The position numbers were made by a program, and so were the translations under genes. This document shows positions 1 through 64,000 of a stretch of DNA of 64,000 nt, one piece after another. Position 1 is the first letter of the stretch. The number at the start of each line of letters is the position of its first letter. The DNA comes from Patescibacteria group bacterium (GTDB lineage Bacteria > Patescibacteriota > JAHJAL01): positions 11,752 to 75,751 of the forward strand of contig DAIRGB010000001.1 in assembly GCA_036794765.1 (NCBI GenBank), read 5' to 3'. The notes beneath the pieces are model-generated. The model was not told the DNA's origin. It saw nothing but the letters and a program-made list of their open reading frames with translations, and made no database searches.

Positions 1-15
1 TGCAACCTGGCGGCA

Positions 16-978
16 ATGCACAATATCAATGTTTTGGATTACCCACGGGTTTCGGTGCCTAATCTGGAATTTGTGTCGGAGGTTTTGGATTGTTTTAATA
101 TTATTTATGATCGGATTGCAGATAAAATATCGACCGAAGATGGTTTAAAGCAGATACGTGAAAACTGGCTCGAGAAAGAATTGATCGATAATATTGAGAT
201 AAAGGGTCATAGTGAGTTTTTTAATATAAATAAAGAGGTGGCGCAGGGATTGGTAAAATCAGAATTATCTATCGATGACAATTTTCGACATCTTACGGTC
301 GTAAAAAAAGAGTTGGAACAGTTGAGGCAGCGTCAGTACCAGAAAATTGATCAGATTACTGCCTTGCAGTGGAAAAAAAGTTATTTGAATTATCTGACAA
401 ACAGCTGCTCGATATTGAAGATTGTAGCCAAGAAAGATTTGATTGAAAAGCAAAGAATGGAGGCAGAGAAATTTTTACCTGAATTAGAAAAAATTGAACA
501 ACTAGCTGAATCAGATTTGAATAAATTGGTTAAAGTTGAGAATAAAGGAAGTTTTTATTTTGTTGATAGTTTTCGGGAAATTGAAGAAAGTAAACGACGA
601 TTTGATGAACTTTTTGGTCAAGTTGAGGAAATCAGAAAAGGGATTGAGGAAGCGAAAAGTTGGCCATTTTATAAAAAAATATTTGAAAGAACACAGATAC
701 GACAGTTACGAGATCAGGAAAATATACTATTGGCCCAACTTGGAGTGGAAAAAATAGGTATCGAGAATGTGATGTATCTTGATCAGTTGATTAGAGAAAA
801 GTACGTTGATCTGGTTGAGATAATTGAAACAGCTGGTGGAGAAAAATATTTATTGAAGGAATATGCTTTGGGTGAATTGTTGAATGTGGTGCGGATTGAT
901 CTGAAAGCTAAATTGAGAGCTGATTTGACTGAAAATGAAAAAAAGAGGTATTTCGAATTTAAGTATTTATCTGAATAA
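16..978 (+). CDS. Hypothetical coiled-coil protein. Rich in E/K/L/Q heptad-like segments. May begin upstream of the window, because there is no in-frame stop before position 16.
   Basis: 320-aa ORF in the six-frame track. Charged helical composition. No motif I recognise. Confidence 0.45.
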   Translation: MHNINVLDYPRVSVPNLEFVSEVLDCFNIIYDRIADKISTEDGLKQIRENWLEKELIDNIEIKGHSEFFNINKEVAQGLVKSELSIDDNFRHLTVVKKELEQLRQRQYQKIDQITALQWKKSYLNYLTNSCSILKIVAKKDLIEKQRMEAEKFLPELEKIEQLAESDLNKLVKVENKGSFYFVDSFREIEESKRRFDELFGQVEEIRKGIEEAKSWPFYKKIFERTQIRQLRDQENILLAQLGVEKIGIENVMYLDQLIREKYVDLVEIIETAGGEKYLLKEYALGELLNVVRIDLKAKLRADLTENEKKRYFEFKYLSE

Positions 979-1164
979 AAAATATTGTGGTCTTTCAGGG
1001 GTGTGTTATAGTAGGGTTAAATTTGATTTAGATTTAAAGTAATGAGAATTAAAGCTTACATTTTACACATGAATTATCGCGGTTGCGTAAAACCGCATTT
1101 TGTCGTGGGCTTTTTCTCTAATAATTATCAGAATATTTCATAGGATACAAATAATTTTTAAAGA

Positions 1165-1197
1165 TAGAGCCCAGAGATTTACTTCTGGGCTTTTTTA
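1165..1197 (+). terminator. Rho-independent terminator-like hairpin followed by a T-run. It lies about 60 nt upstream of the ABC-F start, so it may be an attenuator.
   Basis: Stem GCCCAGA at 1169-1175 pairs with TCTGGGC at 1184-1190, with an 8-nt loop between them. TTTTTT follows at 1191-1196. Confidence 0.5.
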
Positions 1198-1259
1198 TGT
1201 AAGAGTTTGCTATATTCTACTAGGCTTTTCTATTTTTTAAACGAAAAAATGGAGTTGTT

Positions 1260-2732
1260 ATGTTACTTGTAAAAAATTTGACAAAATACATTAATCACCA
1301 ATTGCTTTGGGAAAATCTGAGTTTTACTCTGCACAAAAAAGACAAAGTGGGATTGATTGGTGCGAATGGGTGTGGAAAATCGACGTTGTTGAAAATAATT
1401 GTGGGATTGGAGAATTGTGATGAGGGTTCGGTTTTGGCGAAGGGGGAGAGAATTGGGTATTTGTCTCAGGAATTTTCAGAAAAGAAAGAAACGACGATAA
1501 GTGAATATTTGAATCTAGAAAATGATTATCGCGGTTATAAAGCTTTGTCGAAGGTAGGATTGGATGAAATTGATATGTACATGCCCGTTGGAAATCTGAG
1601 CGGTGGTCAGAAGACGCGATTGGTGTTGGCCAAGGTATTGATTGATCAACCGACTTTATTGTTGATGGATGAGCCAACCAATCATCTGGATGAGAGTGGA
1701 ATAAAGTGGTTGGAAAAATTTACACGGGATTTTCCCGGTATAGTATTGGTAGTGACTCATGATCGACAGTTTTTACAAGAGGCGGTAAATAAGATTGTAG
1801 AAATCGACAAAGCCAACAATCGAATAAACGAATATGTGGGAAACTATGAAGATTATTTGCGGGAGAGAGAGATAATGATGAAAAATTGGCAGGTCAGTTA
1901 TGAAAATCAAGAGAAGGAAAGAAAAAGATTGGAAAATTGGCTAGCTTTAAAAAGACAGGAAGCAAGTGTTTTTAAAGATCCGGCCAAAGGAAGACAGGTT
2001 AGACAGATGGAAAAAAGGATTGATAGAGAGATTTATCAGAACAAGATAGCTAAACCATTGGATTTGAAAACGGTGGCGGGGTTGTCTTTTAAAGGTAATA
2101 TATGGCGCGATAAATTGGTTTTAAGGTTAGAGGATTTGACAAAAAAATTTCGGGACAAAATAATTTTGAATGGAATAAACCTTGAAGTGCGAGGGCAAGA
2201 TAGAATATTGATTGGTGGTGACAATGGATCGGGAAAAACGACTTTGCTGAAAATTATCGTTAATGATTTGGCGCCGGATGATGGTTTGGTAAAGATTGGT
2301 GAGAATTTGCGATATTCATATTTTTCACAGGAGCTGAAAAATCTTGATGGTGAGCGAACGTTGTTGGACGAATTGTTGGTTTCCAGAACAGAAGATTATA
2401 TTGGTATTAGTCAGGCCAGATCGATATTGGGTTGTTTCCTGTTTTCCAAGGATGATATTTACAAAAAAGTTGAAGTATTGAGTTTTGGTGAGAAGGTTAG
2501 ATTGATTTTTGCCAAGATGATAAATCTAGAAAATCATTTATTGATATTGGATGAGCCGACTAATCATTTGGATATTCCGACCAGGGAAATTATCGAAAAA
2601 GCGTTAAATGATTATGAGGGTTCGTTGATTGTTGTCTCGCATGATCGTTATTTTGTGAAACAGATTGGATTGAATAAAAAGTATTTGTTGGAGGATGGTA
2701 AACTAAATTTAATACAGGAGCGAATCAGATGA
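1260..2732 (+). CDS. ABC-F family protein. It has two ABC ATPase domains and no transmembrane domain. The class resembles the EttA/Uup/antibiotic-resistance ABC-F proteins.
   Basis: Walker A motifs GANGCGKST and GDNGSGKTT. ABC signatures LSGGQKTRL and LSFGEKVRL. Walker B motifs LLLMDEPTNHLD and LILDEPTNHLD. An interdomain linker of about 80 aa rich in charged residues. GGAG ribosome-binding site 8 nt upstream. The stop overlaps the next start as ATGA. Confidence 0.85.
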   Translation: MLLVKNLTKYINHQLLWENLSFTLHKKDKVGLIGANGCGKSTLLKIIVGLENCDEGSVLAKGERIGYLSQEFSEKKETTISEYLNLENDYRGYKALSKVGLDEIDMYMPVGNLSGGQKTRLVLAKVLIDQPTLLLMDEPTNHLDESGIKWLEKFTRDFPGIVLVVTHDRQFLQEAVNKIVEIDKANNRINEYVGNYEDYLREREIMMKNWQVSYENQEKERKRLENWLALKRQEASVFKDPAKGRQVRQMEKRIDREIYQNKIAKPLDLKTVAGLSFKGNIWRDKLVLRLEDLTKKFRDKIILNGINLEVRGQDRILIGGDNGSGKTTLLKIIVNDLAPDDGLVKIGENLRYSYFSQELKNLDGERTLLDELLVSRTEDYIGISQARSILGCFLFSKDDIYKKVEVLSFGEKVRLIFAKMINLENHLLILDEPTNHLDIPTREIIEKALNDYEGSLIVVSHDRYFVKQIGLNKKYLLEDGKLNLIQERIR

Positions 2733-3715
2733 AAAATGTAATTGAAGTAACTAATTTGTGTAAATATTTTTCTATAAAACAAAAAGAGTTTGGGTTTTTG
2801 GGTGGGATAAAGTCGTTGTTTAGACCGAAATATAAAATGGTCGAAGCGGTAAACAATATTTCATTTGAGGTAAGAGAAGGTGAATTGTTGTCATTTATCG
2901 GTCCAAATGGGGCAGGGAAGTCAACAACAATAAAAATGCTGACAGGTATATTGTTTTCGACTGGTGGACGGATCGAGGTTTTAAATGTTGATCCGCAAAA
3001 ACAAAGACAAAAATTGGCTTTTAAAATCGGGTCGGTGTTTGGACAGAAGTCGCAGCTTTGGTATCATCTGCCACCGTTGGATACTTATAATTTGTATGCC
3101 AAAATATACGAATTGGATCAAAAGAAATATAAAGCAAGATTAGATTTTTTGGTGGAACAGTTTGAGATTGCTGATTTACTCAAAATACCGGTTAGAAAAC
3201 TGTCTTTGGGACAAAGGATGAGGTGCGAAATTGCTGCTTCGCTTTTGCATCAGCCTCGAATATTATTTTTGGATGAACCAACAATCGGTTTGGACGTGAT
3301 TGCTAAACAAAAAATTCGGGAAGTTATAAAGTTTTTGAATGAGAAAGAAAAAGTGACGATTTTTTTAACATCGCATGATGTCGGTGATATTGAGTCTTTA
3401 GCCAAAAGAACAATTATTGTCAATCACGGTCGAATTGTTTTTGATGACGAGACAAGAAGATTGAAGGAAAGATATGTAACGAAGAAGATTGTCGAATTGA
3501 TATTTGAGCAAAAAGCCAAAAAATTTGAATATCCTGCTGGGAAAGTAATTGAGAGAAAGGAAAATCGAGTTAAAGTGGAAATTGATTTGCAGGAGAAGGC
3601 GATTGATAAATTGCTGGGTTTTGCGGTTAAAAATTACGATATTATCGATATGAATGTTTATGATCGACCGATGGAGGAAATAATCGCGGATATCTATCGG
3701 CAGGAGGATTTATGA
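2729..3715 (+). CDS. ABC transporter ATP-binding protein of the ABC-2 exporter type. It resembles the COG4586-type ATPase with a C-terminal extension.
   Basis: Walker A GPNGAGKSTT. Signature LSLGQRMRCE. Walker B LFLDEPTIGLD. H-loop TSHD. ATGA overlaps with both neighbouring genes. Confidence 0.85.
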   Translation: MKNVIEVTNLCKYFSIKQKEFGFLGGIKSLFRPKYKMVEAVNNISFEVREGELLSFIGPNGAGKSTTIKMLTGILFSTGGRIEVLNVDPQKQRQKLAFKIGSVFGQKSQLWYHLPPLDTYNLYAKIYELDQKKYKARLDFLVEQFEIADLLKIPVRKLSLGQRMRCEIAASLLHQPRILFLDEPTIGLDVIAKQKIREVIKFLNEKEKVTIFLTSHDVGDIESLAKRTIIVNHGRIVFDDETRRLKERYVTKKIVELIFEQKAKKFEYPAGKVIERKENRVKVEIDLQEKAIDKLLGFAVKNYDIIDMNVYDRPMEEIIADIYRQEDL

Positions 3716-4542
3716 GAACCCGGGAGATGATAATAAATATCAATTGGAAGTTGACTAAATATTTTGAGATAGCTCGTTTGGCTTATGTTAATTCCGGGGC
3801 GTATTTGGCCAATATTTTGGGTAAAAGCCTGACAGTGGTTTTACGAATTTGGATTTTTACACAATTGTATCGAGTAACTTTTGCGGTTGCAGCTGTTGAT
3901 GTGGTGGGAGGTTTGACAGTAGCACAGGTGATTTGGAGTTTGATGTTGGTTCAAAGTTTTGAGACCTCAACCAAACCAATGATTTCCAAATTGATTGATG
4001 AAGAAATAAAATCTGGTTCTTTTGCTTATCAAGTTAATAAACCATATTCGTATATTTTTTATCATTTGGCCGGTTATTTCGGGAGGGTGGCGGCTAATGT
4101 TGGTTCAAATTTATTGATTGGATCGGTGGCGGCTTGGTTTTTAGTGGGAGCTATTGGTTCGAGTTGGTTGGGATTGTTTTTTGGTTTGTTGATTTTAGTA
4201 TTGGGATACGCTTTGGATTTTTTAATTTCATTGAGTATTGGTTTAGTTGCTTTTTGGTGGGAAGATTCAAATACAATTATGTGGATGTATTCTAAAGGCC
4301 GATTTTTATTGGGTGGTGTGATTTTGCCGATTGCTTTGTTTCCGGAGAAGATTCAGAAAATTGCTGAGTTGTTGCCTTTTGCCAATTTGTATTATGCGCC
4401 GGCGAGAATAATGGTAAATTTTGAGTGGAATTTGGTGGAAAAATTTGTGTTAGTTCAATTGGCGTGGATTATTTTTTTTATTATGATTGTTTCAATAATG
4501 TATAGTCGGGGAGTAAAAAATGTGGCAATTAATGGTGGTTAA
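3712..4542 (+). CDS. ABC-2 family transporter permease, designated subtype A.
   Basis: 276-aa protein with about 6 hydrophobic helices. Translationally coupled to the upstream ATPase. Confidence 0.65.
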   Translation: MRTREMIININWKLTKYFEIARLAYVNSGAYLANILGKSLTVVLRIWIFTQLYRVTFAVAAVDVVGGLTVAQVIWSLMLVQSFETSTKPMISKLIDEEIKSGSFAYQVNKPYSYIFYHLAGYFGRVAANVGSNLLIGSVAAWFLVGAIGSSWLGLFFGLLILVLGYALDFLISLSIGLVAFWWEDSNTIMWMYSKGRFLLGGVILPIALFPEKIQKIAELLPFANLYYAPARIMVNFEWNLVEKFVLVQLAWIIFFIMIVSIMYSRGVKNVAINGG

Positions 4543-5323
4543 AAAATATTTCGGTTTGATCTGGGAGGTGGTGAAAACCAATTTGATGACGGCGATGGAA
4601 TATCGGATGAGTTTTATCTTGCAGGTAATTGGTATGATGGCCAATGATTTGTTGATGATTGTTTTGTGGGTGATATTTTTTCAGCGGTTTGGCGAAATCA
4701 ATGGTTGGACTTTCCAAGACACGGTAATGTTGTGGTCGATTACGACGGTAAATTTTGCGATTGTTATGGTGATGTGTCGTGGGGTTTTTGAATTGGCAAA
4801 AACAATTACTCGTGGGGATTTGGATTATTATTTGTCATTTCCGGTGGATACTTTGTGGTATGTAGCGGTGAGCCAAATGTCGGTGCCGGCGGTAGGGGAT
4901 TTGTTTTTTGGGATTGTGTTGTATTTGTTGTATGGCGATTTGAGTCTTTCGGGTATTGCTTTGTATATTTTTTTGTGTGGGGTGACGGCTTGGATATTTT
5001 TTAATTTTGTTGTTTTGACACAATCAATTGCTTTTTTTGTGGGTAATTTTGAAGAAGCGGCGGAACAATGGTATCACTCGTTGCTGGGTTTTACTTTATA
5101 CCCACAATCGGTGTTTCATGGTGTTTTGAAAATGTTGATGTTTACTTTGGTACCGGCGTTTTTTATTGCAACTTTACCGGTGGATCTTATCAATCAGTTT
5201 TCTTGGGAAAAAATATTCTGGTTATTTGGTTTTGGTTTGATTACTTTTTTGATAGCAGTTGGATTATTTAGACGGGGATTGAAAAGATACGAGTCGGGAA
5301 ATTTGATTAGTTTCAAGATGTAA
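4520..5323 (+). CDS. ABC-2 family transporter permease, designated subtype B. It has an N-terminal KYFxxxW amphipathic segment and a C-terminal GLKRYESG motif.
   Basis: 267-aa protein with about 6 transmembrane segments. Overlaps the upstream gene by 23 nt. The same family recurs five times downstream. Confidence 0.65.
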   Translation: MWQLMVVKKYFGLIWEVVKTNLMTAMEYRMSFILQVIGMMANDLLMIVLWVIFFQRFGEINGWTFQDTVMLWSITTVNFAIVMVMCRGVFELAKTITRGDLDYYLSFPVDTLWYVAVSQMSVPAVGDLFFGIVLYLLYGDLSLSGIALYIFLCGVTAWIFFNFVVLTQSIAFFVGNFEEAAEQWYHSLLGFTLYPQSVFHGVLKMLMFTLVPAFFIATLPVDLINQFSWEKIFWLFGFGLITFLIAVGLFRRGLKRYESGNLISFKM

Positions 5324-5384
5324 TTTTTAGATTAAAAAATGATAGAATATAGTTAATTACTGATTGAATTGGTATTGATTTGAG

Positions 5385-5503
5385 TGAAATATTTTTATGT
5401 ATTATTTTTTCTTTTTTTAAGACTCGGGCAATACCTCTAATGAAAAGATTATTTATCTTAAACAAGTTAAAAAAAGAAAAAATAATACATAAAAATATTT
5501 CAC
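5385..5503. repeat. Copy 1 of a long palindromic element. It has perfect 37-nt inverted-repeat arms and a core of about 45 nt. It may be a structured ncRNA, a bidirectional terminator or a MITE-like element.
   Basis: The left arm GTGAAATATTTTTATGTATTATTTTTTCTTTTTTTAA is the exact reverse complement of the right arm ending at 5503. The core contains GACTC, CTAATGA and AACAAG, which are shared with copy 2 at 36824-36940. Confidence 0.55.
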
Positions 5504-5550
5504 CCAAGTTATTCTTTTGATAAAGTTTTTTATAAAAATAAATAAAAATT

Positions 5551-6528
5551 ATGTCGATTATAAAGGTTGAAAACTTGACCAAGGTTTTTGAATTGAATAA
5601 AAAGAAGGAAGGATTTTGGAATTCGGTTAAGGGACTTTTCAAGAGTGAAAAAACTTTGGTGAAGGCAGTAGACAAAGTGTCGTTTGAAATTGAGAAAGGA
5701 GAGTTGGTTGGTTTTTTGGGGCCAAATGGGGCAGGGAAGACCACAACTTTGAAAATGTTGGCGGGAATATTGTATCCGACTAGTGGTAGTGCCAAGATTT
5801 TAGGATATTATCCCTGGGATCATCAAAATGAGTTTAAGTCGCAGATTGCGATGGTGATGGGACAGAAGTCACAATTGTGGTGGGATTTGCCGGCGATGGA
5901 AACTTATTTACTCAATCAAGATATTTATGAAATTCCAGAAAAGACTTTTCGTAAAAATTTGAATTATCTGGCGGATATTTTGGATGTGGGGGAGTTTTTG
6001 GAGGTGCCAGTGCGGAAGTTGTCTTTGGGACAACGTATGAAATGTGAGTTGATTGCGGCTTTACTGCATGATCCGAAAGTGATATTTTTGGATGAGCCGA
6101 CGATCGGATTGGATGTGACTAGTCAAAAAGCGGTGCGAAGTTTTATCAAAGACTACAATCAAAAAAAGAAAGCGACGATTATTTTGACTAGTCACTACAT
6201 GGAAGATATTAAAGAATTGTGCAAGCGGGTGATTATTATCAATCAGGGACAGAAAATATATGATGATACTTATGCCGGATTGGTAAAAAAATATGCTCAA
6301 GAAAAACAGATTGAAATATTTTTTGAAAAACCGGTTTATAAAAGAGATTTTGTGGGATTGGGAAAATTGTTGGAGTTTTCCAACCAAAAAGTTTTATTAT
6401 CGGTTTCAAGAGACAAGGTGTCGGATGTGTTGGGTAAATTGGTCAAGAAATTTGCTATTGATGATATTGATGTTAAAGAGAAGCAAGCGGCGGATATTAT
6501 TGCCGAGATGTTTGCGGAGAATAAATAA
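5551..6528 (+). CDS. ABC transporter ATP-binding protein of the ABC-2 exporter type. It is a paralog of the gene at 2729-3715.
   Basis: Walker A GPNGAGKTTT. Signature LSLGQRMKCE. Walker B IFLDEPTIGLD. H-loop TSHY. Same length class as its paralog (325 aa). Confidence 0.85.
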   Translation: MSIIKVENLTKVFELNKKKEGFWNSVKGLFKSEKTLVKAVDKVSFEIEKGELVGFLGPNGAGKTTTLKMLAGILYPTSGSAKILGYYPWDHQNEFKSQIAMVMGQKSQLWWDLPAMETYLLNQDIYEIPEKTFRKNLNYLADILDVGEFLEVPVRKLSLGQRMKCELIAALLHDPKVIFLDEPTIGLDVTSQKAVRSFIKDYNQKKKATIILTSHYMEDIKELCKRVIIINQGQKIYDDTYAGLVKKYAQEKQIEIFFEKPVYKRDFVGLGKLLEFSNQKVLLSVSRDKVSDVLGKLVKKFAIDDIDVKEKQAADIIAEMFAENK

Positions 6529-6529
6529 T

Positions 6530-6608
6530 ACATTTAAAACTCTTTAAAACTAAAATAGTAACAGTTTGTCAGGGTTTGTAAGTGTTTATAAGAGTTTTTA
6601 AGGGTTTT
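6530..6608. repeat. Phased A-tract repeat spacer made of roughly 10-bp units such as TTTAAAACTC and TTATAAGAGT, present in both orientations.
   Basis: TTTAAAACTCTTTAAAACTA is followed by an inverted GTTTATAAGAGTTTTTAAGGGTTTT. The same word family occurs at 8276-8355, 9163-9252, 10070-10160 and 32620-32742. Confidence 0.5.
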
Positions 6609-7403
6609 ATGCAAAGGTATTTCAAAATATTATGGCGGATTGCGCGGATGTCGTTGGCGACTAGTTTGATGTATAAAACTGATTGGATATTGGGGGTATT
6701 TACAACATTTTCATATTCAGGTTTGCAGATATTTTTTATTGCAATGCTTTTTAGTTCAGGGGGATTGACGAGAATTGTTGGTTTTAGTGTTTGGCAGATG
6801 GTTTTAGTTTTTATGTTTGGGCAGATAATATATTTTTTTGCATTTACTTTTATATTTGAAAATGTTGGTTTGTTTCGTTATAAGGTAATGCAAGGAGAAT
6901 TGGACCATTTTTTACTGAGGCCAATTTCGCCGGTGTTCTTGTTGTCATTTCAAAAATTTGGTTTGGTTGAGGCTTCGGCAATAATTACATATACTTTGGC
7001 GACGTTGATATATTTGTTTATTAGAACGGATGTGTTATTTTCTGAAACGCAATGGTTGACGATTGGTGTGATATTTATTGGTTCTTTGGTTTTGATGTCT
7101 TGTATTTATTGGATCGCCGGGTTGATATTTTTTTATTGGCCAAATTTTTTGGCAATATGGTGGATGTTAAATAATATTAGTGATGTGGCCAAATATCCTC
7201 GTAGGATTTATCCCTCAGCGATGCAATGGTTTTTAATATTTTTTATTCCATTATTTTGTATGGTAAATCCGCTTTATGATGTTATGGATGGATCATTTGA
7301 TTTTTGGCGCGGTTTGGATATTTTTTTAGTAATAACGATGTTTGTTTTAATATATTTAATGATGTGGAAAGATGGTTTGAGACGTTATTCTTCGGCGGCT
7401 TAA
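6609..7403 (+). CDS. ABC-2 family permease of subtype B. The ORF track starts at 6582. The start proposed here is the Met of MQRYFKILWRIARMS, which matches the paralog N-termini.
   Basis: Conserved N-terminus KILWRIARMS...Y and C-terminus GLRRYSSAA. Six hydrophobic helices. Confidence 0.65.
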   Translation: MQRYFKILWRIARMSLATSLMYKTDWILGVFTTFSYSGLQIFFIAMLFSSGGLTRIVGFSVWQMVLVFMFGQIIYFFAFTFIFENVGLFRYKVMQGELDHFLLRPISPVFLLSFQKFGLVEASAIITYTLATLIYLFIRTDVLFSETQWLTIGVIFIGSLVLMSCIYWIAGLIFFYWPNFLAIWWMLNNISDVAKYPRRIYPSAMQWFLIFFIPLFCMVNPLYDVMDGSFDFWRGLDIFLVITMFVLIYLMMWKDGLRRYSSAA

Positions 7404-7482
7404 ATAGTCAATTAACAATGAATAATTAACAATTAAAAATTGATTGTAAAAAGTAATATTTTCCAAATAATTTTTTTAAAAA

Positions 7483-8274
7483 ATGAAAAAATATAAAAGA
7501 CTGTTTAGTAATTTTATTCAGATGAATCTGGCTTATCGCGAGAATTTTTTTGCTGAGTTGGTGATGCGGTCACTGGGGTTTTTTATTATGATTTTTTTGT
7601 GGAAAGCGGTGTATGCACAGAGGACATCGATTCAGGGATTTAGTTTCAATGAATTGCTAACATATTTTTTGATTGTGGAAGTTTTTCGACATTTGTTGGA
7701 AGCGAAAACTTTTTTGGAGATTAAAGAGGGGGTGCAAAAGGGGACGATTGCCAATTACTTATTATTACCGATTGATTCGATTAAAATATATTTTTCCCGG
7801 ACATTGGCGAGGAGTATTTTGTCGTTTGTCTTTTTTATTGTGCCGGTTTTATTTTTGATATATGGGACGAAAATTTTTGTGTTGCCACCGAGTATTTGGT
7901 ATTCGTTGATGACAATCGGGATGGGAATTATTGCGATGTTTATGAGTTTGTTGTTGTACACGATATTTGGCAGTATAGCTTTTTGGACGGTGGAAACGGG
8001 AAATATTATTTGGGCGTTCAATTTTATTGTGATGTTTTTGGCGGGAAAGATGATCCCTTTACAGTTTATGCCTGGTTTAATTAAAACCTTAGTTGGATAT
8101 TCGCCATTGGCGTCATTGTTCAATTTGCCGGCGACTTTGTATTTGGGAAAATTATCTTATACAGAAGCTTTGATCCAATTTGGGGTGCAGATTGGTTGGC
8201 TTTTGATTCTTTATTTGTTACTCAGATGTATTTGGCGAAAAGGGCTTAGGAGAATGGAGTTGGTGGGAGGGTGA
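7483..8274 (+). CDS. ABC-2 family permease of subtype A. Its N-terminus NLAYRENFFAELVM resembles that of the permease at 3712-4542.
   Basis: 263 aa, polytopic. C-terminus GLRRMELVGG. Confidence 0.6.
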   Translation: MKKYKRLFSNFIQMNLAYRENFFAELVMRSLGFFIMIFLWKAVYAQRTSIQGFSFNELLTYFLIVEVFRHLLEAKTFLEIKEGVQKGTIANYLLLPIDSIKIYFSRTLARSILSFVFFIVPVLFLIYGTKIFVLPPSIWYSLMTIGMGIIAMFMSLLLYTIFGSIAFWTVETGNIIWAFNFIVMFLAGKMIPLQFMPGLIKTLVGYSPLASLFNLPATLYLGKLSYTEALIQFGVQIGWLLILYLLLRCIWRKGLRRMELVGG

Positions 8275-8275
8275 A

Positions 8276-8355
8276 AAACTTATCAAACTTATCAAACATA
8301 GCAAACAAAAACCCTTATAAACTCTTTAAAACACTTTTAAACTCTTAGAAACTAT
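8276..8355. repeat. Phased roughly 10-bp A-tract repeat spacer.
   Basis: ATCAAAC, AGCAAAC, CTTATAAACT, CTTTAAAACA, CTTTTAAACT and CTTAGAAACT follow one another at about 10-bp spacing. Confidence 0.5.
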
Positions 8356-8364
8356 CATTATGAT

Positions 8365-9159
8365 ATGCAAAAGTATGGAAAAATTTTGTGGCGGATAATC
8401 AGAATGGCGGTGATGCGGGATATGATGTATAGGATAGATGTTTTTATAAGCTCGCCCGCGGCTTTTTTTTATATTTTGATAAATATTTTTTGGATAAAAT
8501 ATTTATTTGGGGCGATCGGAGATCAAGAAATTGCCGGGTATAACAATTGGGATTTTTATCTGCTGTTGTTTACTGGACAAATTGGGGCGGCGTTGTTTTT
8601 TGCCTTTATACAAAAGAGTTCCAATGCTGTTCGAGAGCAAATATTGAAAGGAGATTTGGATTATTTTTTGATAAAACCGGTTGCAAGTTGGTTTTTGATA
8701 AGTTTTCAGGACATTAATTTCCGAGTGTTTGTTTCTATTATTGGATATTTGGTAATTGGGGTTCCTTGGATTATTGTTGCCGGGAATTATCATTTTAATA
8801 TTTGGCAGTGGATAAACATTGTTTTGATATTGGTTTTTTCATTTGTTCTATCATTTGCGGTGCGATGGATAGTAACTTTGTTAAGTTTTTTTTGGGATAG
8901 ATTTGATGCCGGGATATTTTTTATTGAGTCGTTGGAAAATGTAAGTTCCTTTCCAAAATCAATTTTTCCCGGGAGTTTGCAATTCATTTTTTTGTATATA
9001 TTGCCGATGGCAATGATAAATGCACCGATTTTTCAGGTAATTGACTATTCATGGAATATTAGTTTGTTGATTGAGATGATTGGGGTGATGATCATTTTTC
9101 TTCTATTGCTGGGGTTGATGTGGAGGTTTTCATTAAAGAAATATGGGTCGGCGGGGTGA
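8365..9159 (+). CDS. ABC-2 family permease of subtype B.
   Basis: N-terminus KILWRIIRMAVMRDMMY. C-terminus KKYGSAG. Polytopic. Confidence 0.65.
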   Translation: MQKYGKILWRIIRMAVMRDMMYRIDVFISSPAAFFYILINIFWIKYLFGAIGDQEIAGYNNWDFYLLLFTGQIGAALFFAFIQKSSNAVREQILKGDLDYFLIKPVASWFLISFQDINFRVFVSIIGYLVIGVPWIIVAGNYHFNIWQWINIVLILVFSFVLSFAVRWIVTLLSFFWDRFDAGIFFIESLENVSSFPKSIFPGSLQFIFLYILPMAMINAPIFQVIDYSWNISLLIEMIGVMIIFLLLLGLMWRFSLKKYGSAG

Positions 9160-9162
9160 GAG

Positions 9163-9252
9163 AAGCAAAAACTTAACAAACATATCAAACATATCAAACG
9201 TATTAAACACTTAGAAACGCTTTTAAACGCTTAAAAACACTTTGAAACTGTA
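9163..9252. repeat. Phased roughly 10-bp A-tract repeat spacer.
   Basis: AACATATCAAACATATCAAACGTATTAAACACTTAGAAACGCTTTTAAACGCTTAAAAACACTTTGAAACTG. It can be aligned with the spacers at 8276 and 10070. Confidence 0.5.
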
Positions 9253-9269
9253 ATATTTAAAATAAATTA

Positions 9270-10064
9270 ATGAAAAGTTATTGGAAAATATTTTGGCGGG
9301 TGGCGAAGATGTCGTGGATGGTGACGGCCAGTTATAAAATTGATCTATTGGTGGGTTATACTACATCATTTATTTATTTTTTGTCACACTTGGGAATGGT
9401 ATATATTTTATTTCAGATATCTGAAAATAAGACAATTGCTGGTTTTGGTCAATTTGAGTTTTATTTTATTTTCGGTTTGGTTGAAGTATTATGGTTTATT
9501 TGTTTTGGTTTCTTTTATATCAATTCAAATAAATTGATTGATCAAATAGTTGAAGGCAAAATTGATTTTCTTTTGTTAAAGCCAAAAAATAATTTATTTT
9601 TAGTGATTTTTCAAGAAATAAACTTGGACGATTTATTGGCGATGTTTTTTTATCTTTTTTTGACTTTGGGATTGGTGAATTACATGGATTGTTGGGAATG
9701 GTTGATCAATAATTTGTGGTCGATAATAATGGTAGAAATCTGTTCAATAATTTTACTGTTTCTTTTAATTTGGATTGGTTCGTTTATCAATTTTTATTGG
9801 CCGCGTTTTATGGTGTTTAGATTGATGGTGATACACAATTCTGATATTTCACAGTTTCCCAGGCAAATATACCCTAGGTGGATGCAAGTAATATTGATGT
9901 GGGTTTTTCCATTACTTTTGATGACTTCGCCAGTTTTTGATTTGTTTTCCGGGGGTTTAAATGGGTGGTTTTGGTTGAATGTTTTTCTAGAGATTGTTGC
10001 CTTGTCATTGATTTTCATTTTAATGTGGCGGGATGGTATTCGGAGATATTGTTCGGCGGGGTGA
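9270..10064 (+). CDS. ABC-2 family permease of subtype B.
   Basis: N-terminus KIFWRVAKMSWMVTASY. C-terminus IRRYCSAG. Polytopic. Confidence 0.65.
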   Translation: MKSYWKIFWRVAKMSWMVTASYKIDLLVGYTTSFIYFLSHLGMVYILFQISENKTIAGFGQFEFYFIFGLVEVLWFICFGFFYINSNKLIDQIVEGKIDFLLLKPKNNLFLVIFQEINLDDLLAMFFYLFLTLGLVNYMDCWEWLINNLWSIIMVEICSIILLFLLIWIGSFINFYWPRFMVFRLMVIHNSDISQFPRQIYPRWMQVILMWVFPLLLMTSPVFDLFSGGLNGWFWLNVFLEIVALSLIFILMWRDGIRRYCSAG

Positions 10065-10069
10065 GGGAG

Positions 10070-10160
10070 TGAAAAACATAACAAATTTATCAAACATATC
10101 AAACTTAGCAAACACTTAGAAACTCTTTTAAACTCTTTGAAACGCTTTTAAACTGTAATT
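10070..10160. repeat. Phased roughly 10-bp A-tract repeat spacer.
   Basis: ACAAATTTATCAAACATATCAAACTTAGCAAACACTTAGAAACTCTTTTAAACTCTTTGAAACGCTTTTAAACTG. Confidence 0.5.
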
Positions 10161-10168
10161 ATTAAAAA

Positions 10169-10966
10169 TTGATGAAGAAATATTTTAAAATATTTTGGCG
10201 GGTGGGGAGGATGAGTTTGATGCGGGATATGATGTATCCGGCTGATTTTTGGACGGGGAGTTTTTCGGGAATTGTGTTTATGGCTTCGCAAATGTTGTTG
10301 ATCTGGTTTTTATTTAAAACCAGTCAGTCGGAGACTATTGCGGGATATGACATGTGGCAGATTTATTTTGTATATGGAGTTTATAATTTTGTTGTTGGTT
10401 TGGCTTATGTCTTTTTGTTGAATAATTCTTGGTCGTTCACGAGTGGAATAATTGCTGGCTTGCTTGATCTGGATTTGATTAAACCGATAAATAGTTTTGT
10501 GGCATTGTATATGAAAGAATATGAAATGGTGGTGGAGGTGATTAGTGTATTGGTTTCGTTTTTCTTGAGTTTTTGGTTGGCGATAAGCGGCAGAGTTGAA
10601 TTGAATTGGACTCAGGTTGTTTTGATATTGGTGGTAATGTTACAATCTTTTTGCCTGTATTGTGTATTGTATATTATTAGTTCAGTAATTGAACTTTTTG
10701 TTAGCCGATTTTCGGTTTTAAGGTTTATGATGCATGAATTTGATGTGGTGACAAGTTATCCTCGGCGAATGTATCCGTTGGCGATGCGGTATATTTTGTT
10801 GTTTGTCTGGCCGTTTTTTATGATTGTTAGTCCGATTTATGATATTTTTGATCAAACGTTTGATTTTGAGAAAATATTTATTTGGTCGGGAGTGAACATT
10901 ATTTTTTTATTGATATTAATCTTGATGTGGACAAGTGGTTTGAAAAAATATTGTTCGGCGGGATAG
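10169..10966 (+). CDS. ABC-2 family permease of subtype B.
   Basis: N-terminus KIFWRVGRMSLMRDMMY. C-terminus LKKYCSAG. Polytopic. Confidence 0.65.
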   Translation: MMKKYFKIFWRVGRMSLMRDMMYPADFWTGSFSGIVFMASQMLLIWFLFKTSQSETIAGYDMWQIYFVYGVYNFVVGLAYVFLLNNSWSFTSGIIAGLLDLDLIKPINSFVALYMKEYEMVVEVISVLVSFFLSFWLAISGRVELNWTQVVLILVVMLQSFCLYCVLYIISSVIELFVSRFSVLRFMMHEFDVVTSYPRRMYPLAMRYILLFVWPFFMIVSPIYDIFDQTFDFEKIFIWSGVNIIFLLILILMWTSGLKKYCSAG

Positions 10967-11026
10967 CGTTGGGAGAAATTTGAATTATTATTTGTTGTCG
11001 GGTAAAATGTAAAATAGTTAGTTTTT

Positions 11027-11098
11027 GCGGGCATAGTATAAAGGCTATTATATTACCTTGCCATGGTAAAGATACGGGTTCGATTCCCGTTGCCCGCT
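11027..11098 (+). tRNA. tRNA-Gly with anticodon GCC.
   Basis: Acceptor stem GCGGGCA pairs with TGCCCGC. Anticodon stem-loop TTACC/TTGCCAT/GGTAA. T-arm ACGGGTTCGATTCCCGT. Discriminator U. CCA is not encoded. Confidence 0.85.
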
Positions 11099-11189
11099 TT
11101 TTTGTAGTGAGAGGATTAACGTTTTTTTCTTCTCATTTTTTTGTGTCTTTACATTGTATTTATCAGATTATATACTTTGAGAGGAAAAA

Positions 11190-11585
11190 TCGGGTAATTG
11201 CTCAATTGATTTTTGGAGTTAATTGAGAGGAAAGTCCGAGCGTTTTTAACAAATTTTTGATTTGTGATGGTGATTGAGAGAAACAATCGTCCTCCTTCGC
11301 CTAACGGCTACGGCGGATAGGGAAAGTGCCACAGAGACGATACTAGTCCGCCTTCGCTTTTTTAGCTATGGCGGGTGAAAGGTGAAAAGTTTGCTTTTAA
11401 GCAAATTACTTATTGGTGACAATAAGTGTTGGTAAACCCCACCAAAATGCAAGAGGATATAAACCTCGCCGGAGCTTGGTAGCGATATCAAGCCAAGATA
11501 GATGATTACCGTGAGAATTTTATTCTCATACAGAACTCGGATTATAGATTTTTCCAATCAAATTACGAATTGTGAGTTACAAATT
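11190..11585 (+). ncRNA. rnpB: RNase P RNA, bacterial type A-like. The ends are approximate.
   Basis: Conserved P4 5' strand GAGGAAAGTCCGAGC at 11226-11241. GGGAAAGTGCCACAGAGACG. GGGTGAAAGGTGAAAAG. GGTAAACCCCACCAAAATGCAAG. P4 3' strand ACAGAACTCGGATTAT at 11530-11546. The terminal sequences are complementary, which gives a P1 helix. Confidence 0.75.
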
Positions 11586-11669
11586 ACGGGAAAGTAATGG
11601 TAAATCAGGGTTCGTAATTTTTTTTAGGTTTTTTGTTATAATTGTGATGATTCGTAAAAACTTAATTTT

Positions 11670-13115
11670 ATGAAAAGATCGGAAGTATTTTTTAATATTT
11701 CTTTGGTTTTTATTGATATTGCCATGATTTTGGTTGGCTTTGCTTTGGCCTACGAGATTAGATTGTATGCTTCAGATTTTGTGCCGGTGAAATGGGTTTT
11801 GCCTTTGAATGAATATTTGAGGTATATTATTTTGTTTATTCCGGTTTGGTTGGGAGTTTTTGCAGTGATGGGTTTGTATGCTTTTCGGGGGGTGGGGAGT
11901 TTTGTGTCGGAAATGTTGAAAGTAGTTTTGGCGGTATCGGCGACGATTAGTTTGATGATTTTGATTATCTTTTTTAATCGAGATCAATTTTTTTCACGTT
12001 TAATAATTATCTATGCATGGTTGTTTGTGACGGCAATGGTGGTGGTTGGTAGATTGGTTTTGCGGGCAGGTCAAAAATTTTTGTATCGATATGGGGTTGG
12101 AGTGCGAAGGGTGTTGATTGTGGGAGCAAATACTGTGGCGTGCGAATTAATTGAAGTGTTGGCAAAAAATAGTGATGGTTGGGAGTTGGTAGGAGTGATG
12201 GACGAAAAAAAACAACAAGGAGAAAAAGTATTGGGGAAATATCGGGTTTTGGGAGGGAGAGATAAGTTAGAAAAAATTAGAAAAAGATATCATATTGATG
12301 AAATATGGTTGGCTGAGGCAAAAAAGACAGATGAGGAAATGATAGATTTGATCAGTTTTTGTCAAAATTATGATCTGACTTTTCGTTTTGTTCCCAGTAT
12401 ATTGGAAGTAGTAAGTGCCAATGTGGAAACCCAGGCGGTAGCGGGTATGCCTTTGATTGCCTTGAAAGATACTGCTTTGGAGGGTTGGGGAAGAATAATT
12501 AAAAGAGTATTGGATATAATATTTTCTGTGGTAGTTTTGGTTTTTTTGTGGCCAGTTTTGTTATTGATTGCGTTGGCGGTAAAGTTGGATTCGCCCGGTC
12601 CAGTTTTTTATAAATCTGTCAGGGTGGGAAGAAAAGGAAGACTGTTTACTTTGTATAAATTTCGGTCAATGAAAGTAGAATATAGTATTGGTGAAGAGTA
12701 TGGTGGAAAAGAGGCGGAAAAGTATCGGGAAGAATTAAAGAAAAAAAATATAGCTGATGGTCCGATGTTCAAAGTTGAGGATGATCCACGAATAACCAGG
12801 GTAGGGAGCTTTATTCGCAAAACGAGATTAGATGAATTGGCTCAGATAATAAATGTGATGCGAGGGGAAATGAGTTGGATTGGTCCTAGGCCGCCATTGC
12901 CAGATGAGGTTAAACAGTATGAATCTCATCATTTGAAGAGGTTGGCAATTAAAAGTGGGATTACTGGTCCGTGGCAGGTGACGGGACGTCATGATTTGAC
13001 TTTTGACGAGATTGTGAAGTTGGACACGTATTATATTGAACATTGGTCTTTGGGCTTGGATTTGCAAATATTTTTTAAGACGATTTGGTTGATGTTGACG
13101 AAGAAGGGAGCTTAG
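11670..13115 (+). CDS. Polyprenyl-phosphate glycosyl-1-phosphate transferase of the bacterial sugar transferase family (WbaP/EpsL-like).
   Basis: Four or five N-terminal transmembrane segments. The C-terminal domain contains KFRSM...DGPMFKVEDDPRITRVGSFIRKTRLDELAQIINVMRGEMSWIGPRP. Confidence 0.8.
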   Translation: MKRSEVFFNISLVFIDIAMILVGFALAYEIRLYASDFVPVKWVLPLNEYLRYIILFIPVWLGVFAVMGLYAFRGVGSFVSEMLKVVLAVSATISLMILIIFFNRDQFFSRLIIIYAWLFVTAMVVVGRLVLRAGQKFLYRYGVGVRRVLIVGANTVACELIEVLAKNSDGWELVGVMDEKKQQGEKVLGKYRVLGGRDKLEKIRKRYHIDEIWLAEAKKTDEEMIDLISFCQNYDLTFRFVPSILEVVSANVETQAVAGMPLIALKDTALEGWGRIIKRVLDIIFSVVVLVFLWPVLLLIALAVKLDSPGPVFYKSVRVGRKGRLFTLYKFRSMKVEYSIGEEYGGKEAEKYREELKKKNIADGPMFKVEDDPRITRVGSFIRKTRLDELAQIINVMRGEMSWIGPRPPLPDEVKQYESHHLKRLAIKSGITGPWQVTGRHDLTFDEIVKLDTYYIEHWSLGLDLQIFFKTIWLMLTKKGA

Positions 13116-13163
13116 AAATAATTTCCAATTCTCAATTTTCAAACAATATTTTGTTGGGATATT

Positions 13164-14297
13164 ATGAAAAACATTAATAATATAAAGGTGGCGATTGTTT
13201 GTGATTGGTTGACTAATCCGGGTGGAGCAGAGAAGGTGGTGGAGGTGTTGGCGGATATTTTTCCTGAAGCTCCGATTTTTACTTCGGTTTGCGATCGAAA
13301 TCGTTTTAAATGGTTAAAAAAAAGAAAATTGATTACTTCCTGGTTGGATAGATTGCCGATAATAAGATACAAACATCAGTTGATGGCGCCATTTCGGCCA
13401 ATGGTGTTTGAAGGTTTTGATTTTTCGGAATATGATTTGGTTTTTTCTTTGACGAGTGCGGAGGCAAAAAATATTATAACTAAACCAAAAACTATTCATA
13501 TTTGTTATTGTCATACGCCGATAAGATATTATTGGAGTGATTATCATGAATATTTGAATCATCGTTTGGAGTTTGGGGTATTTAATCCTTTGATAAAATT
13601 GATTATGCCATTTTTGGTAAATAGTTTGCGGATTTCTGATAGAATGGCGGCAGATAGAGTAGATTATTTTTTGGCTAATTCTATCAATGTAAAAACAAGG
13701 ATAGAAAAATATTATCGTCGAGAATCAGAAGTGATATATCCGCCAGTGGAAGATGAATTTGAGGTAAAAAGGGGAGAAAAAAGTCAGAATGATTATTATT
13801 TGTGTTTAGGCCGTTTGGTTCCTTATAAAAAAGCTGATCTGGTCGTAGAAGCGTTTGTTAAAAATGGAAGAAGACTATTGGTTTCCGGTGAGGGGCCTTT
13901 GTTGTCTCGGTTGAAAAAAATAGCTGAGGGAAAAAGGAATATTGAAATATTGGGACGGGTGGATGATAATGAAAAAAAGATTTTGCTGGAAAATTGCAAA
14001 GCCTTGGTTTTTCCTGCGGAAGAAGATTTTGGAATTGTACCGGTGGAAGCAATGATGTGTGGCAAGCCGGTAGTTGCTTTTGGTAAGGGGGGGGCAAGGG
14101 AAACGGTGGTGGAAGATTTGTCGGGTGTGTTTTTTGAAAAACAGGATGTGGATTCATTGAATAAGGCAATAGTAATTTTGGAAAGAAAAAGATGGGATGA
14201 AAAAAAAATATCGGCTTGGGCGAGTAAGTTTAGGCGTGAAGTGTTTGTGAAAAATATCAATGAATTTGTAGCTAAAGTATTAAAAAGAGAAGTTTAA
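13164..14297 (+). CDS. Glycosyltransferase family 4.
   Basis: C-terminal GT-B motif EDFGIVPVEAMMCGKPVVA. Confidence 0.75.
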   Translation: MKNINNIKVAIVCDWLTNPGGAEKVVEVLADIFPEAPIFTSVCDRNRFKWLKKRKLITSWLDRLPIIRYKHQLMAPFRPMVFEGFDFSEYDLVFSLTSAEAKNIITKPKTIHICYCHTPIRYYWSDYHEYLNHRLEFGVFNPLIKLIMPFLVNSLRISDRMAADRVDYFLANSINVKTRIEKYYRRESEVIYPPVEDEFEVKRGEKSQNDYYLCLGRLVPYKKADLVVEAFVKNGRRLLVSGEGPLLSRLKKIAEGKRNIEILGRVDDNEKKILLENCKALVFPAEEDFGIVPVEAMMCGKPVVAFGKGGARETVVEDLSGVFFEKQDVDSLNKAIVILERKRWDEKKISAWASKFRREVFVKNINEFVAKVLKREV

Positions 14298-14346
14298 ATT
14301 GATAGTTGGCAATTAAAAATTGTGTTTTTAGTTTTTAATTATTAAT

Positions 14347-14970
14347 TTGATCAAAATGGATTTTAAAAAATCAATTCGTCCGTTGGTTGATTATTGGTGG
14401 TTAGTGTTGTTGAGTATGGTTATTGTTGTAGTGTCTCTGGTGATAATTGATAAATCGCAAAGTGCTGAATATGAGGGGACTATGACTTTGATTGTCAAAC
14501 AGACTATGCCTGTATCTGATGATTCTGGTTATAAATACGATGGATATTATGCAGTAATGGCCAATCAAACTTTTGCGGATACTTTAGAAAGTTGGCTTAA
14601 GAGTCCAGAGATGGTAGCGGAAATTTATGAAAAAGCAGAAATTGCTTATCCTAAAACTATGAGTGCATTAAGAGGTAGATTTGACGTGGAAAAGGTCATA
14701 TCTCAGAGTGTAGCGGTGGGAGTTAAGACTGGTTCCAGACAAGAAACTGAGGATTTATTGAATGCGACAAATGAAGTTATGAAATCGAGAATTGAGGGAA
14801 TGTTGGTTGATAAAGATGGTAAACCATTATTTACATTGAATAGATCAAATGTTTTAGTTTTGCCTTATACGATTGATTATCGATTGCAATTTGGGGTAGG
14901 TATTATGGGGGCAATTTGTGTGGGGATCTTTTTAGCTTATCTTATGTCGGCGATTTCTAAAGAAAAATAA
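14347..14970 (+). CDS. Wzz/CapA-like polysaccharide chain-length determinant protein. This is a small form and the assignment is tentative.
   Basis: N-terminal basic segment followed by a transmembrane segment, WWLVLLSMVIVVVSLVII, and then YEGTMTLIV. A C-terminal transmembrane segment. This topology matches the Wzz-like 2-TM fold. Confidence 0.45.
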   Translation: MIKMDFKKSIRPLVDYWWLVLLSMVIVVVSLVIIDKSQSAEYEGTMTLIVKQTMPVSDDSGYKYDGYYAVMANQTFADTLESWLKSPEMVAEIYEKAEIAYPKTMSALRGRFDVEKVISQSVAVGVKTGSRQETEDLLNATNEVMKSRIEGMLVDKDGKPLFTLNRSNVLVLPYTIDYRLQFGVGIMGAICVGIFLAYLMSAISKEK

Positions 14971-14982
14971 GAGGGAGGCAGT

Positions 14983-16071
14983 TTGAGAATATTGGTTGAT
15001 GCCAGGGGATTACTTGAAGAGACGAAGGCGGGTGTTGAAGGATACACTTACAATATGTTGGTTAATTTACAGAGAATGTACCCAAAGGATGAGTACATTC
15101 TTTTTTCATATTCTAGAACCAGAAGTCCAGAATCGGAGTTGGCAGATAAATGGCAATGGAAGCATTTTAGGTGGTCAAATCTTTTGGTTTCGGCTTCGTT
15201 TAGAATGTTAGGATATCCGGTAGTGGATAAGATTTTGGGTGATTTTGATTGGGTTTGGTTTCCGAATATTCGTTTTTTTCCGGTTAGCAAACAGATAAAG
15301 AAAATTGTGACAGTTCATGATTTGTCTTTTGAGATTATGCCTGATTGTTATTCGCACAAAAGAAGACTATGGCATTGGTATATGAATATCAGAAAAAATT
15401 TATTGGCGGCGCAAAAAGTGGTTTGTGTGTCGGAAAATACACGTCAGGATTTACTGGAAAGATATCATATTGAAGGGGAAAAGGTGTTTACTATTTATCC
15501 AGGGTTGGAATGTGAAAAATTTTGTGTTCCAAAGAAAGGAAAAAAAAGTAGATATATCGTATTTTTAGGAACATTGGAAGAGAGAAAAAATATTTTGACT
15601 TTGCTTAAAGCATATGAATATTACTCTCTTAGATTGACAGAACGTCCTTTAAAATTGGTATTAATAGGATCAAATTGTTTGACGTGGAATATTAAAGAAT
15701 ATTTGCGAGAGAGAAATATGCAAAACAGAGTAATGGTGTGCGGGTATTTGAATGATGAAGATCGGAATAAAATATTGTCGGAGTCGGCTGTGGTGGTATA
15801 TCCTTCTTATTACGAAGGTTTTGGTTTTCCCCCTTTGGAGGCGATAGCAATGGGTATTCCATCACTTTCTTCTTTTTGTGGTTCATTGGGAGAAGTATTA
15901 AGTAATAAATGTATGTTGCTTGATCCGTTGGATTATAAAACTTTAGCAGTGAATATTTCTCAGATATTAGATTCTGATTTGGAGAAAAAGAATAATGATT
16001 TAGGTGATTTTTTTCAAAGATATGATTGGGAGAAGTCGGCGTATCTTTTTCGAGAAATATTGGATAGTTGA
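14983..16071 (+). CDS. Glycosyltransferase family 4.
   Basis: YEGFGFPPLEAIAMGIP motif. Position in the locus with the other glycosyltransferase. Confidence 0.75.
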   Translation: MRILVDARGLLEETKAGVEGYTYNMLVNLQRMYPKDEYILFSYSRTRSPESELADKWQWKHFRWSNLLVSASFRMLGYPVVDKILGDFDWVWFPNIRFFPVSKQIKKIVTVHDLSFEIMPDCYSHKRRLWHWYMNIRKNLLAAQKVVCVSENTRQDLLERYHIEGEKVFTIYPGLECEKFCVPKKGKKSRYIVFLGTLEERKNILTLLKAYEYYSLRLTERPLKLVLIGSNCLTWNIKEYLRERNMQNRVMVCGYLNDEDRNKILSESAVVVYPSYYEGFGFPPLEAIAMGIPSLSSFCGSLGEVLSNKCMLLDPLDYKTLAVNISQILDSDLEKKNNDLGDFFQRYDWEKSAYLFREILDS

Positions 16072-16092
16072 TGATATAATTGGATTATAAAA

Positions 16093-18249
16093 TTGATCAA
16101 GAGGATGGGTAAGCAAAAGAAAAATATTGATGGCATAAATATTGTCAGGCAAAAACGGGCTGTTCAAAAAAATAATTTTGAATGGCTGGTTTTGCTGCAA
16201 AAAAAATTGAATATATTGTGGTTAGGTGGCGTGGGATGGTTTAAGTCATTGTTTACTCGGAGAGAAAAGGTTCCAAAAAAAGAGTTGGCTAGCATGCAAT
16301 GGGATTTTTTTGAGATGCGTAGTTTTTTTGTTAAAAATTATTCATATTTGATTGTGGCTGTTTTGTTGATTGGTTTTGTTTCGTTGACAACTTACAATCT
16401 ATGGGGAGTTAAAAATAGGGTGGTGTCGGCGGCGGAGAATGGTGCGGATCGGATGAAGATGGGAGTTGAAGAGATGAAAAAAGAAAATTTTTCTCAAGCA
16501 GTTGAAGATTTTGCCGTGGCCAATAATGAGTTTTTGAAGATAAAACGAGAGTTGAATCGGGCTGGGCAGGATAGTAATTTTATGTCAAAGAGTTTACCGA
16601 AAGACGAATATGAAAACGTTACTAGAGCGGTTGATGGTTTAATTGCGATGAGTCGGGGTGCGAAGTTGTTGGCTTTGGGATTGCAGGAGATTACTGTATA
16701 TGCCAATGGAGATTTTTCTGGCTTGGTGGTGGGGATTTTGACCAACAAGGATGGTTCGGAGAATATTTTGCCGGTAGTGGATAAAGCAGGAGATTATTTT
16801 GCCAAATCAACACTTGAGTTGGAAAATGGTATTACTTTGTTTCGACAAATTGATGAGAATCGGGTGCCGGATGAATATAAAAAGTGGTTTGATTTGATCA
16901 AAAAGGATTCCCCGAGATATCTTAGTTTGTTGACTGGTGTTAATAGTTTTTTTGGTGATTTGGATACTTTGCTTGGTCGGGATGTGCCAGTAAATTATTT
17001 GTTGTTATTTCAAAATTATAATGAAATAAGACCTACGGGTGGATTTATCGGGAGTTATGGTCTGGCTGAGTTTCGAGGGGGCAAGATGACTGAGTTGGGT
17101 TTTGATGATATTTATAATCCAGATGGTCAAATGTTGGAAAAAATTGATCCACCTTACCCGATTTCAATGATGACAAAATATTGGGAGATGAGGGATAGTA
17201 ATTGGTATCCGGATTTTCCTAGTACGGCCAAAAATGCGGTGAAAATGTATGAAAAAGAAGGAGGTTTTACGGTTGATGGTGTAATTGCCTTTACGCCGGA
17301 GGTTGTTTCCAGATTTTTGGCTTTAACTGGTCCGGTGGAGATGCCTGGTTATGGTACAACCTTGGACGAACAAAATTTTACTCAGGAGATACAAAAAAAG
17401 GTGGAATTGGATTATGATCGAGTAGAAAATAAACCAAAGAAAATTTTGGGGGATTTGTTGCCGGTTTTGATAGATCGTTTAGCCAATTTGCCGGTTGAGA
17501 AGAAGGAAGGTTTTTGGCAAACAATGTTGGATTTATTGAGTGAAAAACATATACTAGTTTTTTCATTTAATCCGGAGATAGAAAAATTGATTATGGATAT
17601 TGGTTGGGCGGGGGAGATGAAAACAATTTCTTCCAATCAAGATTATTTAAATTTGATTCATGCCAATATTGGCGGACGAAAAAGTGATTTATTTATTCGA
17701 GAGGCTATAAAACATACTGTTAGTATTGATTCTGAAGGAAATATTGTCGTTGATTTGGAAATTACCAGGAAAAATACTGAAGATTGGTCTTGGCCCAATT
17801 ATTCCAACTATGATTATTTGAGAGTTTATGTGCCGGAGGGAAGTGAGTTGTTGGCGGTTGATGGTTTTGTTAATCCGGAAGGAATGATTATTGGTGAAGG
17901 TGATGTAATAAGTTATGATCAAAAATCAGGAGAAGCAGGCTTGGGTAATACAAAGGTTACAGTGGAAAATGGAAAGACTGTTTTCTCCAATTGGATGGTG
18001 ACGGATCCTTGGTCGGCCAGTGTGGCTCGATATCAATATAGGCTGCCATTTAAAGCGGGGGAAAAATATAGTCTATATTATCAAAAACAGTCGGGGAGAA
18101 AAGAAATTGATTATATGTTTAAATTTGTTCCCGGAAAACAAAATAAGGTTTTGGGATCAAATTTGAATATTGCAAATAACGCTGGAGATTATTTTTGGCG
18201 AGATACAGTAAAGAAGGATTTGGTGATTAGTTTTGATCTGTCAAAGTAA
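16093..18249 (+). CDS. Large membrane-anchored, exported hypothetical protein that belongs to the polysaccharide locus.
   Basis: 718 aa. One N-terminal transmembrane segment, LIVAVLLIGFVSLTTY. No catalytic motif I recognise. Confidence 0.45.
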   Translation: MIKRMGKQKKNIDGINIVRQKRAVQKNNFEWLVLLQKKLNILWLGGVGWFKSLFTRREKVPKKELASMQWDFFEMRSFFVKNYSYLIVAVLLIGFVSLTTYNLWGVKNRVVSAAENGADRMKMGVEEMKKENFSQAVEDFAVANNEFLKIKRELNRAGQDSNFMSKSLPKDEYENVTRAVDGLIAMSRGAKLLALGLQEITVYANGDFSGLVVGILTNKDGSENILPVVDKAGDYFAKSTLELENGITLFRQIDENRVPDEYKKWFDLIKKDSPRYLSLLTGVNSFFGDLDTLLGRDVPVNYLLLFQNYNEIRPTGGFIGSYGLAEFRGGKMTELGFDDIYNPDGQMLEKIDPPYPISMMTKYWEMRDSNWYPDFPSTAKNAVKMYEKEGGFTVDGVIAFTPEVVSRFLALTGPVEMPGYGTTLDEQNFTQEIQKKVELDYDRVENKPKKILGDLLPVLIDRLANLPVEKKEGFWQTMLDLLSEKHILVFSFNPEIEKLIMDIGWAGEMKTISSNQDYLNLIHANIGGRKSDLFIREAIKHTVSIDSEGNIVVDLEITRKNTEDWSWPNYSNYDYLRVYVPEGSELLAVDGFVNPEGMIIGEGDVISYDQKSGEAGLGNTKVTVENGKTVFSNWMVTDPWSASVARYQYRLPFKAGEKYSLYYQKQSGRKEIDYMFKFVPGKQNKVLGSNLNIANNAGDYFWRDTVKKDLVISFDLSK

Positions 18250-18352
18250 TGATTTTTCCCGGTAATTAAGTTGTTTTTAGTATTATTTTTCGGTAGAATG
18301 GTCTTATGACCTTAATTTATGTTTAGGGATATTATTTTTTTATTTTTGATAG

Positions 18353-20347
<1,995 letters not shown>

Positions 20348-20352
20348 ATTAG

Positions 20353-22914
20353 TTGATTAAGATATTTTTAAATATGTCAAAGAAAGAAAGAAAACAAGAT
20401 AGTATGGAGAAGTTGGATCTGAAAGCAGAAGTGGGATATTTGCGGGAAGTGAATCTGGTTAACGAAATGGAGACTTCGTATCTTAATTATGCGATGAGCG
20501 TAATAGTGTCGCGTGCGTTGCCTGATGTGAGGGATGGTTTGAAACCTGTTCATCGACGAATTCTTTACGCCATGAATGAAATGGGACTTAAACATACAGC
20601 TAAGTTTAAAAAGTGCGCGGCGATTGTCGGTGATGTTATGGGAAAATATCATCCTCATGGAGATATGGCTATTTATGATAGTTTGGTTCGAATGGCTCAG
20701 CCTTGGTCATTGCGTTATCCATTGGTGTTTGGGCAGGGAAATTTTGGTTCGATGGATGGAGATAGTCCGGCGGCGCAAAGGTACACCGAAGCCAAGATGC
20801 AGAAAATGGCTGATATGTTACTCAATGATATTGATAAGGATACGATTGATTGGCGAGACAATTATGATGGAAGTCGGCAGGAGCCCAAGGTTTTACCTTC
20901 AAGATTGCCAAATTTGTTATTAAATGGCTCTAGCGGTATAGCTGTGGGTATGGCGACAAATATTCCGCCGCATAATTTGGCAGAAATAGTCGATGCAACC
21001 ATATATTTGATTGATAATCCAGAAGCAACGATCGATGAGTTGATGGAATTTGTCAAAGGTCCTGATTTTCCGACTGGAGGAGCGATATTTGGCTATGAGG
21101 ATATCAAAAATATTTATGCTACTGGTAGAGGTAAAGTTGTTATTAGAGCAATTGCTGAGATTATCGATAATGATAAAGGAAAGAAACAAATAATTATTAA
21201 AGAAATTCCTTATACAGTTAATAAAGCCGCTTTGGTAGAAAAAATTGCGGATTTGGTTAAAGAAAAAAAGATTGTTGGAATTGCGGATTTGCGTGATGAG
21301 TCGGATAAGGATGGGGTAAGGGTAGTAGTTGATTTAAAAAAAGAAGCTTATGCCAATAAAATACTGAATCAGTTGTATAAGATGACGCCGATGCAAACAT
21401 CTTTTGCGGCAAACATTTTGGCTTTGGTGGATGAGATACAGCCCAAGGTTTTAACTCTTCCAATGGTTTTGGGTTATTTTATTGAACATAGAAGGACTGT
21501 AGTTATTAGAAGAACAAAATTTGAGTTGGCCAAGGCTGAGGATCGAGCGCATATATTGGAAGGTTTGAAGAAAGCCTTGGATCATATTGATGAAGTTATT
21601 AAAACAATCAGGGCTTCTAAAACCAAAGAGGATGCCAAGGTAAATTTGATTAAAAAATTTGAATTAACGGAAAAACAGGCAGATGCTATTTTGGAAATGA
21701 GGTTGCAAACTTTGGCTGGATTGGAGAGGCAGAAGATTCTGGATGAATTGGAAGAAGTATTGAAGTTGATAAAAAAATTAAAAGAGTTGTTGGCATCAGA
21801 AAAAAAGATCATGGCAGTGGTAAAGAAGGAGTTGACCGAAGTAAAAGAACAGTTTGGTGATCCACGTTTGACAAAGGTATATAAAAATCCTTTGGGTAAA
21901 TTGGAGAATGAGGCTTTGATACCAAATGAGCAGGTACTAGTGTCTTTAACAAAGGGTGGTTATATAAAACGTCTTCCGAGTAATACATATAAAGTTCAGA
22001 ATCGAGGAGGGAAAGGGGTTACTGGAGGGGCCTTGAAAGAGGAGGATATTTTGGATGATTTTCGTGTAACTTACAATCATGATGATATTTTGTATTTCAC
22101 TACTGCTGGTCGGGTGTTTAAAGGGAAGGTTTATGAAATACCTTTGGCTTCCAGACAAGCGAAGGGAACGGCGATAGTGAATTTATTGAATTTGGCAGCG
22201 GATGAACGAGTGTCGGGTTTGGTGACGATTGCTGATTATCGAAGAGGTAAATATCTTATGATGGCAACCAAGTCGGGAACGATCAAAAAAACAGAATTGA
22301 GATATTTTAAAAAGGTGCGCAAAAGTGGTTTGATTGCGATTAAACTTCGAGATAAGGATGAGTTGCGGTGGGTTAAGGTGACCGAAGGGACGGATCAGGT
22401 AATGATGGTGACAAAAAAAGGACAAGCAATTAGATTCAATGAAAGTGATGTACGGGGAATGGGGAGGACAGCGGCAGGGGTGAGAGGAATAAAATTGAGA
22501 ACGGGTGACGAAGTGGTGTCGATGAATTTGGTGGTTCCAGGTAAAGGTGGATTTATTTTGGTAATGACTGAAAATGGGTATGGAAAAAGGACGTATCTGA
22601 GTGGTTACAAAGTGCAAAATCGAGGGGGTTTGGGGATAAAAACAGCAAAGGTTATCAAGAAAAATGGAGAAATTGTGAAGGCGGAGGTAATGGATAAAGA
22701 TTTGGATATTGATTTGATTGCGGTTTCTATCCATGGTCAGGTTATTAGGACGCCATTATCCAGTATCAGATTGATGGGTAGAGCTACTCAGGGAGTGATC
22801 GTGATGCGGATGAAAAAAGGTGACAAGTTGGCATCTGTGACTGCCTTTAGTGATTTGGACAAAGAGGTAGAAAGGCAAAGGAGTGTTCATGGAGTTCCCG
22901 TTGAGACAAAATAA
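20353..22914 (+). CDS. gyrA: DNA gyrase subunit A. An alternative start is the Met at 20374, MSKKE.
   Basis: [34 protein letters not shown]. The active-site Tyr region. C-terminal beta-pinwheel repeats. Confidence 0.9.
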
Positions 22915-22929
22915 TATTTTAAGGAAAAT

Positions 22930-25047
22930 ATGAGTGTCAAGATTTCGGATTTAGCGAAAAAATTGGGTTTGGAAATTAAGGCTTTGCGAAGTCAGATAAA
23001 GGATATGCATTTGGGGGTTAGCGAACGAGCCAATGTTTTTCGCGATGAATTGGCGATGGAGATTGAACGACGGATAAAGAAAGACGAGGTAATAAGTAAT
23101 AGTGGCAAAGAGAATGTGTTATTGAAAAAGAAGGTGGAGAAGGATATGTCCGAGGGTGTTCAAGTTGTTTCAAGTGAGGAAAATGAAACTGATTTTGGGG
23201 AAGAGATGCAAAGTGAAGTTCTTGATGTATTGGAAACAAAAAATGATGAGTTTGAAAATGAGTCGGATTTACCAAGGAAACCTCAAGTTGAGATACCGCC
23301 ATTGGTAACGGTAGGTGAATTTGCGGCGCGGATGAATATTGGTGTGTCGGATGTGATAAAAGAACTGATGAAAAACGGTATTTTGGCAAATATAAATGAA
23401 CATATAGATTTTGATACTGCTACCATAATTGGTGAAGATCTTGGTTTTGAGGTGACTTTATGTCAAAACAACGGTAATGATTTGGAAAGTTGTTTGGTTG
23501 ACGAAAATAGATACGATAAAAAATATTTTCAGACAAGACCTCCGATTATTACGGTAATGGGTCATGTTGATCATGGTAAGACTTCGATTTTGGATCGTAT
23601 TCGCAAGGCAGATGTGGTAGCTAAGGAATCCGGGGGGATTACTCAACACATGGGAGCTTATCAGGTTAAGAAAAATGGTAGAACAATTACTTTTTTGGAT
23701 ACTCCGGGTCATAAAGCCTTTTCGGCTATGAGGGCACATGGGGCGAAATTGACTGATATCGCGGTTTTGGTAGTGGCGGCTGATGACGGAGTAAAACCAC
23801 AGACAATTGAGGCTATTAATCATGCTAGGGCTGCGGGTGTACCAATAATTGTGGCTATCAATAAAATTGATAAACCGGAAGCCAATATTGATAAGGTAAA
23901 AAGAGAATTAGCTGATTTTAATCTTTTGCCGGAGGAATGGGGTGGAAATACGATTATGGTTTTGACTTCGGCCAAGAGTGGTGAGGGTATTGATGAATTA
24001 TTGGAGATGATTTTACTGGTTGCTGACGTGGAAGATTTGAAAGCTTATCGTGAAGGTCCGGCACAAGCGTTGGTGATTGAAGCTCATCTGAGTAAAAGGG
24101 TTGGTCCGGTGGCAACGGTAATGGTTACTCAAGGTTGTTTGCATGTCAGAGACAGTATAATTGTTGGTACGGTTGATGGTGTGGTGCGAGCAATGGTTGA
24201 TCAATATGGAGAAAGGATTTCCAAAGCATATCCGGCTGATCCGGTGCGGATCGCTGGTTTGCACGATGTGCCCGAGTTTGGTGATACTTTGTATGTAGTA
24301 AATAATTTGAAAGAAGCGAAGAATATTGTTCTCAGTCGTCGAAAAAGTATGATGACAAAGGGATTTACTCCCAAGACGGTTGGCATGGCCGAGTTGTCTC
24401 AGGCAGTAAGAGAAGGAAAAATAAATGTTTTGCCGGTAATTCTTAAAACGGATGTTCAGGGTTCTTTGGAAGCAATCAGGAGTTCTTTGCAAAATTTACA
24501 TAACGATGAGGTAAAAGTAGAAATTCTTCATGAAGCAGCGGGTTTGGTAAATGAATCTGATATAATGATGGCGGCCAGTTCCAATGCTTTGATTTTGTCT
24601 TTTAGGGCCAATATTGAACCTAGCGCCTTGAAATTGGCCAAGAAGATGGGGATAAAGATTTCTTCTTATGATGTGATTTATCGTTTGCTTGATGATGTGA
24701 CAGCTGCGTTGGAGGGTTTATTGAAACCGGAAATTGTAAAAGTAAAAGTTGGCAAGGGTAAGGTGTTACGCGTTTTTACTCATGGGAAAAAATTCAGAGT
24801 GATAGGGGTTGGGGTAACTAGTGGTTTGGCAGAAAAGGGTTTGGAGGTAATTGTTTTTCGAGATGGAAAAAAGGTTGGTGAAGGAAAGATAGACGGTTTA
24901 AAGAAAGGAACAGAATCGGTAGATAAAGTCGCTGAAAAAAATGAATGTGGTTTGGGATTGGCTGGAGATATCAAGGTTGAGGAGGGTGATAGTTTGGAAT
25001 TTTGGAAATCTGAATCTAGAGTGCGCCGTTTGTCTGAATTGGAATAG
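22930..25047 (+). CDS. infB: Translation initiation factor IF-2.
   Basis: G domain GHVDHGKTSILD, DTPGH, NKID. Domain order typical of IF-2. Confidence 0.9.
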   Translation: MSVKISDLAKKLGLEIKALRSQIKDMHLGVSERANVFRDELAMEIERRIKKDEVISNSGKENVLLKKKVEKDMSEGVQVVSSEENETDFGEEMQSEVLDVLETKNDEFENESDLPRKPQVEIPPLVTVGEFAARMNIGVSDVIKELMKNGILANINEHIDFDTATIIGEDLGFEVTLCQNNGNDLESCLVDENRYDKKYFQTRPPIITVMGHVDHGKTSILDRIRKADVVAKESGGITQHMGAYQVKKNGRTITFLDTPGHKAFSAMRAHGAKLTDIAVLVVAADDGVKPQTIEAINHARAAGVPIIVAINKIDKPEANIDKVKRELADFNLLPEEWGGNTIMVLTSAKSGEGIDELLEMILLVADVEDLKAYREGPAQALVIEAHLSKRVGPVATVMVTQGCLHVRDSIIVGTVDGVVRAMVDQYGERISKAYPADPVRIAGLHDVPEFGDTLYVVNNLKEAKNIVLSRRKSMMTKGFTPKTVGMAELSQAVREGKINVLPVILKTDVQGSLEAIRSSLQNLHNDEVKVEILHEAAGLVNESDIMMAASSNALILSFRANIEPSALKLAKKMGIKISSYDVIYRLLDDVTAALEGLLKPEIVKVKVGKGKVLRVFTHGKKFRVIGVGVTSGLAEKGLEVIVFRDGKKVGEGKIDGLKKGTESVDKVAEKNECGLGLAGDIKVEEGDSLEFWKSESRVRRLSELE

Positions 25048-25112
25048 TATTAAAATTTATTTCGAATTATTATTTTACCCGATTAAATAATTCTAAGGCG
25101 GGTTGTTGTTGT

Positions 25113-27380
25113 ATGAGTCTTGAGAAAATAAATTTTGTTTCTTTGGATTTGGAAACCACTGGATTGGATTCAAAAAAGGATTCAATAATCGAGGTTGGTT
25201 TGGTTCGTTTTGATTGGCGGGGAAAAATCTTGGATCGTTTTTCTTCTCTGGTATATTTTGATGGGGAGTATTCTGATTTGGTTGAATCGTTAACGGGTAT
25301 TTCCGGACGGGATTTATTGTTGGCGCCACATTGGGAGGAGATAAAAAGAGAAATTATTAAATTTGTAAAGGATGAAGATGTTTTAATAGGCCATAATATT
25401 AATTTTGATTTAAGTTTTTTATCTAGTTTTGGGATAAATTGGTTTGGTCGAAAAAATTTGGATAGTTGGTATTTGGCTACGATATTGATAAGCAACGCTA
25501 GATCATATTCTTTGGAATATTTATTGAAGATTATTGGCAAAGAGTATCAAGCTCATCGAGCACTGGATGATGCTGAAGCGGTAGTTGATTTGTATGTGTA
25601 TTGGCAAGCAGAATTGAGTAAAGTTTCAGATAAGGTGTTTGATTTGTTGCAAAAAATTGCCGTCGGTAGTAATTTGCCGGAGGGGATTTTGTACGATTTG
25701 GAAAAATTGCGAAGGAGAAGTGAAGGAGTGGTGGTTAAAATTAATAAGAATAGAGAGGAAGTATTTATAAATACAAGGGTTGAGAAAGAGTTGGATAAAA
25801 CGGATGTTGGGCAGGGTATGAATTATTTGTCAATGAATTTTCGGGAGTTGTTGAAGAGTAAACAAAAATCGGGAGTGGTAGTTGTTGGTTCTTTTTTATG
25901 GAATCATTTTATTCGAACGTTTGATTCTCGAAGGTATGATTTAATCAAATTTGATCGAAGAGATAAATTTTTATGCAAAAATTTTTGGCGAGGTTTGTAT
26001 AAAAAAACTTCTTATTCTGTTTGTGAAGCCAGAGTAGTAATAAAGATACTTTTGAAAATTGATCGGGGATATTGGGATGGATATTTGGAAGACATAATGT
26101 GGTTTAACGAGGAGAGGGATTTGGCGTTTGGACTTGGTTGTCGTGAGACTGAGGATGGACATGATTGTTATTTTGATAGAAAAATTAGAAATATTTTGCG
26201 CACAGATAGTGGTGTGATTTTACCGGCAACAATAGTTGAACAGGCGAAAGTGCTAGGCAAAAAAAGGATTTCTATTTTTTCAGAAGATCCTTTGTTGGAA
26301 GATGGTCTAACTGATTTGACCGGTTTGATCTATGATCGGGATAGCTGGACATTTGATTGCAGGCAAATAGTTGATTTGGTAGAAAAAATGAGATTGCAGA
26401 AGAAAAAAGTCAGATCAATAACTGAGTGGATGGAGAAGATGGAATTGTTGTGGAGGGGGCTGTGGTTGCTGGTTAGATCGCATGGACAAAAAGAGGAAAA
26501 TAAAATCCGATTGGAATTAACGACTGCGGTGATGGCAGAAATTTCTTTTCAGAATTTGTCAAAGCAGTGGGCAAATATTATTTCGCGTTATTCAGAGGTT
26601 TTTGAGGAATTGGAGCGGGAAAAGTTGGGCGGGGGCATAAAGAGAGTTTTTGATAATACTTTTACGTCGAGTGATTGGTTAACTTCAATTGTTGAATATG
26701 GAAGTGGATATTGGCGTTTGGAATTGAAAAGAAAAAAATTCAATGAGTGGATATTGGATTTATTAAAGGACTATTCGGTTATTAATTTGATTAATTTTTT
26801 CCCTGTTTCAAGTAATAATTATTTTTGGAGTTTGTTGGGATTTCACAAAGTGAATATATTGAATAACTCCAAACCGGAAATTCGGGCTAAAATAGAAAAT
26901 ATTTCTTGGGTAAAGTTTAGACAAAATATTGATTGGAAAAATTTGAATAGTCAATTGATAGTTTTTAATTCAAAATCTGATATGTCTGTTGCGTTGGAGG
27001 GTTTACGGGAAGAAAAAAAGGAGGGGAAGATATTTGAATTGGGAACAAAAAGGGGAGCTTGGTATTTTGATTTGTGTCAGGAAAATTTTCAAGGAGTGGT
27101 TTTAACCTCTTATGCAAATTTGGGCGAGTTGGGTGTTTTGGAAAAAAAATTTGACATAATATATTTAGATCGATTACCTTTTGATTATCCAAATAAGTTT
27201 GTATTAGCATCGAGAGCATATGAGTGGCAGGATGATTATTTTAATGATTATTTTTTGCCAAGGATGTATCAGAAGTTGTATTATGTTTCTACTTTATTAA
27301 AGCCGGAAGGAAAGTTTTTTTTGGGGGATGATAGGTGGATAAAGAAAAATTATGTTAGCAAAAGTAACAAAAAGATATGA
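25113..27380 (+). CDS. DEDD (DnaQ-like) 3'-5' exonuclease domain fused to a C-terminal region of about 580 aa with unknown function.
   Basis: Exo I FVSLDLETTGLD. Exo II GHNINFDLSFL. Exo III HRALDDAEAV. The remaining ~580 aa lack Walker motifs. Confidence 0.6.
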   Translation: MSLEKINFVSLDLETTGLDSKKDSIIEVGLVRFDWRGKILDRFSSLVYFDGEYSDLVESLTGISGRDLLLAPHWEEIKREIIKFVKDEDVLIGHNINFDLSFLSSFGINWFGRKNLDSWYLATILISNARSYSLEYLLKIIGKEYQAHRALDDAEAVVDLYVYWQAELSKVSDKVFDLLQKIAVGSNLPEGILYDLEKLRRRSEGVVVKINKNREEVFINTRVEKELDKTDVGQGMNYLSMNFRELLKSKQKSGVVVVGSFLWNHFIRTFDSRRYDLIKFDRRDKFLCKNFWRGLYKKTSYSVCEARVVIKILLKIDRGYWDGYLEDIMWFNEERDLAFGLGCRETEDGHDCYFDRKIRNILRTDSGVILPATIVEQAKVLGKKRISIFSEDPLLEDGLTDLTGLIYDRDSWTFDCRQIVDLVEKMRLQKKKVRSITEWMEKMELLWRGLWLLVRSHGQKEENKIRLELTTAVMAEISFQNLSKQWANIISRYSEVFEELEREKLGGGIKRVFDNTFTSSDWLTSIVEYGSGYWRLELKRKKFNEWILDLLKDYSVINLINFFPVSSNNYFWSLLGFHKVNILNNSKPEIRAKIENISWVKFRQNIDWKNLNSQLIVFNSKSDMSVALEGLREEKKEGKIFELGTKRGAWYFDLCQENFQGVVLTSYANLGELGVLEKKFDIIYLDRLPFDYPNKFVLASRAYEWQDDYFNDYFLPRMYQKLYYVSTLLKPEGKFFLGDDRWIKKNYVSKSNKKI

Positions 27381-28711
27381 ATAAAATAAATCAACAGTAT
27401 GAAGGTTTGATGGTGGTTTTGGTTGGCAAAACCAACGTAGGTAAATCGTCTTTATTTAATCGTTTGAGCGGTGAAGGAAAGGCGGTTGTTTGCGAAGAGC
27501 CTGGCACGACCAGAGATCGGGTAATTTCAGAGGTAGTTTGGCAGGCAAATTCGTTTTGGTTGATGGATACCGCTGGTTTATTGAAAGGATTGGGTGATGA
27601 AGAATTGAAAAAATCGATTGAGGCTCAGATAGATGAAGTGTTGGAGGAGGCGGATGTTTTGTTGTGGGTGGTTGATGGTCAGCAAGGAATAGGGGAAGAG
27701 GATTTGGCGGTTTGGCATCGGATTAAAAAAATGTCAAAAAAAGTAGTATTGGTAGTGAACAAAATTGATTCTCATAAAAAAAAGGAATTGGCTTTACAAG
27801 AAAGAAAAATTGCTTTGTCGGAGAAATATTTTGTATCTGCTAAAAATGGTTTGGGTATTGGTGATTTATTAGATTATTTGGTGGTGTGTTCACAGAAAAA
27901 GAGTTTTGTAAAATTGGATGAAAAAAAGTTTTCGACTAAGATGTGTATCGTTGGTCGGCCCAATGTGGGAAAATCAACTTTGACAAATAATTTGTGTGGT
28001 TTCGAGAGGATGGCGGTGAGTAATAAAGCTGGAACTACCAGGGATGTTGGAGAGGTGGTGATTGAATATGGTATGGAAAAAATTTTATTGATGGATACTG
28101 CGGGTTTGAGAGCAAAGGGTAAGGCTAGTAAATTCGAGATTGAAAAATATAGTGTTATTAGAGCGATCAAAGCAATGGAAATGGCTGATATTGTAACGGT
28201 CGTGATTGAAGCAGTTGAAGGGTTAACTCATCAGGACATGGTGATTTTGTCGATGGCTAGTGAGATGAATAAGGGAATAGTTTTGTTTGTTAATAAATGG
28301 GATTTGGTTGAAGATAGTGAAAAACAAAGGGATAGATTTTTGGAAAAATTACGTCGAAAATTGGGTTGGATGTGGTGGATTCCGTTGGTATTTGGTTCAG
28401 CTAAAAACAAGATGAATTTGAATTTTTTGTTGGAGAAGGTACTTGATGTGAATAAAAATTATACTTGTTGGTTAAATGAAGAAGTATTAAATAATTTGGT
28501 TTTGGATATCAAAGCTGCAGACACAAGAATGAAAGTTATTGGTTTAACAGATATTAAACAAACAAAAACAAGCCCACCGAGATTTGCGGTGGGGGTAAAA
28601 AAGATTGGTTTGGTGAGATACGAAGAGGAAAGAATGCTAAAGAATTATATTAGAGAAGCTTTTGGATTGTATGGGATTTCGTTGCAAATAAGATTCTGGG
28701 AAAATAAGTGA
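27377..28711 (+). CDS. der: GTPase Der (EngA), which has two tandem GTPase domains.
   Basis: GKTNVGKSSLFNR, DTAG and NKID in the first domain. GRPNVGKSTLTN, DTAG and NKWD in the second. C-terminal KH-like domain. Confidence 0.9.
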   Translation: MNKINQQYEGLMVVLVGKTNVGKSSLFNRLSGEGKAVVCEEPGTTRDRVISEVVWQANSFWLMDTAGLLKGLGDEELKKSIEAQIDEVLEEADVLLWVVDGQQGIGEEDLAVWHRIKKMSKKVVLVVNKIDSHKKKELALQERKIALSEKYFVSAKNGLGIGDLLDYLVVCSQKKSFVKLDEKKFSTKMCIVGRPNVGKSTLTNNLCGFERMAVSNKAGTTRDVGEVVIEYGMEKILLMDTAGLRAKGKASKFEIEKYSVIRAIKAMEMADIVTVVIEAVEGLTHQDMVILSMASEMNKGIVLFVNKWDLVEDSEKQRDRFLEKLRRKLGWMWWIPLVFGSAKNKMNLNFLLEKVLDVNKNYTCWLNEEVLNNLVLDIKAADTRMKVIGLTDIKQTKTSPPRFAVGVKKIGLVRYEEERMLKNYIREAFGLYGISLQIRFWENK

Positions 28712-29392
28712 CAGATTGTATTTGGGCGTTATCAACCAAGTGGCGTCTTTAATTGGCCAATAAGTGAATAGTGCGCGGCCGAGGATAGATTTGTAGGGAA
28801 TGGATCCGATTACGCGTGAGTCTTGAGAATTGGTGCGATTGTCGCCCATGACGAAAACTTCATTTTCTTTGACGAGAACTTCTTCTTCTCCATTGGTAGG
28901 GGTGTCAGGTGAGAGATATATTTCTTCAATAGACTCGAGATTGGCGTCGGCACTATTTTTGATATAAACCTTTCCGTTTTTAATGACTACGGTTTCTCCA
29001 GGTAGTCCGATGACACGTTTGATGAAATTTACACTTGGTTCACCTGGTTTTTGGAAAATTACAATTTCACCTCGATGCGGGGAACGGAAATGGTAGCTTA
29101 GTTTGTCAACCAGTAACATTTCTTTGTCGTGGAGAGTTGGTTCCATGCTTTGGCCGTCAACAATGAAAAGTTGGAAGAGAAATGTTTTGACTAAATAGAC
29201 GACGATGATTACGGTCAGTGCGGTCTGGACCATTTCCCAGATAAACTCGGCAATATTTTTTAGGTTGTTTTTTTGATTATTTTGCATAGTTTGTTTATTG
29301 AAATATAAGTCGAATAGTTCATATATAATTATAATAAATTGAGGCAGGAATAACAGGATTTTACATAATATTGATTGGGATTTGGTTTTCAA
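28637..29392 (-). CDS. lepB: Signal peptidase I. An alternative start is the internal Met at 29287.
   Basis: Active-site Ser region VDGQSMEPTL. Box D/E GDNRTNSQDSRVIGSIPYKSILGRA. N-terminal transmembrane segment. Confidence 0.8.
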   Translation of the reverse strand: MKTKSQSILCKILLFLPQFIIIIYELFDLYFNKQTMQNNQKNNLKNIAEFIWEMVQTALTVIIVVYLVKTFLFQLFIVDGQSMEPTLHDKEMLLVDKLSYHFRSPHRGEIVIFQKPGEPSVNFIKRVIGLPGETVVIKNGKVYIKNSADANLESIEEIYLSPDTPTNGEEEVLVKENEVFVMGDNRTNSQDSRVIGSIPYKSILGRALFTYWPIKDATWLITPKYNLSLIFPESYLQRNPIQSKSFSNIIL

Positions 29393-29417
29393 AAGAGATT
29401 AAAAAAAGTCAGAAATT

Positions 29418-30770
29418 TTGTTACAATCAAACGTAGCATTTATATTAATTTTTTTATTGATGAAAAATATTCTTAGATATTGGCATATTCCAATGGCAGT
29501 AGTTTTGGGAGTTGTCATTTTGTATATTGCTTTGATTGGTTATAGATTGTTTTTTTCCGGAAAGGCTGATTCTTCGAATAATAATTCGGGTGATAGTTTT
29601 TGGACAAATATCACTGATAGCATTGGTATCAATACCAGAAAGTTGCGAGGTGAAAGAGAGGGTAGGATAAATGTTTTAATGGTGGGAGTTCCAGGTGGCG
29701 ATCATGATGGTCCGGATTTGACCGATAGTATTTTGTTTGTCTCGGTCAATGTAAATGAAAAAAAAATTGATATGTTTTCTATACCGAGGGATTTGTATGT
29801 AGAGATTCCCGGTTTTGGGTACAACAAAATCAATTCGGCTTATTCAATGGGAAAAAATTATCAATTGGCTGGAGGAGGGATTGATGTCTTGAAAGATACT
29901 GTGGAATCAATTGTTGGTCAGAGTGTTGATTATTATGTAAAAATTGATTTTGATGGTTTTGTGAAAACTGTTGATGCTTTAGGTGGGATCGATGTGACGG
30001 TTGATGAGGATATATATGATTTTCTATATCCTGATGGTTATGGTGGCTATGAGCCGTTTTCTTTGGCAGCCGGAAAACAACATTTGGATGGAAATACGGC
30101 TTTGAAATTCGTCCGGAGTCGTCAAACAACCAGTGATTTTGATCGTTCCAAGCGGCAGCAAAAGGCTTTGGTAGCTATTAAAGATGCTTTTTTAAAAAAA
30201 GGTGTTATTGGTGGCGCCAAAGTATTGATTCAGGTGATAGATATTTTGTCGGATCATCTTGAAACTGATTTGAAGGTATGGGAATGGGAAAGGGTGGCCA
30301 AGATTGCCAAAGATTGGGATAGTGAATTGAAGGTTGCCACTCATAATTTCGATAACTCGCCGGAAGGTTTTTTGGGCGATGGCAATATCGATGGTTTGTA
30401 TGTTTTGCAACCGGTTGCGGGGGACTTTTCAGAGATACAGGAGTTTGTAGAAAAAACTATAAATAGTTCGGAGGCGCCAGAACCAACTAGTATGGTGGTT
30501 AATATTTATAATGCGACCAATCGAGTTGGATTGGCTGGAAGTTTTGCCGAAGAACTAAAAAATCAGGGTGGCGTTGAAGTGCTTGAAGTGGGTAACGCTG
30601 AGGAAAAAATTGATAAGTCGATTATTAGGTGTCAAAACAACAAAGAGTTAAAAAAGAAAATTGAGGAATTGAAGGAAAAATGGGATTTGGTTGAGGATAA
30701 AGAACAATTAGGATCGGATTTAAAATATGATTGTGAGATTATTTTAGGGGATAATTTTATTTTGGAGTAG
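29418..30770 (+). CDS. LytR-CpsA-Psr (LCP) family protein.
   Basis: N-terminal transmembrane segment. LCP domain INVLMVGVPGGD...SILFVSVN...FSIPRDLYVEIPGFG...KINSAYSMG. C-terminal LytR_C-like domain. Confidence 0.75.
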   Translation: MLQSNVAFILIFLLMKNILRYWHIPMAVVLGVVILYIALIGYRLFFSGKADSSNNNSGDSFWTNITDSIGINTRKLRGEREGRINVLMVGVPGGDHDGPDLTDSILFVSVNVNEKKIDMFSIPRDLYVEIPGFGYNKINSAYSMGKNYQLAGGGIDVLKDTVESIVGQSVDYYVKIDFDGFVKTVDALGGIDVTVDEDIYDFLYPDGYGGYEPFSLAAGKQHLDGNTALKFVRSRQTTSDFDRSKRQQKALVAIKDAFLKKGVIGGAKVLIQVIDILSDHLETDLKVWEWERVAKIAKDWDSELKVATHNFDNSPEGFLGDGNIDGLYVLQPVAGDFSEIQEFVEKTINSSEAPEPTSMVVNIYNATNRVGLAGSFAEELKNQGGVEVLEVGNAEEKIDKSIIRCQNNKELKKKIEELKEKWDLVEDKEQLGSDLKYDCEIILGDNFILE

Positions 30771-30771
30771 T

Positions 30772-31533
30772 ATGAGTTGGCTTCGATTCAAACCATTAGT
30801 GATTAGTGTGGTATTCTTGGTTATTCTGGAGTTTTTGTATTATTATCCCAGTTTGGTGTTGTGGGGCGGTTTTGTATTATTGCTAATTATTTTGGCTGGT
30901 GTGTTGTGGATTATGAGAGGTAATTGGGAGGATGGTATTATTAGGAGATCGATTTTACCTGTATTATTGGCAATGGGAGTATTGTCTTTCGGTTTTTTCA
31001 TGCATATGCCTTATTATCGTCAGGTGGTTTTGTTTGTTGGTTCTTTTTGTTTATATTTTTTGATGGTCTATGTTGATCAGTTTCCGTACAAAAGTTTTTT
31101 GATTACGCGTTTAAATTTCTCTTTTGTAGCTTTGGTGGCAGCTTATCTTTTGTTTTTTTCGATTACCAATTTTAGCGTTAGTTTGCAAATGCCTTTATGG
31201 ATATTGATGATCATTGTGGTGATGGTTAGTTTTTTGATTTTTTATTCAGTATTATGGGCTAGTGGTTTGGAAAGATCTTATGTGATGTTGTATACTGTAT
31301 TGTTGGGACTGATGATGTCCGAAATATTTTTGGTGGTTAGTTTTTGGCCGGTTGATCCTTCGGCGAAGAGTATGGTTTTGGTGGTAGTTATGTATATCTT
31401 TTGGGGATTGCTTAGTAGTTGGCTGGAAAAAGTAATGACGACGAGAGTAGTGATAGAATATTTGGCTATAGGTTTAACTTTGATGGCGGTGGTATTGTTG
31501 ACGGCAAGTTGGTTACCGCCATTTTTAATTTAG
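30772..31533 (+). CDS. Polytopic membrane protein of unknown function.
   Basis: 253 aa with seven or more hydrophobic helices. Confidence 0.5.
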   Translation: MSWLRFKPLVISVVFLVILEFLYYYPSLVLWGGFVLLLIILAGVLWIMRGNWEDGIIRRSILPVLLAMGVLSFGFFMHMPYYRQVVLFVGSFCLYFLMVYVDQFPYKSFLITRLNFSFVALVAAYLLFFSITNFSVSLQMPLWILMIIVVMVSFLIFYSVLWASGLERSYVMLYTVLLGLMMSEIFLVVSFWPVDPSAKSMVLVVVMYIFWGLLSSWLEKVMTTRVVIEYLAIGLTLMAVVLLTASWLPPFLI

Positions 31534-31558
31534 GTTGTTTATTTAACGTGGGAGATTT

Positions 31559-32608
31559 ATGAATAAAGAAAATGAGAAAATAGAAGGTCAGGTCGAAGAC
31601 AAAAAAAGTGATTTTTTTGAAAATAATGATGATTTGGTAGCTGTGCCAAAAAAAGGAATGAATTGGATGTCTATTTTGGGAATGGTGTTGATATTGATAG
31701 TCGTGGTTTTTGGAGTTGTAGCAGTTTTATTGTATGGTTTTAAAAATGAATCTCAGTTTGTAAAAATGATGGCGACTCAGTTTTATTATCCTTTTGTTGC
31801 GGTAGAAGATAAAGTGATACCGATGTCTGAATATTGGAGTAGTTTGGAATTGGTAAGGAAAAATTGTGAATTGGTGGGGACAAATTGTCAGACGACCGAT
31901 GATGATCGAAGGACAGTGTCAAAGAGATTGATTGATGAGAGATCGGTGGAAGTATTGGCTAAAAAAGAAGGGATAAATGTGGACAATAGTGAATTGGATA
32001 CTGAGTATCAGAAAATTGTGGAACAAAATGGTGGTGAGGCTGAGTTTACCAATGTAATCAGGGATAAATTGAATTGGAGTACCGATGAGTTCAAACAAAA
32101 GTTGTTGATTAGTTTGTATGGTCAAAAGTTGGAAGATAAAGTTATAGAAAAAGTGAGCGCTAAACATATTTTAATTTCTGCCGATCAGTCTGCTAGCGAA
32201 GAGGATGTAGCCAAAGCCAAGGAGAAAGCTTTAGAAGTTATTAAAAAATTGAAAGAAGGTGGTGATTTTACTGCTTTAGCAAAAGAGTACAGTAATGATC
32301 CCAGCGCAAGTCAAAATGGGGGAGATTTGGGTTACTTTTCACGAGGGATGATGGTGCCGGAATTTGAAAAAGCTGCTTTTGCTTTGGAAAAAGGTCAGAT
32401 TAGCGAACCGGTAAAAACTGATTTTGGTTGGCATGTGATCAAGGTGGAAGACAAAAAAGGTTCGGTTAAAAATAGTTTTACCGAGTGGTTGGAAGAACAG
32501 AAAAAACAGATGAAGATTGTGTATTTTTATAAGATACCGGCGGAGAAAACAGGTGATAGTGCGACCGATGCAAACCAAGTTGATGCCACTACTCCGGCTA
32601 ATCAATAA
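31559..32608 (+). CDS. Parvulin-type peptidyl-prolyl cis-trans isomerase, PrsA/SurA-like and membrane-anchored.
   Basis: N-terminal transmembrane segment. Parvulin domain KHILI...GGDLGYFSRGMMVPEFEKAAFAL...GWHVIKVE. Confidence 0.75.
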   Translation: MNKENEKIEGQVEDKKSDFFENNDDLVAVPKKGMNWMSILGMVLILIVVVFGVVAVLLYGFKNESQFVKMMATQFYYPFVAVEDKVIPMSEYWSSLELVRKNCELVGTNCQTTDDDRRTVSKRLIDERSVEVLAKKEGINVDNSELDTEYQKIVEQNGGEAEFTNVIRDKLNWSTDEFKQKLLISLYGQKLEDKVIEKVSAKHILISADQSASEEDVAKAKEKALEVIKKLKEGGDFTALAKEYSNDPSASQNGGDLGYFSRGMMVPEFEKAAFALEKGQISEPVKTDFGWHVIKVEDKKGSVKNSFTEWLEEQKKQMKIVYFYKIPAEKTGDSATDANQVDATTPANQ

Positions 32609-32619
32609 GATAATAGATA

Positions 32620-32742
32620 ACAAACCCTTATAAACTCTTTAAAACTCTTTTAAACACTTAAAAACTATGGGAATTATGAGAGTGTTTATTGTAAAGTTTG
32701 TAAGAGTATATAAGGGTTTCTAAGTGTTTATAAGAGTTTTGT
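32620..32742. repeat. Imperfectly palindromic block of the 10-bp phased A-tract repeat family. It lies upstream of tRNA-Asp.
   Basis: AAACCCTTATAAACTCTTTAAAACTCTTTTAAACACTTAAAAACT is followed by the same word set in inverted orientation, GTTTATAAGAGTTTT etc. Confidence 0.5.
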
Positions 32743-32834
32743 ATTTTGTGGTTTCATTGAAAATATTTTCATGCTTTATGTAATGAGGTGGATTTATTGT
32801 TCCAGGTTTGCTAATATTTATATGTAAATTTATT

Positions 32835-32909
32835 GGAGCCGTAGTTCAGTTTGGTTAGAACGCAGCCCTGTCACGGCTGAGGTCGCGGGTTCGAGCCCCG
32901 TCGGCTCCG
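32835..32909 (+). tRNA. tRNA-Asp with anticodon GTC.
   Basis: Acceptor stem GGAGCCG pairs with CGGCTCC. Discriminator G. Anticodon stem-loop CAGCC/CTGTCAC/GGCTG. T-loop GGTTCGAGCCC. Confidence 0.85.
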
Positions 32910-32917
32910 CTTCGTTT

Positions 32918-32950
32918 TGAGAGGAAAACCAATGGTTTTCCTCTCAACGT
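32918..32950 (+). terminator. Hairpin downstream of tRNA-Asp.
   Basis: GAGAGGAAAACC, loop AATG, then GGTTTTCCTCTC. Confidence 0.4.
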
Positions 32951-33037
32951 TTCACTGCTCTCCTTTCCTTTTCAAGGAACCAAAAATCCCGAAATGAATT
33001 CGTTGATTTTTGATAATAGATAATAAGCAGAATATAA

Positions 33038-33065
33038 AAAACCGAGTGATCGGTTTTTTTTGATG
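33038..33065. terminator. Bidirectional terminator hairpin, A-run / CCGAGTGATCGG / T-run. This is copy 1 of a direct repeat of about 28 nt.
   Basis: AAAAAACCGAGTGATCGGTTTTTTTT. An identical core recurs at 33955-33982. Confidence 0.55.
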
Positions 33066-33137
33066 GGGAGAACTGGTAAGATGAGGGTTTTGGGCATGAA
33101 AAAAGGGAGTTTCTTGCTCCCTATTGTTTATAGCGGC

Positions 33138-33326
33138 TTATTTATATCTGTTTTTGTATGCCCAGTGAAGGGCATTTGCAATTAACATTGCAAAAAAGTA
33201 AGCAATGCAAATTATTGATCCTGGCGGATAAAATTTTAGACAAAATATAAAAGTAATTGCCATAATTGTTCCACCAAAAATTGGTGCCCATTTGTTTAAA
33301 AATTTATCTTCTCTAGACAGTTTCAT
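33138..33326 (-). CDS. Small two-transmembrane-segment protein of unknown function.
   Basis: 62 aa with two hydrophobic helices. It overlaps the upstream gene by 4 nt (ATGA). Confidence 0.4.
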   Translation of the reverse strand: MKLSREDKFLNKWAPIFGGTIMAITFIFCLKFYPPGSIICIAYFFAMLIANALHWAYKNRYK

Positions 33327-33796
33327 TTTTTTTCTCCCTTCTTTTTTATTTTCTGGATTGTTCTTTTGTGTTCGGGGGTGAATTTGTATCCCCCGATTTT
33401 TAATTCATCAAGTATCTGTTCAAAGGTCTGAATATTAATTTTTTGTAATTTTACAAAAGAATGTAATCTTTCAAGATCCAGTTTCATTTCTTCGCTGTCG
33501 TGATTGGCAAAAATTTTTTCGCAGCAGTCATCGAATATTTCCTGAAAATTGACAATTTTTAATTTTGCAATTTTTTTGAGGTATTTTCCCTCAATGATGT
33601 TATTTCTCAAAATGCAACAGAAATAGTTTTTAAGATTAAGTCCTGGAGGTATTTCGTAAATTTCCTGAATGACTTTTTTCTGAATGTTGTTGTCAAAATT
33701 CAAGAAGTTTTCTAGATCGTCTGCAAAATCTAGCCAAGGTTCATCTTTTTCCATGGCTTTTAGGAGTTTTTTCGTTTCTTCTAACATTTTTTTCAC
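33323..33796 (-). CDS. Hypothetical cytoplasmic protein.
   Basis: 157-aa ORF, charged and helical. Translationally coupled to the small membrane protein. Confidence 0.45.
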   Translation of the reverse strand: MKKMLEETKKLLKAMEKDEPWLDFADDLENFLNFDNNIQKKVIQEIYEIPPGLNLKNYFCCILRNNIIEGKYLKKIAKLKIVNFQEIFDDCCEKIFANHDSEEMKLDLERLHSFVKLQKINIQTFEQILDELKIGGYKFTPEHKRTIQKIKKKGEKK

Positions 33797-33954
33797 TCTC
33801 TTTCTTTTTAAAATTCATTCTTTAAGACCCAAGAACCAAAGCCCTTTCTTGCTTTGGTACGATATTTTGGACTTAAAGAACAATAACTTTGTAGCATATA
33901 TATATATTGTTGTCAATCTTGTACTGGTGGTATTTTTTGAAATAATTATTATAA

Positions 33955-33982
33955 AAAAACCGAGTGATCGGTTTTTTAGTTT
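33955..33982. terminator. Copy 2 of the bidirectional terminator hairpin.
   Basis: AAAAAAACCGAGTGATCGGTTTTTT. Confidence 0.55.
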
Positions 33983-34272
33983 GATTTTTGTGTTATTTTT
34001 GTTGTTTGTATGAATTTTTCATGATGGAATGATAATTACAATGATTTTTAGAACTTTTTCAGCATTATTTTGGAAATATTTTATTATTGCTAGACGCTTG
34101 TTAATGATTTCTAGTATAAATCGCATGCGACCCAGAATGGACAGTATATGATATTTGTTTCTCTTTTAGTGTTCCAAAATTTTTTAAGATATTCTTTGCC
34201 AAGATCTTTATATTTATTGTATTATCATTATTGTTGTATTCTACCATTTCAAATTAATATTTTGACTATATC

Positions 34273-34301
34273 TTGACAATATTAATTAATAGTGTTATAG
34301 A
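34273..34301 (+). promoter_or_regulatory. Candidate sigma70-like promoter. TTGACA is followed by a 17-nt spacer and then TATAGA.
   Basis: TTGACA at 34273-34278 and TATAGA at 34296-34301, about 30 nt upstream of the ATG at 34332 in an AT-rich gap. Confidence 0.3.
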
Positions 34302-34331
34302 TTTAGTATTATATCTTTTATCATTTTTTGT

Positions 34332-35408
34332 ATGGAAAAATTTTTCAAAGAGGAAAAAAACGAAATAGTAAGTAATGGAGAAAATAGGAATAGTCATTTT
34401 AAAGAAGGAATAACTAAAGCTTATAAATATATTAGTATGCTTGATGACGATATAGTTAATAAAGAAATAGTTAATGGGGAGGAGGATATTGCTTTGTTGT
34501 ATTCAAGGTATTATAAAGCATCAAAACAAATAGCCATTGATTTAGGTGTAGAAAATGAATTTGGAATTGATGCCTTAACTGATTTGCTTGTTAGTGGAGA
34601 ATATAAAAAATATCAAACAGATATAATATTTCTGACGGTATTATTTTTTAGAATAAAGAATATTAAGTTGAAAATTATTACTGAGAACAGAAAGAAAAGT
34701 TATTTTTATATGGACGAACAAAAGAAAGACGGTACTCCCTTTATCGAAACAATTCCTGATAAAAATAATGATATTGATAAGGTGATTTTCAAAGAATATT
34801 TTTGTTGGTTAACAAATCAAATAAATGAAAAATATGGAGATAAAATAAATGCTTTAGAAAAAGATTTTTTGTCGTTTTTTGCGGAGGGGGATGATGTTAA
34901 AGAGATTAGAAAGAGGTTAATAGAAAAAGGGTATACCCAGCCATGGACTTCACTTGGTTTAAAAGGTTTTAAAGAAAAATTATTGAAATGGGGATTGATT
35001 GATGACCCTAATTTTAAGAGAATAGAATGGAAAAAGAATAATGTTTCAAATAGGGATGTGTTAGAAATTTATCTTAAAGAGTCAAGATATTCTTTTTCTG
35101 AGTATGAAGGTCGGTTAGTCGATGTATTTCTAAAAAATGGGAAAATTGATTTTAGCAGTGATTTTTTGGATGTAGATTTAACAAGTCTGGCTCAGAGTTT
35201 AAAAAAGAGATTAAGAGCTCATATGGCTAAGAGAGGTTTAAATTGTAGAGATTTTTTTGATTTTCTTAATAAGGTATCTATAGATGCAAAAAAAAGAAAT
35301 ATTGATTCAATTGAACCTGAGAGATTTGAACCGGAGTTGGTAAATTTTGAGAATGATTTGAGGCCATCTTGTTATAGGGGTGGAAATATTGAGGATTGGA
35401 TGCTTTGA
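34332..35408 (+). CDS. Hypothetical protein within the tRNA-Asp-adjacent islet.
   Basis: 358-aa ORF. No motif I recognise. Confidence 0.45.
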   Translation: MEKFFKEEKNEIVSNGENRNSHFKEGITKAYKYISMLDDDIVNKEIVNGEEDIALLYSRYYKASKQIAIDLGVENEFGIDALTDLLVSGEYKKYQTDIIFLTVLFFRIKNIKLKIITENRKKSYFYMDEQKKDGTPFIETIPDKNNDIDKVIFKEYFCWLTNQINEKYGDKINALEKDFLSFFAEGDDVKEIRKRLIEKGYTQPWTSLGLKGFKEKLLKWGLIDDPNFKRIEWKKNNVSNRDVLEIYLKESRYSFSEYEGRLVDVFLKNGKIDFSSDFLDVDLTSLAQSLKKRLRAHMAKRGLNCRDFFDFLNKVSIDAKKRNIDSIEPERFEPELVNFENDLRPSCYRGGNIEDWML

Positions 35409-35527
35409 TATTGTATTTTTTGAATTAATAGACTCTATATCAAAACTTTGATATAGAGTTTTTCTTTAAGTATTATCAGGTTTTGTTTTATACTGGGAAG
35501 TAGTTTAATTATTTTATTTTTTTCTAT

Positions 35528-36805
35528 ATGAAGATTGATTACAAATTGACGAAGTTGAAAAATGGGATGCGGGTGTTGTTGGTTCCAAATAAACATGTGG
35601 AGTCGGTGAATGTTTCGATTTTTTTCCGGGTTGGTTCTCGATGCGAGGATGAGAATATTGCCGGGATTTCGCATTTTTTGGAACATATGTTTTTTAAGGG
35701 AACCAAAAAAAGACCGAAGGCAAAATTTATTTCGGAGGCGATTGATAGTGTGGGTGGGGAGATGAATGCGTTTACGAGTTATGAGTATACCGGGTATTGG
35801 ATAAAAGTGGCCAAACAACATACTGATTTGGCGATTGATGTTTTGTCGGATATGATTATTGATTCCAAATTTTTGCAAAAGGAATTGGATCGGGAACGAA
35901 ATGTTATTAAAGAAGAAATGAAGATGTATGAGGATAATCCGGATTATTATATCTGGCGGGTGTGGAACAAGGTGTTGTATGGGGAGCAGGGGTTGGGACG
36001 GGAAATTGCCGGGACACGGGAGGCTTTGGACAATATTAATCATCCGGAGATGATTGAATATCGAAACAATTATTATTCGGTAGCCAATGGGTTGTTGGTA
36101 GTGGTGGGAAACTTTGTGGAAACTTCTTTGATGACGACTTTGAATAAATATTGGAATAAAGTCAGTAAGGGCATGAGATCGGAGTATCAATTGGCAAGTG
36201 ACTGTCAGCCAAAACCGCAGGTTGAATTGTTGACCAAAGATATTCAGCAGGCCAATATGTGCGTTGGAGTGAGGTCATATCGTTCTTTTCATCCTGATCA
36301 CTTTGTAGTCAATTTGATTTCGGTGATTTTGGGACGAGGGATGAGTTCACGATTATTTTTGCGGGTGCGAGAAAAACATGGGTTAGTTTATACGATTCGG
36401 GCCATGGCGGACAATTATGTCGATGTGGGAAATTTGGTTGTAAAAACCGGTTGTGATGCCAACAAAGCCGAACAGGCCTTGAAGATGATTTTGGAGGAGT
36501 TCAAAAAATTGACCAAGGAAAAAGTTTTGAAAAAAGAATTGGATAAAGCCAAAGAGTATTGGAAAGGGACTTTGATTTTGTCTTTGGAGGATTTGGAGAG
36601 TGTTGGTGGTATGGTAGGGATGCAGGAATTGTTGTTTGATAAAGTGGTTACTCCGGATCAGATGATCAAGGCGATTGATAAAGTGACGGCGGAAGATATT
36701 ATGAGAGTGGCAAAGGATATGTTTAAACCGGAAAAATTGAATCTGGCGGTGATCGGTCCTTTTAAAAATAGCAAGAAATTTCAGACGATTGTTTCTAATT
36801 TTTAG
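35528..36805 (+). CDS. M16 family (pitrilysin/insulinase-like) zinc peptidase.
   Basis: Inverted zinc motif HFLEHMFFKGT and downstream E residues. Two-domain M16 architecture. Confidence 0.8.
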   Translation: MKIDYKLTKLKNGMRVLLVPNKHVESVNVSIFFRVGSRCEDENIAGISHFLEHMFFKGTKKRPKAKFISEAIDSVGGEMNAFTSYEYTGYWIKVAKQHTDLAIDVLSDMIIDSKFLQKELDRERNVIKEEMKMYEDNPDYYIWRVWNKVLYGEQGLGREIAGTREALDNINHPEMIEYRNNYYSVANGLLVVVGNFVETSLMTTLNKYWNKVSKGMRSEYQLASDCQPKPQVELLTKDIQQANMCVGVRSYRSFHPDHFVVNLISVILGRGMSSRLFLRVREKHGLVYTIRAMADNYVDVGNLVVKTGCDANKAEQALKMILEEFKKLTKEKVLKKELDKAKEYWKGTLILSLEDLESVGGMVGMQELLFDKVVTPDQMIKAIDKVTAEDIMRVAKDMFKPEKLNLAVIGPFKNSKKFQTIVSNF

Positions 36806-36823
36806 GTAGTGTTTGTATTTATC

Positions 36824-36940
36824 GTGGAATATCCGTATAACTTTTTTTCTTTTTTTAAGACTCAGACATTTTTTCTAATGATTTTGACTATTGAACTCAA
36901 ACAAGTTAAAAAAAGAAAAAAAGTTATACGGATATTTCAC
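36824..36940. repeat. Copy 2 of the palindromic element, with 34-nt arms.
   Basis: GTGGAATATCCGTATAACTTTTTTTCTTTTTTTAA with its reverse complement at 36906-36940 (one mismatch). Core GACTCAGACA...CTAATGA...AACAAG. Confidence 0.55.
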
Positions 36941-36970
36941 TTGGTTAAATTATATTTATAGGAGCGTAAT

Positions 36971-37465
36971 ATGATTGAGCGAACTTTGGTGGCTTTGAAG
37001 CCGGATGCTGTGCAACGGGGTTTGATTGGTGAAGTGATTCATCGATTTGAACGAGCCGGTTTAAAAATTGTGGCAATGAAGATGAAGTGGGTGGATGAGG
37101 AATTTGCCAAAAAACATTATACTGAGGACATTTCGATTAGGAGAGGGGAACATGTTCGTCGTTATTTGGTGGAGTTTTTGTTGGTTGGACCGGTGGTGGC
37201 GATGGTTTTGGAGGGGGTGGATGCGATTGAAGTGGTGCGAAAGATGGTTGGTGGGACGGAACCAAAGATGGCGGTGCCGGGGACTATACGAGGTGATTTT
37301 TCGCATGTGAGTTATGACTATTGTGATTCCAAAGAAATGGTGGTAAAAAATATCATTCATGCTTCTTCGGATGCTAAAGACGCTAAACATGAGATTGATT
37401 TGTGGTTTGACAAGAGCGAGATTCATGATTACAAATCAGTTCATGATCAGCATATTTTTGATTGA
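36971..37465 (+). CDS. ndk: Nucleoside diphosphate kinase.
   Basis: ERTLVALKPDAVQRGLIGEVIHRFE. Active-site His context NIIHASSD. Confidence 0.85.
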   Translation: MIERTLVALKPDAVQRGLIGEVIHRFERAGLKIVAMKMKWVDEEFAKKHYTEDISIRRGEHVRRYLVEFLLVGPVVAMVLEGVDAIEVVRKMVGGTEPKMAVPGTIRGDFSHVSYDYCDSKEMVVKNIIHASSDAKDAKHEIDLWFDKSEIHDYKSVHDQHIFD

Positions 37466-37483
37466 CAAGTTTGTTTGTTGATT

Positions 37484-37516
37484 AAAAAAACCACTGATTT
37501 GACAGTGGTTTTTTTA
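37484..37516. terminator. Bidirectional rho-independent terminator between ndk and the convergent lipoprotein gene.
   Basis: AAAAAAACCACTG, loop ATTTGA, then CAGTGGTTTTTTT. Confidence 0.6.
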
Positions 37517-37545
37517 ATAATTTGTTATTTTTATTAAATGGGTTG

Positions 37546-38331
37546 TTATTTTATTTCGAAGAGAACTGTACTTTTAAGTTTGGTTTGATTGAGGTAAATG
37601 TCGGCGCGATAATTACCTTTGGGCCAGTTGCCATCAGGTGTTAAGAAAGTTTGGTTGTGTTGTTTGTCCAAAGTAAAGTGGGTTTTTTGGTTGGGGCCGA
37701 CGGTGGTACTGGCATCATTTATTTTTTTGGTGTCTGTGGTGTACCACCATTCCACTTTTAAATTCGAGTTTTTAGGTGCTTCGGGTGAAGTGGCAATCGT
37801 TAGAAATATTTCTTTACTGGTGGGAGAAAAGGTGTCAGTTTCGACGATTGGGTTGTGGGCGGAATCAATCTGACTGGCAGTTTTGACTGAACTAATCATG
37901 GCGTCCTGTTTGCCAGTGTCACCGATGGAAAATTTGTAGGTAGCATAGGTTTTTTGGTTGATAATGAAATCAATGCGGTATGAACCAATCTGCCAGTTAT
38001 AACCAGGTCGTTTGCTTTGAAAACCGATGGTGCCGCTGAGATTGGTGTTGATGGTATTGGAGTTGACAGGGACGTCTTCGCCGTTGCCTGTATAATTCCA
38101 GATGATTTGAATACTGGTGGGATTTTTCGTATCGGGATTGGTAAAACTAGCTTGGCCGTAGATGATAGCCGTATTTGCTTCAAAAACGGTTTGCGGATTG
38201 GTAATGAGAGAAGTTTTTTTATCTTTTTGATCGCCTAGTTTGATGTCGCTAAACTTGTACTCGCCTTGGCAGGCGGGTAAAATAAGGATGAAAATAAAAA
38301 GTGATAGGATTAGAATTGTTTTTTTGATCAT
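37546..38331 (-). CDS. Putative lipoprotein of unknown function.
   Basis: Signal peptide with lipobox LILPAC. Rich in T/N/S. Confidence 0.5.
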   Translation of the reverse strand: MIKKTILILSLFIFILILPACQGEYKFSDIKLGDQKDKKTSLITNPQTVFEANTAIIYGQASFTNPDTKNPTSIQIIWNYTGNGEDVPVNSNTINTNLSGTIGFQSKRPGYNWQIGSYRIDFIINQKTYATYKFSIGDTGKQDAMISSVKTASQIDSAHNPIVETDTFSPTSKEIFLTIATSPEAPKNSNLKVEWWYTTDTKKINDASTTVGPNQKTHFTLDKQHNQTFLTPDGNWPKGNYRADIYLNQTKLKSTVLFEIK

Positions 38332-38368
38332 ATTTTATATTTAGATTATTTTAGTTAAATTATATCAT

Positions 38369-39415
38369 ATGAATTATTGGTTGATTTTTCTGGTTGGTTT
38401 AGTGATGTCTTTGACGATAACGCCAATATTTCGTTGGTTGGCTTATAGATTCGGGATTGTGGATAAACCTGACAACAAAAGAAAACTTCACGCCAGAAGT
38501 GTAGCCTACCTTGGTGGCTTGGCTTTGTTTGTGGTTTTTTTGATCGAAATGTTTTTGTTTGTTGAATTAACAAGTAATATTTTGATGATGATTGGTGGTT
38601 TGATTTTGGTGGTTTTGATTGGCTTGGTTGATGATATTTACAAGTTGAAGCCTTGGCAAAAGTTTTTGGGTCATTTATTTGTTGGTTTTTTGTTGGTGAT
38701 TGGTGGAATCGGTATTCAATCTTTTCCTTTGCCTGATGGTGGCTATATCGGTTTAAATCAGTGGTTGGTGGAATTTTCTATTGGTGGAATATTGATAAAG
38801 TTTGCATTATTGTCGGGGGTATTTACGTTATTGTGGACGGTATTTTTGATAAATTCGGTGAATTTTTTGGATGGGTTGGATGGGTTGGCGGGAGGTATTT
38901 CTTTGATTGCATTTTTAATTATTTTTTCCTTGAGCTTATCCAAATACGTTAATCAATCTGATATTGCGGTTATTTCTGTGATTATGGTTGCGGCCTTGTT
39001 GGGATTTTTACCGTACAATTTACCATCTGCCAGTATATTTTTGGGTGATGCTGGTTCGATGATGCTTGGTTATCTTTTGGCTGTTTTATCGATCTTGTCT
39101 GGTGGAAAGGTGGCAACTTTAGTCTTGGTTTTAGGTGTGGTTATTTTAGATACTTTTTTAGTTGTAATTTCGAGAATTAGAAGTGGAAAAAAAATATGGT
39201 CGGCCGATCGCTTGCATATGCATCATCGTCTTTTAGACCGGGGAATAAAACATTGGCAAATATTATTTGGATATTATGCAGTGTCATTGGTTCTTGGTTT
39301 ATCAGCAGTACTAGTACCATCGAGCATTTTTAAGTTAGTGATTTGGTTTATTTTTATTATTATTTTTTTTATTTTTTCTTATTTGTTGATGGCCACTAAG
39401 AAGGTAACAAAATAA
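38369..39415 (+). CDS. WecA/TagO-family polyprenyl-phosphate N-acetylhexosamine-1-phosphate transferase (MraY/WecA superfamily).
   Basis: NSVNFLDGLDGLAGG. FLGDAGSMMLGY. DRLHMHHRLL. Ten or more transmembrane segments. Confidence 0.7.
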   Translation: MNYWLIFLVGLVMSLTITPIFRWLAYRFGIVDKPDNKRKLHARSVAYLGGLALFVVFLIEMFLFVELTSNILMMIGGLILVVLIGLVDDIYKLKPWQKFLGHLFVGFLLVIGGIGIQSFPLPDGGYIGLNQWLVEFSIGGILIKFALLSGVFTLLWTVFLINSVNFLDGLDGLAGGISLIAFLIIFSLSLSKYVNQSDIAVISVIMVAALLGFLPYNLPSASIFLGDAGSMMLGYLLAVLSILSGGKVATLVLVLGVVILDTFLVVISRIRSGKKIWSADRLHMHHRLLDRGIKHWQILFGYYAVSLVLGLSAVLVPSSIFKLVIWFIFIIIFFIFSYLLMATKKVTK

Positions 39416-39497
39416 GTTTGGTTATCTTGTCAATTTTTGCTGTTGATGATATAATTATGGGTGTAAGTAATATTGATTATGAGAAAAAAAGAGGTAT

Positions 39498-39869
39498 ATG
39501 AATTACTTTGATCAAGATAAATTTAGAAATTTGGTGAGGGCTTTGCAGCAGATGGTTCGTTGTCCTCAGTGTGGCGGTGTTTTCAATGAACATGATGTGG
39601 AGTTGGTAGCTGGTATTGGCCAGGCATATTTTGTGAAGATGTCTTGTAGTAATTGCGGAATAAATGTTATGGCTTCTATGATGAATATGGACAAAAATAT
39701 AACCAAAAATACTGCGGTTTCGCCTTTTTCTTCAAACGCCCAGAAAAATCAATATCCGATAATCAAGGAAAACAAAATTCAAGAGGCTATTTCTGCCAAT
39801 GAATTGATCGGTTTGCACGATTATTTGAAGGATTTTACAGGTGATTTTAAATCGGTTTTTGGTAAGTGA
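39498..39869 (+). CDS. Hypothetical zinc-ribbon protein.
   Basis: CPQCGG...CSNCG Cys4 pattern. 123 aa. Confidence 0.45.
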   Translation: MNYFDQDKFRNLVRALQQMVRCPQCGGVFNEHDVELVAGIGQAYFVKMSCSNCGINVMASMMNMDKNITKNTAVSPFSSNAQKNQYPIIKENKIQEAISANELIGLHDYLKDFTGDFKSVFGK

Positions 39870-39959
39870 GAGATTATAAATCTTGCTTTATCGAGTTGTA
39901 TGGGTTAATTTATAAGAGACGAGTTTTATCGTCTCTATTTTTATTTATTGATAAGTGAC

Positions 39960-40640
39960 ATGGAAAAGATTGTATTAAAAGCTAAGTTGAGAGATATTGT
40001 TCAAGAAAAAGTAAAAAAGATCCGCCGGGATGGCTGGTTACCCTTGGTTGTGTATGGACAAAAAAAGGACAATATAAATTTGATGGTTAATTTCAATGAG
40101 TTTGTGAAAGTTTATCGGGCGGCTGGAAATAACACTATCGTTGAGTTGGATGTGGAAGGAAGTGAAAAAGAAAACGTGTTATTGGTGGAAATTGATTATC
40201 ACCCTTTGACGGATTTGCCGCGTCATGCTGATGCTTTACGAGTGAATATGCTTGAGAAGATTAGTACTTCGGTGCCGATAAATTTTGTAGGTGTTGCTAA
40301 AGCGGTTAAGGATTTGGGCGGGACTTTTATTGCTAACATTAGTAGTTTTGACGTGACTTGTTTGCCGGCAGATTTACCCAAGGTTATCGATGTGGATATT
40401 TCTGCGTTAAATACTTTTGAAGATATGATATATGTTAAAGATGTGGTTATATCTGATAAGGTCAAGATTGAAAGAGAATTGGATGATGTTGTAGCTAAAG
40501 TGGCGGAGCCAAGATCGGCAGAAGAATTGGCTGAATTGGATAAAGAAGTAGAAGAAAATGTGGATAAAGTAGAAGTGGAAAAGGCTAAGAAAGAAGGTGA
40601 AACTACTGAAGAAGGTGAAAAGAAAGAAGAAAAGAAATAA
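39960..40640 (+). CDS. rplY: 50S ribosomal protein L25 (Ctc-type general stress protein form). The ORF track begins at a TTG at 39948. The ATG at 39960 is preferred.
   Basis: KIRRDGWLPLVVYGQ. Acidic C-terminal extension. Confidence 0.8.
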   Translation: MEKIVLKAKLRDIVQEKVKKIRRDGWLPLVVYGQKKDNINLMVNFNEFVKVYRAAGNNTIVELDVEGSEKENVLLVEIDYHPLTDLPRHADALRVNMLEKISTSVPINFVGVAKAVKDLGGTFIANISSFDVTCLPADLPKVIDVDISALNTFEDMIYVKDVVISDKVKIERELDDVVAKVAEPRSAEELAELDKEVEENVDKVEVEKAKKEGETTEEGEKKEEKK

Positions 40641-40664
40641 TTTTTTATTGAGAATTGCTATAAT

Positions 40665-40698
40665 AAAACAGGAACTTTATTCCTGTTTTATTTTTTTT
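40665..40698 (+). terminator. Rho-independent terminator after rplY.
   Basis: AAAACAGGA, loop ACTTTAT, then TCCTGTTTT followed by ATTTTTTTT. Confidence 0.65.
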
Positions 40699-40707
40699 AC
40701 AAACTAT

Positions 40708-40779
40708 CTCTCTGTAGTTCAATGGATAGAACAAGGGACTCCTAAGCCCTAGATGAAGGTTCGATTCCTTCCAGGGAGA
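40708..40779 (+). tRNA. tRNA-Arg with anticodon CCT.
   Basis: Acceptor stem CTCTCTG pairs with CAGGGAG. Anticodon loop CTCCTAA. T-arm GAAGGTTCGATTCCTTC. Discriminator A. Confidence 0.75.
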
Positions 40780-40816
40780 TTTAGATGTTTTGTGATTGAT
40801 TAATAACTAGAGTTGT

Positions 40817-41311
40817 ATGAAGAAAAGTAAAAAAGTTTTTCAAGGGCAAAAAGATGGGGAAGAACTGATTATGATTTTTCGTAAGCATTGGTTTGGTATT
40901 ATTAAACCAATTTGTTTGTTTACGTTATTATTTGTGGTGTCGGTGTTGATATTGGTATATTGGTTTGATATTACGATAATGTTGATTGTTGGATTTGTGA
41001 TTTTATTGTTGGCGATTTTTTATTTTTTGTATAATTATTTGTTGTGGTGGCAGGATGTGTATATTTTGACCACTCAAAGAGTTATTGATGTTGATCAGAA
41101 ATCTTTATTTCATCGGGTTGTGTCGGAAGCGGAGTTAAAAAATATTCAAGACACAAATTATGAGGTTGAAGGATTTTGGCGGACAATGTTGAATTTTGGG
41201 CGCGTCAAGATTCTTACTGCATCTTCTGGTCAGAGTATTGTTTTTGAGGATATATCCAATCCTCATAAAGTGCAAGAAATGATAATCCAAGCTAAAGATG
41301 TATTAGGTTAA
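40817..41311 (+). CDS. Membrane protein with a bacterial PH (YdbS/DUF304-like) domain.
   Basis: Two transmembrane segments followed by a bPH-like beta-rich domain. Confidence 0.5.
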   Translation: MKKSKKVFQGQKDGEELIMIFRKHWFGIIKPICLFTLLFVVSVLILVYWFDITIMLIVGFVILLLAIFYFLYNYLLWWQDVYILTTQRVIDVDQKSLFHRVVSEAELKNIQDTNYEVEGFWRTMLNFGRVKILTASSGQSIVFEDISNPHKVQEMIIQAKDVLG

Positions 41312-42673
41312 TGAATCGTTTAGGCTTTGGATTCGTAAGTATTCTATGGCGGGAGATATTTTGCGATCAATTGGTTCGGAGAGGATGAGAAATTCCTTGG
41401 TTTTTTTGATGTCAAGGACGTCTTTCCCAGGGCGGAGGAATTTTAACATTTTTAGTTGATTTTGAACAATATTCTTGAGATCAAAAATATTTTTGAAGGA
41501 TGTGTGGCTAGTAAAGACGCCACTTGTAAGACTTATTGGTGGCGGGGTTGTGTCGGAACCAATATTCCGAAAAATAATTTGTGAGCCCTTGATTGGATTT
41601 TGTTGGATATTTTCGATGGTTTGATCAGATAATTGATATTCTAGTTGCAACATTTCCAGGATGTGAATGGCCAAAAGAGGAATTTGGTTATTTTTCAATT
41701 GTAATTTTGTAACCATAGGAACGGAAGCAGTGAGGCGGGGATTGCACTCGATGAAGAAATGTTGACCGGTTTGAGAATCAATAACAAAATCTAATCCAAA
41801 AAAGCCGTTGTAGTTTAATTTTTGGAGATAAACACCAAATTTTTTCACATCAGAGTAGAGTCGGGATAGATTTTTAAAAACGTTTAGATTGGCAGAATAT
41901 ATATTTCCGCAAGTTCCACCGGGGGAGGGGTTGAGGTCGGGGAGGTTGGTTATTTGAAAGAAAGGTGGTTGGATGACGATTTGAGCTTTGTTGACACTAG
42001 GGTGGAGTATACAGGCATTGAGTGAATAGGTTGGTCCGTCGATTTTTTGGCTGATTTTGGTGGGATAATTGAGATAGTTGTTTTTGACTAATTGAAGTTG
42101 GTCATCTGAAGAGACCAAAAATGTGGAACTACCAGCAAATCCTCTGGGAAATTGGAGAAAAAATTGTGGTCCGTATTTTTGGGAGTAATTTTGATAGGAT
42201 ATTTCCTTTAATTTTTCGATTGAGTAATCGGGTTGAGGGAGAGATAATTCGGTTATGATTTGGGAAAAATTTATTTTATTTTCGATTTGGCGGTTGAGTT
42301 TAGCGGGATTGGCAAGCAATTGCCAGCGATTATTTTGACAAATTTTTTCCAACGAAGGAGACGGTTTATAAACTAAAATATTGGATTGATATTGGTTAAA
42401 TGATGTTATGTGCTTGATAGTAGCTGGATGATTTAGCAACACGTTGGTACTTCGTCTTTTGAGAAGATCTTTGGTGTTATTTAGTAGAGAAAAATGATTA
42501 ACAGAAGGGGGGAAAAGTTTGGTTATTGGATGATCGTCGTAACTGATGATTTTGAGAGGGAAAATTTCTTCTAATCCTAAGGCATCTTTTGGGAAAGTGA
42601 CAGCAAAAAAAATATCGTCAACGTATTGTCGGGTAATAAATTCTTTTAGGTTGGTTTGGTCTTTGATAAACAT
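41303..42673 (-). CDS. ATP-grasp family ligase.
   Basis: GFFGLDFVIDSQTGQHFFIECNPRLTAS. The E-x-N-P-R motif is characteristic of the ATP-grasp fold. Confidence 0.55.
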   Translation of the reverse strand: MFIKDQTNLKEFITRQYVDDIFFAVTFPKDALGLEEIFPLKIISYDDHPITKLFPPSVNHFSLLNNTKDLLKRRSTNVLLNHPATIKHITSFNQYQSNILVYKPSPSLEKICQNNRWQLLANPAKLNRQIENKINFSQIITELSLPQPDYSIEKLKEISYQNYSQKYGPQFFLQFPRGFAGSSTFLVSSDDQLQLVKNNYLNYPTKISQKIDGPTYSLNACILHPSVNKAQIVIQPPFFQITNLPDLNPSPGGTCGNIYSANLNVFKNLSRLYSDVKKFGVYLQKLNYNGFFGLDFVIDSQTGQHFFIECNPRLTASVPMVTKLQLKNNQIPLLAIHILEMLQLEYQLSDQTIENIQQNPIKGSQIIFRNIGSDTTPPPISLTSGVFTSHTSFKNIFDLKNIVQNQLKMLKFLRPGKDVLDIKKTKEFLILSEPIDRKISPAIEYLRIQSLNDSLT

Positions 42674-42684
42674 AGAAATTGGGA

Positions 42685-43782
42685 TTATTTTTTGATGTTT
42701 TGTTGCGACAAGATTGTGTCAATGTCTTGAGTATTTTCGGCAAAATATTCGATGATTTTTGATGTGGATAAGATGGTATTGTGTTCAGTGCCGGAAATGA
42801 TTACAACTGTTGATTGTATGTGATAATACTCAATAAATTCTAGGGCAGCAGCAAGCGATGCGGCTCCTTCAGGTGATGAATTTATTTGATTTTGTTGTAA
42901 TTTTTGATGAGCTTCTAGAATTTTTTGGTTATTGACCCAGTGGATTAGTCCTTGAGGTATTGATTTTATGACCGGAATATATATTTTTTGATTAGAGTAG
43001 TCGGCTGGATTGATTTTTTGATGTAATTTTAAATATATTTCTTTGGCTCTTTTTGGTTTGGTTAGCGAGTTGTTTCCAGCGAGTTGTTTTTCGGCGGAAA
43101 AATTTTGATGGAATAACTCTTTGGCGAGAAAAATTTGTTGACCTGATTGAACACCGACGATTTGGGGTTTGGGGATAATAGGATTTTTGTAGTAATAATT
43201 GTGCAGGCCGAGAATTGAAGCACCAGATGTGCAGTAGGAGAATATTGCCTGGCAGTTTGGTAGTTGATTATTGATTTCCCAACCTAGAGTTTCAAAACCG
43301 GTAATAGCTCGGTTGTCATGGGAAGGGTTTAGTAGAGGAATGTGATATTTTCGACTGATATATTTGGCTAATCGGTAGGCTTTTTTAGATTTAATAATTA
43401 TATGTGGATTTTTGGTGATGATTTGAGAAATTTTGTTGGCAGGAGTGGTGGGGGAAATGAGAATAATTGGCTTAATGTCGTTTTTTTGGCAAAAAGCGCA
43501 GCAAGAGATGGCGGCATTGCCAGAAGAAGACAGGACACAGTATTTTGATTCTATCTTTTTTAGGTGTGATATTTGGTAGGCCAAAGCCCTATCTTTAAAT
43601 GAACCATTGGGATTTAGATCTTCTCGTTTAAGAAATAGTTTTGAATTTTTATTATTTGTTTTTAAAAGATAGGAATGATCTTCTAAGGGGGTGTTGCCTT
43701 GGCCCAAATCAAGCTTGTTTTCCTTTTTGAATTTTTTGATAAAACCTGGATAGTTCCAGAATTTTTGCATGTTTTTTTTCAT
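42685..43782 (-). CDS. Fold-type II PLP-dependent enzyme, threonine synthase-like.
   Basis: GNTPL substrate-loop motif and lysine motif GSFKDRA. 365 aa, matching short-form ThrC. Confidence 0.6.
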   Translation of the reverse strand: MKKNMQKFWNYPGFIKKFKKENKLDLGQGNTPLEDHSYLLKTNNKNSKLFLKREDLNPNGSFKDRALAYQISHLKKIESKYCVLSSSGNAAISCCAFCQKNDIKPIILISPTTPANKISQIITKNPHIIIKSKKAYRLAKYISRKYHIPLLNPSHDNRAITGFETLGWEINNQLPNCQAIFSYCTSGASILGLHNYYYKNPIIPKPQIVGVQSGQQIFLAKELFHQNFSAEKQLAGNNSLTKPKRAKEIYLKLHQKINPADYSNQKIYIPVIKSIPQGLIHWVNNQKILEAHQKLQQNQINSSPEGAASLAAALEFIEYYHIQSTVVIISGTEHNTILSTSKIIEYFAENTQDIDTILSQQNIKK

Positions 43783-43866
43783 ATGAATAATTTGATAGAA
43801 AATTTTTTTTAATGTGTTAATATGGAAAAGAACTTATTGTTTTCAAAATTTATAGGAGAAATAAAT

Positions 43867-44022
43867 ATGAAATGTATGGATTGTGGTGAAGAGTTGATTT
43901 TGGATTTGGATGAAGAAGAATATCAAGTTGGTGATGTGTTGGAGTGCGAGTATTGTGGGGCGGAAATGGAGATTTTGCAATTGGATCCAGTGGTGTTGGG
44001 CTTGATAAATGAAGAAAAGTAG
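43867..44022 (+). CDS. LysW-like zinc-ribbon mini-protein (amino-group carrier protein family) with a non-canonical C-terminus.
   Basis: CMDCGEELILDLDEEEYQVGDVLECEYCGAEMEILQLDPVVLGL aligns by eye with LysW CPECGAEL...GE.V.CE.CGAELEV.GLDPL.L. AGGAG ribosome-binding site 7 nt upstream of the ATG at 43867. Confidence 0.5.
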   Translation: MKCMDCGEELILDLDEEEYQVGDVLECEYCGAEMEILQLDPVVLGLINEEK

Positions 44023-44023
44023 A

Positions 44024-45490
44024 TCAATTGTTTGGATTTTCGTAAATTCTTTCCAGGATGGATTTTAGTGAATATTTGTTTTTTAAGTGTGACTCTTGAA
44101 AATTGGCGCCGGCCGGGGACATCAAAATAATGTCGCCGGTTTTGGTGTTTTTTAAGGCCAATTTTAAGGTATCGGTTAGATCATTGTTTTTATGAATTTT
44201 TACTGATTTTTCTTTTTGATTTAAAAGTGATTTTTCCAGCGAATTTGAAGTTGTTCCTGGTAAAAGATAAAGGTTTTTTATTCTTTGATTAATGATTTTT
44301 GCTAAAAGATTGTGACTAACTTTTTTATGATTGCCCCCGATGATTAAATGAATATTTTTGTTGGGGAAAGAGTTAATGGCGGAAATTGTTGATGTTGGCG
44401 TACTAGATTTTAGATCATCGATTATATCTACGCCTTTTATTTGGGCGATTTTTTCTAAACGGTGGGGGATGCCTTGAAAATTATTTAGTACTTTTGTGAT
44501 AGTAGTTGCTGAAATATTGAATTTGGAGATTGCTCCCAGGGCTGCCAAAATATTGGCTGGATTGTGTGAGTTTTCTAAATATGGATTGGAAATGGATAAC
44601 CATAATTTGTTTTTATAATAAATTTTGTTTTTTTCTATATATAGGTTTTGACTTGATTTCTTTTTTAGAGAGAAAGGAATAATGGGGGCGGGGAAGCGGT
44701 GAAGGTTTTTTTTGATAATTGAATTGTCGATATTAATTATTGCTATGTCGTTTTTGTTTTGGTATTTGAACAAGCTGAATTTCGTTTCTTGATAATTTTT
44801 GTATGATTTGTGTTCGGAAATATGGTTGGGGTAGATATTTGTCAAAACTGCAATATGAGGGCTGGATTGGAGGTCAATGGTTAGTTGTCGGTTGCTGATT
44901 TCCAGGACAAGAATATCTGTTGGCTTGATAGATCTGATTTGGGGTAGTATTTGTTCATAAATACTTCTTTCGTTTCCGGAAGTAAACACTTTGTATCCTC
45001 CTGCTTGGAGAATTTTGGTTATGATTGTGGTGGTTGTAGTTTTTCCATTGCTTCCAGTAATACCGATGATTGGGCATGGGGTTAAGTCAAAGTATAATTT
45101 GGTTAAACTGGAAACGGGGATTTTCATATCGATTGCTTTTTGCAAGTGAGGAAAGTTTGGTGGATAAAGATACCAGGCTTGAGTAAGAAAGATAAGATCG
45201 GCATGGTGTATATTTTGCAGATAGTTTTCTTTGAGATTCAATTTTACTTTAGAGTTTATTATTTTTTTTAGTTTTTTGGATCTTTCTTGAGCCGATAAGT
45301 TGGTGTGAGTTTGTTTAAAACGATGACGGAATGATCGAAGATCTGGTTGAAAATCATGTAGAGTGATTTGATTAATGTTGTTGTCGATTAAAAATTCAGC
45401 AATCGCTGTTCCTTCTGATCCGGAGGCGCCAATAATGTGAATATTCTTTCCGCGAATTGTGTTTATGTATTTTTCAATATTGTCTGACAT
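44024..45490 (-). CDS. murD: UDP-N-acetylmuramoylalanine--D-glutamate ligase.
   Basis: N-terminal Rossmann GKNIHIIGASGSEG. Mur ligase P-loop IIGITGSNGKTTT. GIPHRLE. LIIGGNHK. ILMSPAGANFQ. Confidence 0.75.
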   Translation of the reverse strand: MSDNIEKYINTIRGKNIHIIGASGSEGTAIAEFLIDNNINQITLHDFQPDLRSFRHRFKQTHTNLSAQERSKKLKKIINSKVKLNLKENYLQNIHHADLIFLTQAWYLYPPNFPHLQKAIDMKIPVSSLTKLYFDLTPCPIIGITGSNGKTTTTTIITKILQAGGYKVFTSGNERSIYEQILPQIRSIKPTDILVLEISNRQLTIDLQSSPHIAVLTNIYPNHISEHKSYKNYQETKFSLFKYQNKNDIAIINIDNSIIKKNLHRFPAPIIPFSLKKKSSQNLYIEKNKIYYKNKLWLSISNPYLENSHNPANILAALGAISKFNISATTITKVLNNFQGIPHRLEKIAQIKGVDIIDDLKSSTPTSTISAINSFPNKNIHLIIGGNHKKVSHNLLAKIINQRIKNLYLLPGTTSNSLEKSLLNQKEKSVKIHKNNDLTDTLKLALKNTKTGDIILMSPAGANFQESHLKNKYSLKSILERIYENPNN

Positions 45491-45687
45491 ATGATGCGTT
45501 TTTTTAGATAGTTGAACATGATTAATTATATCAGATTTAGCGATTAAAGGATTTTTGAATGTAAAAAAATTTGTTGTTTTTTATGATAGTTTTGACTGTT
45601 ATCTTGTTGACATGCGATGGATATAAAGGTTATAATGGTGGGATTTATAAATTAATTTGGTTATAAGATATAAATAATTTAAATGAA

Positions 45688-46497
45688 ATGAAAACAAAAA
45701 AACAGTTGTTAAAAGGATGTAATTTAAGACAGAAAATTATAAGTTTGTCAAGTTTGATGGTTACTTTTACTTTGTTATTGGTTGGATGTAACCAGACAAA
45801 TGATTATGCAAATCAGCAAGGTTATTATCAGGCTCAACCGGATCAGAATAGCGGTTATTATCAATATCCGCAACAATTTGGAGCGATGCAGCCAATGAAT
45901 AACAATACTCCGAAATCTGGAAATGCTGGTGGTACTGGTACTGGTAGCTCAAAAAAGAGTGCGCCTAGTTATGGAGGTGGAGGAACAGGACAGTCGGGTT
46001 ATCAAGCGGTGGGAAACATGTGGAATAATATGTGGGGCGGTTCTTCTGATTCGGGATATTATAGTGATCAGGGTTATTATGACCCAGGGTATTACGGGGG
46101 TTATGATTCGGGTAATTATGGTTATGGTGCTGGGGATCATTATGGTAGTGGTTATAGCGATGATTATGCTAATCAAACCTATCAGGATATTTATGAGAAT
46201 AGGGCCGCAACAAATCAGGAAATAAATGATAATACTTCCCAGTGGCTTTACGAGGGGGAAGCGAATTATATCAATCCTGAGACAGGAGAATTGGAGTCTC
46301 ATGATTATACTCAGGGAAATGATTGGTATCAAGATTCCTCTGGAGATCAATGGCAGACGAGTGATTCAAGTTATACTCCGGAATATTCAACCGAAACTCA
46401 GATGGAACAATATGGAGGTTGGGCGAGTGATTACAGTGCTAGTGATTATGGATATGATTCTGGAAGCTATGATTCTGGTAGTTATGATTATGAGTAA
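45688..46497 (+). CDS. Low-complexity Tyr/Gly/Ser/Asp/Gln-rich secreted lipoprotein.
   Basis: Lipobox LLVGC. Repetitive YY, GYY and SGSYD motifs throughout. Confidence 0.5.
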   Translation: MKTKKQLLKGCNLRQKIISLSSLMVTFTLLLVGCNQTNDYANQQGYYQAQPDQNSGYYQYPQQFGAMQPMNNNTPKSGNAGGTGTGSSKKSAPSYGGGGTGQSGYQAVGNMWNNMWGGSSDSGYYSDQGYYDPGYYGGYDSGNYGYGAGDHYGSGYSDDYANQTYQDIYENRAATNQEINDNTSQWLYEGEANYINPETGELESHDYTQGNDWYQDSSGDQWQTSDSSYTPEYSTETQMEQYGGWASDYSASDYGYDSGSYDSGSYDYE

Positions 46498-46520
46498 ATA
46501 GTATACAAGATCAATAAATT

Positions 46521-46552
46521 AAAAAGTCCCACCTATTGGTGGGACTTTTTTG
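46521..46552. terminator. Bidirectional terminator between the Y-rich protein gene and rpmA.
   Basis: AAAAAGTCCCACC, loop TATT, then GGTGGGACTTTTTT. Confidence 0.65.
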
Positions 46553-46574
46553 AATACAAATATTAGATAATTGA

Positions 46575-46847
46575 TTATTTGACGTGAACGATTGTCTTCA
46601 TGCGAAGACTGCCATTGAATCTGGGGAGCTTTTTCTTTTGAAAAGAAACTGTACCATCAGCCATAGCGTAGATAGTATGGTCTTTTCCAAGGGAAACGTT
46701 GTTTCCGGGAAAATAGCGTTTTCCACGTTGGCGGAGGATTATTTCACCTTTGTTGATAGCTTGACCACCAAAAACTTTTACTCCTAGGCGTTTTGATTGA
46801 CTATCTCGCCCTAGACGTGTACTTCCACCGGCTTTTACGTGTGACAT
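46575..46847 (-). CDS. rpmA: 50S ribosomal protein L27.
   Basis: [24 protein letters not shown]. Confidence 0.9.
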
Positions 46848-48022
46848 ATTTTTCCTCTATTGGTTATTTTTTGTAAGACAAGAAGTTGACGATTGATTCG
46901 TTGATTTGGTTGGCTGTAAATCAGATCGCTATGGATTATATTATAGTTTTTTTGGAGATTCTGGTCAAGTAACCTTGTTAAATCGATAGCGACGGTTTGG
47001 GATAAGGTTTGAAAAACAGGTAGAACCATGACTAAAAATCCCGATTTTTTTAGATTGTTGGTGGAGTTGATTAAAAAGTTTCGGTATAAAGGGAGGAGGC
47101 TTTCAATTTTGGAGATAGCGTCGGCAGGGGTTATTTGAGTTTTTAATGGGGGTCCCAAAAATGGTTCAGTAATTATAGCGTCAACAGCTTTATCCAAGAT
47201 TTGTTTGGTGGCATCGGCACAAAAAATAGATTTTTCCAGATTTGGTCGGAAATTTGCTTGTGATAACTTAAATGTTTGGTTAAGCCATTTGAGATTAGCG
47301 ATCGTGTTATTGACGGCGATTTGGCTTATATCGGAGCCAATTATACTGATGTTTCGCAATAATGCTTCTTGAAGAATAACACCACTTCCGCAAAAAGGAT
47401 CGTAGATAGTTTGATTTGCTTGGGTATGTCCAAGATTGAGCATTATTTGAGCGAGCTTGGGAGGTAACATGCCTGATATGGGATCTGGTTTTGGCTTACC
47501 ATAATCTCTTTTGGTGTAAGAGTCGATATTTTGGTAAGCGATTGTTTGACCAATAATTATTTCTCGGTTGTTTTTGATTAAGACTATTTCTACCCCTTTT
47601 TCCAAAAGTCGGTTTTGATTTATAGTAGCGGCGTTGAGAGGTTGTCCTTCATTGTTGATAACAAAGCGTTTGGACAAGTTATTTTGTTTTAATTCTTTTT
47701 TGAGTTTGATTAGGTGAGAAAAAAGATTTTTGTTGAAATTGTAATAACTGATACCAATATCTCTGGGTAATTGAGGATTTTTGATAATATAATTTTGTAG
47801 AGCAGAAAAAAAATCATCCGTGGTTTGAACTTTGTATTCAAGAATTTTGATAGTGCCACCAAGTTGATCAAGAATGTTTTGAGGGTTGGAGACGGATTGA
47901 GTGAGTTTGAGAAGAATAGTGTTTGGGGTTAAACTGGTTATGGGTGGATTGTGAAAAAAACAGTTGATCTCTGCTTTGGAAAGTATTGGATTAGAGCCCA
48001 AAATAAAGATGTATGATTTCAT
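46835..48022 (-). CDS. Class I SAM-dependent methyltransferase. It resembles the UPF0020/THUMP-associated RNA N2-guanine methyltransferases.
   Basis: [24 protein letters not shown]...[13 protein letters not shown]. Motif IV is degenerate (TEPFLGPP). Confidence 0.5.
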
Positions 48023-48066
48023 ATCAGATAAAAAAGAAAATTTAATGTTAGAGATTGTGAGATATT

Positions 48067-51000
48067 ATGACCGAATATACAAAAGAAGAATTATTGAGAA
48101 ATTTTTGTCATCTGCATGTGCATTCCCATTATAGCATGTTGGATGGGGTTGGTAAAATAGGTGATATTGTTGCGAGAGCCAAGGAATATGGAATGAAAGC
48201 GATTTCCTTGACTGATCATGGGACAATGTATGGAATTATTGAATTTTACGAGAAAGCTAAAGAAGCGGGCATTAAACCAATTTTGGGATTGGAGGCTTAT
48301 CTGGCTCCTCGGAAGATGACAGATAAAACACCGCGGATTGATAACGATAATAGACATTTGACTTTGTTGGCAAAAAATATTGCTGGATATAAAAATTTGG
48401 TGAGAATTACTTCAGCGGCTCATTTGCATGGATATTATTATAAGCCAAGAGTGGATTATGATTTCTTGGTCGAGCATAGCGAGGGGATTATTTGTCTGTC
48501 CGGTTGTCTTAATGGTCCGGTGGCGAAGGCAATGATAAATAAAAATAAAAGTGGCGCTTTGGAGCATATCACAAAATTAAAAAAAATATTTAATGATGAT
48601 TTTTATCTTGAGTTGCAGTGGCATGCAAATAGCGAGGATCAAAAAATTGCCAATGAGGGTTTGATTGGCTTAGCGAAAGAATTGAATATTCCTTTGGTAG
48701 CTACTGGAGACATTCATTATATTTATCCTGAGGACAATGAAGTGCAGGATGTTTTGGTTTGTATTCAGACTGGGAAGTTGTTGAGTGATAAAGATAGATT
48801 GTCGTTTTTGGACTATAATCTTTCGATGGCTTCTCCGGAAAAAATGTTGGAAGTTTTTTCACATGTGCCCGAAGCTTTGGCTAATACAGGCAAAATTGCA
48901 GATATGTGTAATACCGAGTTGGAGTTGGGTAAATATTTTTTGCCACAAATAGAAAAACCGGAGGGTTTTAAAGATGATTTGGATTATTTGGAGTGGTTGA
49001 CAGTAAAAGGGATGGTAAAGAGATATGGTGATCCAAAATTGGTGGAAAAAGATAATTTTGATCGGGAAAAAGTGTTACAAACTTTGGATCAAAAATATGT
49101 CGAGCGGATGAACTATGAGTTAGGGGCGATCAAGAATATGGGTTTTCCTTCATATTTTTTGATAGTATATGATTTTGTTCAATATGCCAAAAATAATGAT
49201 ATTATGGTTGGTCCTGGACGTGGTTCAGGGGCGGGCAGTATTGTTTTGTATTCATTGGAGATTACGGATTTGTGCCCAATAAAATATGGATTATTGTTTG
49301 AAAGGTTTATTAATCCTGATCGTATTTCAATGCCTGATATTGATTTGGATTTTGCCGATGATAAGCGGGGTGAAGTATTGAAATATGTATGTGAAAAATA
49401 TGGTGAAGATCGGGTGGCACAAATAATCACATTTGGAACCATGAAGGCCAGAGTGGCAGTTAGAGATGTGGGACGAGTAATGGGTTTTAGTTATTCTGAT
49501 GTTGATCGGATTGCCAAGTTGATCGATCCCAAGGGAAAATTAAAACAATCGTTGGAAACGGTTCAAGAGCTGAAAGATATCTATGAAAAAGATGCTGGGG
49601 TAAAAAAGTTGATTGATATGTCAATGAAATTGGAGGGGGTGGCGAGACATTTTGGAATGCATGCTTGCGGGGTAGTTATTTCTCCCGGTCCTTTGACTGA
49701 CTATGTGCCTTTGCAAGAAGCAACAAAAGGTGATACTAAAATGTTGAGTCAGTACAGTTTGCATCCGGTGGAAGTTGTTGGTTTGGTAAAAATGGACTTT
49801 TTGGGTTTGGCCAATTTGACTATTATGAAAAATGCTTTGCGTATTATTAGAAAAGTCTATGATATTGAAGTTAATCTAAATGATATTCCTTTTGATGATA
49901 AAAAAACATATGAGATGTTGGCCCAGGGTTTGTCTACAGGAGTGTTTCAGTTGGAAAGTCAGGGGATGAAAAAATATTTGCGAAAATTGAAGCCTCAGGT
50001 ATTGGATGATGTCATTGCTATGGCAGCTATGTATCGTCCGGGACCTCTCAATAGTGGGATGACGGATGAGTTTATTGATCGCAAAAATGGTTTAAAGAAA
50101 ATCGAATATTTTCATCCAAGTATGGAGAATGCCTTAAAAGATACTTATGGGGTGGTGATTTATCAGGAACAGTGTATGCAGCTTTCAAAAGATATGGCTG
50201 GTTTTACTGGTGGTGAAGCTGATACATTACGTAAGGCCATTGGAAAAAAAATTCCTGAGTTGATGGCCAAGGTTGGCAAGGATTTTATTGATGGATGTGA
50301 GAAAAATGGGATTAGTAAAGATACGGCTCAGAAAGTATTTGATGATATGGCCAAGTTCGCTGAATACGGTTTTAATAAGGCGCATTCAACTTGCTACGGG
50401 GTTATTTCTTATAAGACTGCATATTTGAAAGCGCATTATGCTCCGGCTTATATGGCGGCGGTTTTGACTTCGGAACAGAATAATACTGACCGGTTGACGA
50501 TTGTGATTGAGGAATGCGAGCGCATGGGAATCAAAGTTTTGCCGCCTGACATCAATGAATCATTTGTGGAATTTGGTGTGGTCAAAGAAACAAAAGATGT
50601 GCGTTATGCTTTGGCGGCGATAAAAAATGTGGGAGAGGGAATTTCGGAAGAAATAGTGAAGGAAAGAGGAAAAAATGGTAATTATAAGAATATTGGTGAT
50701 TTGGTGGTACGTACGATGCCACTCGGTTTGAATCGAAAGACTTTAGAAAGTTTGATAAAATCTGGGGCTTTGGATAGGTTCGGAACAAGAGCGGCAATGA
50801 TGAATGCAATTGAGCTGATTTTGAATTTTGGTAGAGATGCTGGCAAAATTAGAGCTTTGGGTCAGACAGATATATTTGCTGCGATGGGTACGGAGGAAAA
50901 AGATGATGTCAAACCGATGGAAATTGATTTTCCAAAACTGGAAGAAGTAAGTAAAAAAGAGTTGTTGGGTTGGGAAAAAGAGTTGATGGGGATGTATTTG

Positions 51001-51603
51001 TCCGATCATCCCTTGGGAGAATACAAGAATTATTTACGAAAGAAGGCTGTTGGTTTGAGAGATTTGAGTTTGGATCAGGAGGGAGAGAAGGTAACGGTAG
51101 GAGGGGTTATAACCAGGATACAGAAAATTATTACCAAAAAAGGTGATGCTATGGCCTTTACAACGATTGAGGACATAGGTGGTATTGTAGAATTGTTAAT
51201 TTTTCCCAAGGTGTTTAGTAAAAATCAGGAATTGTGGAATGAAGGCAATGTGGTTTTGGCTTCCGGAACTATAAGTACGAAAGATAATCAAATTAAGATT
51301 TTGGTGGATAAGGCAGAAGAGATAAATTTGGTTGAGGCTAAAAAGGTTTCGGACGAGGAAGTAGCTGAGATGGAAAAAGAGACGGAGGTTGCCGAATCAA
51401 TTTTTGTAATCAAGATACCGGAAGGCAGCAAGAAGGAGATTTTGGGGCAGTTGAAGGAAATATTAATCGCAAACGAAGGAAAGAATCAGGTAAGACTATC
51501 CTTGTTTGTTCAAAATAAGGAGGTGATTGTGGAGACAGATTTAAAAGTTAGCTTGACTTCTCAATTGAAGAATCAGGTTTACTTATTGTTGAATAATGGT
51601 TAA
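48067..51603 (+). CDS. dnaE: DNA polymerase III alpha subunit.
   Basis: PHP domain HLHVHSHYSMLDG. Palm GPGRGSGAGSIVLYSLEITD. OB-fold at the C-terminus. 1178 aa. Confidence 0.9.
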   Translation: MTEYTKEELLRNFCHLHVHSHYSMLDGVGKIGDIVARAKEYGMKAISLTDHGTMYGIIEFYEKAKEAGIKPILGLEAYLAPRKMTDKTPRIDNDNRHLTLLAKNIAGYKNLVRITSAAHLHGYYYKPRVDYDFLVEHSEGIICLSGCLNGPVAKAMINKNKSGALEHITKLKKIFNDDFYLELQWHANSEDQKIANEGLIGLAKELNIPLVATGDIHYIYPEDNEVQDVLVCIQTGKLLSDKDRLSFLDYNLSMASPEKMLEVFSHVPEALANTGKIADMCNTELELGKYFLPQIEKPEGFKDDLDYLEWLTVKGMVKRYGDPKLVEKDNFDREKVLQTLDQKYVERMNYELGAIKNMGFPSYFLIVYDFVQYAKNNDIMVGPGRGSGAGSIVLYSLEITDLCPIKYGLLFERFINPDRISMPDIDLDFADDKRGEVLKYVCEKYGEDRVAQIITFGTMKARVAVRDVGRVMGFSYSDVDRIAKLIDPKGKLKQSLETVQELKDIYEKDAGVKKLIDMSMKLEGVARHFGMHACGVVISPGPLTDYVPLQEATKGDTKMLSQYSLHPVEVVGLVKMDFLGLANLTIMKNALRIIRKVYDIEVNLNDIPFDDKKTYEMLAQGLSTGVFQLESQGMKKYLRKLKPQVLDDVIAMAAMYRPGPLNSGMTDEFIDRKNGLKKIEYFHPSMENALKDTYGVVIYQEQCMQLSKDMAGFTGGEADTLRKAIGKKIPELMAKVGKDFIDGCEKNGISKDTAQKVFDDMAKFAEYGFNKAHSTCYGVISYKTAYLKAHYAPAYMAAVLTSEQNNTDRLTIVIEECERMGIKVLPPDINESFVEFGVVKETKDVRYALAAIKNVGEGISEEIVKERGKNGNYKNIGDLVVRTMPLGLNRKTLESLIKSGALDRFGTRAAMMNAIELILNFGRDAGKIRALGQTDIFAAMGTEEKDDVKPMEIDFPKLEEVSKKELLGWEKELMGMYLSDHPLGEYKNYLRKKAVGLRDLSLDQEGEKVTVGGVITRIQKIITKKGDAMAFTTIEDIGGIVELLIFPKVFSKNQELWNEGNVVLASGTISTKDNQIKILVDKAEEINLVEAKKVSDEEVAEMEKETEVAESIFVIKIPEGSKKEILGQLKEILIANEGKNQVRLSLFVQNKEVIVETDLKVSLTSQLKNQVYLLLNNG

Positions 51604-51694
51604 ATATTAAGGAAGAAATATCTAAAACATTTGTATTGTAGGTAATTGTGTTATAATATTTAAGCATATAAAATCTTATTGTTGAGAGGAATTT

Positions 51695-52204
51695 ATGGAC
51701 TTAATCGCATATGTTGAAAAGGCTCAATTAAAGAAAAAGATTCCGGCTATTAAACCGGGCTTTATTGTGGCTGTTCATCAGAGAATTAAAGAAGGTAAAA
51801 AAGAAAGAATTCAAGTGTTTAAGGGAATAGTTATTAAAGTAAAGGGTGGGTATGGTTTAAATGCTTCATTTACAGTACGAAGAGTGGCGTCTGGTGTTGG
51901 CGTTGAAAAGACTTTTTTGTTTCATTCTCCAGTGATTGAAAAGATTGTGGTTTTGAAACAAGCGAAAGTACGTCGATCAAAATTGTATTATTTGCGGGGC
52001 CGTTTTGGCAAGAAAGCCAAACTCAATTTAACAGATGAAACCGGTGTTAATGTAGAGGAATTGATTAATGAGATTGCCGGAGAGGAACCAAAAGCAGAAG
52101 TCGTGAGTGACAAGGAACAAGTTGCTGGTGAAGAAAAAAATGAATTAGTTAATGAAGTAAAAGATAATAAGACGGAAAAGAAGGAGAAGAAGGATGTTGA
52201 ATAG
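51695..52204 (+). CDS. rplS: 50S ribosomal protein L19, with a charged C-terminal extension.
   Basis: AIKPGFIVAVHQRIKEGKKERIQVFKGIVIKVKGG...RRVASGVGVEKTF. Confidence 0.85.
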   Translation: MDLIAYVEKAQLKKKIPAIKPGFIVAVHQRIKEGKKERIQVFKGIVIKVKGGYGLNASFTVRRVASGVGVEKTFLFHSPVIEKIVVLKQAKVRRSKLYYLRGRFGKKAKLNLTDETGVNVEELINEIAGEEPKAEVVSDKEQVAGEEKNELVNEVKDNKTEKKEKKDVE

Positions 52205-52373
52205 ATTGTCTGAATTGCCAGGTTTTCTTGTTAGATATGGAAAATCTGTGAGATTAAACTTAATTGATGAAACTACTTTGTGTTCTGGATTATCAGATGA
52301 GGGTATTCTGGTTTTGGATGAAGAGAAAATAATTGATACTGTCGAAAATAAAGAAAATAAAGAAAAGAGATAA
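52194..52373 (+). CDS. Small hypothetical ORF of 59 aa. It is not in the ORF track because it falls below the length cutoff.
   Basis: ATG at 52194 preceded by an AAGGAG ribosome-binding site 8 nt upstream. It overlaps the rplS stop. Confidence 0.3.
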   Translation: MLNRLSELPGFLVRYGKSVRLNLIDETTLCSGLSDEGILVLDEEKIIDTVENKENKEKR

Positions 52374-52402
52374 AGGTTGAGAACGAGAAAGGGTTTAATT
52401 TT

Positions 52403-53011
52403 TTGTTTATGAGTGTTGGCTGGCGGGAAGAGAAGAGATTGTGGTGCGAAGGTTATCGTTATGTTGCCGGTTTGGATGAGGTTGGTTATGGGGCGTGGGC
52501 GGGTCCGGTGGTGGCAGCAGTGGTTGTGTGTAAGGAAAGTAGGTTGATTTACAAATTGGATGATAGTAAAAAACTTAAGATTAAAGATCGGGAGCGTCTG
52601 GCTAAAAAAATATATAGCCGGGCGTTTTTTGTTTCAGTGGGAGAAGCGTCAGTGGAAGAAATTGCTGATTTGGGTTTAGGTGTTGCTCGAGACTTGGCTA
52701 TGATTAGATCTTTAGAGGGTTTGGAAATTGAACCTGATTATCTGATAACCGATGCGGTAAATTTAAAATGGAAGGATAAACCATGTATGGCGGTGATCAA
52801 AGCTGATGCAAAAATTGCTTCAGTGGCTGCAGCTTCTATTGTTGCCAAGGTCCATCGAGATAATTTAATGAAAAGATTGAGCCAGATTTATAAAAGACAT
52901 GGTTTTGCCAAACACAAGGGGTATGGGACGAAATATCATCAGGAAATGATTTTAAAATATGGTTTGACTGGGCAGCATAGGATAAATTATAAATTGAAGT
53001 TTTTAGATTAG
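52403..53011 (+). CDS. rnhB: Ribonuclease HII.
   Basis: GLDEVGYGAWAGPVVAAVV. DDSKKL. Confidence 0.85.
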   Translation: MFMSVGWREEKRLWCEGYRYVAGLDEVGYGAWAGPVVAAVVVCKESRLIYKLDDSKKLKIKDRERLAKKIYSRAFFVSVGEASVEEIADLGLGVARDLAMIRSLEGLEIEPDYLITDAVNLKWKDKPCMAVIKADAKIASVAAASIVAKVHRDNLMKRLSQIYKRHGFAKHKGYGTKYHQEMILKYGLTGQHRINYKLKFLD

Positions 53012-53072
53012 TATTTTATTGAAGAAAAATTTTGTAATCAAATATTTTTCTTTTGGTAATCGAGATTTAAAT

Positions 53073-53468
53073 ATGGGGAATCAAACTGCAAAACAAATTT
53101 TAGGGAAATGGGGGGAGGAGCAGGCGAGGAAATTTTTGGAAGAAAAGGGTTTCAAGTGGATGGAAAGTAATTTCAAGTATAAAAAAGGGGAAATTGATTT
53201 GGTTATGAAAAACGGGGACGATTTGATCTTTGTTGAAGTAAAAACGAAAGTGGATGATTATTCCGGCGATCCGGCAGACAATGTGGACCGAAAGAAGATT
53301 CAGCAAATAGAGTGGGTGGTGGGATATATTTTGCAAAATATTCTGTTGAAAAATAATTGGGGATTTGATGATGAAGTAAGGTGGCAGATTGATATCGTTG
53401 CAGTTTATGGTGATGGAAGGCAGGTTTTTGATATAATGCATTATGAAAATGTTACGTTTTGGGAATAG
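53073..53468 (+). CDS. yraN: YraN (UPF0102) family endonuclease. The ORF track starts at a TTG at 53019. The ATG at 53073 is preferred.
   Basis: GEEQARKFLEEKGFKWMESNFKYKKGEIDLVM...FVEVKT. Confidence 0.7.
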   Translation: MGNQTAKQILGKWGEEQARKFLEEKGFKWMESNFKYKKGEIDLVMKNGDDLIFVEVKTKVDDYSGDPADNVDRKKIQQIEWVVGYILQNILLKNNWGFDDEVRWQIDIVAVYGDGRQVFDIMHYENVTFWE

Positions 53469-53562
53469 ATGCTATTGCTCAATTAATCGGTCTATTATTG
53501 TGTCATTGAAACATTGAAAATTTATTGCAAGTTATAAATTATAAATTGAAAATTAGTTTTTT

Positions 53563-54999
53563 ATGAATAAACAAATTGTAACCAGATTTGCACCCAGTCC
53601 GACCGGTTTTTTACATATTGGCAGTTTGCGTTCCGTTCTTTATACATATTTGGAAACCAGACGATTGGGTGGGAAGTATATTTTACGTATTGAAGATACT
53701 GATCGTAGTCGATTTGTCGCTGGAGCTATTGAAGACATGCGTGGAGTTTTGGATTGGTTTGGGATCGAATTTGATGAGAGTCCGTTTGTTGGTGGTCCCA
53801 ATGGTCCGTATATTCAGTCGGAAAGAATTGATGTTTATAAAAAATATGCTGAGGAGTTGGTAAAAAAAGGTTGGGCATATTATTGTTTTTGTACGGCTGA
53901 GGAATTGAAAAATGAGAAAGAATCTGGCTTGACGATGTATAGTCGTAAATGTAGTTCTCTTACTCCTGAGGAAATAAAAAGAAAAATTGATGAAGGCCTT
54001 TCATATGTGATTAGGTTGAGAGTGCCAAAAGGAAGAATGGTAGATTATGAAGATAAAATTTTAGGTTTTTTGAAGTTTGAATCGGATATGATTGATGATC
54101 AAGTTTTATTAAAATCAGATGGTTATCCTACTTATCATTTGGCGGTAGTTGTGGATGATCATTTGATGGGAGTAAATCTGGTGACACGGGCGATGGAGTG
54201 GGTATCGTCAACTCCCAAGCAAATTTTGTTGTATGAGGCTTTTGGTTGGGATTCGCCTGATTTTGCTCATTTACCACCTGTTTTGGGAAAAGATAAAAAG
54301 AAGAAATTGGGAAAACGAGATGGAGATACGGCAGTGACTGATTATATTAAAAAAGGTTATTTGAAAGAGGCCTTGATTAATTATTTAGTGATTTCCGGTT
54401 GGCATCCCAAGGACAATCGAGAAATTTTTTCTCTGGAAGAATTGAAAAATGAATTTTCGTTGGATCGATTGAATAAAGTGGGTAGTGCTTTTGATATTGA
54501 TAAATTGAATTGGTTTAATAAAGAATATTTAAAGAGACTTGATACCGATGAGATTTTGGAGAGATTAAAAGATGTAGTCTTGGATGATAGGATTTTGAGT
54601 TTGGATAAAGAATATTTGAAAAAGATTGTTCAAGTTGAAAAAACTAGATTAAACAATTTGTCAGAGTTAAATAATATGGGAGAATATTATTTTTCGGAAC
54701 CGAAAATTGATAAGGAAAATTTAGTTTTTAAGAAGAGTACAAAGGAAACAACAAAATTGGGTTTGGAAAAAGTGGTTGAGAAAATTTCTGGTTGTGAAAA
54801 TTGGGAGTCAGAGGAATTAAATAGATTGATGCAGGAAGTGGTGAAAGAAAATAATCTAACCAATGGTGATGTTTTTTGGCCAGTTCGTTATGCCTTGACT
54901 GGCGAGATGCAAAGTGCTTCTCCGGTGGAACTGGCTTGGGTGTTGGGGAGGGGAGAGAGCTTAAAAAGGTTACAAAATGTTATAATGTTTTTTAAATGA
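53563..54999 (+). CDS. gltX: Glutamate--tRNA ligase.
   Basis: RFAPSPTGFLHIGSLRS (HIGH motif). KLGKRDG (KMSKS-like motif). The size is typical. Confidence 0.85.
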   Translation: MNKQIVTRFAPSPTGFLHIGSLRSVLYTYLETRRLGGKYILRIEDTDRSRFVAGAIEDMRGVLDWFGIEFDESPFVGGPNGPYIQSERIDVYKKYAEELVKKGWAYYCFCTAEELKNEKESGLTMYSRKCSSLTPEEIKRKIDEGLSYVIRLRVPKGRMVDYEDKILGFLKFESDMIDDQVLLKSDGYPTYHLAVVVDDHLMGVNLVTRAMEWVSSTPKQILLYEAFGWDSPDFAHLPPVLGKDKKKKLGKRDGDTAVTDYIKKGYLKEALINYLVISGWHPKDNREIFSLEELKNEFSLDRLNKVGSAFDIDKLNWFNKEYLKRLDTDEILERLKDVVLDDRILSLDKEYLKKIVQVEKTRLNNLSELNNMGEYYFSEPKIDKENLVFKKSTKETTKLGLEKVVEKISGCENWESEELNRLMQEVVKENNLTNGDVFWPVRYALTGEMQSASPVELAWVLGRGESLKRLQNVIMFFK

Positions 55000-55074
55000 A
55001 CAATTAACAATGAATAGAGACATTTTTTCTGTAAATTATTAATTTTCTTTGTTAATTGTTTATTTTGTGTGTGT

Positions 55075-55145
55075 TCCGGGATCGTCTAATGGTAGGACAG
55101 CGGCCTCTGAAGTCGTCAATCTTGGTTCGAATCCAAGTCCCGGAG
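55075..55145 (+). tRNA. tRNA-Gln with anticodon CTG.
   Basis: Acceptor stem TCCGGGA pairs with TCCCGGA. Anticodon loop CTCTGAA. T-arm CTTGGTTCGAATCCAAG. Discriminator G. Confidence 0.75.
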
Positions 55146-56726
55146 TTTTCCTGAACGAAGCATCTTGTGTGAATGGCTATTGACCATATTGGTGCTTGAT
55201 GTCACCTGTTCGAATTTGTTTTTGGTATTTTCGGATAAAATTTCTATATTCGAATTTCGGAGTATATTGGTTAGCTTGGCTAACATTTCAAATGGTTTAG
55301 ATAGCTTTACAGATAGAATTCCGTTTTCAATTTTCATTTCATCAAAGAGGACTTTAAGTAGTTCTCTTTTGTTGTCTGGTAATCCATTTTCAAATATTAT
55401 ATTTGCCTGTTGAGTCAATTCATAAATTGAAATGCCAAGCTCGTAATAAGCATTTTCTTTTCTGGTTAGTCTATCAATGGCTCTGGAAATGTCTTCTTTT
55501 TCTTTCGTGAATTTTTGGTTTAATTCTTTGTAAGTATTATCAGAAATAAGACCATCTAATTTGTCTATGTATAAAGTGTCTAGTCTTTGAGAAAGTTTAC
55601 TGTATTGGATGTGAAGTTGTTTGGCTGATGCCTCCCTAGTGACTATTTCTTCTTTGTGGTCTTCTTTTAATGACATTCTAATCCATTCATCAATTTTAGG
55701 ACTGGTTATTTTGAATCTATCGGTAATATCTGAGACTTGTTCTTCGATTTCGGCTTGTTTTGCCCATGTTTTTTGTTGGCAATTATTTTTGTGATTGCAG
55801 TGACCATATACTATCCCTTTTTGGATTTCCCAAGTAATGGTCCCATTGCATTCTTTGCAGGTCATTAATTTTTGGAAGACATAATGGTGTTTATTGTATT
55901 TTGGAGTTGTTTTGGAAGTAAGGTTTAGTTGGACTTTTTCAAATACTTCTTCTGTGACAATTGGCTCATGTTTTCCAGGATATATTTCATTTTTCCAAAG
56001 GATTTTTCCACTATAGAATGGTCTGGTAAGGATATTATGAAGCGTGCTTTTTGCCATTCTTTTACCTTTAATTGTTCTGAGTCCTTGTTTAAACATGATT
56101 TGACTTAGTTTCTTTAAAGAGTAATTTCCTGTCGCATACAGTTCAAATAACTGTTTGATTAGAGGTGCAATATTTTCATCAATAACTTGGATTTTGTGAC
56201 CTTTTTCTCCTATAGTCTTGTATCCCATTGGTGCTTTATTTGGTAGCCAGCCTTGAGATATTTTTTCTTTAAAACCTTTTTGCACTTCTTCGGACAAATT
56301 ATTGGTGTAAAATCGGGCAATGGCGACTTTCATGTCCCAAACTAGATTTTCGTGTGCTTTGGTATTTTTATTGAGAACAAAAGATTCTTTGACAAAATGG
56401 ACCTCGTGTTTGGGATTGCTTTGGACCCAGTCATTGATAATTGCTGCGTCTTTAAGGTTTCTGGTTAGTCTGTCTATCTTTTCGCATACTATAACTGAAA
56501 TTTGGTTTTGTTTTAGATATTTTAGCATTTCTTGAAAGGTGTCTCGGATTTTTTTGCCACTGGCTGATTCAGAAATACTGAATATTTTGTTTATTCGGAA
56601 TTTATTTTGAGAATAGTCTTTTAATAGTTTTTCTTGAGCTGGCAAGGAATAACCTGTTTCTTCTTGGTCCTTAGATGACACTCGGCAATATAAGACGGAT
56701 TTTGGCATATTGTTGATAGTTTTCAT
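55116..56726 (-). CDS. Large serine recombinase (phage-integrase type).
   Basis: Resolvase catalytic domain VLYCRVSSKDQ...VIVCEKIDRLTRN. Recombinase domain. Zinc ribbon CKECNGT...CNHKNNC. C-terminal coiled coil. The 3' end overlaps tRNA-Gln. Confidence 0.8.
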   Translation of the reverse strand: MKTINNMPKSVLYCRVSSKDQEETGYSLPAQEKLLKDYSQNKFRINKIFSISESASGKKIRDTFQEMLKYLKQNQISVIVCEKIDRLTRNLKDAAIINDWVQSNPKHEVHFVKESFVLNKNTKAHENLVWDMKVAIARFYTNNLSEEVQKGFKEKISQGWLPNKAPMGYKTIGEKGHKIQVIDENIAPLIKQLFELYATGNYSLKKLSQIMFKQGLRTIKGKRMAKSTLHNILTRPFYSGKILWKNEIYPGKHEPIVTEEVFEKVQLNLTSKTTPKYNKHHYVFQKLMTCKECNGTITWEIQKGIVYGHCNHKNNCQQKTWAKQAEIEEQVSDITDRFKITSPKIDEWIRMSLKEDHKEEIVTREASAKQLHIQYSKLSQRLDTLYIDKLDGLISDNTYKELNQKFTKEKEDISRAIDRLTRKENAYYELGISIYELTQQANIIFENGLPDNKRELLKVLFDEMKIENGILSVKLSKPFEMLAKLTNILRNSNIEILSENTKNKFEQVTSSTNMVNSHSHKMLRSGKLRDLDSNQD

Positions 56727-56743
56727 TTTAAATGCTCCTAGAA

Positions 56744-57127
56744 TTAATAAAATAAAGAATTATTGTATTTAGTATGTATTTTTATTTTTGGATATTTTTT
56801 AAGGCAATTATTCAATATATGGGTGTCATAGCGGTTGCGTGTTAATCGAGATATATCTGAGCATAGCAGATGATTAATATTTAATTTATTCATTGTTTGG
56901 AATAATTCTGGAATTATTTTATCTTTTGGCAAGCCTGTAAATTTTAAAGAAGAGACAATTTGAAATTTTTGACCTAAATAATCAATTAAATTCTTTTCTT
57001 GAAGGGATAGTTTTTGTAGATTATCATTTTGTTTATGACAGGCGGAAAACGAGAAACAAATTGCTTGGTTATTCATAATGGTGTTTATTAGATAAATAAA
57101 AAAGGGGCAACCTACCTTGTTGCCCAA
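56744..57127 (-). pseudogene. Degenerate or truncated serine recombinase N-terminal domain fragment.
   Basis: 127-aa ORF with LLCSDISRLTRN, which matches the resolvase DRLxR motif. It lacks the RVS-type catalytic Ser context. Confidence 0.35.
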
Positions 57128-57341
57128 TCAATTAAACCACTAGAAGAGGATTAATTGTGGAAGTAGATTGCCCCGTTTTTGTCCACAAAGAACATAAAAG
57201 ACGAGTTCTCTTCCATGGTTTAATTAATTGATTGAGCAACACTTATATTGTATCAAGTAAAATGCAGGTGATACAATGTTGTTGTGATTCGAGTGTGGCA
57301 AAATTTCTTATCTATAATAGAACGAAATTTTTGCGACACTC

Positions 57342-58352
57342 TTATTTGTGTTCAGGCGCAGGATATTCTTCTGTAAATCGAGGGTGAGTATAGTCTAGTT
57401 CTGGGTAGAGGCAGTTTTTTTCTCCTCTGGTTTCGATAATAATTTTTTCGGAGATTAACTCCTTGTAGGCAGTATTGAAGGTTTTTTCTCCAATATCATA
57501 TCCGTATTCTTTGATTTTGCCGTAAAGTTGGGTTTTGTTCATTTTTTCAGTGTTTTTCTGGAGAATTTCGACGATTGCATTTTTAGAATCAATTTTTTTG
57601 CTGGTCTTGATTTCGTTGTAGCCAGCAAATTCAAAGTCTAGAAAATCCTCATTATTTTTTATTAGCAGTTTGAAACTATTAAGCTCTTGCTGTTGTCTGA
57701 GTTTAGTTTGTTCAATCTCTAAACTGTCTTCGACTTTCGTTACAGCCAAGTGACAATCTATGGATGCTAGAATATCGGATGAACCTCGCATGTTTTGGGA
57801 GTTGGAGGATTTATTGTGCATATTCTGTTTGCGATGGTGGTGGGTCACTATAACAGTGATACCATGTTTCGTCATTTTCTTTAGATAAGCAAATACCTCG
57901 GCCATCTTTTTTGCATCGTTTTCATCGGCGTTGTGTATTCTTACCAATGAATCGAAGATGACTACTTTGTAATCGTTTTCCAAACAATACTCGATTAAGG
58001 TTTGGCATACATTTTCTATTTTTATACCAAGTATTGAAGTGACGGATATTGGTAGTTCAGGGGATGTCTGTAGTTTGACGAATCTATCATGGAGCAGTCT
58101 TTCACCATTTTCTTCGTCTATAATTAGGATTTTGGATTGTGCGGTGCGAAATTGTCCAAAGACAATGTCTCCAATTGCTATTTTTTTGGCCATGTATAAG
58201 AATAGCCATGTTTTAAAACAACTCGGTTGGCCGGAGATAACTGTAATGCCATTAGTTGGTATTAGGTATTCTACAACCCAATTTAATGGTGGGAATTCCT
58301 TGGTTAATAGCTCTTTTAATGGAATAACGTGCTTGCTAAAAATGTTTGTCAT
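57342..58352 (-). CDS. RecA-fold ATPase (RepA/AAA_25-like) with a C-terminal winged-helix domain. It is a candidate replication protein of the element.
   Basis: Deviant Walker A SGQPSCFKT. Walker B KVVIFDSLVRIH. Conserved TVIVTHHHRK. Confidence 0.5.
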   Translation of the reverse strand: MTNIFSKHVIPLKELLTKEFPPLNWVVEYLIPTNGITVISGQPSCFKTWLFLYMAKKIAIGDIVFGQFRTAQSKILIIDEENGERLLHDRFVKLQTSPELPISVTSILGIKIENVCQTLIEYCLENDYKVVIFDSLVRIHNADENDAKKMAEVFAYLKKMTKHGITVIVTHHHRKQNMHNKSSNSQNMRGSSDILASIDCHLAVTKVEDSLEIEQTKLRQQQELNSFKLLIKNNEDFLDFEFAGYNEIKTSKKIDSKNAIVEILQKNTEKMNKTQLYGKIKEYGYDIGEKTFNTAYKELISEKIIIETRGEKNCLYPELDYTHPRFTEEYPAPEHK

Positions 58353-58766
58353 GATAACTCCTATAATTAAAATAAAATATTAGATATTTGGATACATTGA
58401 CGATTATTTAGGGAGGTCCTTTGCATCGATGGTCTTTTGTTTGTTGGTTATACATATTGAGTAAAATGCTTGAAGTTTTTATTAAAAAATCGGCAAGAAT
58501 TTTTGTATCTTCCAATGATAGCTTTTGGTTGTATTCTTCTTCTATGATTTTTTGGAGATTGAGAATGGTTTGTTCGGAGAGCATTTTTTTGCAATAAAAA
58601 ATAATACTAGCCTAAAGACTAGACTAGTATCAAAATCTAAGGAATTTAATTCGTGAAAACTCTAGAAAGTTCCAGAAATTTCCATCTTTTTTAATTTTTT
58701 CAACCATAAAAAAACTCTCATTTGTAATATCGAATGAGAGTAGTTATCTAGTTTTTTCTAATTTTT

Positions 58767-59339
58767 TTACACTTGTATAATTTCTGCTTTATTATTTTTT
58801 TCCATTATTGATATTTTTAGCGGAATTTTTGCTGATATAGCTCGTGTTAAATTTTTTAAACCTTTAATGATTGATTTGTCATCTTCAGTTTTATGGTTGT
58901 CTAAAAAAGCATTTTTTACATATTGTTTCATTTTGTCTAAGTGAAAATGGAATTTATATGGTCTTGAAGCTGTTTTTGATTGATTGTAAATATATTCTAA
59001 TATTATTGAGTTGATTTCTTTATAAGGTCTATACTCTGTTTTTGAAAACTTTATACTATTTTTGTATATTATTACGTTTTCTTTTTTGTTGGATTTATTT
59101 GATTTGCCTGAATTTGTAAGTGGTTTGAATATTACATAGTTTTCCGTAAGTTTTTTTATATGTATTTTGTTAATGTTTTGAAGATAATCGATAATTTTAC
59201 GTTGTGTTCCTCTAGTCATGATAATATTGTCTCCTCCATCTGATAAGGTGATGAAGTTATAAGTAACATATCCCTCTTTGTTTGGTAATAATTCATTGAT
59301 TATTTTATTTACTACATTGAGTTCCCATTTAGTTATCAT
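58767..59339 (-). CDS. Hypothetical protein belonging to the element.
   Basis: 190-aa ORF. K/N-rich. Confidence 0.4.
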   Translation of the reverse strand: MITKWELNVVNKIINELLPNKEGYVTYNFITLSDGGDNIIMTRGTQRKIIDYLQNINKIHIKKLTENYVIFKPLTNSGKSNKSNKKENVIIYKNSIKFSKTEYRPYKEINSIILEYIYNQSKTASRPYKFHFHLDKMKQYVKNAFLDNHKTEDDKSIIKGLKNLTRAISAKIPLKISIMEKNNKAEIIQV

Positions 59340-59402
59340 ATTGGTTTAAAAATTATTATTGCTTTATTTATTAATTATGTTCTGATACGGTCAAAGTAAT
59401 AG

Positions 59403-59987
59403 ATGTCTAATAATTATTATATGAGAAAAAGTATTTATAACAAAAAAGTAGTGATGGCTTATCTGAACGAAGATTTTGATTTATTTGGAGAATATCTGGA
59501 AAAAAGGGACCCAGTGGCTTTGGTCCTTGATGCAATAGAGAAGGGTAATTTTAATCGAGATGCGGCAAGACTAGCCAATATATCAGAATCTGAGTTTTAT
59601 CTTTGGCAACAGGAGAAAATTTCTTTAAATAAAGTTAATCCATACTATAAATTGGAATTTTCGGAGTCGGTTTCCAGGGCTAAAGCAAGAAGAATCAATT
59701 TTCATTTGACTAAAATAAGAGAAGCGAGTGATAAAGATTGGCGAGCCAGTGCTTGGATGTTGGAAAAGATAGAACCAAAAATATATGGTAAAAATACGCA
59801 AATTGGTTTTAACTTTCAACCTCCTCGTATTACAATTGCTACTCAGGAAATTCCAGAGAGGACTGAAGAACAAAAGGAAAAAGATAAAGTGTATGCATCT
59901 GGTTCTGAGGATGTCCAAAAATTTAAAGAAGTAATGGAGGAAATTAAGAGAGATTTGGAAGAAAAGGAGAATCAGGATTATTCCTAA
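59403..59987 (+). CDS. Hypothetical protein with an N-terminal HTH-like segment. It could be a terminase small subunit or a regulator.
   Basis: RDAARLANISESEFYLWQ helix-turn-helix-like. Charged C-terminus. Confidence 0.4.
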   Translation: MSNNYYMRKSIYNKKVVMAYLNEDFDLFGEYLEKRDPVALVLDAIEKGNFNRDAARLANISESEFYLWQQEKISLNKVNPYYKLEFSESVSRAKARRINFHLTKIREASDKDWRASAWMLEKIEPKIYGKNTQIGFNFQPPRITIATQEIPERTEEQKEKDKVYASGSEDVQKFKEVMEEIKRDLEEKENQDYS

Positions 59988-60253
59988 GTGGTGAAATATT
60001 TGATAAATTTTGCTAATATAAAGCCGTAAGTAACAATTCAAGTGCCTAAACTTTGTATTTTATACAAGGCATGGCAGTAAAAACTCAGATACATAAAGAT
60101 GGTCCTTTTGACCAGCTTACTTGTATCTGAGTATATATCCGAAAGGATATATGGTGGACCCGAAAGGGAAAGCCGAGCTGTGTTGGAAGGACCGTTTTTG
60201 GAATGATTTCAACATAGCAGAATAATTTTCTGTTTATTTTTTAAATATATGGT

Positions 60254-60865
60254 GTGACTATGAAAAATTTCTTCAACAAATACACGATTATTGTCGGTGC
60301 TATTTGCTTGGTAGTTGGTTTTTCTTTTGGGGCGGGCGGTTATTATCTGCTTTTGCCTTACAGAACACTAAAAATTACTTCCAATGTTCCAATTCCTGGA
60401 TTGGATTTGATGACGGATACGGCAAAAGAGATATCAAATATTGTTAAACCCGTAGTAGAGAAGAAAATAGGTGAGGATTTTATGTTGGATGATAATATCA
60501 AAGTCACTTACAAATGGACCAAGGAAGAAACAAATCGACTAAGTGACGAAAATAGTTATTTTGGCTATGACCCAAAAGAAGGAATGAAATGGGTAATTTT
60601 GGCTTTTGATGCCGAGAATATTGGAAAAAAAGCTGTAAGTTTAGATATAAACAAAAATAAAGATTTTGTATTATTTGATGAAAATGACAGAGAATATGAG
60701 TCTGATTATGGATATTCTCTTGATAATTATCTTTTTAATTATCAGCTTGTTCCTGCGTTGAAATCTGAAAAAATAGTTGTCTTTTCTGTTCCCAAAGATA
60801 CAAACAAATTCAAATACATTATCTACCATGGAAAGAATGAAGATTATAAATTGATTTTGGGATAA
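60254..60865 (+). CDS. Exported protein with an N-terminal transmembrane or signal anchor and a beta-rich domain (DUF4352-like).
   Basis: Hydrophobic N-terminus IIVGAICLVVGFSFGAGG. Beta-strand-rich remainder. Confidence 0.45.
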   Translation: MTMKNFFNKYTIIVGAICLVVGFSFGAGGYYLLLPYRTLKITSNVPIPGLDLMTDTAKEISNIVKPVVEKKIGEDFMLDDNIKVTYKWTKEETNRLSDENSYFGYDPKEGMKWVILAFDAENIGKKAVSLDINKNKDFVLFDENDREYESDYGYSLDNYLFNYQLVPALKSEKIVVFSVPKDTNKFKYIIYHGKNEDYKLILG

Positions 60866-60880
60866 TACTAAGCAAACACT

Positions 60881-61324
60881 ATGAAAAAATGTCGTTATTG
60901 CATGGAAGAAGTTCAAGATGAAGCAATTAAGTGCAAATATTGTCAAAAAAGCTTATTACCTGAAGGTGTGGCAATTACTGTAATTTCCGATAATGAAAAA
61001 CAAATTGCACGAAGTATTGCAGATTATCTTACTATATCAGGTATTGTTTGGCTTATTATTGGAGCCTTACAAATTGTCGGATTAGTTACTATTATTGCAG
61101 GTATTTGGAATATTATTGTGGCAATATCTCGGTTAAATGCTTCAACTAGGGTATCGAATTTCGATAAAAATATACCAAGGCAATTTGAGAGTATGAGCGG
61201 ATTGATTATTGTTTTGATAGTTAATCTATTCTTGGGCGGAATAATAGGAGTAATTGTCGTTATTTTTGACTTTATTATTCGAGATAAGATTTTATCCAAT
61301 CGTCATATTTTTGAAAGAGATTAA
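60881..61324 (+). CDS. Zinc-ribbon membrane protein.
   Basis: CRYC...CKYC ribbon followed by two or three transmembrane helices. Confidence 0.5.
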   Translation: MKKCRYCMEEVQDEAIKCKYCQKSLLPEGVAITVISDNEKQIARSIADYLTISGIVWLIIGALQIVGLVTIIAGIWNIIVAISRLNASTRVSNFDKNIPRQFESMSGLIIVLIVNLFLGGIIGVIVVIFDFIIRDKILSNRHIFERD

Positions 61325-61332
61325 ATATTTTT

Positions 61333-61626
61333 ATGGATAAATGTCCATTTTGTGCTGAACAAATACAATCAGGTGCTATTTATTGTCATCACTGTAAATC
61401 AGATTTAAAAAAACCTGAGGAAAGAAAAGTATATCGGGATATACAACAGAATAATTCTAATAATTCCTGTTTATGGATAGGTGGAGGAGGATGTTGTTGC
61501 TTATTAGTCGTAATTATTTCAGTATTTATGTTTATGTTCTTTCTGAATGGAATATTTTTAATGGGTAATGCAGCAGTAAAAAATTCAAATCAAACATCTG
61601 TTACAACTATTACACCCAACCCATAA
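61333..61626 (+). CDS. Zinc-ribbon membrane protein, a paralog of the upstream gene.
   Basis: CPFC...CHHC ribbon followed by a Gly/Cys-rich transmembrane helix. Confidence 0.5.
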   Translation: MDKCPFCAEQIQSGAIYCHHCKSDLKKPEERKVYRDIQQNNSNNSCLWIGGGGCCCLLVVIISVFMFMFFLNGIFLMGNAAVKNSNQTSVTTITPNP

Positions 61627-61800
61627 CGACCCGTGAGGTGAATTATTTTATGTGGACTTGATAAAGTCGCCCGAATTACGCGCGAAATTTTTTTTGGGTT
61701 AATAAAATCTTAAGAACAGAAGTGGTAAAATAAAGATGTTTATAAACAAGCGGTATATTTTTCAGAAATAATATTTAAGATATTTATTGATTAAAACAAG

Positions 61801-63486
61801 ATGGCAAAAAAAGATTATACAAACTGGGACAGAAAAGACTTAATTAAAGAGATTGAGCAACTTCGCAAACGCAAGAAATATGGGCTTGTTTGGGAAGAAA
61901 AGCCGGAAAATGTTGTTGAGCAATGCAAAACCGAATTACCAGTTTTAGAAGAAGTCAAAGACAAAGAAATAATTACCGATCCCGACAAACCAGTAAATTT
62001 ATTGATTGAGGGCGACAATTATCATGCTCTTTCTGTCTTGAATTACACTCACAAAGGTAAAATTGATGTTATTTATATTGATCCGCCATATAACACAGGG
62101 GCAAGAGATTGGAAATATAACAATGATTATGTTGATATAAATGATCAGTGGAGACATAGCAAATGGTTATCGTTCATGGAAAAAAGATTAAAGCTTGCCA
62201 AAAATCTGCTCAAAAAAAATGGTGTTTTAATTTGTACGATTGATAAAAATGAGCAAGCTAATCTCGGGGTTTTGTTGCAAGAAATTTTTAATGGAAAAGA
62301 AATAGTATGTGTTACGATCATCCATAATCCTGGCGGTATTCAAGGTAAAAACTTTTCTCATACAAACGAATTTGCTTATTTTATTCATCCTCAAAATGGT
62401 AATTTTATATCAACTATTGCTAGAGATGATGTACCACCGACAGCTTTTCGAGATTGGGGAAAAGAAAGTTCAAAAAGAGAAGCGGCGAAAACTTGTTTTT
62501 ATCCAATTTTAATTAAAGACGAATCTATAGTTGGATTTGGAGGAGTTTCTTTAGATGATTTTCACCCAAAAGGCTCAAACATATTACGAAAAGACGGAAT
62601 TATTGAGGTTTACCCCGTTGATCAAAAAGGCGTTGAACGAAAATGGCGTTTTGGTCGAGAAACCGTTGAGGATATTAAGGAAGAGCTGATTTGCAAAAAG
62701 GTAAAAGGTAAATATTCAATATTCAGAGAGAAAAAAGATTATCGATGGAAAACTGTTTGGACTGAAACAAAATACAATGCAAATGTATATGGAACAAAAT
62801 TACTTAACAATATTATTGAAGCAAAATTTCCTTATCCCAAATCATTATATGCAGTAATGGATTGCGTAAAGGCAGTTATACACGATAAACAAAATTCAAT
62901 AGTGTTAGATTTTTTTGCTGGATCTGGTACGACAGGTCACGCTGTTTTAGAACTTAACAAAACAGATAACGGAAATCGAAAATTTATTTTGTGTACAAAC
63001 AATGAAGACAACAACGGCGAAGGAACAAAAATAGCAGACGACATGTGCTATCCAAGAATAGAAAAAGTAATAAATGGCTATAAAGGTTTGCTAGACGGGA
63101 AAAAATACCAAGGCTTAAATGGAAATTTAAAATACTTTCGCACAACATTTGTATTTGCAGACCCAACAGATAAAAACAAAATTGCTCTAACCGAAAAAGC
63201 AATGGAAATGCTTTGTGTAAAAGAGGATACTTTTGGAGAAGTAAAATCAACAAAGCAATACAAGATTTTCAGAAACAAGAAGCGATATACTGGCATTGTT
63301 TTTGATCATCAAGCGATAAATGATTTTAAAAAAGAAATTGCTAAGATTGACGGCAAATTCAGTCTTTATATTTTCTCGCTTGGCGACGATACTTTTGATG
63401 AGGAGTTTGAAGATATGAAGAAGAAAGTAAAATTATCACCCATACCAGAGGCGATACTTCGAGTTTATCGCAGAATATTTAAATAA
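61801..63486 (+). CDS. mod: Type III restriction-modification Mod subunit, a beta-class N6-adenine or N4-cytosine DNA methyltransferase.
   Basis: Motif IV IDVIYIDPPYNTG precedes motif I DFFAGSGTTGHAV. Confidence 0.75.
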   Translation: MAKKDYTNWDRKDLIKEIEQLRKRKKYGLVWEEKPENVVEQCKTELPVLEEVKDKEIITDPDKPVNLLIEGDNYHALSVLNYTHKGKIDVIYIDPPYNTGARDWKYNNDYVDINDQWRHSKWLSFMEKRLKLAKNLLKKNGVLICTIDKNEQANLGVLLQEIFNGKEIVCVTIIHNPGGIQGKNFSHTNEFAYFIHPQNGNFISTIARDDVPPTAFRDWGKESSKREAAKTCFYPILIKDESIVGFGGVSLDDFHPKGSNILRKDGIIEVYPVDQKGVERKWRFGRETVEDIKEELICKKVKGKYSIFREKKDYRWKTVWTETKYNANVYGTKLLNNIIEAKFPYPKSLYAVMDCVKAVIHDKQNSIVLDFFAGSGTTGHAVLELNKTDNGNRKFILCTNNEDNNGEGTKIADDMCYPRIEKVINGYKGLLDGKKYQGLNGNLKYFRTTFVFADPTDKNKIALTEKAMEMLCVKEDTFGEVKSTKQYKIFRNKKRYTGIVFDHQAINDFKKEIAKIDGKFSLYIFSLGDDTFDEEFEDMKKKVKLSPIPEAILRVYRRIFK

Positions 63487-63497
63487 TTGGAAAAACT

Positions 63498-64000
63498 ATG
63501 CAACTAAAAGATTATCAAAATACGGCTATAAAAAAACTTCTCACCAGAAGCAAGGAATTGTTGGCTCAAAGTGGCGAGAAGAAAGTTAATTTTAAAGCTC
63601 CGACTGGATCAGGTAAAACCATAATGACAGCGGAATTTTTGAAGCAACTTATTGATGATAAGGAAATCAAAACCCCACTTTCGTTTATTTGGACTGCTCC
63701 TCGAAAACTACACAAGCAAAGCAAGGAAAAACTAGAAAAGTATTATGAGGATACAAGGGCTTTGGAATGTTCCGACTTTGAAGACTTGACCGACAAGCAG
63801 ATCGGGGAAAACGAAATTTTGTTTTTGAATTGGGAAAGCATAAACAAGAAAGATAAAAACACGATTGTTAAAGAAAACGAAAAGGAATTTTATCTCGGCA
63901 AAATTGTTGAGAACACGAAAGAAGAAGGGCGGGAAATTGTTTTAATAATTGATGAAAGCCACCACCACGCCACCAGCAAAATTTCTCAAGACTTAATTTC
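63498..64000 (+). CDS. res: Type III restriction enzyme Res subunit (SF2 helicase-like). Partial; it continues past the window end.
   Basis: Walker A KAPTGSGKT. DEAH-like IDESHH. Confidence 0.7.
   Translation, partial: MQLKDYQNTAIKKLLTRSKELLAQSGEKKVNFKAPTGSGKTIMTAEFLKQLIDDKEIKTPLSFIWTAPRKLHKQSKEKLEKYYEDTRALECSDFEDLTDKQIGENEILFLNWESINKKDKNTIVKENEKEFYLGKIVENTKEEGREIVLIIDESHHHATSKISQDLI

Follow-up and report, generated by a model that had tools for sequence, protein, structure and literature searches.

Several families of palindromic elements are known from bacteria. REPINs are hairpins of REP doublets whose ends are conserved, whereas the interior varies in a compensated manner (PMC3116915), and the REP tetranucleotide is GTAG (PMC8266576). 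The stems of the CREE/NEMIS elements of Neisseria become substrates of RNase III if they are transcribed, which alters the fate of the mRNA (PMC2649163); these elements have repeats of about 24–26 bp, duplicate a TA target, and number more than 100 per genome (PMC2229807). ERIC (IRU) elements are imperfect palindromes of about 127 bp that are co-transcribed and exert an orientation-dependent effect on mRNA stability, and the CIR elements of Caulobacter have a loop with the motif GACTC, which also forms the start of the core in the elements described here (PMC2229807). At inverted repeats, a template switch can copy one arm from the other, which renders the repeat “perfect or more perfect” (PMC7202029).

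The 64,000-nt stretch of DNA analyzed here (the window) contains two long palindromes, whose presence in the initial annotation is borne out by the sequence. Patescibacteria have very small genomes, and to our knowledge, few repeats have been described for them. Both palindromes are copies of a single element and homologous to each other (elements A and B); the family occupies at least three orthologous loci and is restricted to one clade of Patescibacteria (CPR) among the sequences searched. The explanation we prefer, and to which we give an even chance, is that of a vertically inherited palindromic DNA element akin to REPIN, ERIC, and Correia elements, whose arms are kept Watson–Crick perfect by the templating of one arm from the other. 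The elements, their parts, and the neighboring genes are located in the window as follows:

1212..1220, + strand: footprint at locus C (ATATTCTAC), the right-terminal 9 nt that remain of a deleted third member of the family
1260-2732: ABC-F gene, downstream of locus C
4520-5323: ABC-2 permease, upstream of element A
5380..5507, + strand: element A (copy 1), whole palindrome with a 4-nt outer extension
5380..5420, no strand assigned: left arm of element A (TTGA + GTGAAATATTTTTATGTATTATTTTTTCTTTTTTTAA)
5421..5466, + strand: asymmetric core of element A (GACTCGGGCAATACCTCTAATGAAAAGATTATTTATCTTAAACAAG), 46 nt
5467..5507, no strand assigned: right arm of element A
5551-6528: second ABC ATPase, downstream of element A
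35528-36805: M16 peptidase, upstream of element B
36824..36940, + strand: element B (copy 2)
36824..36858, no strand assigned: left arm of element B (GTGGAATATCCGTATAACTTTTTTTCTTTTTTTAA)
36859..36905, + strand: asymmetric core of element B, 47 nt
36906..36940, no strand assigned: right arm of element B
36971-37465: ndk, downstream of element B

The arms of element A form 37 perfect pairs (5384-5420 / 5467-5503); the initial annotation gave the correct arm length but placed the element at 5385-5503, one base late. With the outer extension, the inverted repeat comprises 41 nt (5380-5420 / 5467-5507) and is 98% complementary, with a single A.C mismatch (A5383 opposite C5504). Element B was correctly delimited and credited with one mismatch, a G.T (G36827/T36937), but its arms measure 35 nt instead of 34 and are 97% complementary. 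The cores share the blocks GACTC, CTAATGA, and AACAAG, as had been recognized, the last as part of a common AAACAAG. The inner arm (T6-7 C T7 AA) is likewise shared, except that element A is one T shorter. Among the arm ends, which had been described as common to both copies, the right end (ATATTTCAC) is identical, whereas the left ends differ (GTGAAATAT in element A vs GTGGAATAT in element B). The mid-arm segments differ between the copies (TTTTATGTATTA vs CCGTATAAC), yet both have their mirror image in the right arm of the same copy, in agreement with the claim that both copies remain self-complementary.

When both copies were folded, as the initial annotation had proposed, element A yielded −44.9 kcal/mol as RNA (z −10.8) and −33.4 kcal/mol as DNA (z −11.2), and element B −45.6 kcal/mol as RNA (z −10.9). 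The z-scores range from −9.5 to about −11 for RNA of both strands and from −10 to about −11 for DNA, and none of 200 shuffles folded as well. In the window, two occurrences of the 22-nt junction patterns contrast with 0.01–0.04 expected. The initial annotation had considered that the arms might be low-complexity A/T matches; because complex segments (CCGTATAAC/GTTATACGG and ATGTATTA/TAATACAT) pair without mismatch, the arms are not mere A/T homopolymers.

Neither element is an assembly artifact; both are base-identical in two independent ENA assemblies (element A in L006, element B in L001). Four Logan unitigs with k = 31 (L002–L005) begin at the equivalent of window position 36907, a position fixed by the G.T at 36937, and the unitig breaks fall exactly where the k = 31 graph of a perfect inverted repeat predicts. 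Perfect inverted repeats can be detected indirectly but accurately from the ends of such unitigs. At the outer edge of the right arm of element A (5504), the sequence starts to diverge from that of the SRR133068xx strain, which is otherwise nearly identical.

The gene context of both elements was described correctly from the outset. Element A lies 56 nt past the stop codon of the permease and 43 nt ahead of the ATG of the ATPase, and element B 18 nt past the stop codon of the M16 peptidase and 30 nt ahead of the ATG of ndk. All copies of the family have a single orientation and reside in short spacers of co-directional genes, with stems that stop 28–48 nt before the start codon. The elements measure 112–120 bp and consist of an A/T-rich, almost purely Watson–Crick stem of 33–41 bp and an asymmetric core of 46–47 nt. 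The junctions at the top of the stem are conserved (TTTTTTAA abutting GACTC on the left, A(A/G)ACA(A/G)G abutting TTAAAAAA on the right), as is the foot of the stem (GT(G/A)(A/G)AAT ... ATT(Y)(Y)AC), and the core junction motifs are kept in five of the five intact copies. The core of element A is 85% identical to those of L124-A and L124-C, 80% to that of L131-B, and 70% to that of element B, which has diverged further than any other core of the family (64–72% identical to the others). RNAalifold detected no conserved substructure within the core.

The three loci are located between two ABC transporter modules (locus A), between the genes of the M16 peptidase and ndk (locus B), and 5′ of the ABC-F gene (locus C). 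Locus A is occupied in five lineages; orthologs of element A are present in L124 (8633-8751), L093 (10852-10964), L121 (left arm), and L096 + L126. Three lineages carry the element at locus B, whereas three that are more distant (L091, L092, L122) have an empty site; in one ortholog, the 33-bp stem is perfect and the changes are mirrored (L131:9861-9972), and another has lost its core (L087:9917-9972). Locus C holds a full element in JBMORM, a remnant in JAEAMF, and the 9-nt footprint in the window. The full element (L124:4373-4486) ends in AAATATTCTAC, followed by TAGGCC, and is embedded in flanks roughly 95% identical to the window; in the more distant L093, the core and a right-arm remnant are left (covariance-model match, 49.6 bits). 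Because a remnant is found at the same site in the more distant JAEAMF genome, the state of locus C in the window is a deletion footprint; the alternative that the left terminus is templated from the target, with an empty locus C holding the right terminus, was rejected on these grounds. The 64-kb window contains two copies plus one footprint, and about 37 kb of JBMORM contain three copies; the initial annotation had named a lack of additional copies as grounds for refutation, and the third locus and the many orthologs show that there is no such lack.

The family is old and vertically inherited. At 4-fold sites, the window is 66.5% identical to JBMORM (33.5% different) and 46–54% identical to JAEAMF, which is near saturation, and each locus retains its own middle-arm sequence despite such divergence. 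Since orthology of the loci extends over a synonymous divergence of 33% to saturation, with each locus having its own arm sequence, the perfect arms are not young. A palindromic family can persist vertically at orthologous sites of a minimal genome while synonymous sites saturate. The copies in the window and in JBMORM are pristine, whereas all three copies in JAEAMF are degenerate, with an arm complementarity of 76–81% and an accumulation of G.T. Decay proceeds by independent mutation of the arms, internal deletion, arm deletion, and near-complete deletion.

In about 1.47 Mb of CPR loci, both nhmmer and a covariance model recovered clade members only; the sole match outside the clade (L068, 38 bits) was rejected as an unrelated GC-rich hairpin. 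The exact core-junction pattern has no match in IMG/VR, GTDB representatives, and JGI metagenomes, which are collections without the source genome and JBMORM. An arm-only pattern retrieved 20 stretches from metagenomes, of which only the JAEAMF contig is real; the other 19 are chance matches in coding DNA that have no partner arm. A refined consensus matched none of the viral contigs; in phages and plasmids, BLAST returned nothing but one chance 38-nt match in a Lactobacillus plasmid.

The covariation of the arms, initially noticed between the two copies of the window, is strengthened by the orthologs and the third locus. The set comprises five intact sequences from two genomes, which are related by descent, and partial arms from two more. 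In the arm alignment, 17 of the 37 columns vary, but left and right arms disagree in only 4 of 185 cells. Paired cells amount to 98.7%, and 13 of the 32 stem pairs are changed on both sides among the five intact copies, compared to 4.9 ± 1.6 in shuffles (0/500 reach 13) and 0–2 in slid controls. RNAalifold independently recovered this helix alone, with 14 compensated pairs. Not a single stem pair varies on one side only, and G.U is limited to 1 of 159 cells. Indels are mirrored exactly between the arms, and the mirrored substitutions include transversions. The arms at locus B have diverged by 30%, which is about the neutral rate (33.5% at 4-fold sites), and 10 of the 10–11 differences are mirrored, where independence would predict about 3 positional overlaps.

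Two compensatory series, both at pair 4, include an observed intermediate. In the 41-bp stem of element A, this pair is G-C in L121 and L124, A.C in the window, and A-T in the SRR133068xx strain; this series was predicted from a unitig break and subsequently confirmed. In the arm alignment, pair 4 is A-T in element A, G.T in element B, and G-C in L131. The strand signal of the G.U pairs is conflicting, with L087 pointing to the + strand and L093 to the − strand. A + strand RNA, deduced from three G.U pairs in L087, was withdrawn in view of the opposite signal in L093 and of the strand composition of the window (24% G, 11% C), a strong GC skew whose mutation bias favors G.T and would produce G.U pairs on the + strand anyway.

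The initial annotation regarded changes that preserve pairing as a classic indication that a base-paired structure is under selection. The absence of one-sided changes, the rarity of G.U, the mirrored indels, and the about-neutral divergence at locus B speak against this view and argue that one arm is templated from the other, which would generate covariation without selection on an RNA. The competing explanation, a structured cis-regulatory RNA or small RNA whose hairpin is the functional unit and is maintained by ordinary selection for pairing, seems unlikely, though not far-fetched. Such a hairpin could act as a processing site, stabilizer, or protein-binding platform, with recognition taking place at the foot of the stem and at the junctions at its top, which would agree with the strong covariation, the uniform orientation in short co-directional spacers close to start codons, and the junction motifs of all five intact copies. 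It would also agree with the retention of the locus B stem in the core-deleted ortholog, which folds far better as + strand RNA (−27.3 vs −13.2 kcal/mol). Ordinary selection on an A/U-rich stem under a G/T mutation bias, however, should leave one-sided pairs and more than a single G.U, and neither the mirrored indels, the neutral rate, and the contradictory strand signal nor a core that lacks conserved substructure are in line with an RNA function. The element is also dispensable (deleted at locus C of the window, decayed in JAEAMF), and locus C sits after a terminator. As to the structured RNA that had been proposed initially, a known type found no support in Rfam 15, which gave no match at gathering thresholds; permissive scans returned only sub-threshold matches to precursor models of plant and animal miRNAs (30–47 bits vs thresholds of 74–180). 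No conserved promoter consensus was found at the elements. Coding potential was rejected; the frames are not conserved between copies, and differences in the length of arms and T-runs shift the frame. Covariation of textbook appearance (13 of 32 pairs, with 0 of 500 shuffles as good) is here most likely not due to selection on an RNA and represents a trap for RNA discovery. Homogenized DNA palindromes could be flagged in screens for noncoding RNAs by the lack of one-sided and G.U variation, mirrored indels, and an about-neutral rate of stem evolution.

A very stable hairpin in intergenic position might also suggest a long, possibly bidirectional terminator or attenuator between the flanking genes, which was among the roles initially proposed. 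This is scarcely credible, because a U-tract after the stem is lacking on both strands, a terminator scan was empty at both copies, and a 46-nt loop on a 35–41-bp A/U stem is unlike intrinsic terminators; the canonical terminators of this organism have a GC-containing stem and a T-run. Another initial proposal, a MITE-like palindrome, implies an active cut-and-paste element with transposase-bound terminal inverted repeats, whose arms would be perfect through recent transposition from a master copy. The inverted-repeat architecture (arms of 33–41 nt with the foot GT(G/A)(A/G)AAT) and the size are indeed those of a MITE, several loci have homologous cores (those of loci B and C in JBMORM are 91% identical to each other), and locus B is missing in more distant relatives. 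The occupied loci, however, are all orthologous despite their synonymous divergence and have their own arm sequences, with no element at a non-orthologous site. Target-site duplications, whose presence was to be checked, are lacking; no direct repeat or TA flanks the five intact copies, and at locus C, an ATTTTC/ATATTC pair overlaps with the arm. No recent insertion was detected between close relatives; the sole polymorphism among close genomes is a deletion, and absence is encountered only in distant relatives. There is no transposase among the proteins of the 64-kb window, and a serine recombinase (55116-56726) was rejected as the transposase of the element because it belongs to a tRNA-linked island. 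No further copies were found in CPR loci (1.47 Mb), GTDB representatives, JGI metagenomes, IMG/VR, phages, and plasmids. A MITE is thus very improbable and largely refuted for the copies seen; what stands of this proposal is the presence or absence of the element at greater phylogenetic depth.

A REPIN-like or otherwise protein-partnered hairpin of single-stranded DNA, maintained or occasionally copied by an enzyme encoded elsewhere (RAYT/Y1 HUH or other), has a small but tangible probability. The enzyme would recognize the stem foot and the core, and lineages that lost it, such as JAEAMF, would let their copies decay, which is compatible with the pristine copies in the window and JBMORM, the long-term vertical persistence, the missing target-site duplication, and the conservation of core motifs and orientation. 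The arms begin with GT(G/A)(A/G), and one copy (GTAG...CTAC) recalls the REP tetranucleotide (PMC8266576), but this tetranucleotide is variable and merely part of the stem, the arms have no REP-like sub-hairpin, and only three loci are known. Neither Y1/HUH nor other transposases are encoded in the 64-kb window or the flanks of its relatives, and REPIN-type polymorphisms, whether by excision or by insertion, were not observed. Integron attC sites are characterized by R″/L″...L′/R′ boxes (RYYYAAC / GTTRRRY), extrahelical bases, and a cassette context with an integrase. An assignment to attC was rejected in view of perfect stems without extrahelical bases, termini of the type GTGAAAT/ATTTCAC, syntenic housekeeping genes in the flanks, and a window whose only recombinase is the serine recombinase of the tRNA-linked island.

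If the arms are homogenized by DNA templating, as we prefer, one arm would be copied from the other within a DNA hairpin, either during replication, through intramolecular template switching at quasipalindromes, or by repair of the hairpin heteroduplex. A general mutational process would have kept also the copies in JAEAMF perfect; their decay argues for a lineage-specific factor, that is, selection or a partner factor that would be present in the lineages of the window and JBMORM but missing in JAEAMF. The contrast between pristine and decayed lineages provides a handle for finding this maintenance factor. The conservation of the junction motifs and of the core orientation suggests a sequence-specific recognition, which is not explained by arm templating. 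A bolder version, which we consider improbable, postulates an undescribed maintenance system specific to this CPR lineage, in which a non-transposase protein would bind the hairpin via its conserved foot and the junctions of the core (TTTTTTAA with GACTC, ACA(A/G)G with TTAAAAAA) and copy arm from arm; loss of this protein in JAEAMF would have led to the decay of all three copies. In a double-stranded RNA variant, a perfect RNA duplex of 35–41 bp may be required as a precursor.

Beside locus C, there is a gene for a 706-aa protein, considered as a possible partner of the elements, that is present with the pristine copies and absent from JAEAMF, which is a single correlation; the protein appears to be coiled-coil and has no similarity to entries of Pfam, NCBIfam, or PDB. 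GANTC is mildly underrepresented in the window (135 observed vs 180 expected). The idea that the GACTC at the start of the core is a site of GANTC methylation is speculation, as nothing ties it to the methylases of the window.

The single orientation, the position of the stems 28–48 nt before start codons, and the co-directional gene arrays suggest that the elements are probably co-transcribed with their neighbors, as a long perfect hairpin in intercistronic or leader RNA. By analogy with Correia and ERIC elements, the most likely effect would be a control of the processing or stability of the flanking messages, for example through cleavage by RNase III; rnc is absent from the 64-kb window. 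The locus C element lies 24 nt downstream of a canonical terminator and should therefore be transcribed by read-through only.

Among the known systems, the template-switch hotspots of quasipalindromes (the Ripley model and the E. coli reporters of the Lovett laboratory) share mirrored substitutions and indels with the present family. They represent a mutational process, not an element family, and are documented mainly on short stems with short loops, unlike the 46-nt spacer found here; moreover, the process leaves the conserved core, the orientation, and the lineage-specific decay unexplained. ERIC elements are likewise located in transcribed intergenic regions and fold into a long stem between their 5′ and 3′ ends, and according to Wilson and Sharp (in 2006), they are reportedly ancient and often found at orthologous positions. 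By contrast, ERIC stems are rendered imperfect by numerous mismatches, the repeats at their ends are short (7 bp contiguous) and TA-flanked, and there is no sequence similarity to the Patescibacteria family. CREE, with a size of 100–155 bp, also consist of inverted repeats that enclose a directional conserved core, are often located 5′ of genes, have mostly conserved locations between strains, and form internal deletion variants; the arms of the present family, however, are longer (33–41 bp), essentially perfect, and not accompanied by a duplication, and few copies are known.

REPINs differ from the present family in several respects. The arms start with GTGA, GTGG, or GTAG, close to the GTAG of REP sequences, but this start is variable, mirrored, and base-paired; they form one continuous helix without REP units that have a sub-hairpin of their own, and the spacer is a conserved, asymmetric core of 46 nt. 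Only three loci are known, whereas REPINs number in the tens to hundreds; the host is a CPR bacterium with A/T-rich DNA, and there is no RAYT among the proteins of the window. Like REPINs, the elements are intergenic hairpins of about 100 nt in which a spacer separates two inverted halves, have ends that are conserved and an interior that is variable but compensated, are not flanked by a target-site duplication, and persist vertically over long periods at orthologous sites. If the postulated maintenance system is real, it would constitute a new type of REPIN-like “domesticated replicator” in an ultra-small genome.

The window contains two homologous palindromes of about 120 bases, elements A and B, each consisting of complementary arms around an asymmetric core. 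Both had been proposed in the initial annotation, and both are present, although the perfect arm of element A starts at 5384, one base earlier than proposed. The blocks described as common to the two copies (inner arm, GACTC, CTAATGA, AAACAAG, and the right end ATATTTCAC) were recovered, as were the middle arm segments, which are unlike between the copies but each mirrored in its own right arm. Related elements occur at three orthologous loci in the window and its relatives.

Elements at locus A (between two ABC-2 transporter modules), locus B (between the M16 peptidase gene and ndk), and locus C (upstream of the ABC-F ATPase gene)
Locus A, window: element A; perfect arms 5384–5420 and 5467–5503 (37 nt each); extended inverted repeat 5380–5507 (41 nt, one A·C pair); core of 46 nt
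Locus A, SRR133068xx strain: perfect 41-bp stem
Locus A, JBMORM: L124:8633–8751; full element with homologous core, one bulge, and two T·T mismatches
Locus A, L121: terminus unchanged, middle segment new (GCGCCGC)
Locus A, JAEAMF: L093:10852–10964; decayed, termini conserved, interior diverged and poorly paired
Locus B, window: element B, 36824–36940; 35-nt arms with one G·T pair (36827/36937), 47-nt core
Locus B, JBMORM: L131:9861–9972; perfect 33-bp stem
Locus B, JAEAMF: L087:9917–9972; 56-nt derivative after loss of core and inner right arm
Locus C, JBMORM: L124:4373–4486; perfect 34-bp element
Locus C, JAEAMF: partial core and right arm; covariance-model score of 49.6 bits
Locus C, window and SRR133068xx strain: only the right-terminal ATATTCTAC (window 1212–1220)

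Elements A and B are real, homologous, and not a product of chance. The 22-nt junction patterns are confined to these two places in the window (expected, 0.01–0.04), folding yielded z-scores of about −10 to −11 both for RNA (either strand) and for DNA, and the two elements are base-for-base identical in two independent ENA assemblies. Logan unitigs (k = 31) are interrupted at precisely the positions at which a perfect inverted repeat is expected to disrupt the de Bruijn graph; at element B, they begin at the window equivalent of 36907, as predicted by the position of the G·T pair. With single-base precision, unitig ends (L002–L005, L096–L098, L121, L125–L130, L132) reveal perfect inverted repeats that are 31 nt or longer, whereas unitigs pass through bulged or mismatched copies (L125); indirect as it is, this read-out anticipated a compensatory base correctly before that base was seen.

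When IMG/VR, GTDB representatives, and JGI metagenomes were scanned for the exact patterns, no additional copies came up, and phage and plasmid collections were likewise negative. Relatives were reached via the flanking proteins and comprise four lineages: the SRR133068xx strain, which is near-identical to the window left of element A; JBMORM (GCA_049322675.1; 66.5% identity at 4-fold sites); the L121 lineage (permease 84% identical); and JAEAMF (GCA_016294905.1), whose 4-fold sites are 46–54% identical and thus near saturation. At locus B, three more distant relatives (L091, L092, L122) have a spacer of 11–17 nt without the element. A covariance model built on the five intact copies, a check suggested in the initial annotation, retrieved members of the clade and one outside match from 1.47 Mb of CPR sequence. 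This match (L068 5706–5830, − strand, in a Falkowbacteria MAG) is an unrelated hairpin caught by its shape alone, with a perfect, GC-containing 19-bp stem and a loop of about 45 nt directly after a terminator-like site.

The middle-arm sequence is locus-specific and retained across genomes, indicating that the copies are orthologous and not the result of repeated insertions; they have therefore persisted at their sites over a period in which a third of the synonymous positions came to differ (JBMORM) or divergence reached saturation (JAEAMF), and their perfect arms cannot be attributed to youth. The flanks of locus C in the window and the SRR133068xx strain are about 95% identical to those of JBMORM. 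The window site is not a virgin target, because the remnant in JAEAMF shows that the locus was ancestrally occupied; its present state is a deletion footprint, and the element is thus dispensable, at least at this locus.

In the leader of the ABC-F gene (979–1259, 281 nt), there are two terminator-like hairpins (1079–1096 and 1166–1193) that are conserved in JBMORM and JAEAMF and evoke the attenuators controlling ABC-F resistance genes. Immediately upstream of locus C lies the gene of a charged, coiled-coil-like protein of 706 aa (window 16–978; L124 2013–4133; L096 2069–4189) without similarity to Pfam, NCBIfam, or PDB entries. It is present in the window, the SRR133068xx strain, and JBMORM, where the elements are pristine, and absent from JAEAMF, where all are degenerate, which is a single correlation only.

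At locus A, the SRR133068xx strain (L096, L126) shows 4 differences to the window in 1–4686, followed by a divergent patch (45 differences in 4687–5231). Identity resumes from 5232 across all unitig-covered parts of the palindrome (5232–5409, 5467–5503) and ends again at 5504, the first base beyond the perfect arm. This pattern is a recombination mosaic in which one junction coincides with the edge of element A, where also the single A·C pair of the window is located. In L121, the unitig stops precisely 30 nt inside the arm, from which a perfect repeat of 31 nt or more can be deduced. The adjacent permease gene perm2 (4520–5323) is 78.5% identical to its JAEAMF ortholog (L093) at 4-fold sites, compared with 46–54% in neighboring genes, but amino acid identity is not raised (86%), suggesting either an odd dN/dS ratio or that part of the gene was exchanged among lineages.

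When the left arms of the five intact copies were aligned with the reverse complements of the right arms, 17 of the 37 columns were variable and 20 invariant, and the two arms were discordant in no more than 4 of 185 cells; among the mirrored changes are transversions as well as indels of one and two bases. In a structure-guided alignment, 98.7% of the cells are paired, one-sided variation of a pair does not occur, and G·U is found in 1 of 159 cells. Changes on both sides affect 13 of 32 pairs, a value reached by none of 500 shuffles (4.9 ± 1.6), although shared descent lets the shuffles overstate significance, so that the slid controls (0–2) and counts between orthologs are better guides. RNAalifold independently predicts the arm stem as the sole helix and none in the core. 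Between orthologs at locus B, the arms differ by 30%, close to the 33.5% at 4-fold sites, and 10 of the 10–11 differences are exactly mirrored, with about 3 positional coincidences expected for independent arms. These statistics are based on five intact sequences from two genomes and partial arms from two more.

Two compensatory series with intermediates were observed. Pair 4 of the 41-bp stem of element A is G-C in L121 and JBMORM, A·C in the window, and A-T in the SRR133068xx strain, where the state was predicted from the unitig break and then confirmed on the downstream unitig; at pair 4 of the arm alignment, element A has A-T, and element B has G·T in the window and G-C in JBMORM. By contrast, arm complementarity in the JAEAMF copies is only 76–81%, and G·T pairs are accumulating.

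The covariation noted in the initial annotation is real, but it differs in kind from what structural selection typically produces in an RNA. In an A/U-rich stem on a strand with 24% G and 11% C, G·U pairs should collect freely, yet they are seen only in the decaying lineage. Independent mutation and selection cannot plausibly produce exactly mirrored indels, or a stem that drifts at the neutral rate and is almost never caught mismatched. Copying of one arm from the other would account for the scarcity of G·U, the mirrored indels, and neutral-rate drift with almost no mismatch. Such copying is known from quasipalindromes, where the polymerase changes over to the nascent strand as template and renders the repeat “perfect or more perfect” (PMC7202029); alternatively, the outcome would be equivalent if mismatches were repaired within an extruded hairpin. 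We infer that such arm-to-arm copying operates in these elements. It leaves the decay in JAEAMF unexplained, implying that a lineage-specific factor or selection takes part as well. The conserved stem foot, the invariant junctions at the stem top, and the constant orientation of the core suggest sequence-specific recognition by something. Signals for the transcribed strand are conflicting (+ strand in L087, − strand in L093), and the test is confounded by mutation bias.

Rfam contains no family that matches the elements at threshold; in permissive scans, the sole matches were eukaryotic miRNA-precursor models with scores well short of the respective cut-offs, the signature of a generic long hairpin. 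The proposed role as terminator was not borne out, as there is no terminator-like site at the elements, nor is there a conserved promoter-like site; canonical intrinsic terminators exist in the organism (window 1166–1193, L124 4321–4348). The window is bacterial and belongs to Patescibacteria: its RNase P RNA is of class A, and the nearest matches of its M16 peptidase are Patescibacteria MAGs, at only about 45% identity. The best homologs of ndk (36971–37465) beyond the immediate clade (about 70% identity) carry the source labels Nanoarchaeota or Woesearchaeota, which could reflect CPR–DPANN transfer or mis-binning. The + strand of the whole window has 24.3% G and 11.2% C (GC skew about 0.37), and almost all genes are on this strand. 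The gap between the rotamase and a tRNA gene harbors a second, unrelated hairpin cluster (32622–32740) with two overlapping inverted-repeat pairs and 25-nt arms (AAACCCTTATAAACTCTTTAAAACT...); a related hairpin is present at the orthologous place in JAEAMF (L087 7084–7150).

No transposase was found among 30 scanned ORFs of the window and the Pfam labels of orthologous genes in relatives; the sole recombinase in these ORF scans is a serine recombinase adjoining a tRNA gene in an apparent integrated island. The tRNA gene (55075–55145) is abutted by this large recombinase (55116–56726, − strand), followed by an AAA_25 protein, a LOOT RNA (RF03000; 60043–60160, 72.7 bits), a DUF4352 protein, and an N6/N4 DNA methylase; region 55075–63500 looks like an integrated mobile element carrying the LOOT RNA.

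All copies have the orientation of the flanking genes, and their ends lie 28–48 nt ahead of a start codon. This placement would put the elements of loci A and B into a polycistronic transcript, in which they would fold into a duplex of 33–41 bp; the element at locus C lies behind a terminator, so that only read-through would transcribe it. In Correia elements, stems of this kind serve as substrates of RNase III and alter the fate of the mRNA (PMC2649163); in ERIC elements, they influence how stable the flanking messages are, depending on orientation (PMC2229807). By analogy, a similar effect on the flanking messages would be the most likely consequence here.

The suggestion of a MITE-like palindrome holds only in part, as the flanks lack a target-site duplication or TA. 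A literature search on Patescibacteria and MITEs yielded no description of such an element in this phylum. The elements come nearest to REPINs, Correia elements, and ERIC. With REPINs, the elements share the long hairpin, conserved ends, a compensated interior, the lack of target duplication, and vertical persistence (PMC3116915); with Correia and ERIC elements, they share size and the behavior of a transcribed hairpin. Unlike REPINs, however, they have no REP sub-hairpin and no fixed GTAG (PMC8266576), and the absence of a transposase from the sequence examined, the lack of a target-site duplication or TA, and the mere three known loci also count against membership in the known families. Although they belong to none of these families, they work like them and are best filed as a new variant within the palindromic intergenic repeats.

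Follow-up and report, generated by a model that had tools for sequence, protein, structure and literature searches.

Results

Gene content of the array

The DNA analysed here, a stretch of 64,000 nucleotides referred to as the window, belongs to the chromosome of a Patescibacteria (CPR) bacterium and carries an EvrABC-type ABC-2 exporter operon. A sequence-only reading had described an ATPase gene followed by five co-directional, paralogous permease genes of about 264 aa in the order B, A, B, B, B, and this description was upheld. The open reading frames of P1 to P5 are intact, lie 3′ of the ATPase gene in the same direction and encode members of one family (Table 1); all five proteins matched PF06182 (ABC2_membrane_6, DUF990) in Pfam with 62–93 bits, compared with a gathering cut-off of 22 bits. 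P1 could start at 6582 or 6609 and P5 at 10169 or 10172. Since the orthologs point to the ATG at 6609 and the ATG at 10172, these starts were adopted, and every B gene is therefore 264 aa long. Genetic code 11 applies; TGA closes reading frames where genes naturally end, for instance in a stop/start overlap of the sequence ATGA.

ATP2 is a dedicated PF00005 protein of the DrrA/EvrA-like kind, as is usual for the EVE family. Among the NCBIfam models it was most similar to drrA (TIGR01188, 215 bits), but stayed below the cut-off of 312 bits and is therefore a relative, not an equivalog, of drrA. The tRNA gene bordering the array also lies 3′ of the array in locus L005 (95% nucleotide identity; L numbers denote loci compared with the window), and a matching tRNA sequence was found 3′ of the arrays in L007 and L011.

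Table 1. Features of the permease array, system 1 and the repeat elements in the window
Feature	Position	Strand	Evidence or remarks
System 1, separate canonical PF06182-type system	2729..5323	+	Pfam, A/B HMMs
System 1 ATPase	2729..3715	+	42% identical to ATP2
System 1 A-type permease	3712..4542	+	A 58 vs B 31 bits
System 1 B-type permease	4520..5323	+	B 95 vs A 18 bits
ATP2, EvrA-like ABC ATPase, 325 aa	5551..6528	+	PF00005 at 1e-24
Spacer S0	6529..6608		10-nt repeat AAACNCTTNN, 1 copy forward and 3 inverted, weak hairpin
P1, B-type permease, 264 aa	6609..7403	+	PF06182 at 1e-25; B-type HMM 329 bits
Spacer S1	7404..7482		AT-rich, 7-nt CAATTAA repeat, no homology to S2–S4
P2, sole A-type permease, 263 aa	7483..8274	+	PF06182 at 3e-26; A-type HMM 439 bits
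Spacer S2, 90 nt	8275..8364		phased repeats of 9 nt and 10 nt, poor in G
P3, B-type permease, 264 aa	8365..9159	+	PF06182 at 7e-25
Spacer S3, 110 nt	9160..9269		9-nt and 10-nt repeats as in S2
P4, B-type permease, 264 aa	9270..10064	+	PF06182 at 7e-17
Spacer S4, 107 nt	10065..10171		9-nt and 10-nt repeats as in S2
P5, B-type permease, 264 aa	10172..10966	+	PF06182 at 9e-22
tRNA-Gly(GCC), conserved right-hand array boundary	11027..11098	+
10-nt repeat element outside the array	32622..32739		inverted pair (hairpin); fold −33.8 kcal/mol, z = −3.9

The system upstream of the array (system 1) was confirmed as a canonical one, with an ATPase gene followed by an A and then a B gene. System 1 was also found in L014 and L019. 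It is absent from L007 and L011, where an ABC-F gene lies directly 5′ of the array ATPase gene.

Permease subtypes and predicted fold

For typing of the permeases, A-type and B-type HMMs were built for this analysis. P2 scored 439 bits with the A model, and P1, P3, P4 and P5 scored 315–331 bits with the B model. The same models divide the two permease genes of canonical loci into one A and one B, so that two membrane-subunit subtypes can be told apart, as with EvrB-like and EvrC-like proteins (COG4587, COG3694). The N-terminal signature proposed for subtype B, K-I-[LF]-W-R-[IV]-x-[RK]-M, was found exactly in all four B genes. A C-terminal motif had been assigned to all five permeases; this holds approximately but not to the letter, as P1 ends in SSAA, P3 has S-L-K-K-Y and P4 has G-I-R-R-Y. 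Among each other, the four B proteins are 30–34% identical, and nucleotide similarity of the paralogs is limited to the gene ends and spacers.

An alignment of 25 B sequences showed that residues 1–20, 92–105 and 251–264 are conserved. These constant parts comprise an N-terminal helix, a G-x-LD-x-x-LIKP segment and a C-terminal W-x-x-GL-x-RY-x-SA tail, whereas the transmembrane core diverges fast; between orthologs, residues 111–175 vary most.

A PDB search with an array permease gave no match at the sequence level. For P2, an AF2 model was obtained (pLDDT 73.6, pTM 0.71), with Wzm, TarG and KpsM as best Foldseek matches. The top four hits (7k2t_D, 6oih_D, 9cfl_A and 8tsi_C) had TM-scores of 0.54–0.65 and E-values of about 7e-4 to 1e-3. 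The type V (ABC-2) exporter fold is marked by an N-terminal interface helix and six TM helices that can be superimposed on Wzm, TarG or ABCG proteins. As a predicted structure, the model shows this fold for the A-type subunit P2.

Spacers and their repeats

Homologous repeat spacers had been reported in front of four of the five permease genes. This is clear for S2, S3 and S4, in each of which a block of about four 9-nt units (AAACATATC) precedes a block of about four 10-nt units (AAACNCTTNN); S0 is only partially related and S1 is unrelated. Together with the adjoining gene ends, S3 and S4 show 83% identity over 125 nt, successive junctions (gene ends and repeat spacers) share about 125–175 nt at 73–83% identity, and gene plus spacer recur with a period of 902–905 nt. 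Folding differed among the spacers: S0 has a fold of −14.2 kcal/mol (z = −1.95), the RNA of S2 is predicted to be unstructured (MFE −0.4 kcal/mol), and 194 of 200 shuffles of S3 folded more strongly than S3 itself. The sequence of S1 is nearly unchanged in L019.

The 10-mer pattern matched 23 times in the window, with 4.7 matches expected, and none of 100 shuffles reached 23. These matches form only five sites in the 64 kb, four of them within the array; S0 and the site at 32622–32739 are hairpins and S2–S4 are single-arm. L014 has the same gene order as the window (dS about 0.4–0.8) and yet its spacers carry another repeat, AATTTCCA. The spacer repeat is AAGAAAT in L007 and AAATYTCA in L011. 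In all three lineages checked, the spacer repeats are concentrated in the permease array, and inverted-pair hairpin repeats also occur in the spacers of L014, L005 and L006. Because the repeats differ among L014, L007 and L011, and because the 10-mer also occurs at 32622–32739, the similarity of the spacers is young and homogenised within each array, whereas the genes are old. The spacer repeats are thus fast-turnover elements and not relics of a repeated duplication of gene-plus-spacer segments, as had been proposed. They resemble REP/BIME elements in that they are short, extragenic and genome-specific and often form hairpin inverted pairs between co-transcribed genes. They differ from these in being built of tandem 7–10-nt units, and S2–S4 have a single arm with RNA predicted to be unstructured.

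Copy number and order in relatives

One ATPase and one A gene with at least two to five B genes are the rule in one clade of Patescibacteria, defined here by loci whose A-type proteins are 56–93% identical to P2. Five B genes were found in L007, L008, L016 and L022, four in the window and L014, three in L010 and L018 and two in L011–L013, L015, L020 and L023. L045 has at least four consecutive PF06182 genes and a fifth upstream ORF without a Pfam record. Every expanded array sequenced through that part of the locus contains exactly one conserved A gene. The ratio of ATPase, A and B genes in the window is 1:1:4 and deviates from the 1:1:1 of the EVE family; five permeases per ATPase are therefore a real departure from the canonical layout. 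Distant PF06182 loci (L024, L025, L030, L037 and L043) have one ATPase, one A and one B gene each, and L028 and L029 likewise have one A and one B. As both the distant loci and EvrABC are 1:1:1, the A/B pair is the ancestral working unit.

The comparison of synteny suggested earlier showed that copy number does vary, and gene order and sequence vary as well. L005 has the order P2-P3-P5-tRNA and is missing P4. In L019 the order is P1-P2-P4-like-P3-like, with P4 ahead of P3 and thus swapped compared with the window. L002 shows 100% identity to the window between 7742 and 10382, but only about 70% nucleotide identity across P1; this mosaic contig was assembled automatically from metagenome data (Logan) and could be chimeric, joining strains that occur together. 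The window strain is also represented by five other assemblies, from five samples (L001, L002 downstream of 7742, L003, L040 and L041), which are 100% identical to the window in the spacers that they cover.

Divergence and selection

For each B paralog, a separate ortholog exists among the relatives L014, L005, L006 and L019. Compared with L014, amino acid identity decreased in the order ATPase (96%), A (93%), P3 (90%), P5 (84%), P4 (70%) and P1 (61%), and dN/dS increased in the same order: ATPase (0.03), P2 (0.08), P3 (0.10), P5 (0.13), P4 (0.19) and P1 (0.29). dN of P4 and P1 was four to seven times that of A. P1, with a dN of 0.29, varies more than any other array gene; its counterparts in L014, L019 and L002 share only 60–62% identity with it. 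The P2 protein is 88–93% identical in distinct close relatives, 99% in the near-identical L002 and 56–63% across the clade. P3 orthologs in L005 and L006 show 77–80% identity and the P5 ortholog in L005 53%.

These data indicate purifying selection on all genes of the array. In the comparison with L014, dN/dS was below 1 for every array gene and thus gave no sign of positive selection. Every array copy is intact in all relatives examined. The intact reading frames in the window and relatives and dN/dS values of 0.08–0.29 rule out an array of pseudogenes; the frameshifts that had been considered as an objection were thus not found.

Discussion

To our knowledge, the EvrABC viologen exporter is the only characterised member of PF06182. 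EvrABC of Synechocystis sp. PCC 6803 belongs to the Ethyl Viologen Exporter/DUF990 family (TCDB 3.A.1.141; Prosecka et al., 2009, cited in PMC5417439 and PMC10469934). Viologens or quaternary ammonium cations are regarded as typical export substrates of this family. It consists of one ATPase and two membrane subunits in a 1:1:1 layout (PMC5417439), and homologs are known from bins of Patescibacteria (Ca. Microgenomatia) (PMC10469934). The array shares with EvrABC the PF06182/DUF990 membrane proteins and an ABC ATPase encoded with two subunit subtypes, and system 1 and the distant loci share its 1:1:1 layout as well. Unlike EvrABC, the array has four B genes (two to five across the clade), whose count, arrangement and sequence change from one close relative to the next.

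Wzm-Wzt, TarGH and KpsMT resemble the array in the predicted fold of P2, in a size of about 260 aa and in having the ATPase as a separate polypeptide. Sequence identity to these is only 13–18%, however, and they are homodimers of one membrane protein, whereas the PF06182 family has two subtypes, here with several alternatives for B. LanFEG lantibiotic immunity transporters likewise combine a heteromeric membrane pair with a drrA-like ATPase, but the membrane proteins of the array belong to a different Pfam family. The match of ATP2 to the lantibiotic-protection model TIGR03740 (E = 9e-32, 111 bits) is far below the cut-off of 310 bits and thus generic, and no bacteriocin genes were seen near the array.

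Group II ECF transporters use a shared EcfAA′T module with exchangeable S components, whose genes are scattered around the genome. By analogy only, the array resembles these transporters and multitask ATPases, as a common energising module would likewise serve alternative specificity subunits. In fold, family and direction of transport the array is unrelated to them, and its alternatives lie in one tandem block. An ECF-type modular transporter, with an EcfT scaffold and S-component folds, was rejected, as the array proteins belong to PF06182 and the predicted fold is that of a type V exporter.

We favour, with a probability of about 0.55, the interpretation that the array is an EvrABC-type exporter operon whose B subunit was multiplied into an old, still-changing array, with a shared module and alternative B subunits. 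The ATPase dimer and the single conserved A subunit (P2) would form the common module, which may pair with any one of P1, P3, P4 and P5. Judging by homology, the three constant segments of B probably dock onto these shared partners. Recombination across the junctions, either unequal or between strains and possibly mediated by the spacers, would delete, reorder or replace B cassettes. The combinatorial heterodimers envisaged by the sequence-only reading fit an array in which A is single and conserved and the B subunits are several and variable.

The regular period, the high identity of S3 and S4 and the homology of S2–S4 are what a young tandem amplification of gene plus spacer would leave behind, with copies kept for dosage or caught early in divergence. 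Such recent amplification, which had been offered before, is hardly credible: the B proteins have diverged to 30–34% identity with nucleotide similarity left at the gene ends, every paralog has its own ortholog among the four relatives, and arrays with two to five B genes span a clade in which A proteins are only about 56–60% identical to P2. As the orthologous spacers of L014 carry another repeat, spacer similarity cannot date the genes. Nucleotide near-identity along the whole length of the paralogs, the mark of recent segmental duplication, was not seen, and the paralogs are not near-identical at synonymous sites either. The earlier reading had named deeply diverged, ancient and non-paralogous families in relatives as evidence against itself; the genes proved to be deep and ancient, but they are still paralogs. 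The same spacers, which in several lineages carry tandem 7–10-nt repeats immediately 5′ of every B gene, could also suggest a phase-variable contingency locus as in Neisseria, Haemophilus and Mycoplasma, where the repeat number would toggle B genes. We consider this very unlikely, as the repeat number is unchanged, at the assembly level, in the spacers covered by the five other assemblies of the strain from five samples, a promoter search gave no convincing signal and the repeats of relatives are often hairpins, not promoter spacers.

It is also unlikely, although we rank it highest among the alternatives, that only one A/B pair (e.g. P2 with P3) is working and that P1, P4 and P5 are redundant copies drifting toward loss. 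The high dN and dN/dS of P1 and P4 compared with P2 and P3 and the missing P4 in L005 are in line with such a drift. In addition, the variable B stretch around residues 111–175 (TM3–TM4) may, as we assume by analogy with ABCG-type structures, face lipid and not the translocation path, in which case the divergence of B could reflect relaxed constraint instead of altered specificity. On the other hand, all copies are intact in the relatives examined with dN/dS well under 1, the terminal and G-x-LD-x-x-LIKP motifs were kept while the paralogs diverged to about 30% identity, and the small genomes of Patescibacteria, which would usually lose dispensable genes, retain up to five B genes. B homodimers or B/B′ pairs might use the shared ATPase without P2, giving several exporters with one motor, like importers with a multitask ATPase. 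Homodimeric membrane domains are found in many type V exporters, among them Wzm and TarG, the top structural matches here, and the motifs presumed to contact the ATPase are common to all B genes. Still, this reading is improbable: canonical loci always have exactly one A and one B, and the expanded arrays keep one A with a dN/dS of 0.08, which argues that A is still needed as a partner. B subunits might also pair with the A-type permease of system 1.

Closely related genomes differ in the array through gain, loss and rearrangement of copies, which makes it a diversification hot spot, as had been suggested, and not the result of recent amplification. With a shared module and alternative B subunits, the outcome would be several A/Bx heterodimeric exporters which may differ in specificity, with a set of B subunits that varies by strain. 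The substrate may be a toxic compound of cationic or amphipathic nature, as in the case of EvrABC, or else an envelope glycolipid or glycan.

Composition of the array

The array (5551-10966) consists of six intact ORFs, all co-directional on the + strand: an ABC ATPase gene followed by five permease genes (P1-P5), whose products all score above the gathering score for PF06182 (ABC2_membrane_6, formerly DUF990). This bears out the sequence-only reading, which had described one ATPase with five paralogous permeases. Comparison with orthologs placed the true starts of P1 and P5 at ATG 6609 and ATG 10172, so that all four B-type proteins are 264 aa long and P2 263 aa. Subtype HMMs built here assigned P2 to the A-type (439 bits) and P1, P3, P4 and P5 to the B-type (315-331 bits). 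The same HMMs agreed with the earlier description of system 1, the upstream set of one ATPase and two permeases (A and B); its ATPase shares just 42% identity with that of the array. The N-terminal motif previously given for the B-type was matched exactly, while the C-terminal motif was present in approximate form and not as an exact motif. No Shine-Dalgarno sequences were visible upstream of the starts of P3, P4 and P5. Because the P2, P3 and P4 genes terminate in TGA and a relative bears the label Gracilibacteria, an alternative code that reads TGA as a sense codon was considered; it was rejected, as TGA functions as a stop codon in this sequence.

The sole characterised DUF990 member, EvrABC of Synechocystis, is a viologen exporter (TCDB 3.A.1.141; PMC5417439) made up of an ATPase and two membrane proteins, whereas the array has one ATPase and five. 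EvrABC homologs occur in Ca. Microgenomatia bins (PMC10469934), and Firmicutes operons of the PF06182 family (COG3694, COG4587) lie behind ppGpp riboswitches (PMC6003355). The PDB held no relative at the sequence level; the AF2 model of P2 (pLDDT 73.6) superposed best on the type V exporters Wzm, TarG and KpsM. In the searchable literature no description of multi-permease PF06182 arrays was found.

Features of the array region and of array loci in relatives (window coordinates unless a relative is named)
Feature	Coordinates	Strand	Remarks
ABC-F gene	1260-2732		overlaps start of system-1 ATPase via ATGA stop/start (region 1260-3715)
System 1, canonical ATPase + A + B	2729-5323		upstream of array; subtype HMMs
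Long AT-rich inverted repeat	5376-5520		between system 1 and array ATPase; stem ~37 bp, loop ~65 nt; MFE -54.4 kcal/mol, z = -7.2
Array ABC ATPase	5551-6528	+	PF00005 1e-24; nearest NCBIfam model drrA, 215 bits, below its cut-off of 312 bits
tRNA-Gly(GCC)	11027-11098		directly after array
RNase P RNA, bacterial class A	11182-11560		160 bits
Glycan-synthesis cluster	11670-18249		immediately downstream; Bac_transf priming transferase, two GT4, DUF4012 protein
Bac_transf	11670-13115
GT4 glycosyltransferases	13164-14297; 14983-16071
AAACNCTTNN inverted pair	32622-32739		between gene ending 32608 and tRNA-Asp; stable hairpin, -33.8 kcal/mol, z = -3.9
LOOT RNA family (RF03000) match	60043-60160		72.7 bits; gathering score 46.4
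Array repeat region, L014	8889-13900
Array repeat region, L007	8793-13420
Array repeat region, L011	8793-12181
Array repeat region, L005	851-2816
Signal peptidase I gene (Peptidase_S26), L011	10055-10819		between two B-type array genes; L012, L013 likewise

Divergence of the permease genes

The four B proteins share 30-34% pairwise identity and are 22-26% identical to P2, and nucleotide similarity among the B genes is limited to the gene ends and spacers. Recent amplification, one of two explanations offered earlier for five permeases beside one ATPase, is therefore excluded. The genome record nearest to the window, L014 (a MAG labelled "Patescibacteria group bacterium"), has the same gene layout: ABC-F, system 1, ATPase, P1, P2, P3, P4, P5. 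Divergence between the two is very uneven from gene to gene, with amino-acid identity decreasing in the following order: ATPase (96%, dN/dS 0.03), P2 (93%, 0.08), P3 (90%, 0.10), P5 (84%, 0.13), P4 (70%, 0.19) and P1 (61%, 0.29). Values of dS lay at 0.46-0.82 in the genes for the ATPase, P2, P3 and P5, and at about 1.0 in P1 and P4. These dN/dS values indicate that all array copies are functional genes. Amino-acid changes in P1 and P4 build up 4-7 times faster than in the A-type gene; the four available versions of P1 show 60-79% mutual identity, and those of P2 88-99% among the same and related contigs.

Gene content in relatives

The window comes from a Patescibacteria (CPR) bacterium. DNA identical to the window is present in several metagenome assemblies, and copy number was found to vary among relatives. 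Locus L005 carries P2-P3-P5-like genes followed by tRNA-Gly and lacks P4. The order is permuted in L019, where P1-P2 are followed by a P4-type gene (53-58% identity to P4 orthologs) and then by the P3 ortholog. Contig L002 matches the window perfectly (100% identity) over 7742-10382; identity is about 93% in the initial 260 nt of P2 and about 70% across P1. Either L002 is a recombinant, or its assembly joined two co-occurring alleles into a chimera. A seemingly different gene after P2 in L040 and L041 was rejected, as the start-codon call alone differed and both match the window's DNA at 100% identity. With relatives differing in B content, order and sequence, a diversification hot spot, as initially suggested, is the best reading of the region. 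In L007 and L011, the array ATPase lies directly after the ABC-F gene. This suggests that system 1 either arose by insertion or duplication only in the lineage that comprises the window, L014 and L019, or was lost elsewhere.

At 56-63% identity of the A-type protein to P2, each locus combines a single ATPase gene and a single A gene with several B genes, often within the synteny alanine racemase, ABC-F, array, TGT, sugar transferase and GT4. Five B genes per locus were counted in L007, L008, L016 and L022, three in L010 and L018, and two in L011-L013, L015, L020 and L023; L045 has at least four consecutive PF06182 genes, and a fifth upstream ORF there is without a Pfam record. Distant loci (L024, L025, L028-L030 and L037; A-type 22-26% identical to P2) and the mid-range family member L043 have one A and one B each, with an ATPase detected in all of them but L028. 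The ancestral unit is an A/B pair. A rough NJ tree showed a tight A clade and long, deep B branches with some cross-lineage orthology. A word-indexed search for homologs of P3 yielded just 5 hits. The number of family representatives recovered in the full HMMER search fell from 3950 at E <= 1e-3 to just 47 at E <= 1e-30, which shows that the expanded B clade is small.

Repeat spacers

The spacers S2, S3 and S4, which precede P3, P4 and P5, are homologous and strongly G-poor. In each of them, about four copies of the 9-nt unit AAACATATC come first, and about four copies of the 10-nt unit AAACNCTTNN come next. With their flanking gene ends included, S3 and S4 share 83% identity across a 125-nt stretch; gene plus spacer recur with a period of 902-905 nt. 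The earlier claim of homologous repeat spacers before the permeases thus holds for S2-S4, but S1 (before P2) is unrelated and S0 (before P1) has four copies of the 10-mer AAACNCTTNN, three of them inverted. In the whole window the 10-mer pattern has 23 matches compared with 4.7 expected. By predicted RNA fold, S2-S4 are essentially unstructured and S0 is weak. Each relative has its own 7-10-nt tandem repeat family in the array spacers, usually in forward and inverted, hairpin-forming blocks: AATTTCCA and its inverse, which form hairpins, in L014, AAGAAAT in L007 and L016, AAATYTCA in L011 and L013, CTCAAAA/GATCAAA hairpins in L005, and a mixture of window-type and L014-type repeats in L019. 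The unit differs even among close relatives, and the array is enriched in these repeats relative to flanking DNA. In the three lineages counted, array spacers held 19 of 21 hits (L014), 9 of 10 (L007) and 4 of 5 sites (window).

The proposed duplication of a gene together with its spacer is rejected, as L014 has the same gene order with a different spacer unit. Taken with the concentration of repeats in the array, this means that the spacers turn over much faster than the genes. They are homogenised within each array, and this points to frequent recombination inside the array instead of joint duplication of spacers and genes. None of five other assemblies of the window's strain showed phase variation in repeat number. 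The spacers may be REP-like elements acting on mRNA stability or processing, and the single-arm S2-S4 may serve as unstructured leaders for genes without a Shine-Dalgarno sequence. S2-S4, C-rich and nearly without G, also locally reverse a very strong G>C skew of the + strand (roughly between +0.3 and +0.55 in almost all 500-nt windows of 1-16000, where GC is 28-40% and all large genes lie on the + strand), which probably extends to the whole window.

Possible regulatory elements and flanking genes

Rfam searches of 5300-11000 gave no match, even at E <= 1, and the ykkC/ppGpp riboswitch found upstream of the family in Firmicutes is absent from this region; elsewhere in the window a LOOT RNA match was found (see table). 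Given the high AT content, scans for promoters and terminators were uninformative (33 promoter-like sites compared with 24.9 expected, and one terminator-like site compared with 3.1). The inverted repeat upstream of the array ATPase, likewise without an Rfam match, has a similar sequence at the same position in L014, and an analogous long AT hairpin lies between the ATPase and A-type genes of L011 and L013. A consensus fold of three relatives, which aligned poorly, showed no covariation in the hairpin. This inverted repeat may act as a terminator, an attenuator or a regulatory RNA, or it may be a MITE.

The tRNA-Gly boundary of the array is kept in L005, L007 and L011. In the window gyrB, gyrA and infB come after the glycan cluster, and in L011-L013 a transferase and GT4 pair likewise lies downstream of the array. 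A functional link between the array and the glycan genes is only weakly hinted at: the two are separated by a tRNA gene and by the gene for RNase P RNA, and synteny is conserved only in part. Candidate substrates would be cationic or amphipathic toxic compounds, by analogy with EvrABC, or envelope material.

A proposed shared module with alternative B subunits

In every expanded array the A-type gene is single and conserved and the B-type genes are multiplied and variable. The simplest model is a shared module of ATPase and A subunit that pairs with alternative B subunits, and the combinatorial heterodimers suggested by the sequence-only reading are the best interpretation of the five permeases. 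Extending this model, we tentatively propose, with a probability of roughly 0.3, a modular type V exporter with strain-variable B subunits. The ATPase and the conserved A-type subunit would form a common chassis for interchangeable B-type specificity subunits, whose genes would act as cassettes: recombination across the conserved gene ends and the homogenised repeat spacers would delete, reorder and replace them. The use of S components in ECF importers would be a parallel.

Across 25 B sequences three segments are conserved, the N-terminal helix (M-x-KY-x-KI-x-WR), a G-x-LD-x-x-LIKP segment at about residues 92-105 and the C-terminal tail W-x-x-GL-x-RY-x-SA. By analogy with type V exporters of solved structure, we infer that these correspond to the interface-helix and coupling-helix regions that contact the ATPase. 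B orthologs are most variable at about residues 111-175; this stretch may be lipid-facing, and a change in specificity is therefore not proven.

The usual description of an ABC exporter is a fixed assembly that pairs two membrane domains with two ATPase domains. Patescibacteria/CPR have reduced genomes in which redundant genes are rarely kept, and to our knowledge almost nothing is known of their transport biology. If the proposal is true, a constant membrane subunit combined with a variable set would be a new route to specificity diversification at low genomic cost. The array is also a clean natural system for following how paralogous membrane proteins preserve the contacts with their partners as the remaining protein diverges. 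Under the proposal, ultra-small episymbiotic Patescibacteria would be able to change, at little cost, which compounds they export or expel; these would be toxins from hosts or neighbours, or envelope glycolipids of the glycosyltransferase cluster next to the array.

Follow-up and report, generated by a model that had tools for sequence, protein, structure and literature searches.

A genuine, non-random family of dispersed intergenic repeats, built from decamers with a strict period of ~10 bp, was found in the window (the whole 64-kb stretch of DNA that was analyzed). With moderate confidence, the five blocks of this family were interpreted as a lineage-specific, dispersed intergenic repeat of REP/BIME-like type, the words of which are probably recognition sites for a putative protein partner with a putative function at gene ends.

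Identification of the repeat family

The blocks were present at 6530-6608, 8276-8355, 9163-9252, 10070-10160 and 32620-32742, as an earlier note on this DNA had described. When the three-word pattern CTTNNAAACNCTTNNAAACNCTTNNAAAC was searched with at most 2 mismatches, 16 matches were obtained in the 64-kb window and all 16 lay within the five blocks, while the same search gave 0 matches across 100 dinucleotide-preserving shuffles, and the enrichment of the words was thus confirmed. On the plus strand, which contained 11% C, 17 of 18 CTTNNAAAC words were inside the blocks. A profile constructed from 51 arms of other genomes, without any window sequence, was run against the window by nhmmer. 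Exactly the five blocks were recovered (E values of 1e-11 to 5e-6, but E = 0.055 for the forward arm in block 1, which is short), and no further match to this profile was detected in the 64-kb window.

Architecture of units and elements

The decamer unit was T-C-T-T-W-N-A-A-A-C, in which seven positions were fixed at 94-100% and three (1, 5 and 6) were variable over 222 units from 61 arrays. The scan demanded at least 6 of the 7 fixed positions, so that part of this fixation arose by construction, yet perfect 7/7 units still made up 87% of all units despite this threshold. The complete element was an imperfect palindrome of two facing decamer arms with the AAAC(TG) ends inward. Each arm consisted of 3-5 head-to-tail decamers, the loop between arms was AT-rich and 10-30 nt in length, and 9-bp words (NNNNCAAAC) were optional at the outer ends. 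Arm polarity and unit number (3-5) were constant across the arrays. The proportion of perfect units was 87% in solo arrays and 87% in doublet arms, and both arms of the doublets were equally intact. The features of the window were as follows.

5551..10966, + strand: ABC transporter operon (context), ATPase 5551-6528, then five PF06182 ABC-2 permeases (A1 6609-7403, B 7483-8274, A2 8365-9159, A3 9270-10064, A4 10172-10966)
6529..6608, no strand assigned: element 1, inverted doublet in the spacer that separates the ABC ATPase (stop 6526-6528) from permease A1 (start 6609); a forward arm of 2 units (6531-6550), a loop (6551-6563) and a reverse arm of 4 units (6564-6603), then GTTTT 6604-6608
8275..8312, + strand: block 2 outer module (TRF period 9, family D2), directly after the permease B TGA stop (8272-8274); AAAAC, 8280-8288 TTATCAAAC, 8289-8297 TTATCAAAC, 8298-8306 ATAGCAAAC, AAAAAC
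8313..8352, + strand: block 2 solo decamer array, sense, four perfect units CCTTATAAAC TCTTTAAAAC ACTTTTAAAC TCTTAGAAAC
9173..9208, + strand: block 3 outer module, four 9-bp words TTAACAAAC ATATCAAAC ATATCAAAC GTATTAAAC
9209..9248, + strand: block 3 solo decamer array, four perfect units, 21 nt short of the permease A3 start (9270)
10078..10113, + strand: block 4 outer module, following the A3 stop (10062-10064), four 9-bp words ATAACAAAT TTATCAAAC ATATCAAAC TTAGCAAAC
10114..10153, + strand: block 4 solo decamer array, four perfect units, 15-18 nt short of the start of permease A4 (10169/10172)
31559..32910, + strand: flanks of element 5 (context), PpiC-type peptidyl-prolyl isomerase gene 31559-32608 and tRNA-Asp 32835-32910
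32609..32742, no strand assigned: element 5, inverted doublet after the stop (32606-32608) of the PpiC/SurA-like gene; outer words at 32609-32625, a forward arm of 4 units (32626-32665), a loop (32666-32695) and a reverse arm of 4 units (32696-32735), then GTTTTG

The blocks at 6529-6608 and 32609-32742 were complete elements. Both word orientations were present in them, in agreement with the imperfect palindromes described previously for 6530-6608 and 32620-32742, and element 5 ended 93 nt upstream of tRNA-Asp, close to the ~90 nt given before. As RNA, element 1 folded at -16.1 kcal/mol (z -2.0) and element 5 at -34.8 kcal/mol (z -3.7). Blocks 2-4 were solo half-elements on the sense strand (a 9-mer module and four decamers) which filled the spacers of the paralogous permeases. 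The 9-mers NNNNCAAAC of their outer modules showed a TRF period of 9; the earlier description of ~10-nt words was accurate for the decamers and inaccurate for this left part of blocks 2-4. The block 2 array stopped 12 nt short of the start of permease A2 (8365), and its spacer had no structure as RNA (-1.7 kcal/mol, z +0.2) and was the top C>G 78-nt stretch on the plus strand (C18/G2). The outer module of block 3 started 14 nt past the permease A2 stop (9157-9159), and the RNA of this block was also unstructured (-2.6 kcal/mol; C16/G4). The spacers of blocks 3 and 4 shared 80% identity, while the A2, A3 and A4 proteins were just 31-33% identical.

Distribution and placement across genomes

Among the matches listed, the decamer family was detected in no more than a few related genomes and contigs of Patescibacteria (CPR), a taxonomic range that is a lower bound as the genomes were sampled in part. 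Heterogeneous arrays of the same architecture occurred at no fewer than 10 loci on 7 contigs of Patescibacteria MAG180, which is closely related to, and syntenic with, the window genome (93% identity in PpiC), and, among the matches listed, on JAEAMF01 and Ga0265297 metagenome contigs. Perfect decamer microsatellites fitting the pattern were common in other phyla. The survey comprised at least 61 arrays with 222 units; 59 of 61 arrays were located between ORF calls and the remaining two overlapped doubtful calls.

The arrays were found at a median of ~9 nt past the upstream stop codon, and the distance to the next start varied from 5 to ~290 nt. The anchor was the upstream stop. Inverted doublets accounted for about half of the elements, including 18 tight ones, always with the AAAC ends toward the centre; 3 wide doublets and ~17 solo arrays were also observed, and 12-13 of the solo arrays were in sense orientation versus 1-2 in antisense. 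In the type IV pilus operon (pilO, pilB, pilT, pilC, pilin, pilD), doublets occupied five consecutive spacers. Arrays were also present between convergent genes (L030, L112) and between divergent genes (L088, L024/L094, L115).

Constraint and turnover of the units

Sequence comparison pointed clearly to purifying selection on the seven fixed positions. Between element 5 and its L144 ortholog (PpiC 72% identical), differences were found at 1 of 56 fixed positions versus 9 of 24 variable positions (p = 4.6e-5), and at four homologous loci every AAAC/CTT column was invariant while the variable columns differed. The orthologous doublet of element 5 was present in L144 and L145/L146 and absent in L141/L142/L143. 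The forward arm of element 5 equalled that of L102 at 11 of 12 variable positions despite an unrelated context, and the doublets of L125 and L129 were 95% identical with unrelated flanks. In the closest relatives, other repeat modules stood at the positions of blocks 1 and 5: at the PpiC/tRNA-Asp spacer the array was swapped for unrelated repeats and the tRNA promoter-proximal 30 nt were conserved, and in the ATPase/A1 spacer of a 79%-identical relative (L123/L138) element 1 was replaced by two REP-like hairpins. Homologous spacers in relatives were filled by other periodic words, namely 8-mers AAATYTCA, purine 8-mers AAGAAATA and the 7-mer CAATTAA. Copies within a genome were mostly not near-identical, and therefore no sign of a recent burst was seen.

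At the variable positions, complementarity of facing units was depleted (25% compared with 38% at random, P < 0.001), and identity of adjacent units was avoided (26.9% compared with 35.1%). Fold strength was about equal for the sense and antisense strands. Solo-array RNA was no more stable than its shuffles, with folds of -1.7 to -6.3 kcal/mol, and the solo arrays were the strongest C>G 78-nt stretches of the coding strand (C16-18/G2-4 versus a mean of 8.7/18.9). Because facing units were less complementary than random, the strands folded alike and the arms were equally intact, selection for an RNA hairpin was not favoured, and the constraint probably lay at the DNA level instead.

Discussion

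In the explanation that we prefer, each decamer would be a recognition word (core AAAC-N-CTT) for a putative sequence-specific protein, several protomers of which might sit side by side along one arm, as on the multiple sites of transposon ends or in REP/BIME-protein complexes. Either that factor or gene conversion may have spread or homogenised the elements, which would have persisted just 3' of stop codons, where they could be tolerated or useful. When transcribed, complete elements would form long imperfect hairpins at cistron 3' ends and solo arrays would give ~80 nt of G-poor, unstructured RNA; either form might, like REPs, affect read-through or the stability of mRNA 3' ends. Neither the window nor the fetched loci contained a transposase, RAYT or integrase linked to the arrays, and no target-site duplication could be defined at the arrays. 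The equal intactness of solo arrays and doublet arms counts against the preferred explanation, and so does the sense bias of solo arrays, which would not be expected from a selfish or purely symmetric DNA-site model and suggests that the role may be strand-specific (RNA or transcription-coupled).

Given this bias, the arrays might instead be a strand-specific RNA element, the sense arm of which offers a multi-site platform on the untranslated intercistronic nascent RNA, either as tandem boxA-like NusB/NusE antitermination sites or as a Rho-loading (rut-like) or ribosome standby region coupling transcription of the next cistron to translation. This is unlikely, even though solo arrays are mostly sense (12-13 versus 1-2), start directly after stop codons, are unstructured and top the C>G stretches of the coding strand, and a Shine-Dalgarno-like motif precedes just ~1/3 of window genes. 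The AAAC|TCTTTAAAAC junction reads ACTCTTTAAAA, which matches 10 of 11 positions of the gamma-proteobacterial boxA consensus GYTCTTTAANA (PMC5725501), a consensus that may not be the host's; boxA is known outside rRNA operons and varies by lineage (PMC7665894). However, few units fit boxA, because unit positions 1, 5 and 6 vary here but are conserved in boxA (TCTTTAAAAC accounts for 18 of 222 units), and rut sites require no conserved word. In about half of the elements there is also a reverse arm, just as well conserved; in co-directional operons this arm can serve neither as boxA nor as rut, and it would tie up the sense arm by pairing with it in a hairpin. Arrays also lie between divergent genes. 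The earlier note had read the blocks as strongly curved, phased A-tract DNA acting as UP-elements or tandem operators, for example of a response regulator, for the permease and tRNA genes. Runs of 3-5 direct repeats spaced exactly 10 bp apart are a typical feature of cooperative one-face binding, blocks 2-4 lie immediately 5' of paralogous genes and block 5 lies 5' of a tRNA, and curvature maxima of the blocks reached the 96th-99.9th percentile, only when flanks were included. By a wedge model which reproduces the A4T4-bent/T4A4-straight contrast, the arrays themselves were predicted to curve modestly, by 30-45 degrees per 42 bp versus 90-100 for phased A5-6 tracts (74th-88th percentile of the window). 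The A runs were mostly A3, rarely A4-5, and usually followed a TpA step (TTATAAA, TTTTAAA), unlike classical phased A-tracts, and the outer module, with its 9-bp period, does not keep helical phase. Moreover, the distance to the upstream stop is short and that to the next start is not fixed, arrays are found where gene ends converge and in each spacer of the pilus operon, promoter-like hexamer pairs were not enriched (32 found, 27.4 expected), and the PpiC/tRNA-Asp and ATPase/A1 arrays are replaced in the closest relatives, the promoter-proximal block of the tRNA being kept. Such a role is thus very unlikely: the blocks probably serve the permease genes neither as promoters nor as operators, strong bending of their DNA is not supported, and binding of a nucleoid protein is possible.

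The suggestion that the repeats drove the permease duplications was supported in part. On this reading the spacers would be kept mainly as junctions for unequal crossing-over or gene conversion that shuffle and duplicate permease cassettes. The identity of paralog units peaked at 82-88% over gene end, spacer and next start (9151-9310), against 45-60% in the bodies. In L123/L138 an extra permease cassette stands between the B and A2 orthologs with two almost identical flanking spacers, contigs of relatives break within the permease cluster, and a 'unit of evolution spanning two adjacent genes' is known from a tandem paralog cluster of S. aureus (PMC2568036). The family is not permease-specific, however, and occurs at many paralog-free loci (the pilus operon, the PpiC/tRNA junction, convergent gene ends); the conserved 5' part of the genes is explained by the N-terminal peptide MxxYxKIxWR, also found in array-less relatives; and adjacent units avoid identity (26.9% versus 35.1%), which means less homology, not more. 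Recombination as the main reason for the spacers therefore seems quite improbable. Least probable is a neutral by-product of slippage in AT-rich spacers, without selected function or mobility. The other periodic words in homologous spacers of relatives and the pattern-matching decamer microsatellites of other phyla would suit it, but 7 of 10 positions are fixed at ~99% over 222 units from several genomes with three left free, orthologous differences mostly avoid the fixed positions, adjacent units resemble each other less than random ones would, contrary to what recent slippage would leave, and arm polarity and unit number are constant.

Comparison with known systems

The BIME concept reportedly goes back to Gilson et al. 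in 1991. REPs are located 3' of genes, where the neighbouring ORFs are unidirectional or convergent, and often form inverted dimers (PMC3733652, PMC3116915). The placement of the arrays matches this. Like the REP/REPIN/BIME sequences of Proteobacteria, the family is high-copy, extragenic and mainly just 3' of genes, frequently forms inverted doublets with a short spacer and a possible long hairpin, and belongs to families that are genus- or species-specific; as in BIMEs, a mosaic with other short repeats is seen in the same spacers, the partner in relatives being the REP-like hairpin GTCATYCTGGARCC... Differently, a decamer arm is a head-to-tail array of 3-5 words without a GTAG/CGTC tag, whereas a REP is a self-palindromic stem-loop of 20-40 bp. 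The arms lack REPIN-type compensatory changes, with complementarity at variable positions depleted; solo arrays are as intact as doublets and sense-biased, whereas REP singlets decay; no RAYT gene accompanied the arrays in the window and fetched loci, and copies from the same genome are mostly not near-identical.

Several subterminal repeats that bind transposase are present at the ends of transposons such as Tn7, Mu and Ac/Ds (AAACGG motifs). Similar to these and to MITEs, the elements are small (85-135 bp), have terminal inverted arms of several direct binding-type words and are found in unrelated flanks (L125 and L129). They differ in having no identified target-site duplication or autonomous partner, in old orthologous copies whose words are still intact, unlike what is expected of neutral MITE remnants, and in maintained solo arms and a density of up to one per operon spacer. 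Cooperative direct-repeat arrays such as ParR-parC, omega-repressor heptads, MraZ boxes and plasmid iterons are found at one or few loci, where they overlap promoters and lie beside the gene that encodes their binding protein. The decamer arrays share with them 3-5 short words at fixed 7-11-bp spacing in direct and converging orientations, with a conserved core and free positions in each word, but are dispersed over many spacers, anchored at gene 3' ends and have no linked candidate gene.

With boxA (PMC5725501, PMC7665894) the family shares the unit junction ACTCTTTAAAA, a 10/11 match to a gamma-proteobacterial consensus that may not be the host's, the sense orientation of solo arrays and a site in untranslated RNA where Rho could act, whereas decamers are tandem, degenerate at boxA-conserved positions and equally conserved in reverse arms. 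As in the tandem lpl paralog cluster of S. aureus (PMC2568036), conservation in the permease cluster is best over gene end, spacer and next start, but the repeats in the permease spacers are part of a genome-wide family with copies outside paralog clusters as well.

Decamer arrays in the window

The five intergenic blocks of repeated words that the earlier note had described (6530-6608, 8276-8355, 9163-9252, 10070-10160 and 32620-32742, here blocks 1-5) were confirmed. Enrichment of the words was verified with a three-unit pattern (at most 2 mismatches), which gave 16 matches, all in the blocks, and none in 100 shuffles, and 17 of the 18 plus-strand CTTNNAAAC words of the window fell inside the blocks. 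When 51 arms from other genomes were made into a profile HMM, it returned exactly the five blocks and no other match in the 64 kb. The G+C content of the window was 35% and its coding-strand skew was extreme (plus strand: C 11%, G 24%), with C exceeding G in only 5% of 78-nt windows; because the plus strand is so skewed, C/A-rich words are conspicuous on it. The 10-bp periodicity claimed earlier was recovered by Tandem Repeats Finder in each of the five blocks (period 10, and 20), but the left parts of blocks 2-4 had a period of 9. These three blocks were laid out as follows.

8275-8352, sense strand: block 2, 9-bp words then 10-bp words
9173-9248, sense strand: block 3, 9-bp words then 10-bp words
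10078-10153, sense strand: block 4, 9-bp words then 10-bp words

In each, the permease stop was followed by 9-bp words (NNNNCAAAC), three to four in number, then by four 10-bp words (NCTTNNAAAC) and AAACT(G/A), and the next start codon lay 12-21 nt beyond. Blocks 1 and 5 were inverted doublets, in which a loop of 13 or 30 nt separated the forward from the reverse arm. Arms ended in CAAAC on the outer side and AAACTG or AAACT on the inner side, and complete elements measured 80-135 bp with inverted arms of 30-50 bp. The window holds two complete palindromes and three solo half-elements of the family.

Gene context and other elements of the window

Blocks 1-4 belong to an ABC transporter cluster, and block 5 follows a PpiC/SurA-like gene, 93 nt before tRNA-Asp.

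5551-6528: ABC ATPase, then five PF06182 ABC-2 permeases

Two tandem ABC-2 systems occupied 2729-10966, one with an ATPase at 2729-3715 and two permeases, the other with the ATPase at 5551-6528 and five. The N-terminal motif MxxYxKIxWR was common to all these permeases in the window, in L123/L138 and in L135 (L numbers denote loci or contigs from other genomes and metagenomes), and the A-type paralogs varied in number and order among relatives, with an extra cassette in L123/L138 and six permeases in L135. The spacer between permeases A1 and B (7404-7482) was without a decamer array and carried 7-bp words (CAATTAA / CAATGAA); it was conserved in a 79%-identical relative (L123 9497-9576), and in L109 similar words (AATTAACAATTAAAAATT) stood before 9-mers. 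Many starts in the window were preceded by pure A/T sequence, and since only about one third of genes had a Shine-Dalgarno-like motif, its absence after the arrays is unremarkable.

The remaining window was housekeeping chromosome (gyrB/gyrA, IF-2, Der, DnaE, L19, L25, GltX), and no transposase or integron integrase was found in the window. The stretch 55074-64000 resembled a mobile element that had integrated next to a tRNA gene, separate from the arrays.

55074-55146: tRNA-Gln, large serine recombinase directly after
55116-56726, minus strand: large serine recombinase, adjoining tRNA-Gln
57342-58352: AAA_25 protein, after the serine recombinase
60043-60160: LOOT RNA, 72.7 bits
61801-63486: N6/N4 DNA methylase

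A second palindromic repeat family was present at 5380-5507 and 36824-36940, and also at L123 3120-3250. The two window copies consisted of a conserved centre of about 50 nt between AT-rich arms of 35-41 nt (98% and 97% complementary), with folding energies from -46 to -50 kcal/mol (z from -10 to -13); their outer arms differed between copies yet remained complementary. The centre contained a promoter-like TTGACT-17-TAAAAA directed at the downstream gene (ABC ATPase; NDK), and the L123 copy had a GC-rich terminator hairpin in place of the left arm. A terminator-like hairpin (AAAAAACCGAGTGATCGGTTTTTTT) occurred twice, inverted and 892 nt apart (33035-33060 and 33953-33978), flanking an ORF on the minus strand (33323-33796) shortly after tRNA-Asp; the hairpin was also found 3' of tRNA-Asp in relatives L141, L144 and L145.

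Distribution of the family

A scan of species-representative genomes detected at least 10 loci in Patescibacteria Betzabe_MAG180 (JBMORM01), a close, syntenic relative of the window genome (PpiC protein 93% identical), with heterogeneous arrays of the same architecture. A metagenome scan, in which the pattern excluded perfect repeats, added contigs of JAEAMF01 and Ga0265297. The collected sample comprised at least 61 arrays and 222 units with the consensus T-C-T-T-W-N-A-A-A-C, and over the 222 units positions 2-4 and 7-10 were fixed at 94-100% and positions 1, 5 and 6 were variable. Because the scan demanded a match at 6 or more of the 7 fixed positions, the fixation figure is partly built in; despite this threshold, 87% of units were perfect (7/7).

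The decamer family was absent from the 15-21-kb loci L132-L137 (ATPase about 75% identical), whose homologous spacers carried other periodic words, namely 8-mers (AAATYTCA...AAAC), purine 8-mers (AAGAAATA) and the 9-mers. Among the genomes and loci sampled, the decamer family was confined to one clade. In the sister lineages, spacers opened right after the stop with AAATYTCA 8-mers (ending CAAAC), purine-only 8-mers and 9-mers, and were near-identical within one operon and different between genomes. The 8-, 9- and 10-bp period words had a CAAA(C) core in common.

Periodic arrays of sister lineages
L132: 11984-12317, 13065-13245, 14860-15372
L134
L135: 13640-15514
L141: 11150-11200
L143

Scan matches outside Patescibacteria were mostly perfect decamer microsatellites of unrelated architecture, such as (CCTTCTAAAC)n in Bacteroidota. 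Microsatellites of (CCTTCTAAAC)n, (CCTTATAAAC)n, (ACTTCAAAAC)n and (TCTTTTAAAC)n were listed in L002-L093 and L095-L128 (e.g. L006, L020, L034, L049, L096, L105). Long perfect or near-perfect ones were frequent in Bacteroidota/Saprospiraceae, Thermoanaerobaculia, Brocadiaceae and other MAGs, often at contig ends, and some genomes had many such loci. A phage origin was rejected, the single weak two-unit match in viral contigs being judged chance. Literature searches turned up no description of intergenic repeat families in Patescibacteria.

Arrangement and placement of the arrays

By crude ORF calls, 59 of the 61 arrays lay between ORFs and the other two overlapped doubtful calls. Tight inverted doublets (n = 18) always had their AAAC ends facing a loop of 10-30 nt; wide doublets (n = 3) enclosed other repeats within the loop, and about 17 arrays were solo. 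From the upstream stop to the element the median distance was about 9 nt, and the next start codon was 5 to about 290 nt away. Flanking genes were co-directional in the majority, convergent at L030 and L112, and less often divergent (L088, L024/L094, L115). In the type IV pilus operon of L125 (pilO, pilB, pilT, pilC, pilin, pilD), each of five consecutive spacers contained a doublet. Between co-directional genes, 12-13 solo arrays were sense and 1-2 antisense, which after allowing for paralogy and orthology left about 8 independent sense arrays against 1. No ORF lay between array pairs at any locus of the partly sampled genomes, as it would in a related autonomous IS sharing these ends. These observations established family membership, architecture and placement.

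Selection on the words

The PpiC/tRNA-Asp spacer was compared over graded relatives, and the doublet was present in the window, in L144 (PpiC 72%) and, partly decayed, in L145/L146 (68%). Between the block 5 elements of the window and L144, 1 of 56 fixed positions differed against 9 of 24 variable positions (Fisher p = 4.6e-5), and the loops were unalignable. At the homologous loci L092, L112, L118 and L030, the AAAC/CTT columns were all invariant and the variable columns differed. In the permease cluster, spacers were 66-80% identical, compared with 56-61% for the DNA of the flanking paralogs (shuffled baseline 54%; protein 31-33%), and identity reached its maximum of 82-88% across 9151-9310.

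Neutral slippage does not account for the arrays, since the fixed words persist at orthologous loci and the spacers are better conserved than the paralogs. It is also opposed by the variable positions, at which adjacent units agreed less often than random pairs (26.9% against 35.1%, P<0.001), and facing units of the two arms were complementary less often than random pairings (25% against 38%, P<0.001). Versions with perfect repetition or perfect palindromy may be unstable and get lost. Purifying selection acts on the words.

Turnover and movement of the elements

The closest relatives (MAG180 loci L141/L142, 93%, and L143, 89%) had no decamer doublet in the PpiC/tRNA-Asp spacer, which instead contained a REP-like hairpin (GTCATCCCGGA...) together with 9-bp words, GAAAATTGG words and an array of 8-mers; conservation persisted in the 30 nt immediately upstream of tRNA-Asp. 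Likewise, L123/L138 (79% nucleotide identity, syntenic with window 1233-8691) had two REP-like hairpins and no doublet at the block 1 spacer. A 120-bp doublet was 95% identical between L125 and L129 with unrelated flanks, the forward arm of block 5 equalled an L102 arm from an unrelated context at 11 of 12 variable positions, and two inter-permease spacers of L123, nearly identical to each other, flanked an extra permease cassette. From the orthologous, replaced and copied elements it follows that the elements are old at some sites, replaced elsewhere, and occasionally copied or converted.

The REP-like hairpins of relatives formed a separate family (TGTCATYCTGGARCCGRAAGYGTAATC...TCCAGGATGAC), often beside or within decamer elements, with no match in the window at up to 3 mismatches.

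REP-like hairpins in relatives
L123: 8506-8699 (= L138 10979-11175)
L024: 3250-3400
L065: 1650-1700, minus strand
L092: 3190-3310
L141: 11090-11150
L143

Contigs of related assemblies ended in or next to repeat-filled spacers (L123/L138, ending at 23027, L142, L139 and L140), which suggests that the repeats fragment metagenome assemblies of this lineage.

Possible recognition at the DNA or RNA level

As RNA, the doublets formed long hairpins with imperfect pairing (-34.8 kcal/mol, z -3.7 for block 5; -16.1, z -2.0 for block 1). Single arms and solo arrays had essentially no structure (between -1.7 and -6.3 kcal/mol, z between +0.2 and +1.5), the hairpin forming only between two arms. Selection for such a hairpin was rejected, as complementarity at variable positions was depleted and sense and antisense folded alike. 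No compensatory variation was seen between arms and the sense strand had no systematic folding advantage (more stable in 9 of 17, p = 0.45); therefore nothing indicates RNA-hairpin selection. Both arms of doublets were equally intact. These results favoured recognition of the word itself, symmetric on DNA.

The main rival is that the arrays would act on the transcript, as boxA-like Nus-factor sites or as rut-like RNA. The sense bias of the solo arrays, together with their intactness (87% perfect units, the same as in doublet arms), speaks against a purely symmetric DNA model. Solo arrays were also the strongest coding-strand C>G stretches (C16-18/G2-4 in 78 nt, where the mean is 8.7/18.9), and they alone had the makeup of rut RNA (about 80 nt, C-rich, G-poor and unstructured), whereas the doublets fold, and rut sites carry no conserved word, unlike the decamer arrays. 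A unit junction (ACTCTTTAAAA) matched the gamma-proteobacterial boxA consensus GYTCTTTAANA (PMC5725501) at 10 of 11 positions, as some junctions do, and none of the loci collected included an rRNA leader of the lineage; however, positions 1, 5 and 6 vary in the decamers yet are conserved in boxA, and reverse arms, which cannot act as boxA or rut, are conserved equally. For 6400-10300, Rfam returned nothing, whether gathering thresholds were applied or E values up to 5 were allowed, and at block 5 only sub-threshold, chance miRNA-like matches. A coding or recoded read-through (TGA as Gly) was rejected because the three spacers run on in different frames and soon hit stops, and a 10-bp period is incompatible with coding.

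Bending, promoter and recombination readings

The repeats had earlier been read as phased A-tracts producing strongly bent DNA. Curvature was predicted with a wedge model, which reproduced the contrast between bent A4T4 and straight T4A4. The predicted bend of the arrays was 30-45 degrees per 42 bp, compared with 90-100 for phased A5-6, which placed them in the 74th-88th percentile of the window; values in the 96th-99.9th came only from block maxima with flanks. The units were mostly A3 after TpA and the outer module had a period of 9 bp, which does not agree with phased A-tracts, whose runs of at least 4-6 bp lack TpA steps and recur about every 10.5 bp. As for a UP element or operator, the elements had no fixed position relative to the next start and also occurred between convergent genes and throughout an operon. 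The loss of elements at orthologous sites where the tRNA promoter-proximal block was kept also speaks against a promoter role. Promoter-like hexamer pairs were at background level in hexamer scans, and a 10-bp word period cannot give a 17-bp spacer. The reading as bent DNA or a promoter array was mostly not supported. The suggestion that the repeats were a recombination substrate was partly supported, and only for the permease cluster, with its 82-88% identity peak and the extra L123 cassette between near-identical spacers.

Overall reading and significance

Patescibacteria (CPR) have tiny genomes, and to our knowledge very little is known of their non-coding DNA. Here, a decamer family fills entire spacers within core operons (ABC transporter, type IV pilus), with an unusual word-array architecture under clear purifying selection. 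We give about an even chance to the arrays being a lineage-specific, REP/BIME-like dispersed intergenic repeat whose decamer words are conserved recognition sites. The words would then serve as protein-binding sites; the mode by which the elements spread, and any effect on transcripts, we likewise only infer.

A quite improbable alternative is that the arrays are a host-maintained, polar 'operon punctuation' or antitermination system, with multi-site landing pads after stop codons, from which a lineage-specific, sequence-specific factor would act polarly on transcription. The pads might be tandem boxA-like Nus-factor sites that shield the untranslated RNA between cistrons against Rho, or they might form a roadblock or insulator bound to DNA; the action would be bidirectional for complete palindromes and one-way for solo arrays, and the 8-mers and 9-mers of sister lineages would be co-evolving dialects of one system.

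Should a protein or Nus factor bind the words, they would show how Patescibacteria organise or insulate operons. For assembly and annotation it matters that related MAG contigs break near repeat-filled spacers and that other repeat modules take the place of the arrays in sister genomes. Even an ordinary REP/MITE-like repeat would bring a further phylum into the class, and with it a design of its own.

Comparison with known systems

Uptake sequences (USS/DUS), in which one short motif is over-represented across the whole genome, genes included, did not fit, because single words were not enriched outside arrays (AAACNCTT occurred once on the plus and 13 times on the minus strand, with composition-based expectations of about 2.6 and about 14). 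Integron attC sites (RYYYAAC...GTTRRRY) were also rejected, as the words end in AAAC, with a purine before AAC, and had neither an attC core nor a linked integrase; the genes between elements belonged to an ABC transporter and to a core operon for type IV pili, unlike the promoterless accessory cassettes of integrons.

The REP-like reading rests on several likenesses to REP/REPIN/BIME elements: the arrays follow genes, pair as inverted doublets across short spacers, have a sequence specific to the lineage and form mosaics with other repeats (PMC3733652, PMC3116915). The REP unit is itself a stem-loop, a 20-40-bp imperfect palindrome, whereas the decamer arms are without a self-palindromic unit. 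One end of a REP/REPIN is marked by an unpaired, conserved tag, GTAG or CGTC (PMC3733652), which was absent from the ends of the decamer arms, and no RAYT (IS200/IS605-like Y1 transposase) was found among about 50 window ORFs or annotated loci. REP/REPIN doublets retain their hairpin through compensatory changes, and the singlets have decayed further (PMC3116915); in contrast, facing variable positions of the decamer arms had no compensatory change and solo arrays were undecayed. The terminal inverted repeats on a non-coding element resemble those of MITEs (50-500 bp). At orthologous spacers the array was replaced by other repeats with no clean empty sites, and element ends graded into further half-words, with no target-site duplication definable. 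The arms resemble protein-binding word arrays, such as transposon subterminal repeats, direct repeats of the ParR/omega/MraZ type and iterons; unlike the ParR/omega/MraZ-type arrays or iterons, the decamer arrays are dispersed and anchored to gene 3' ends.
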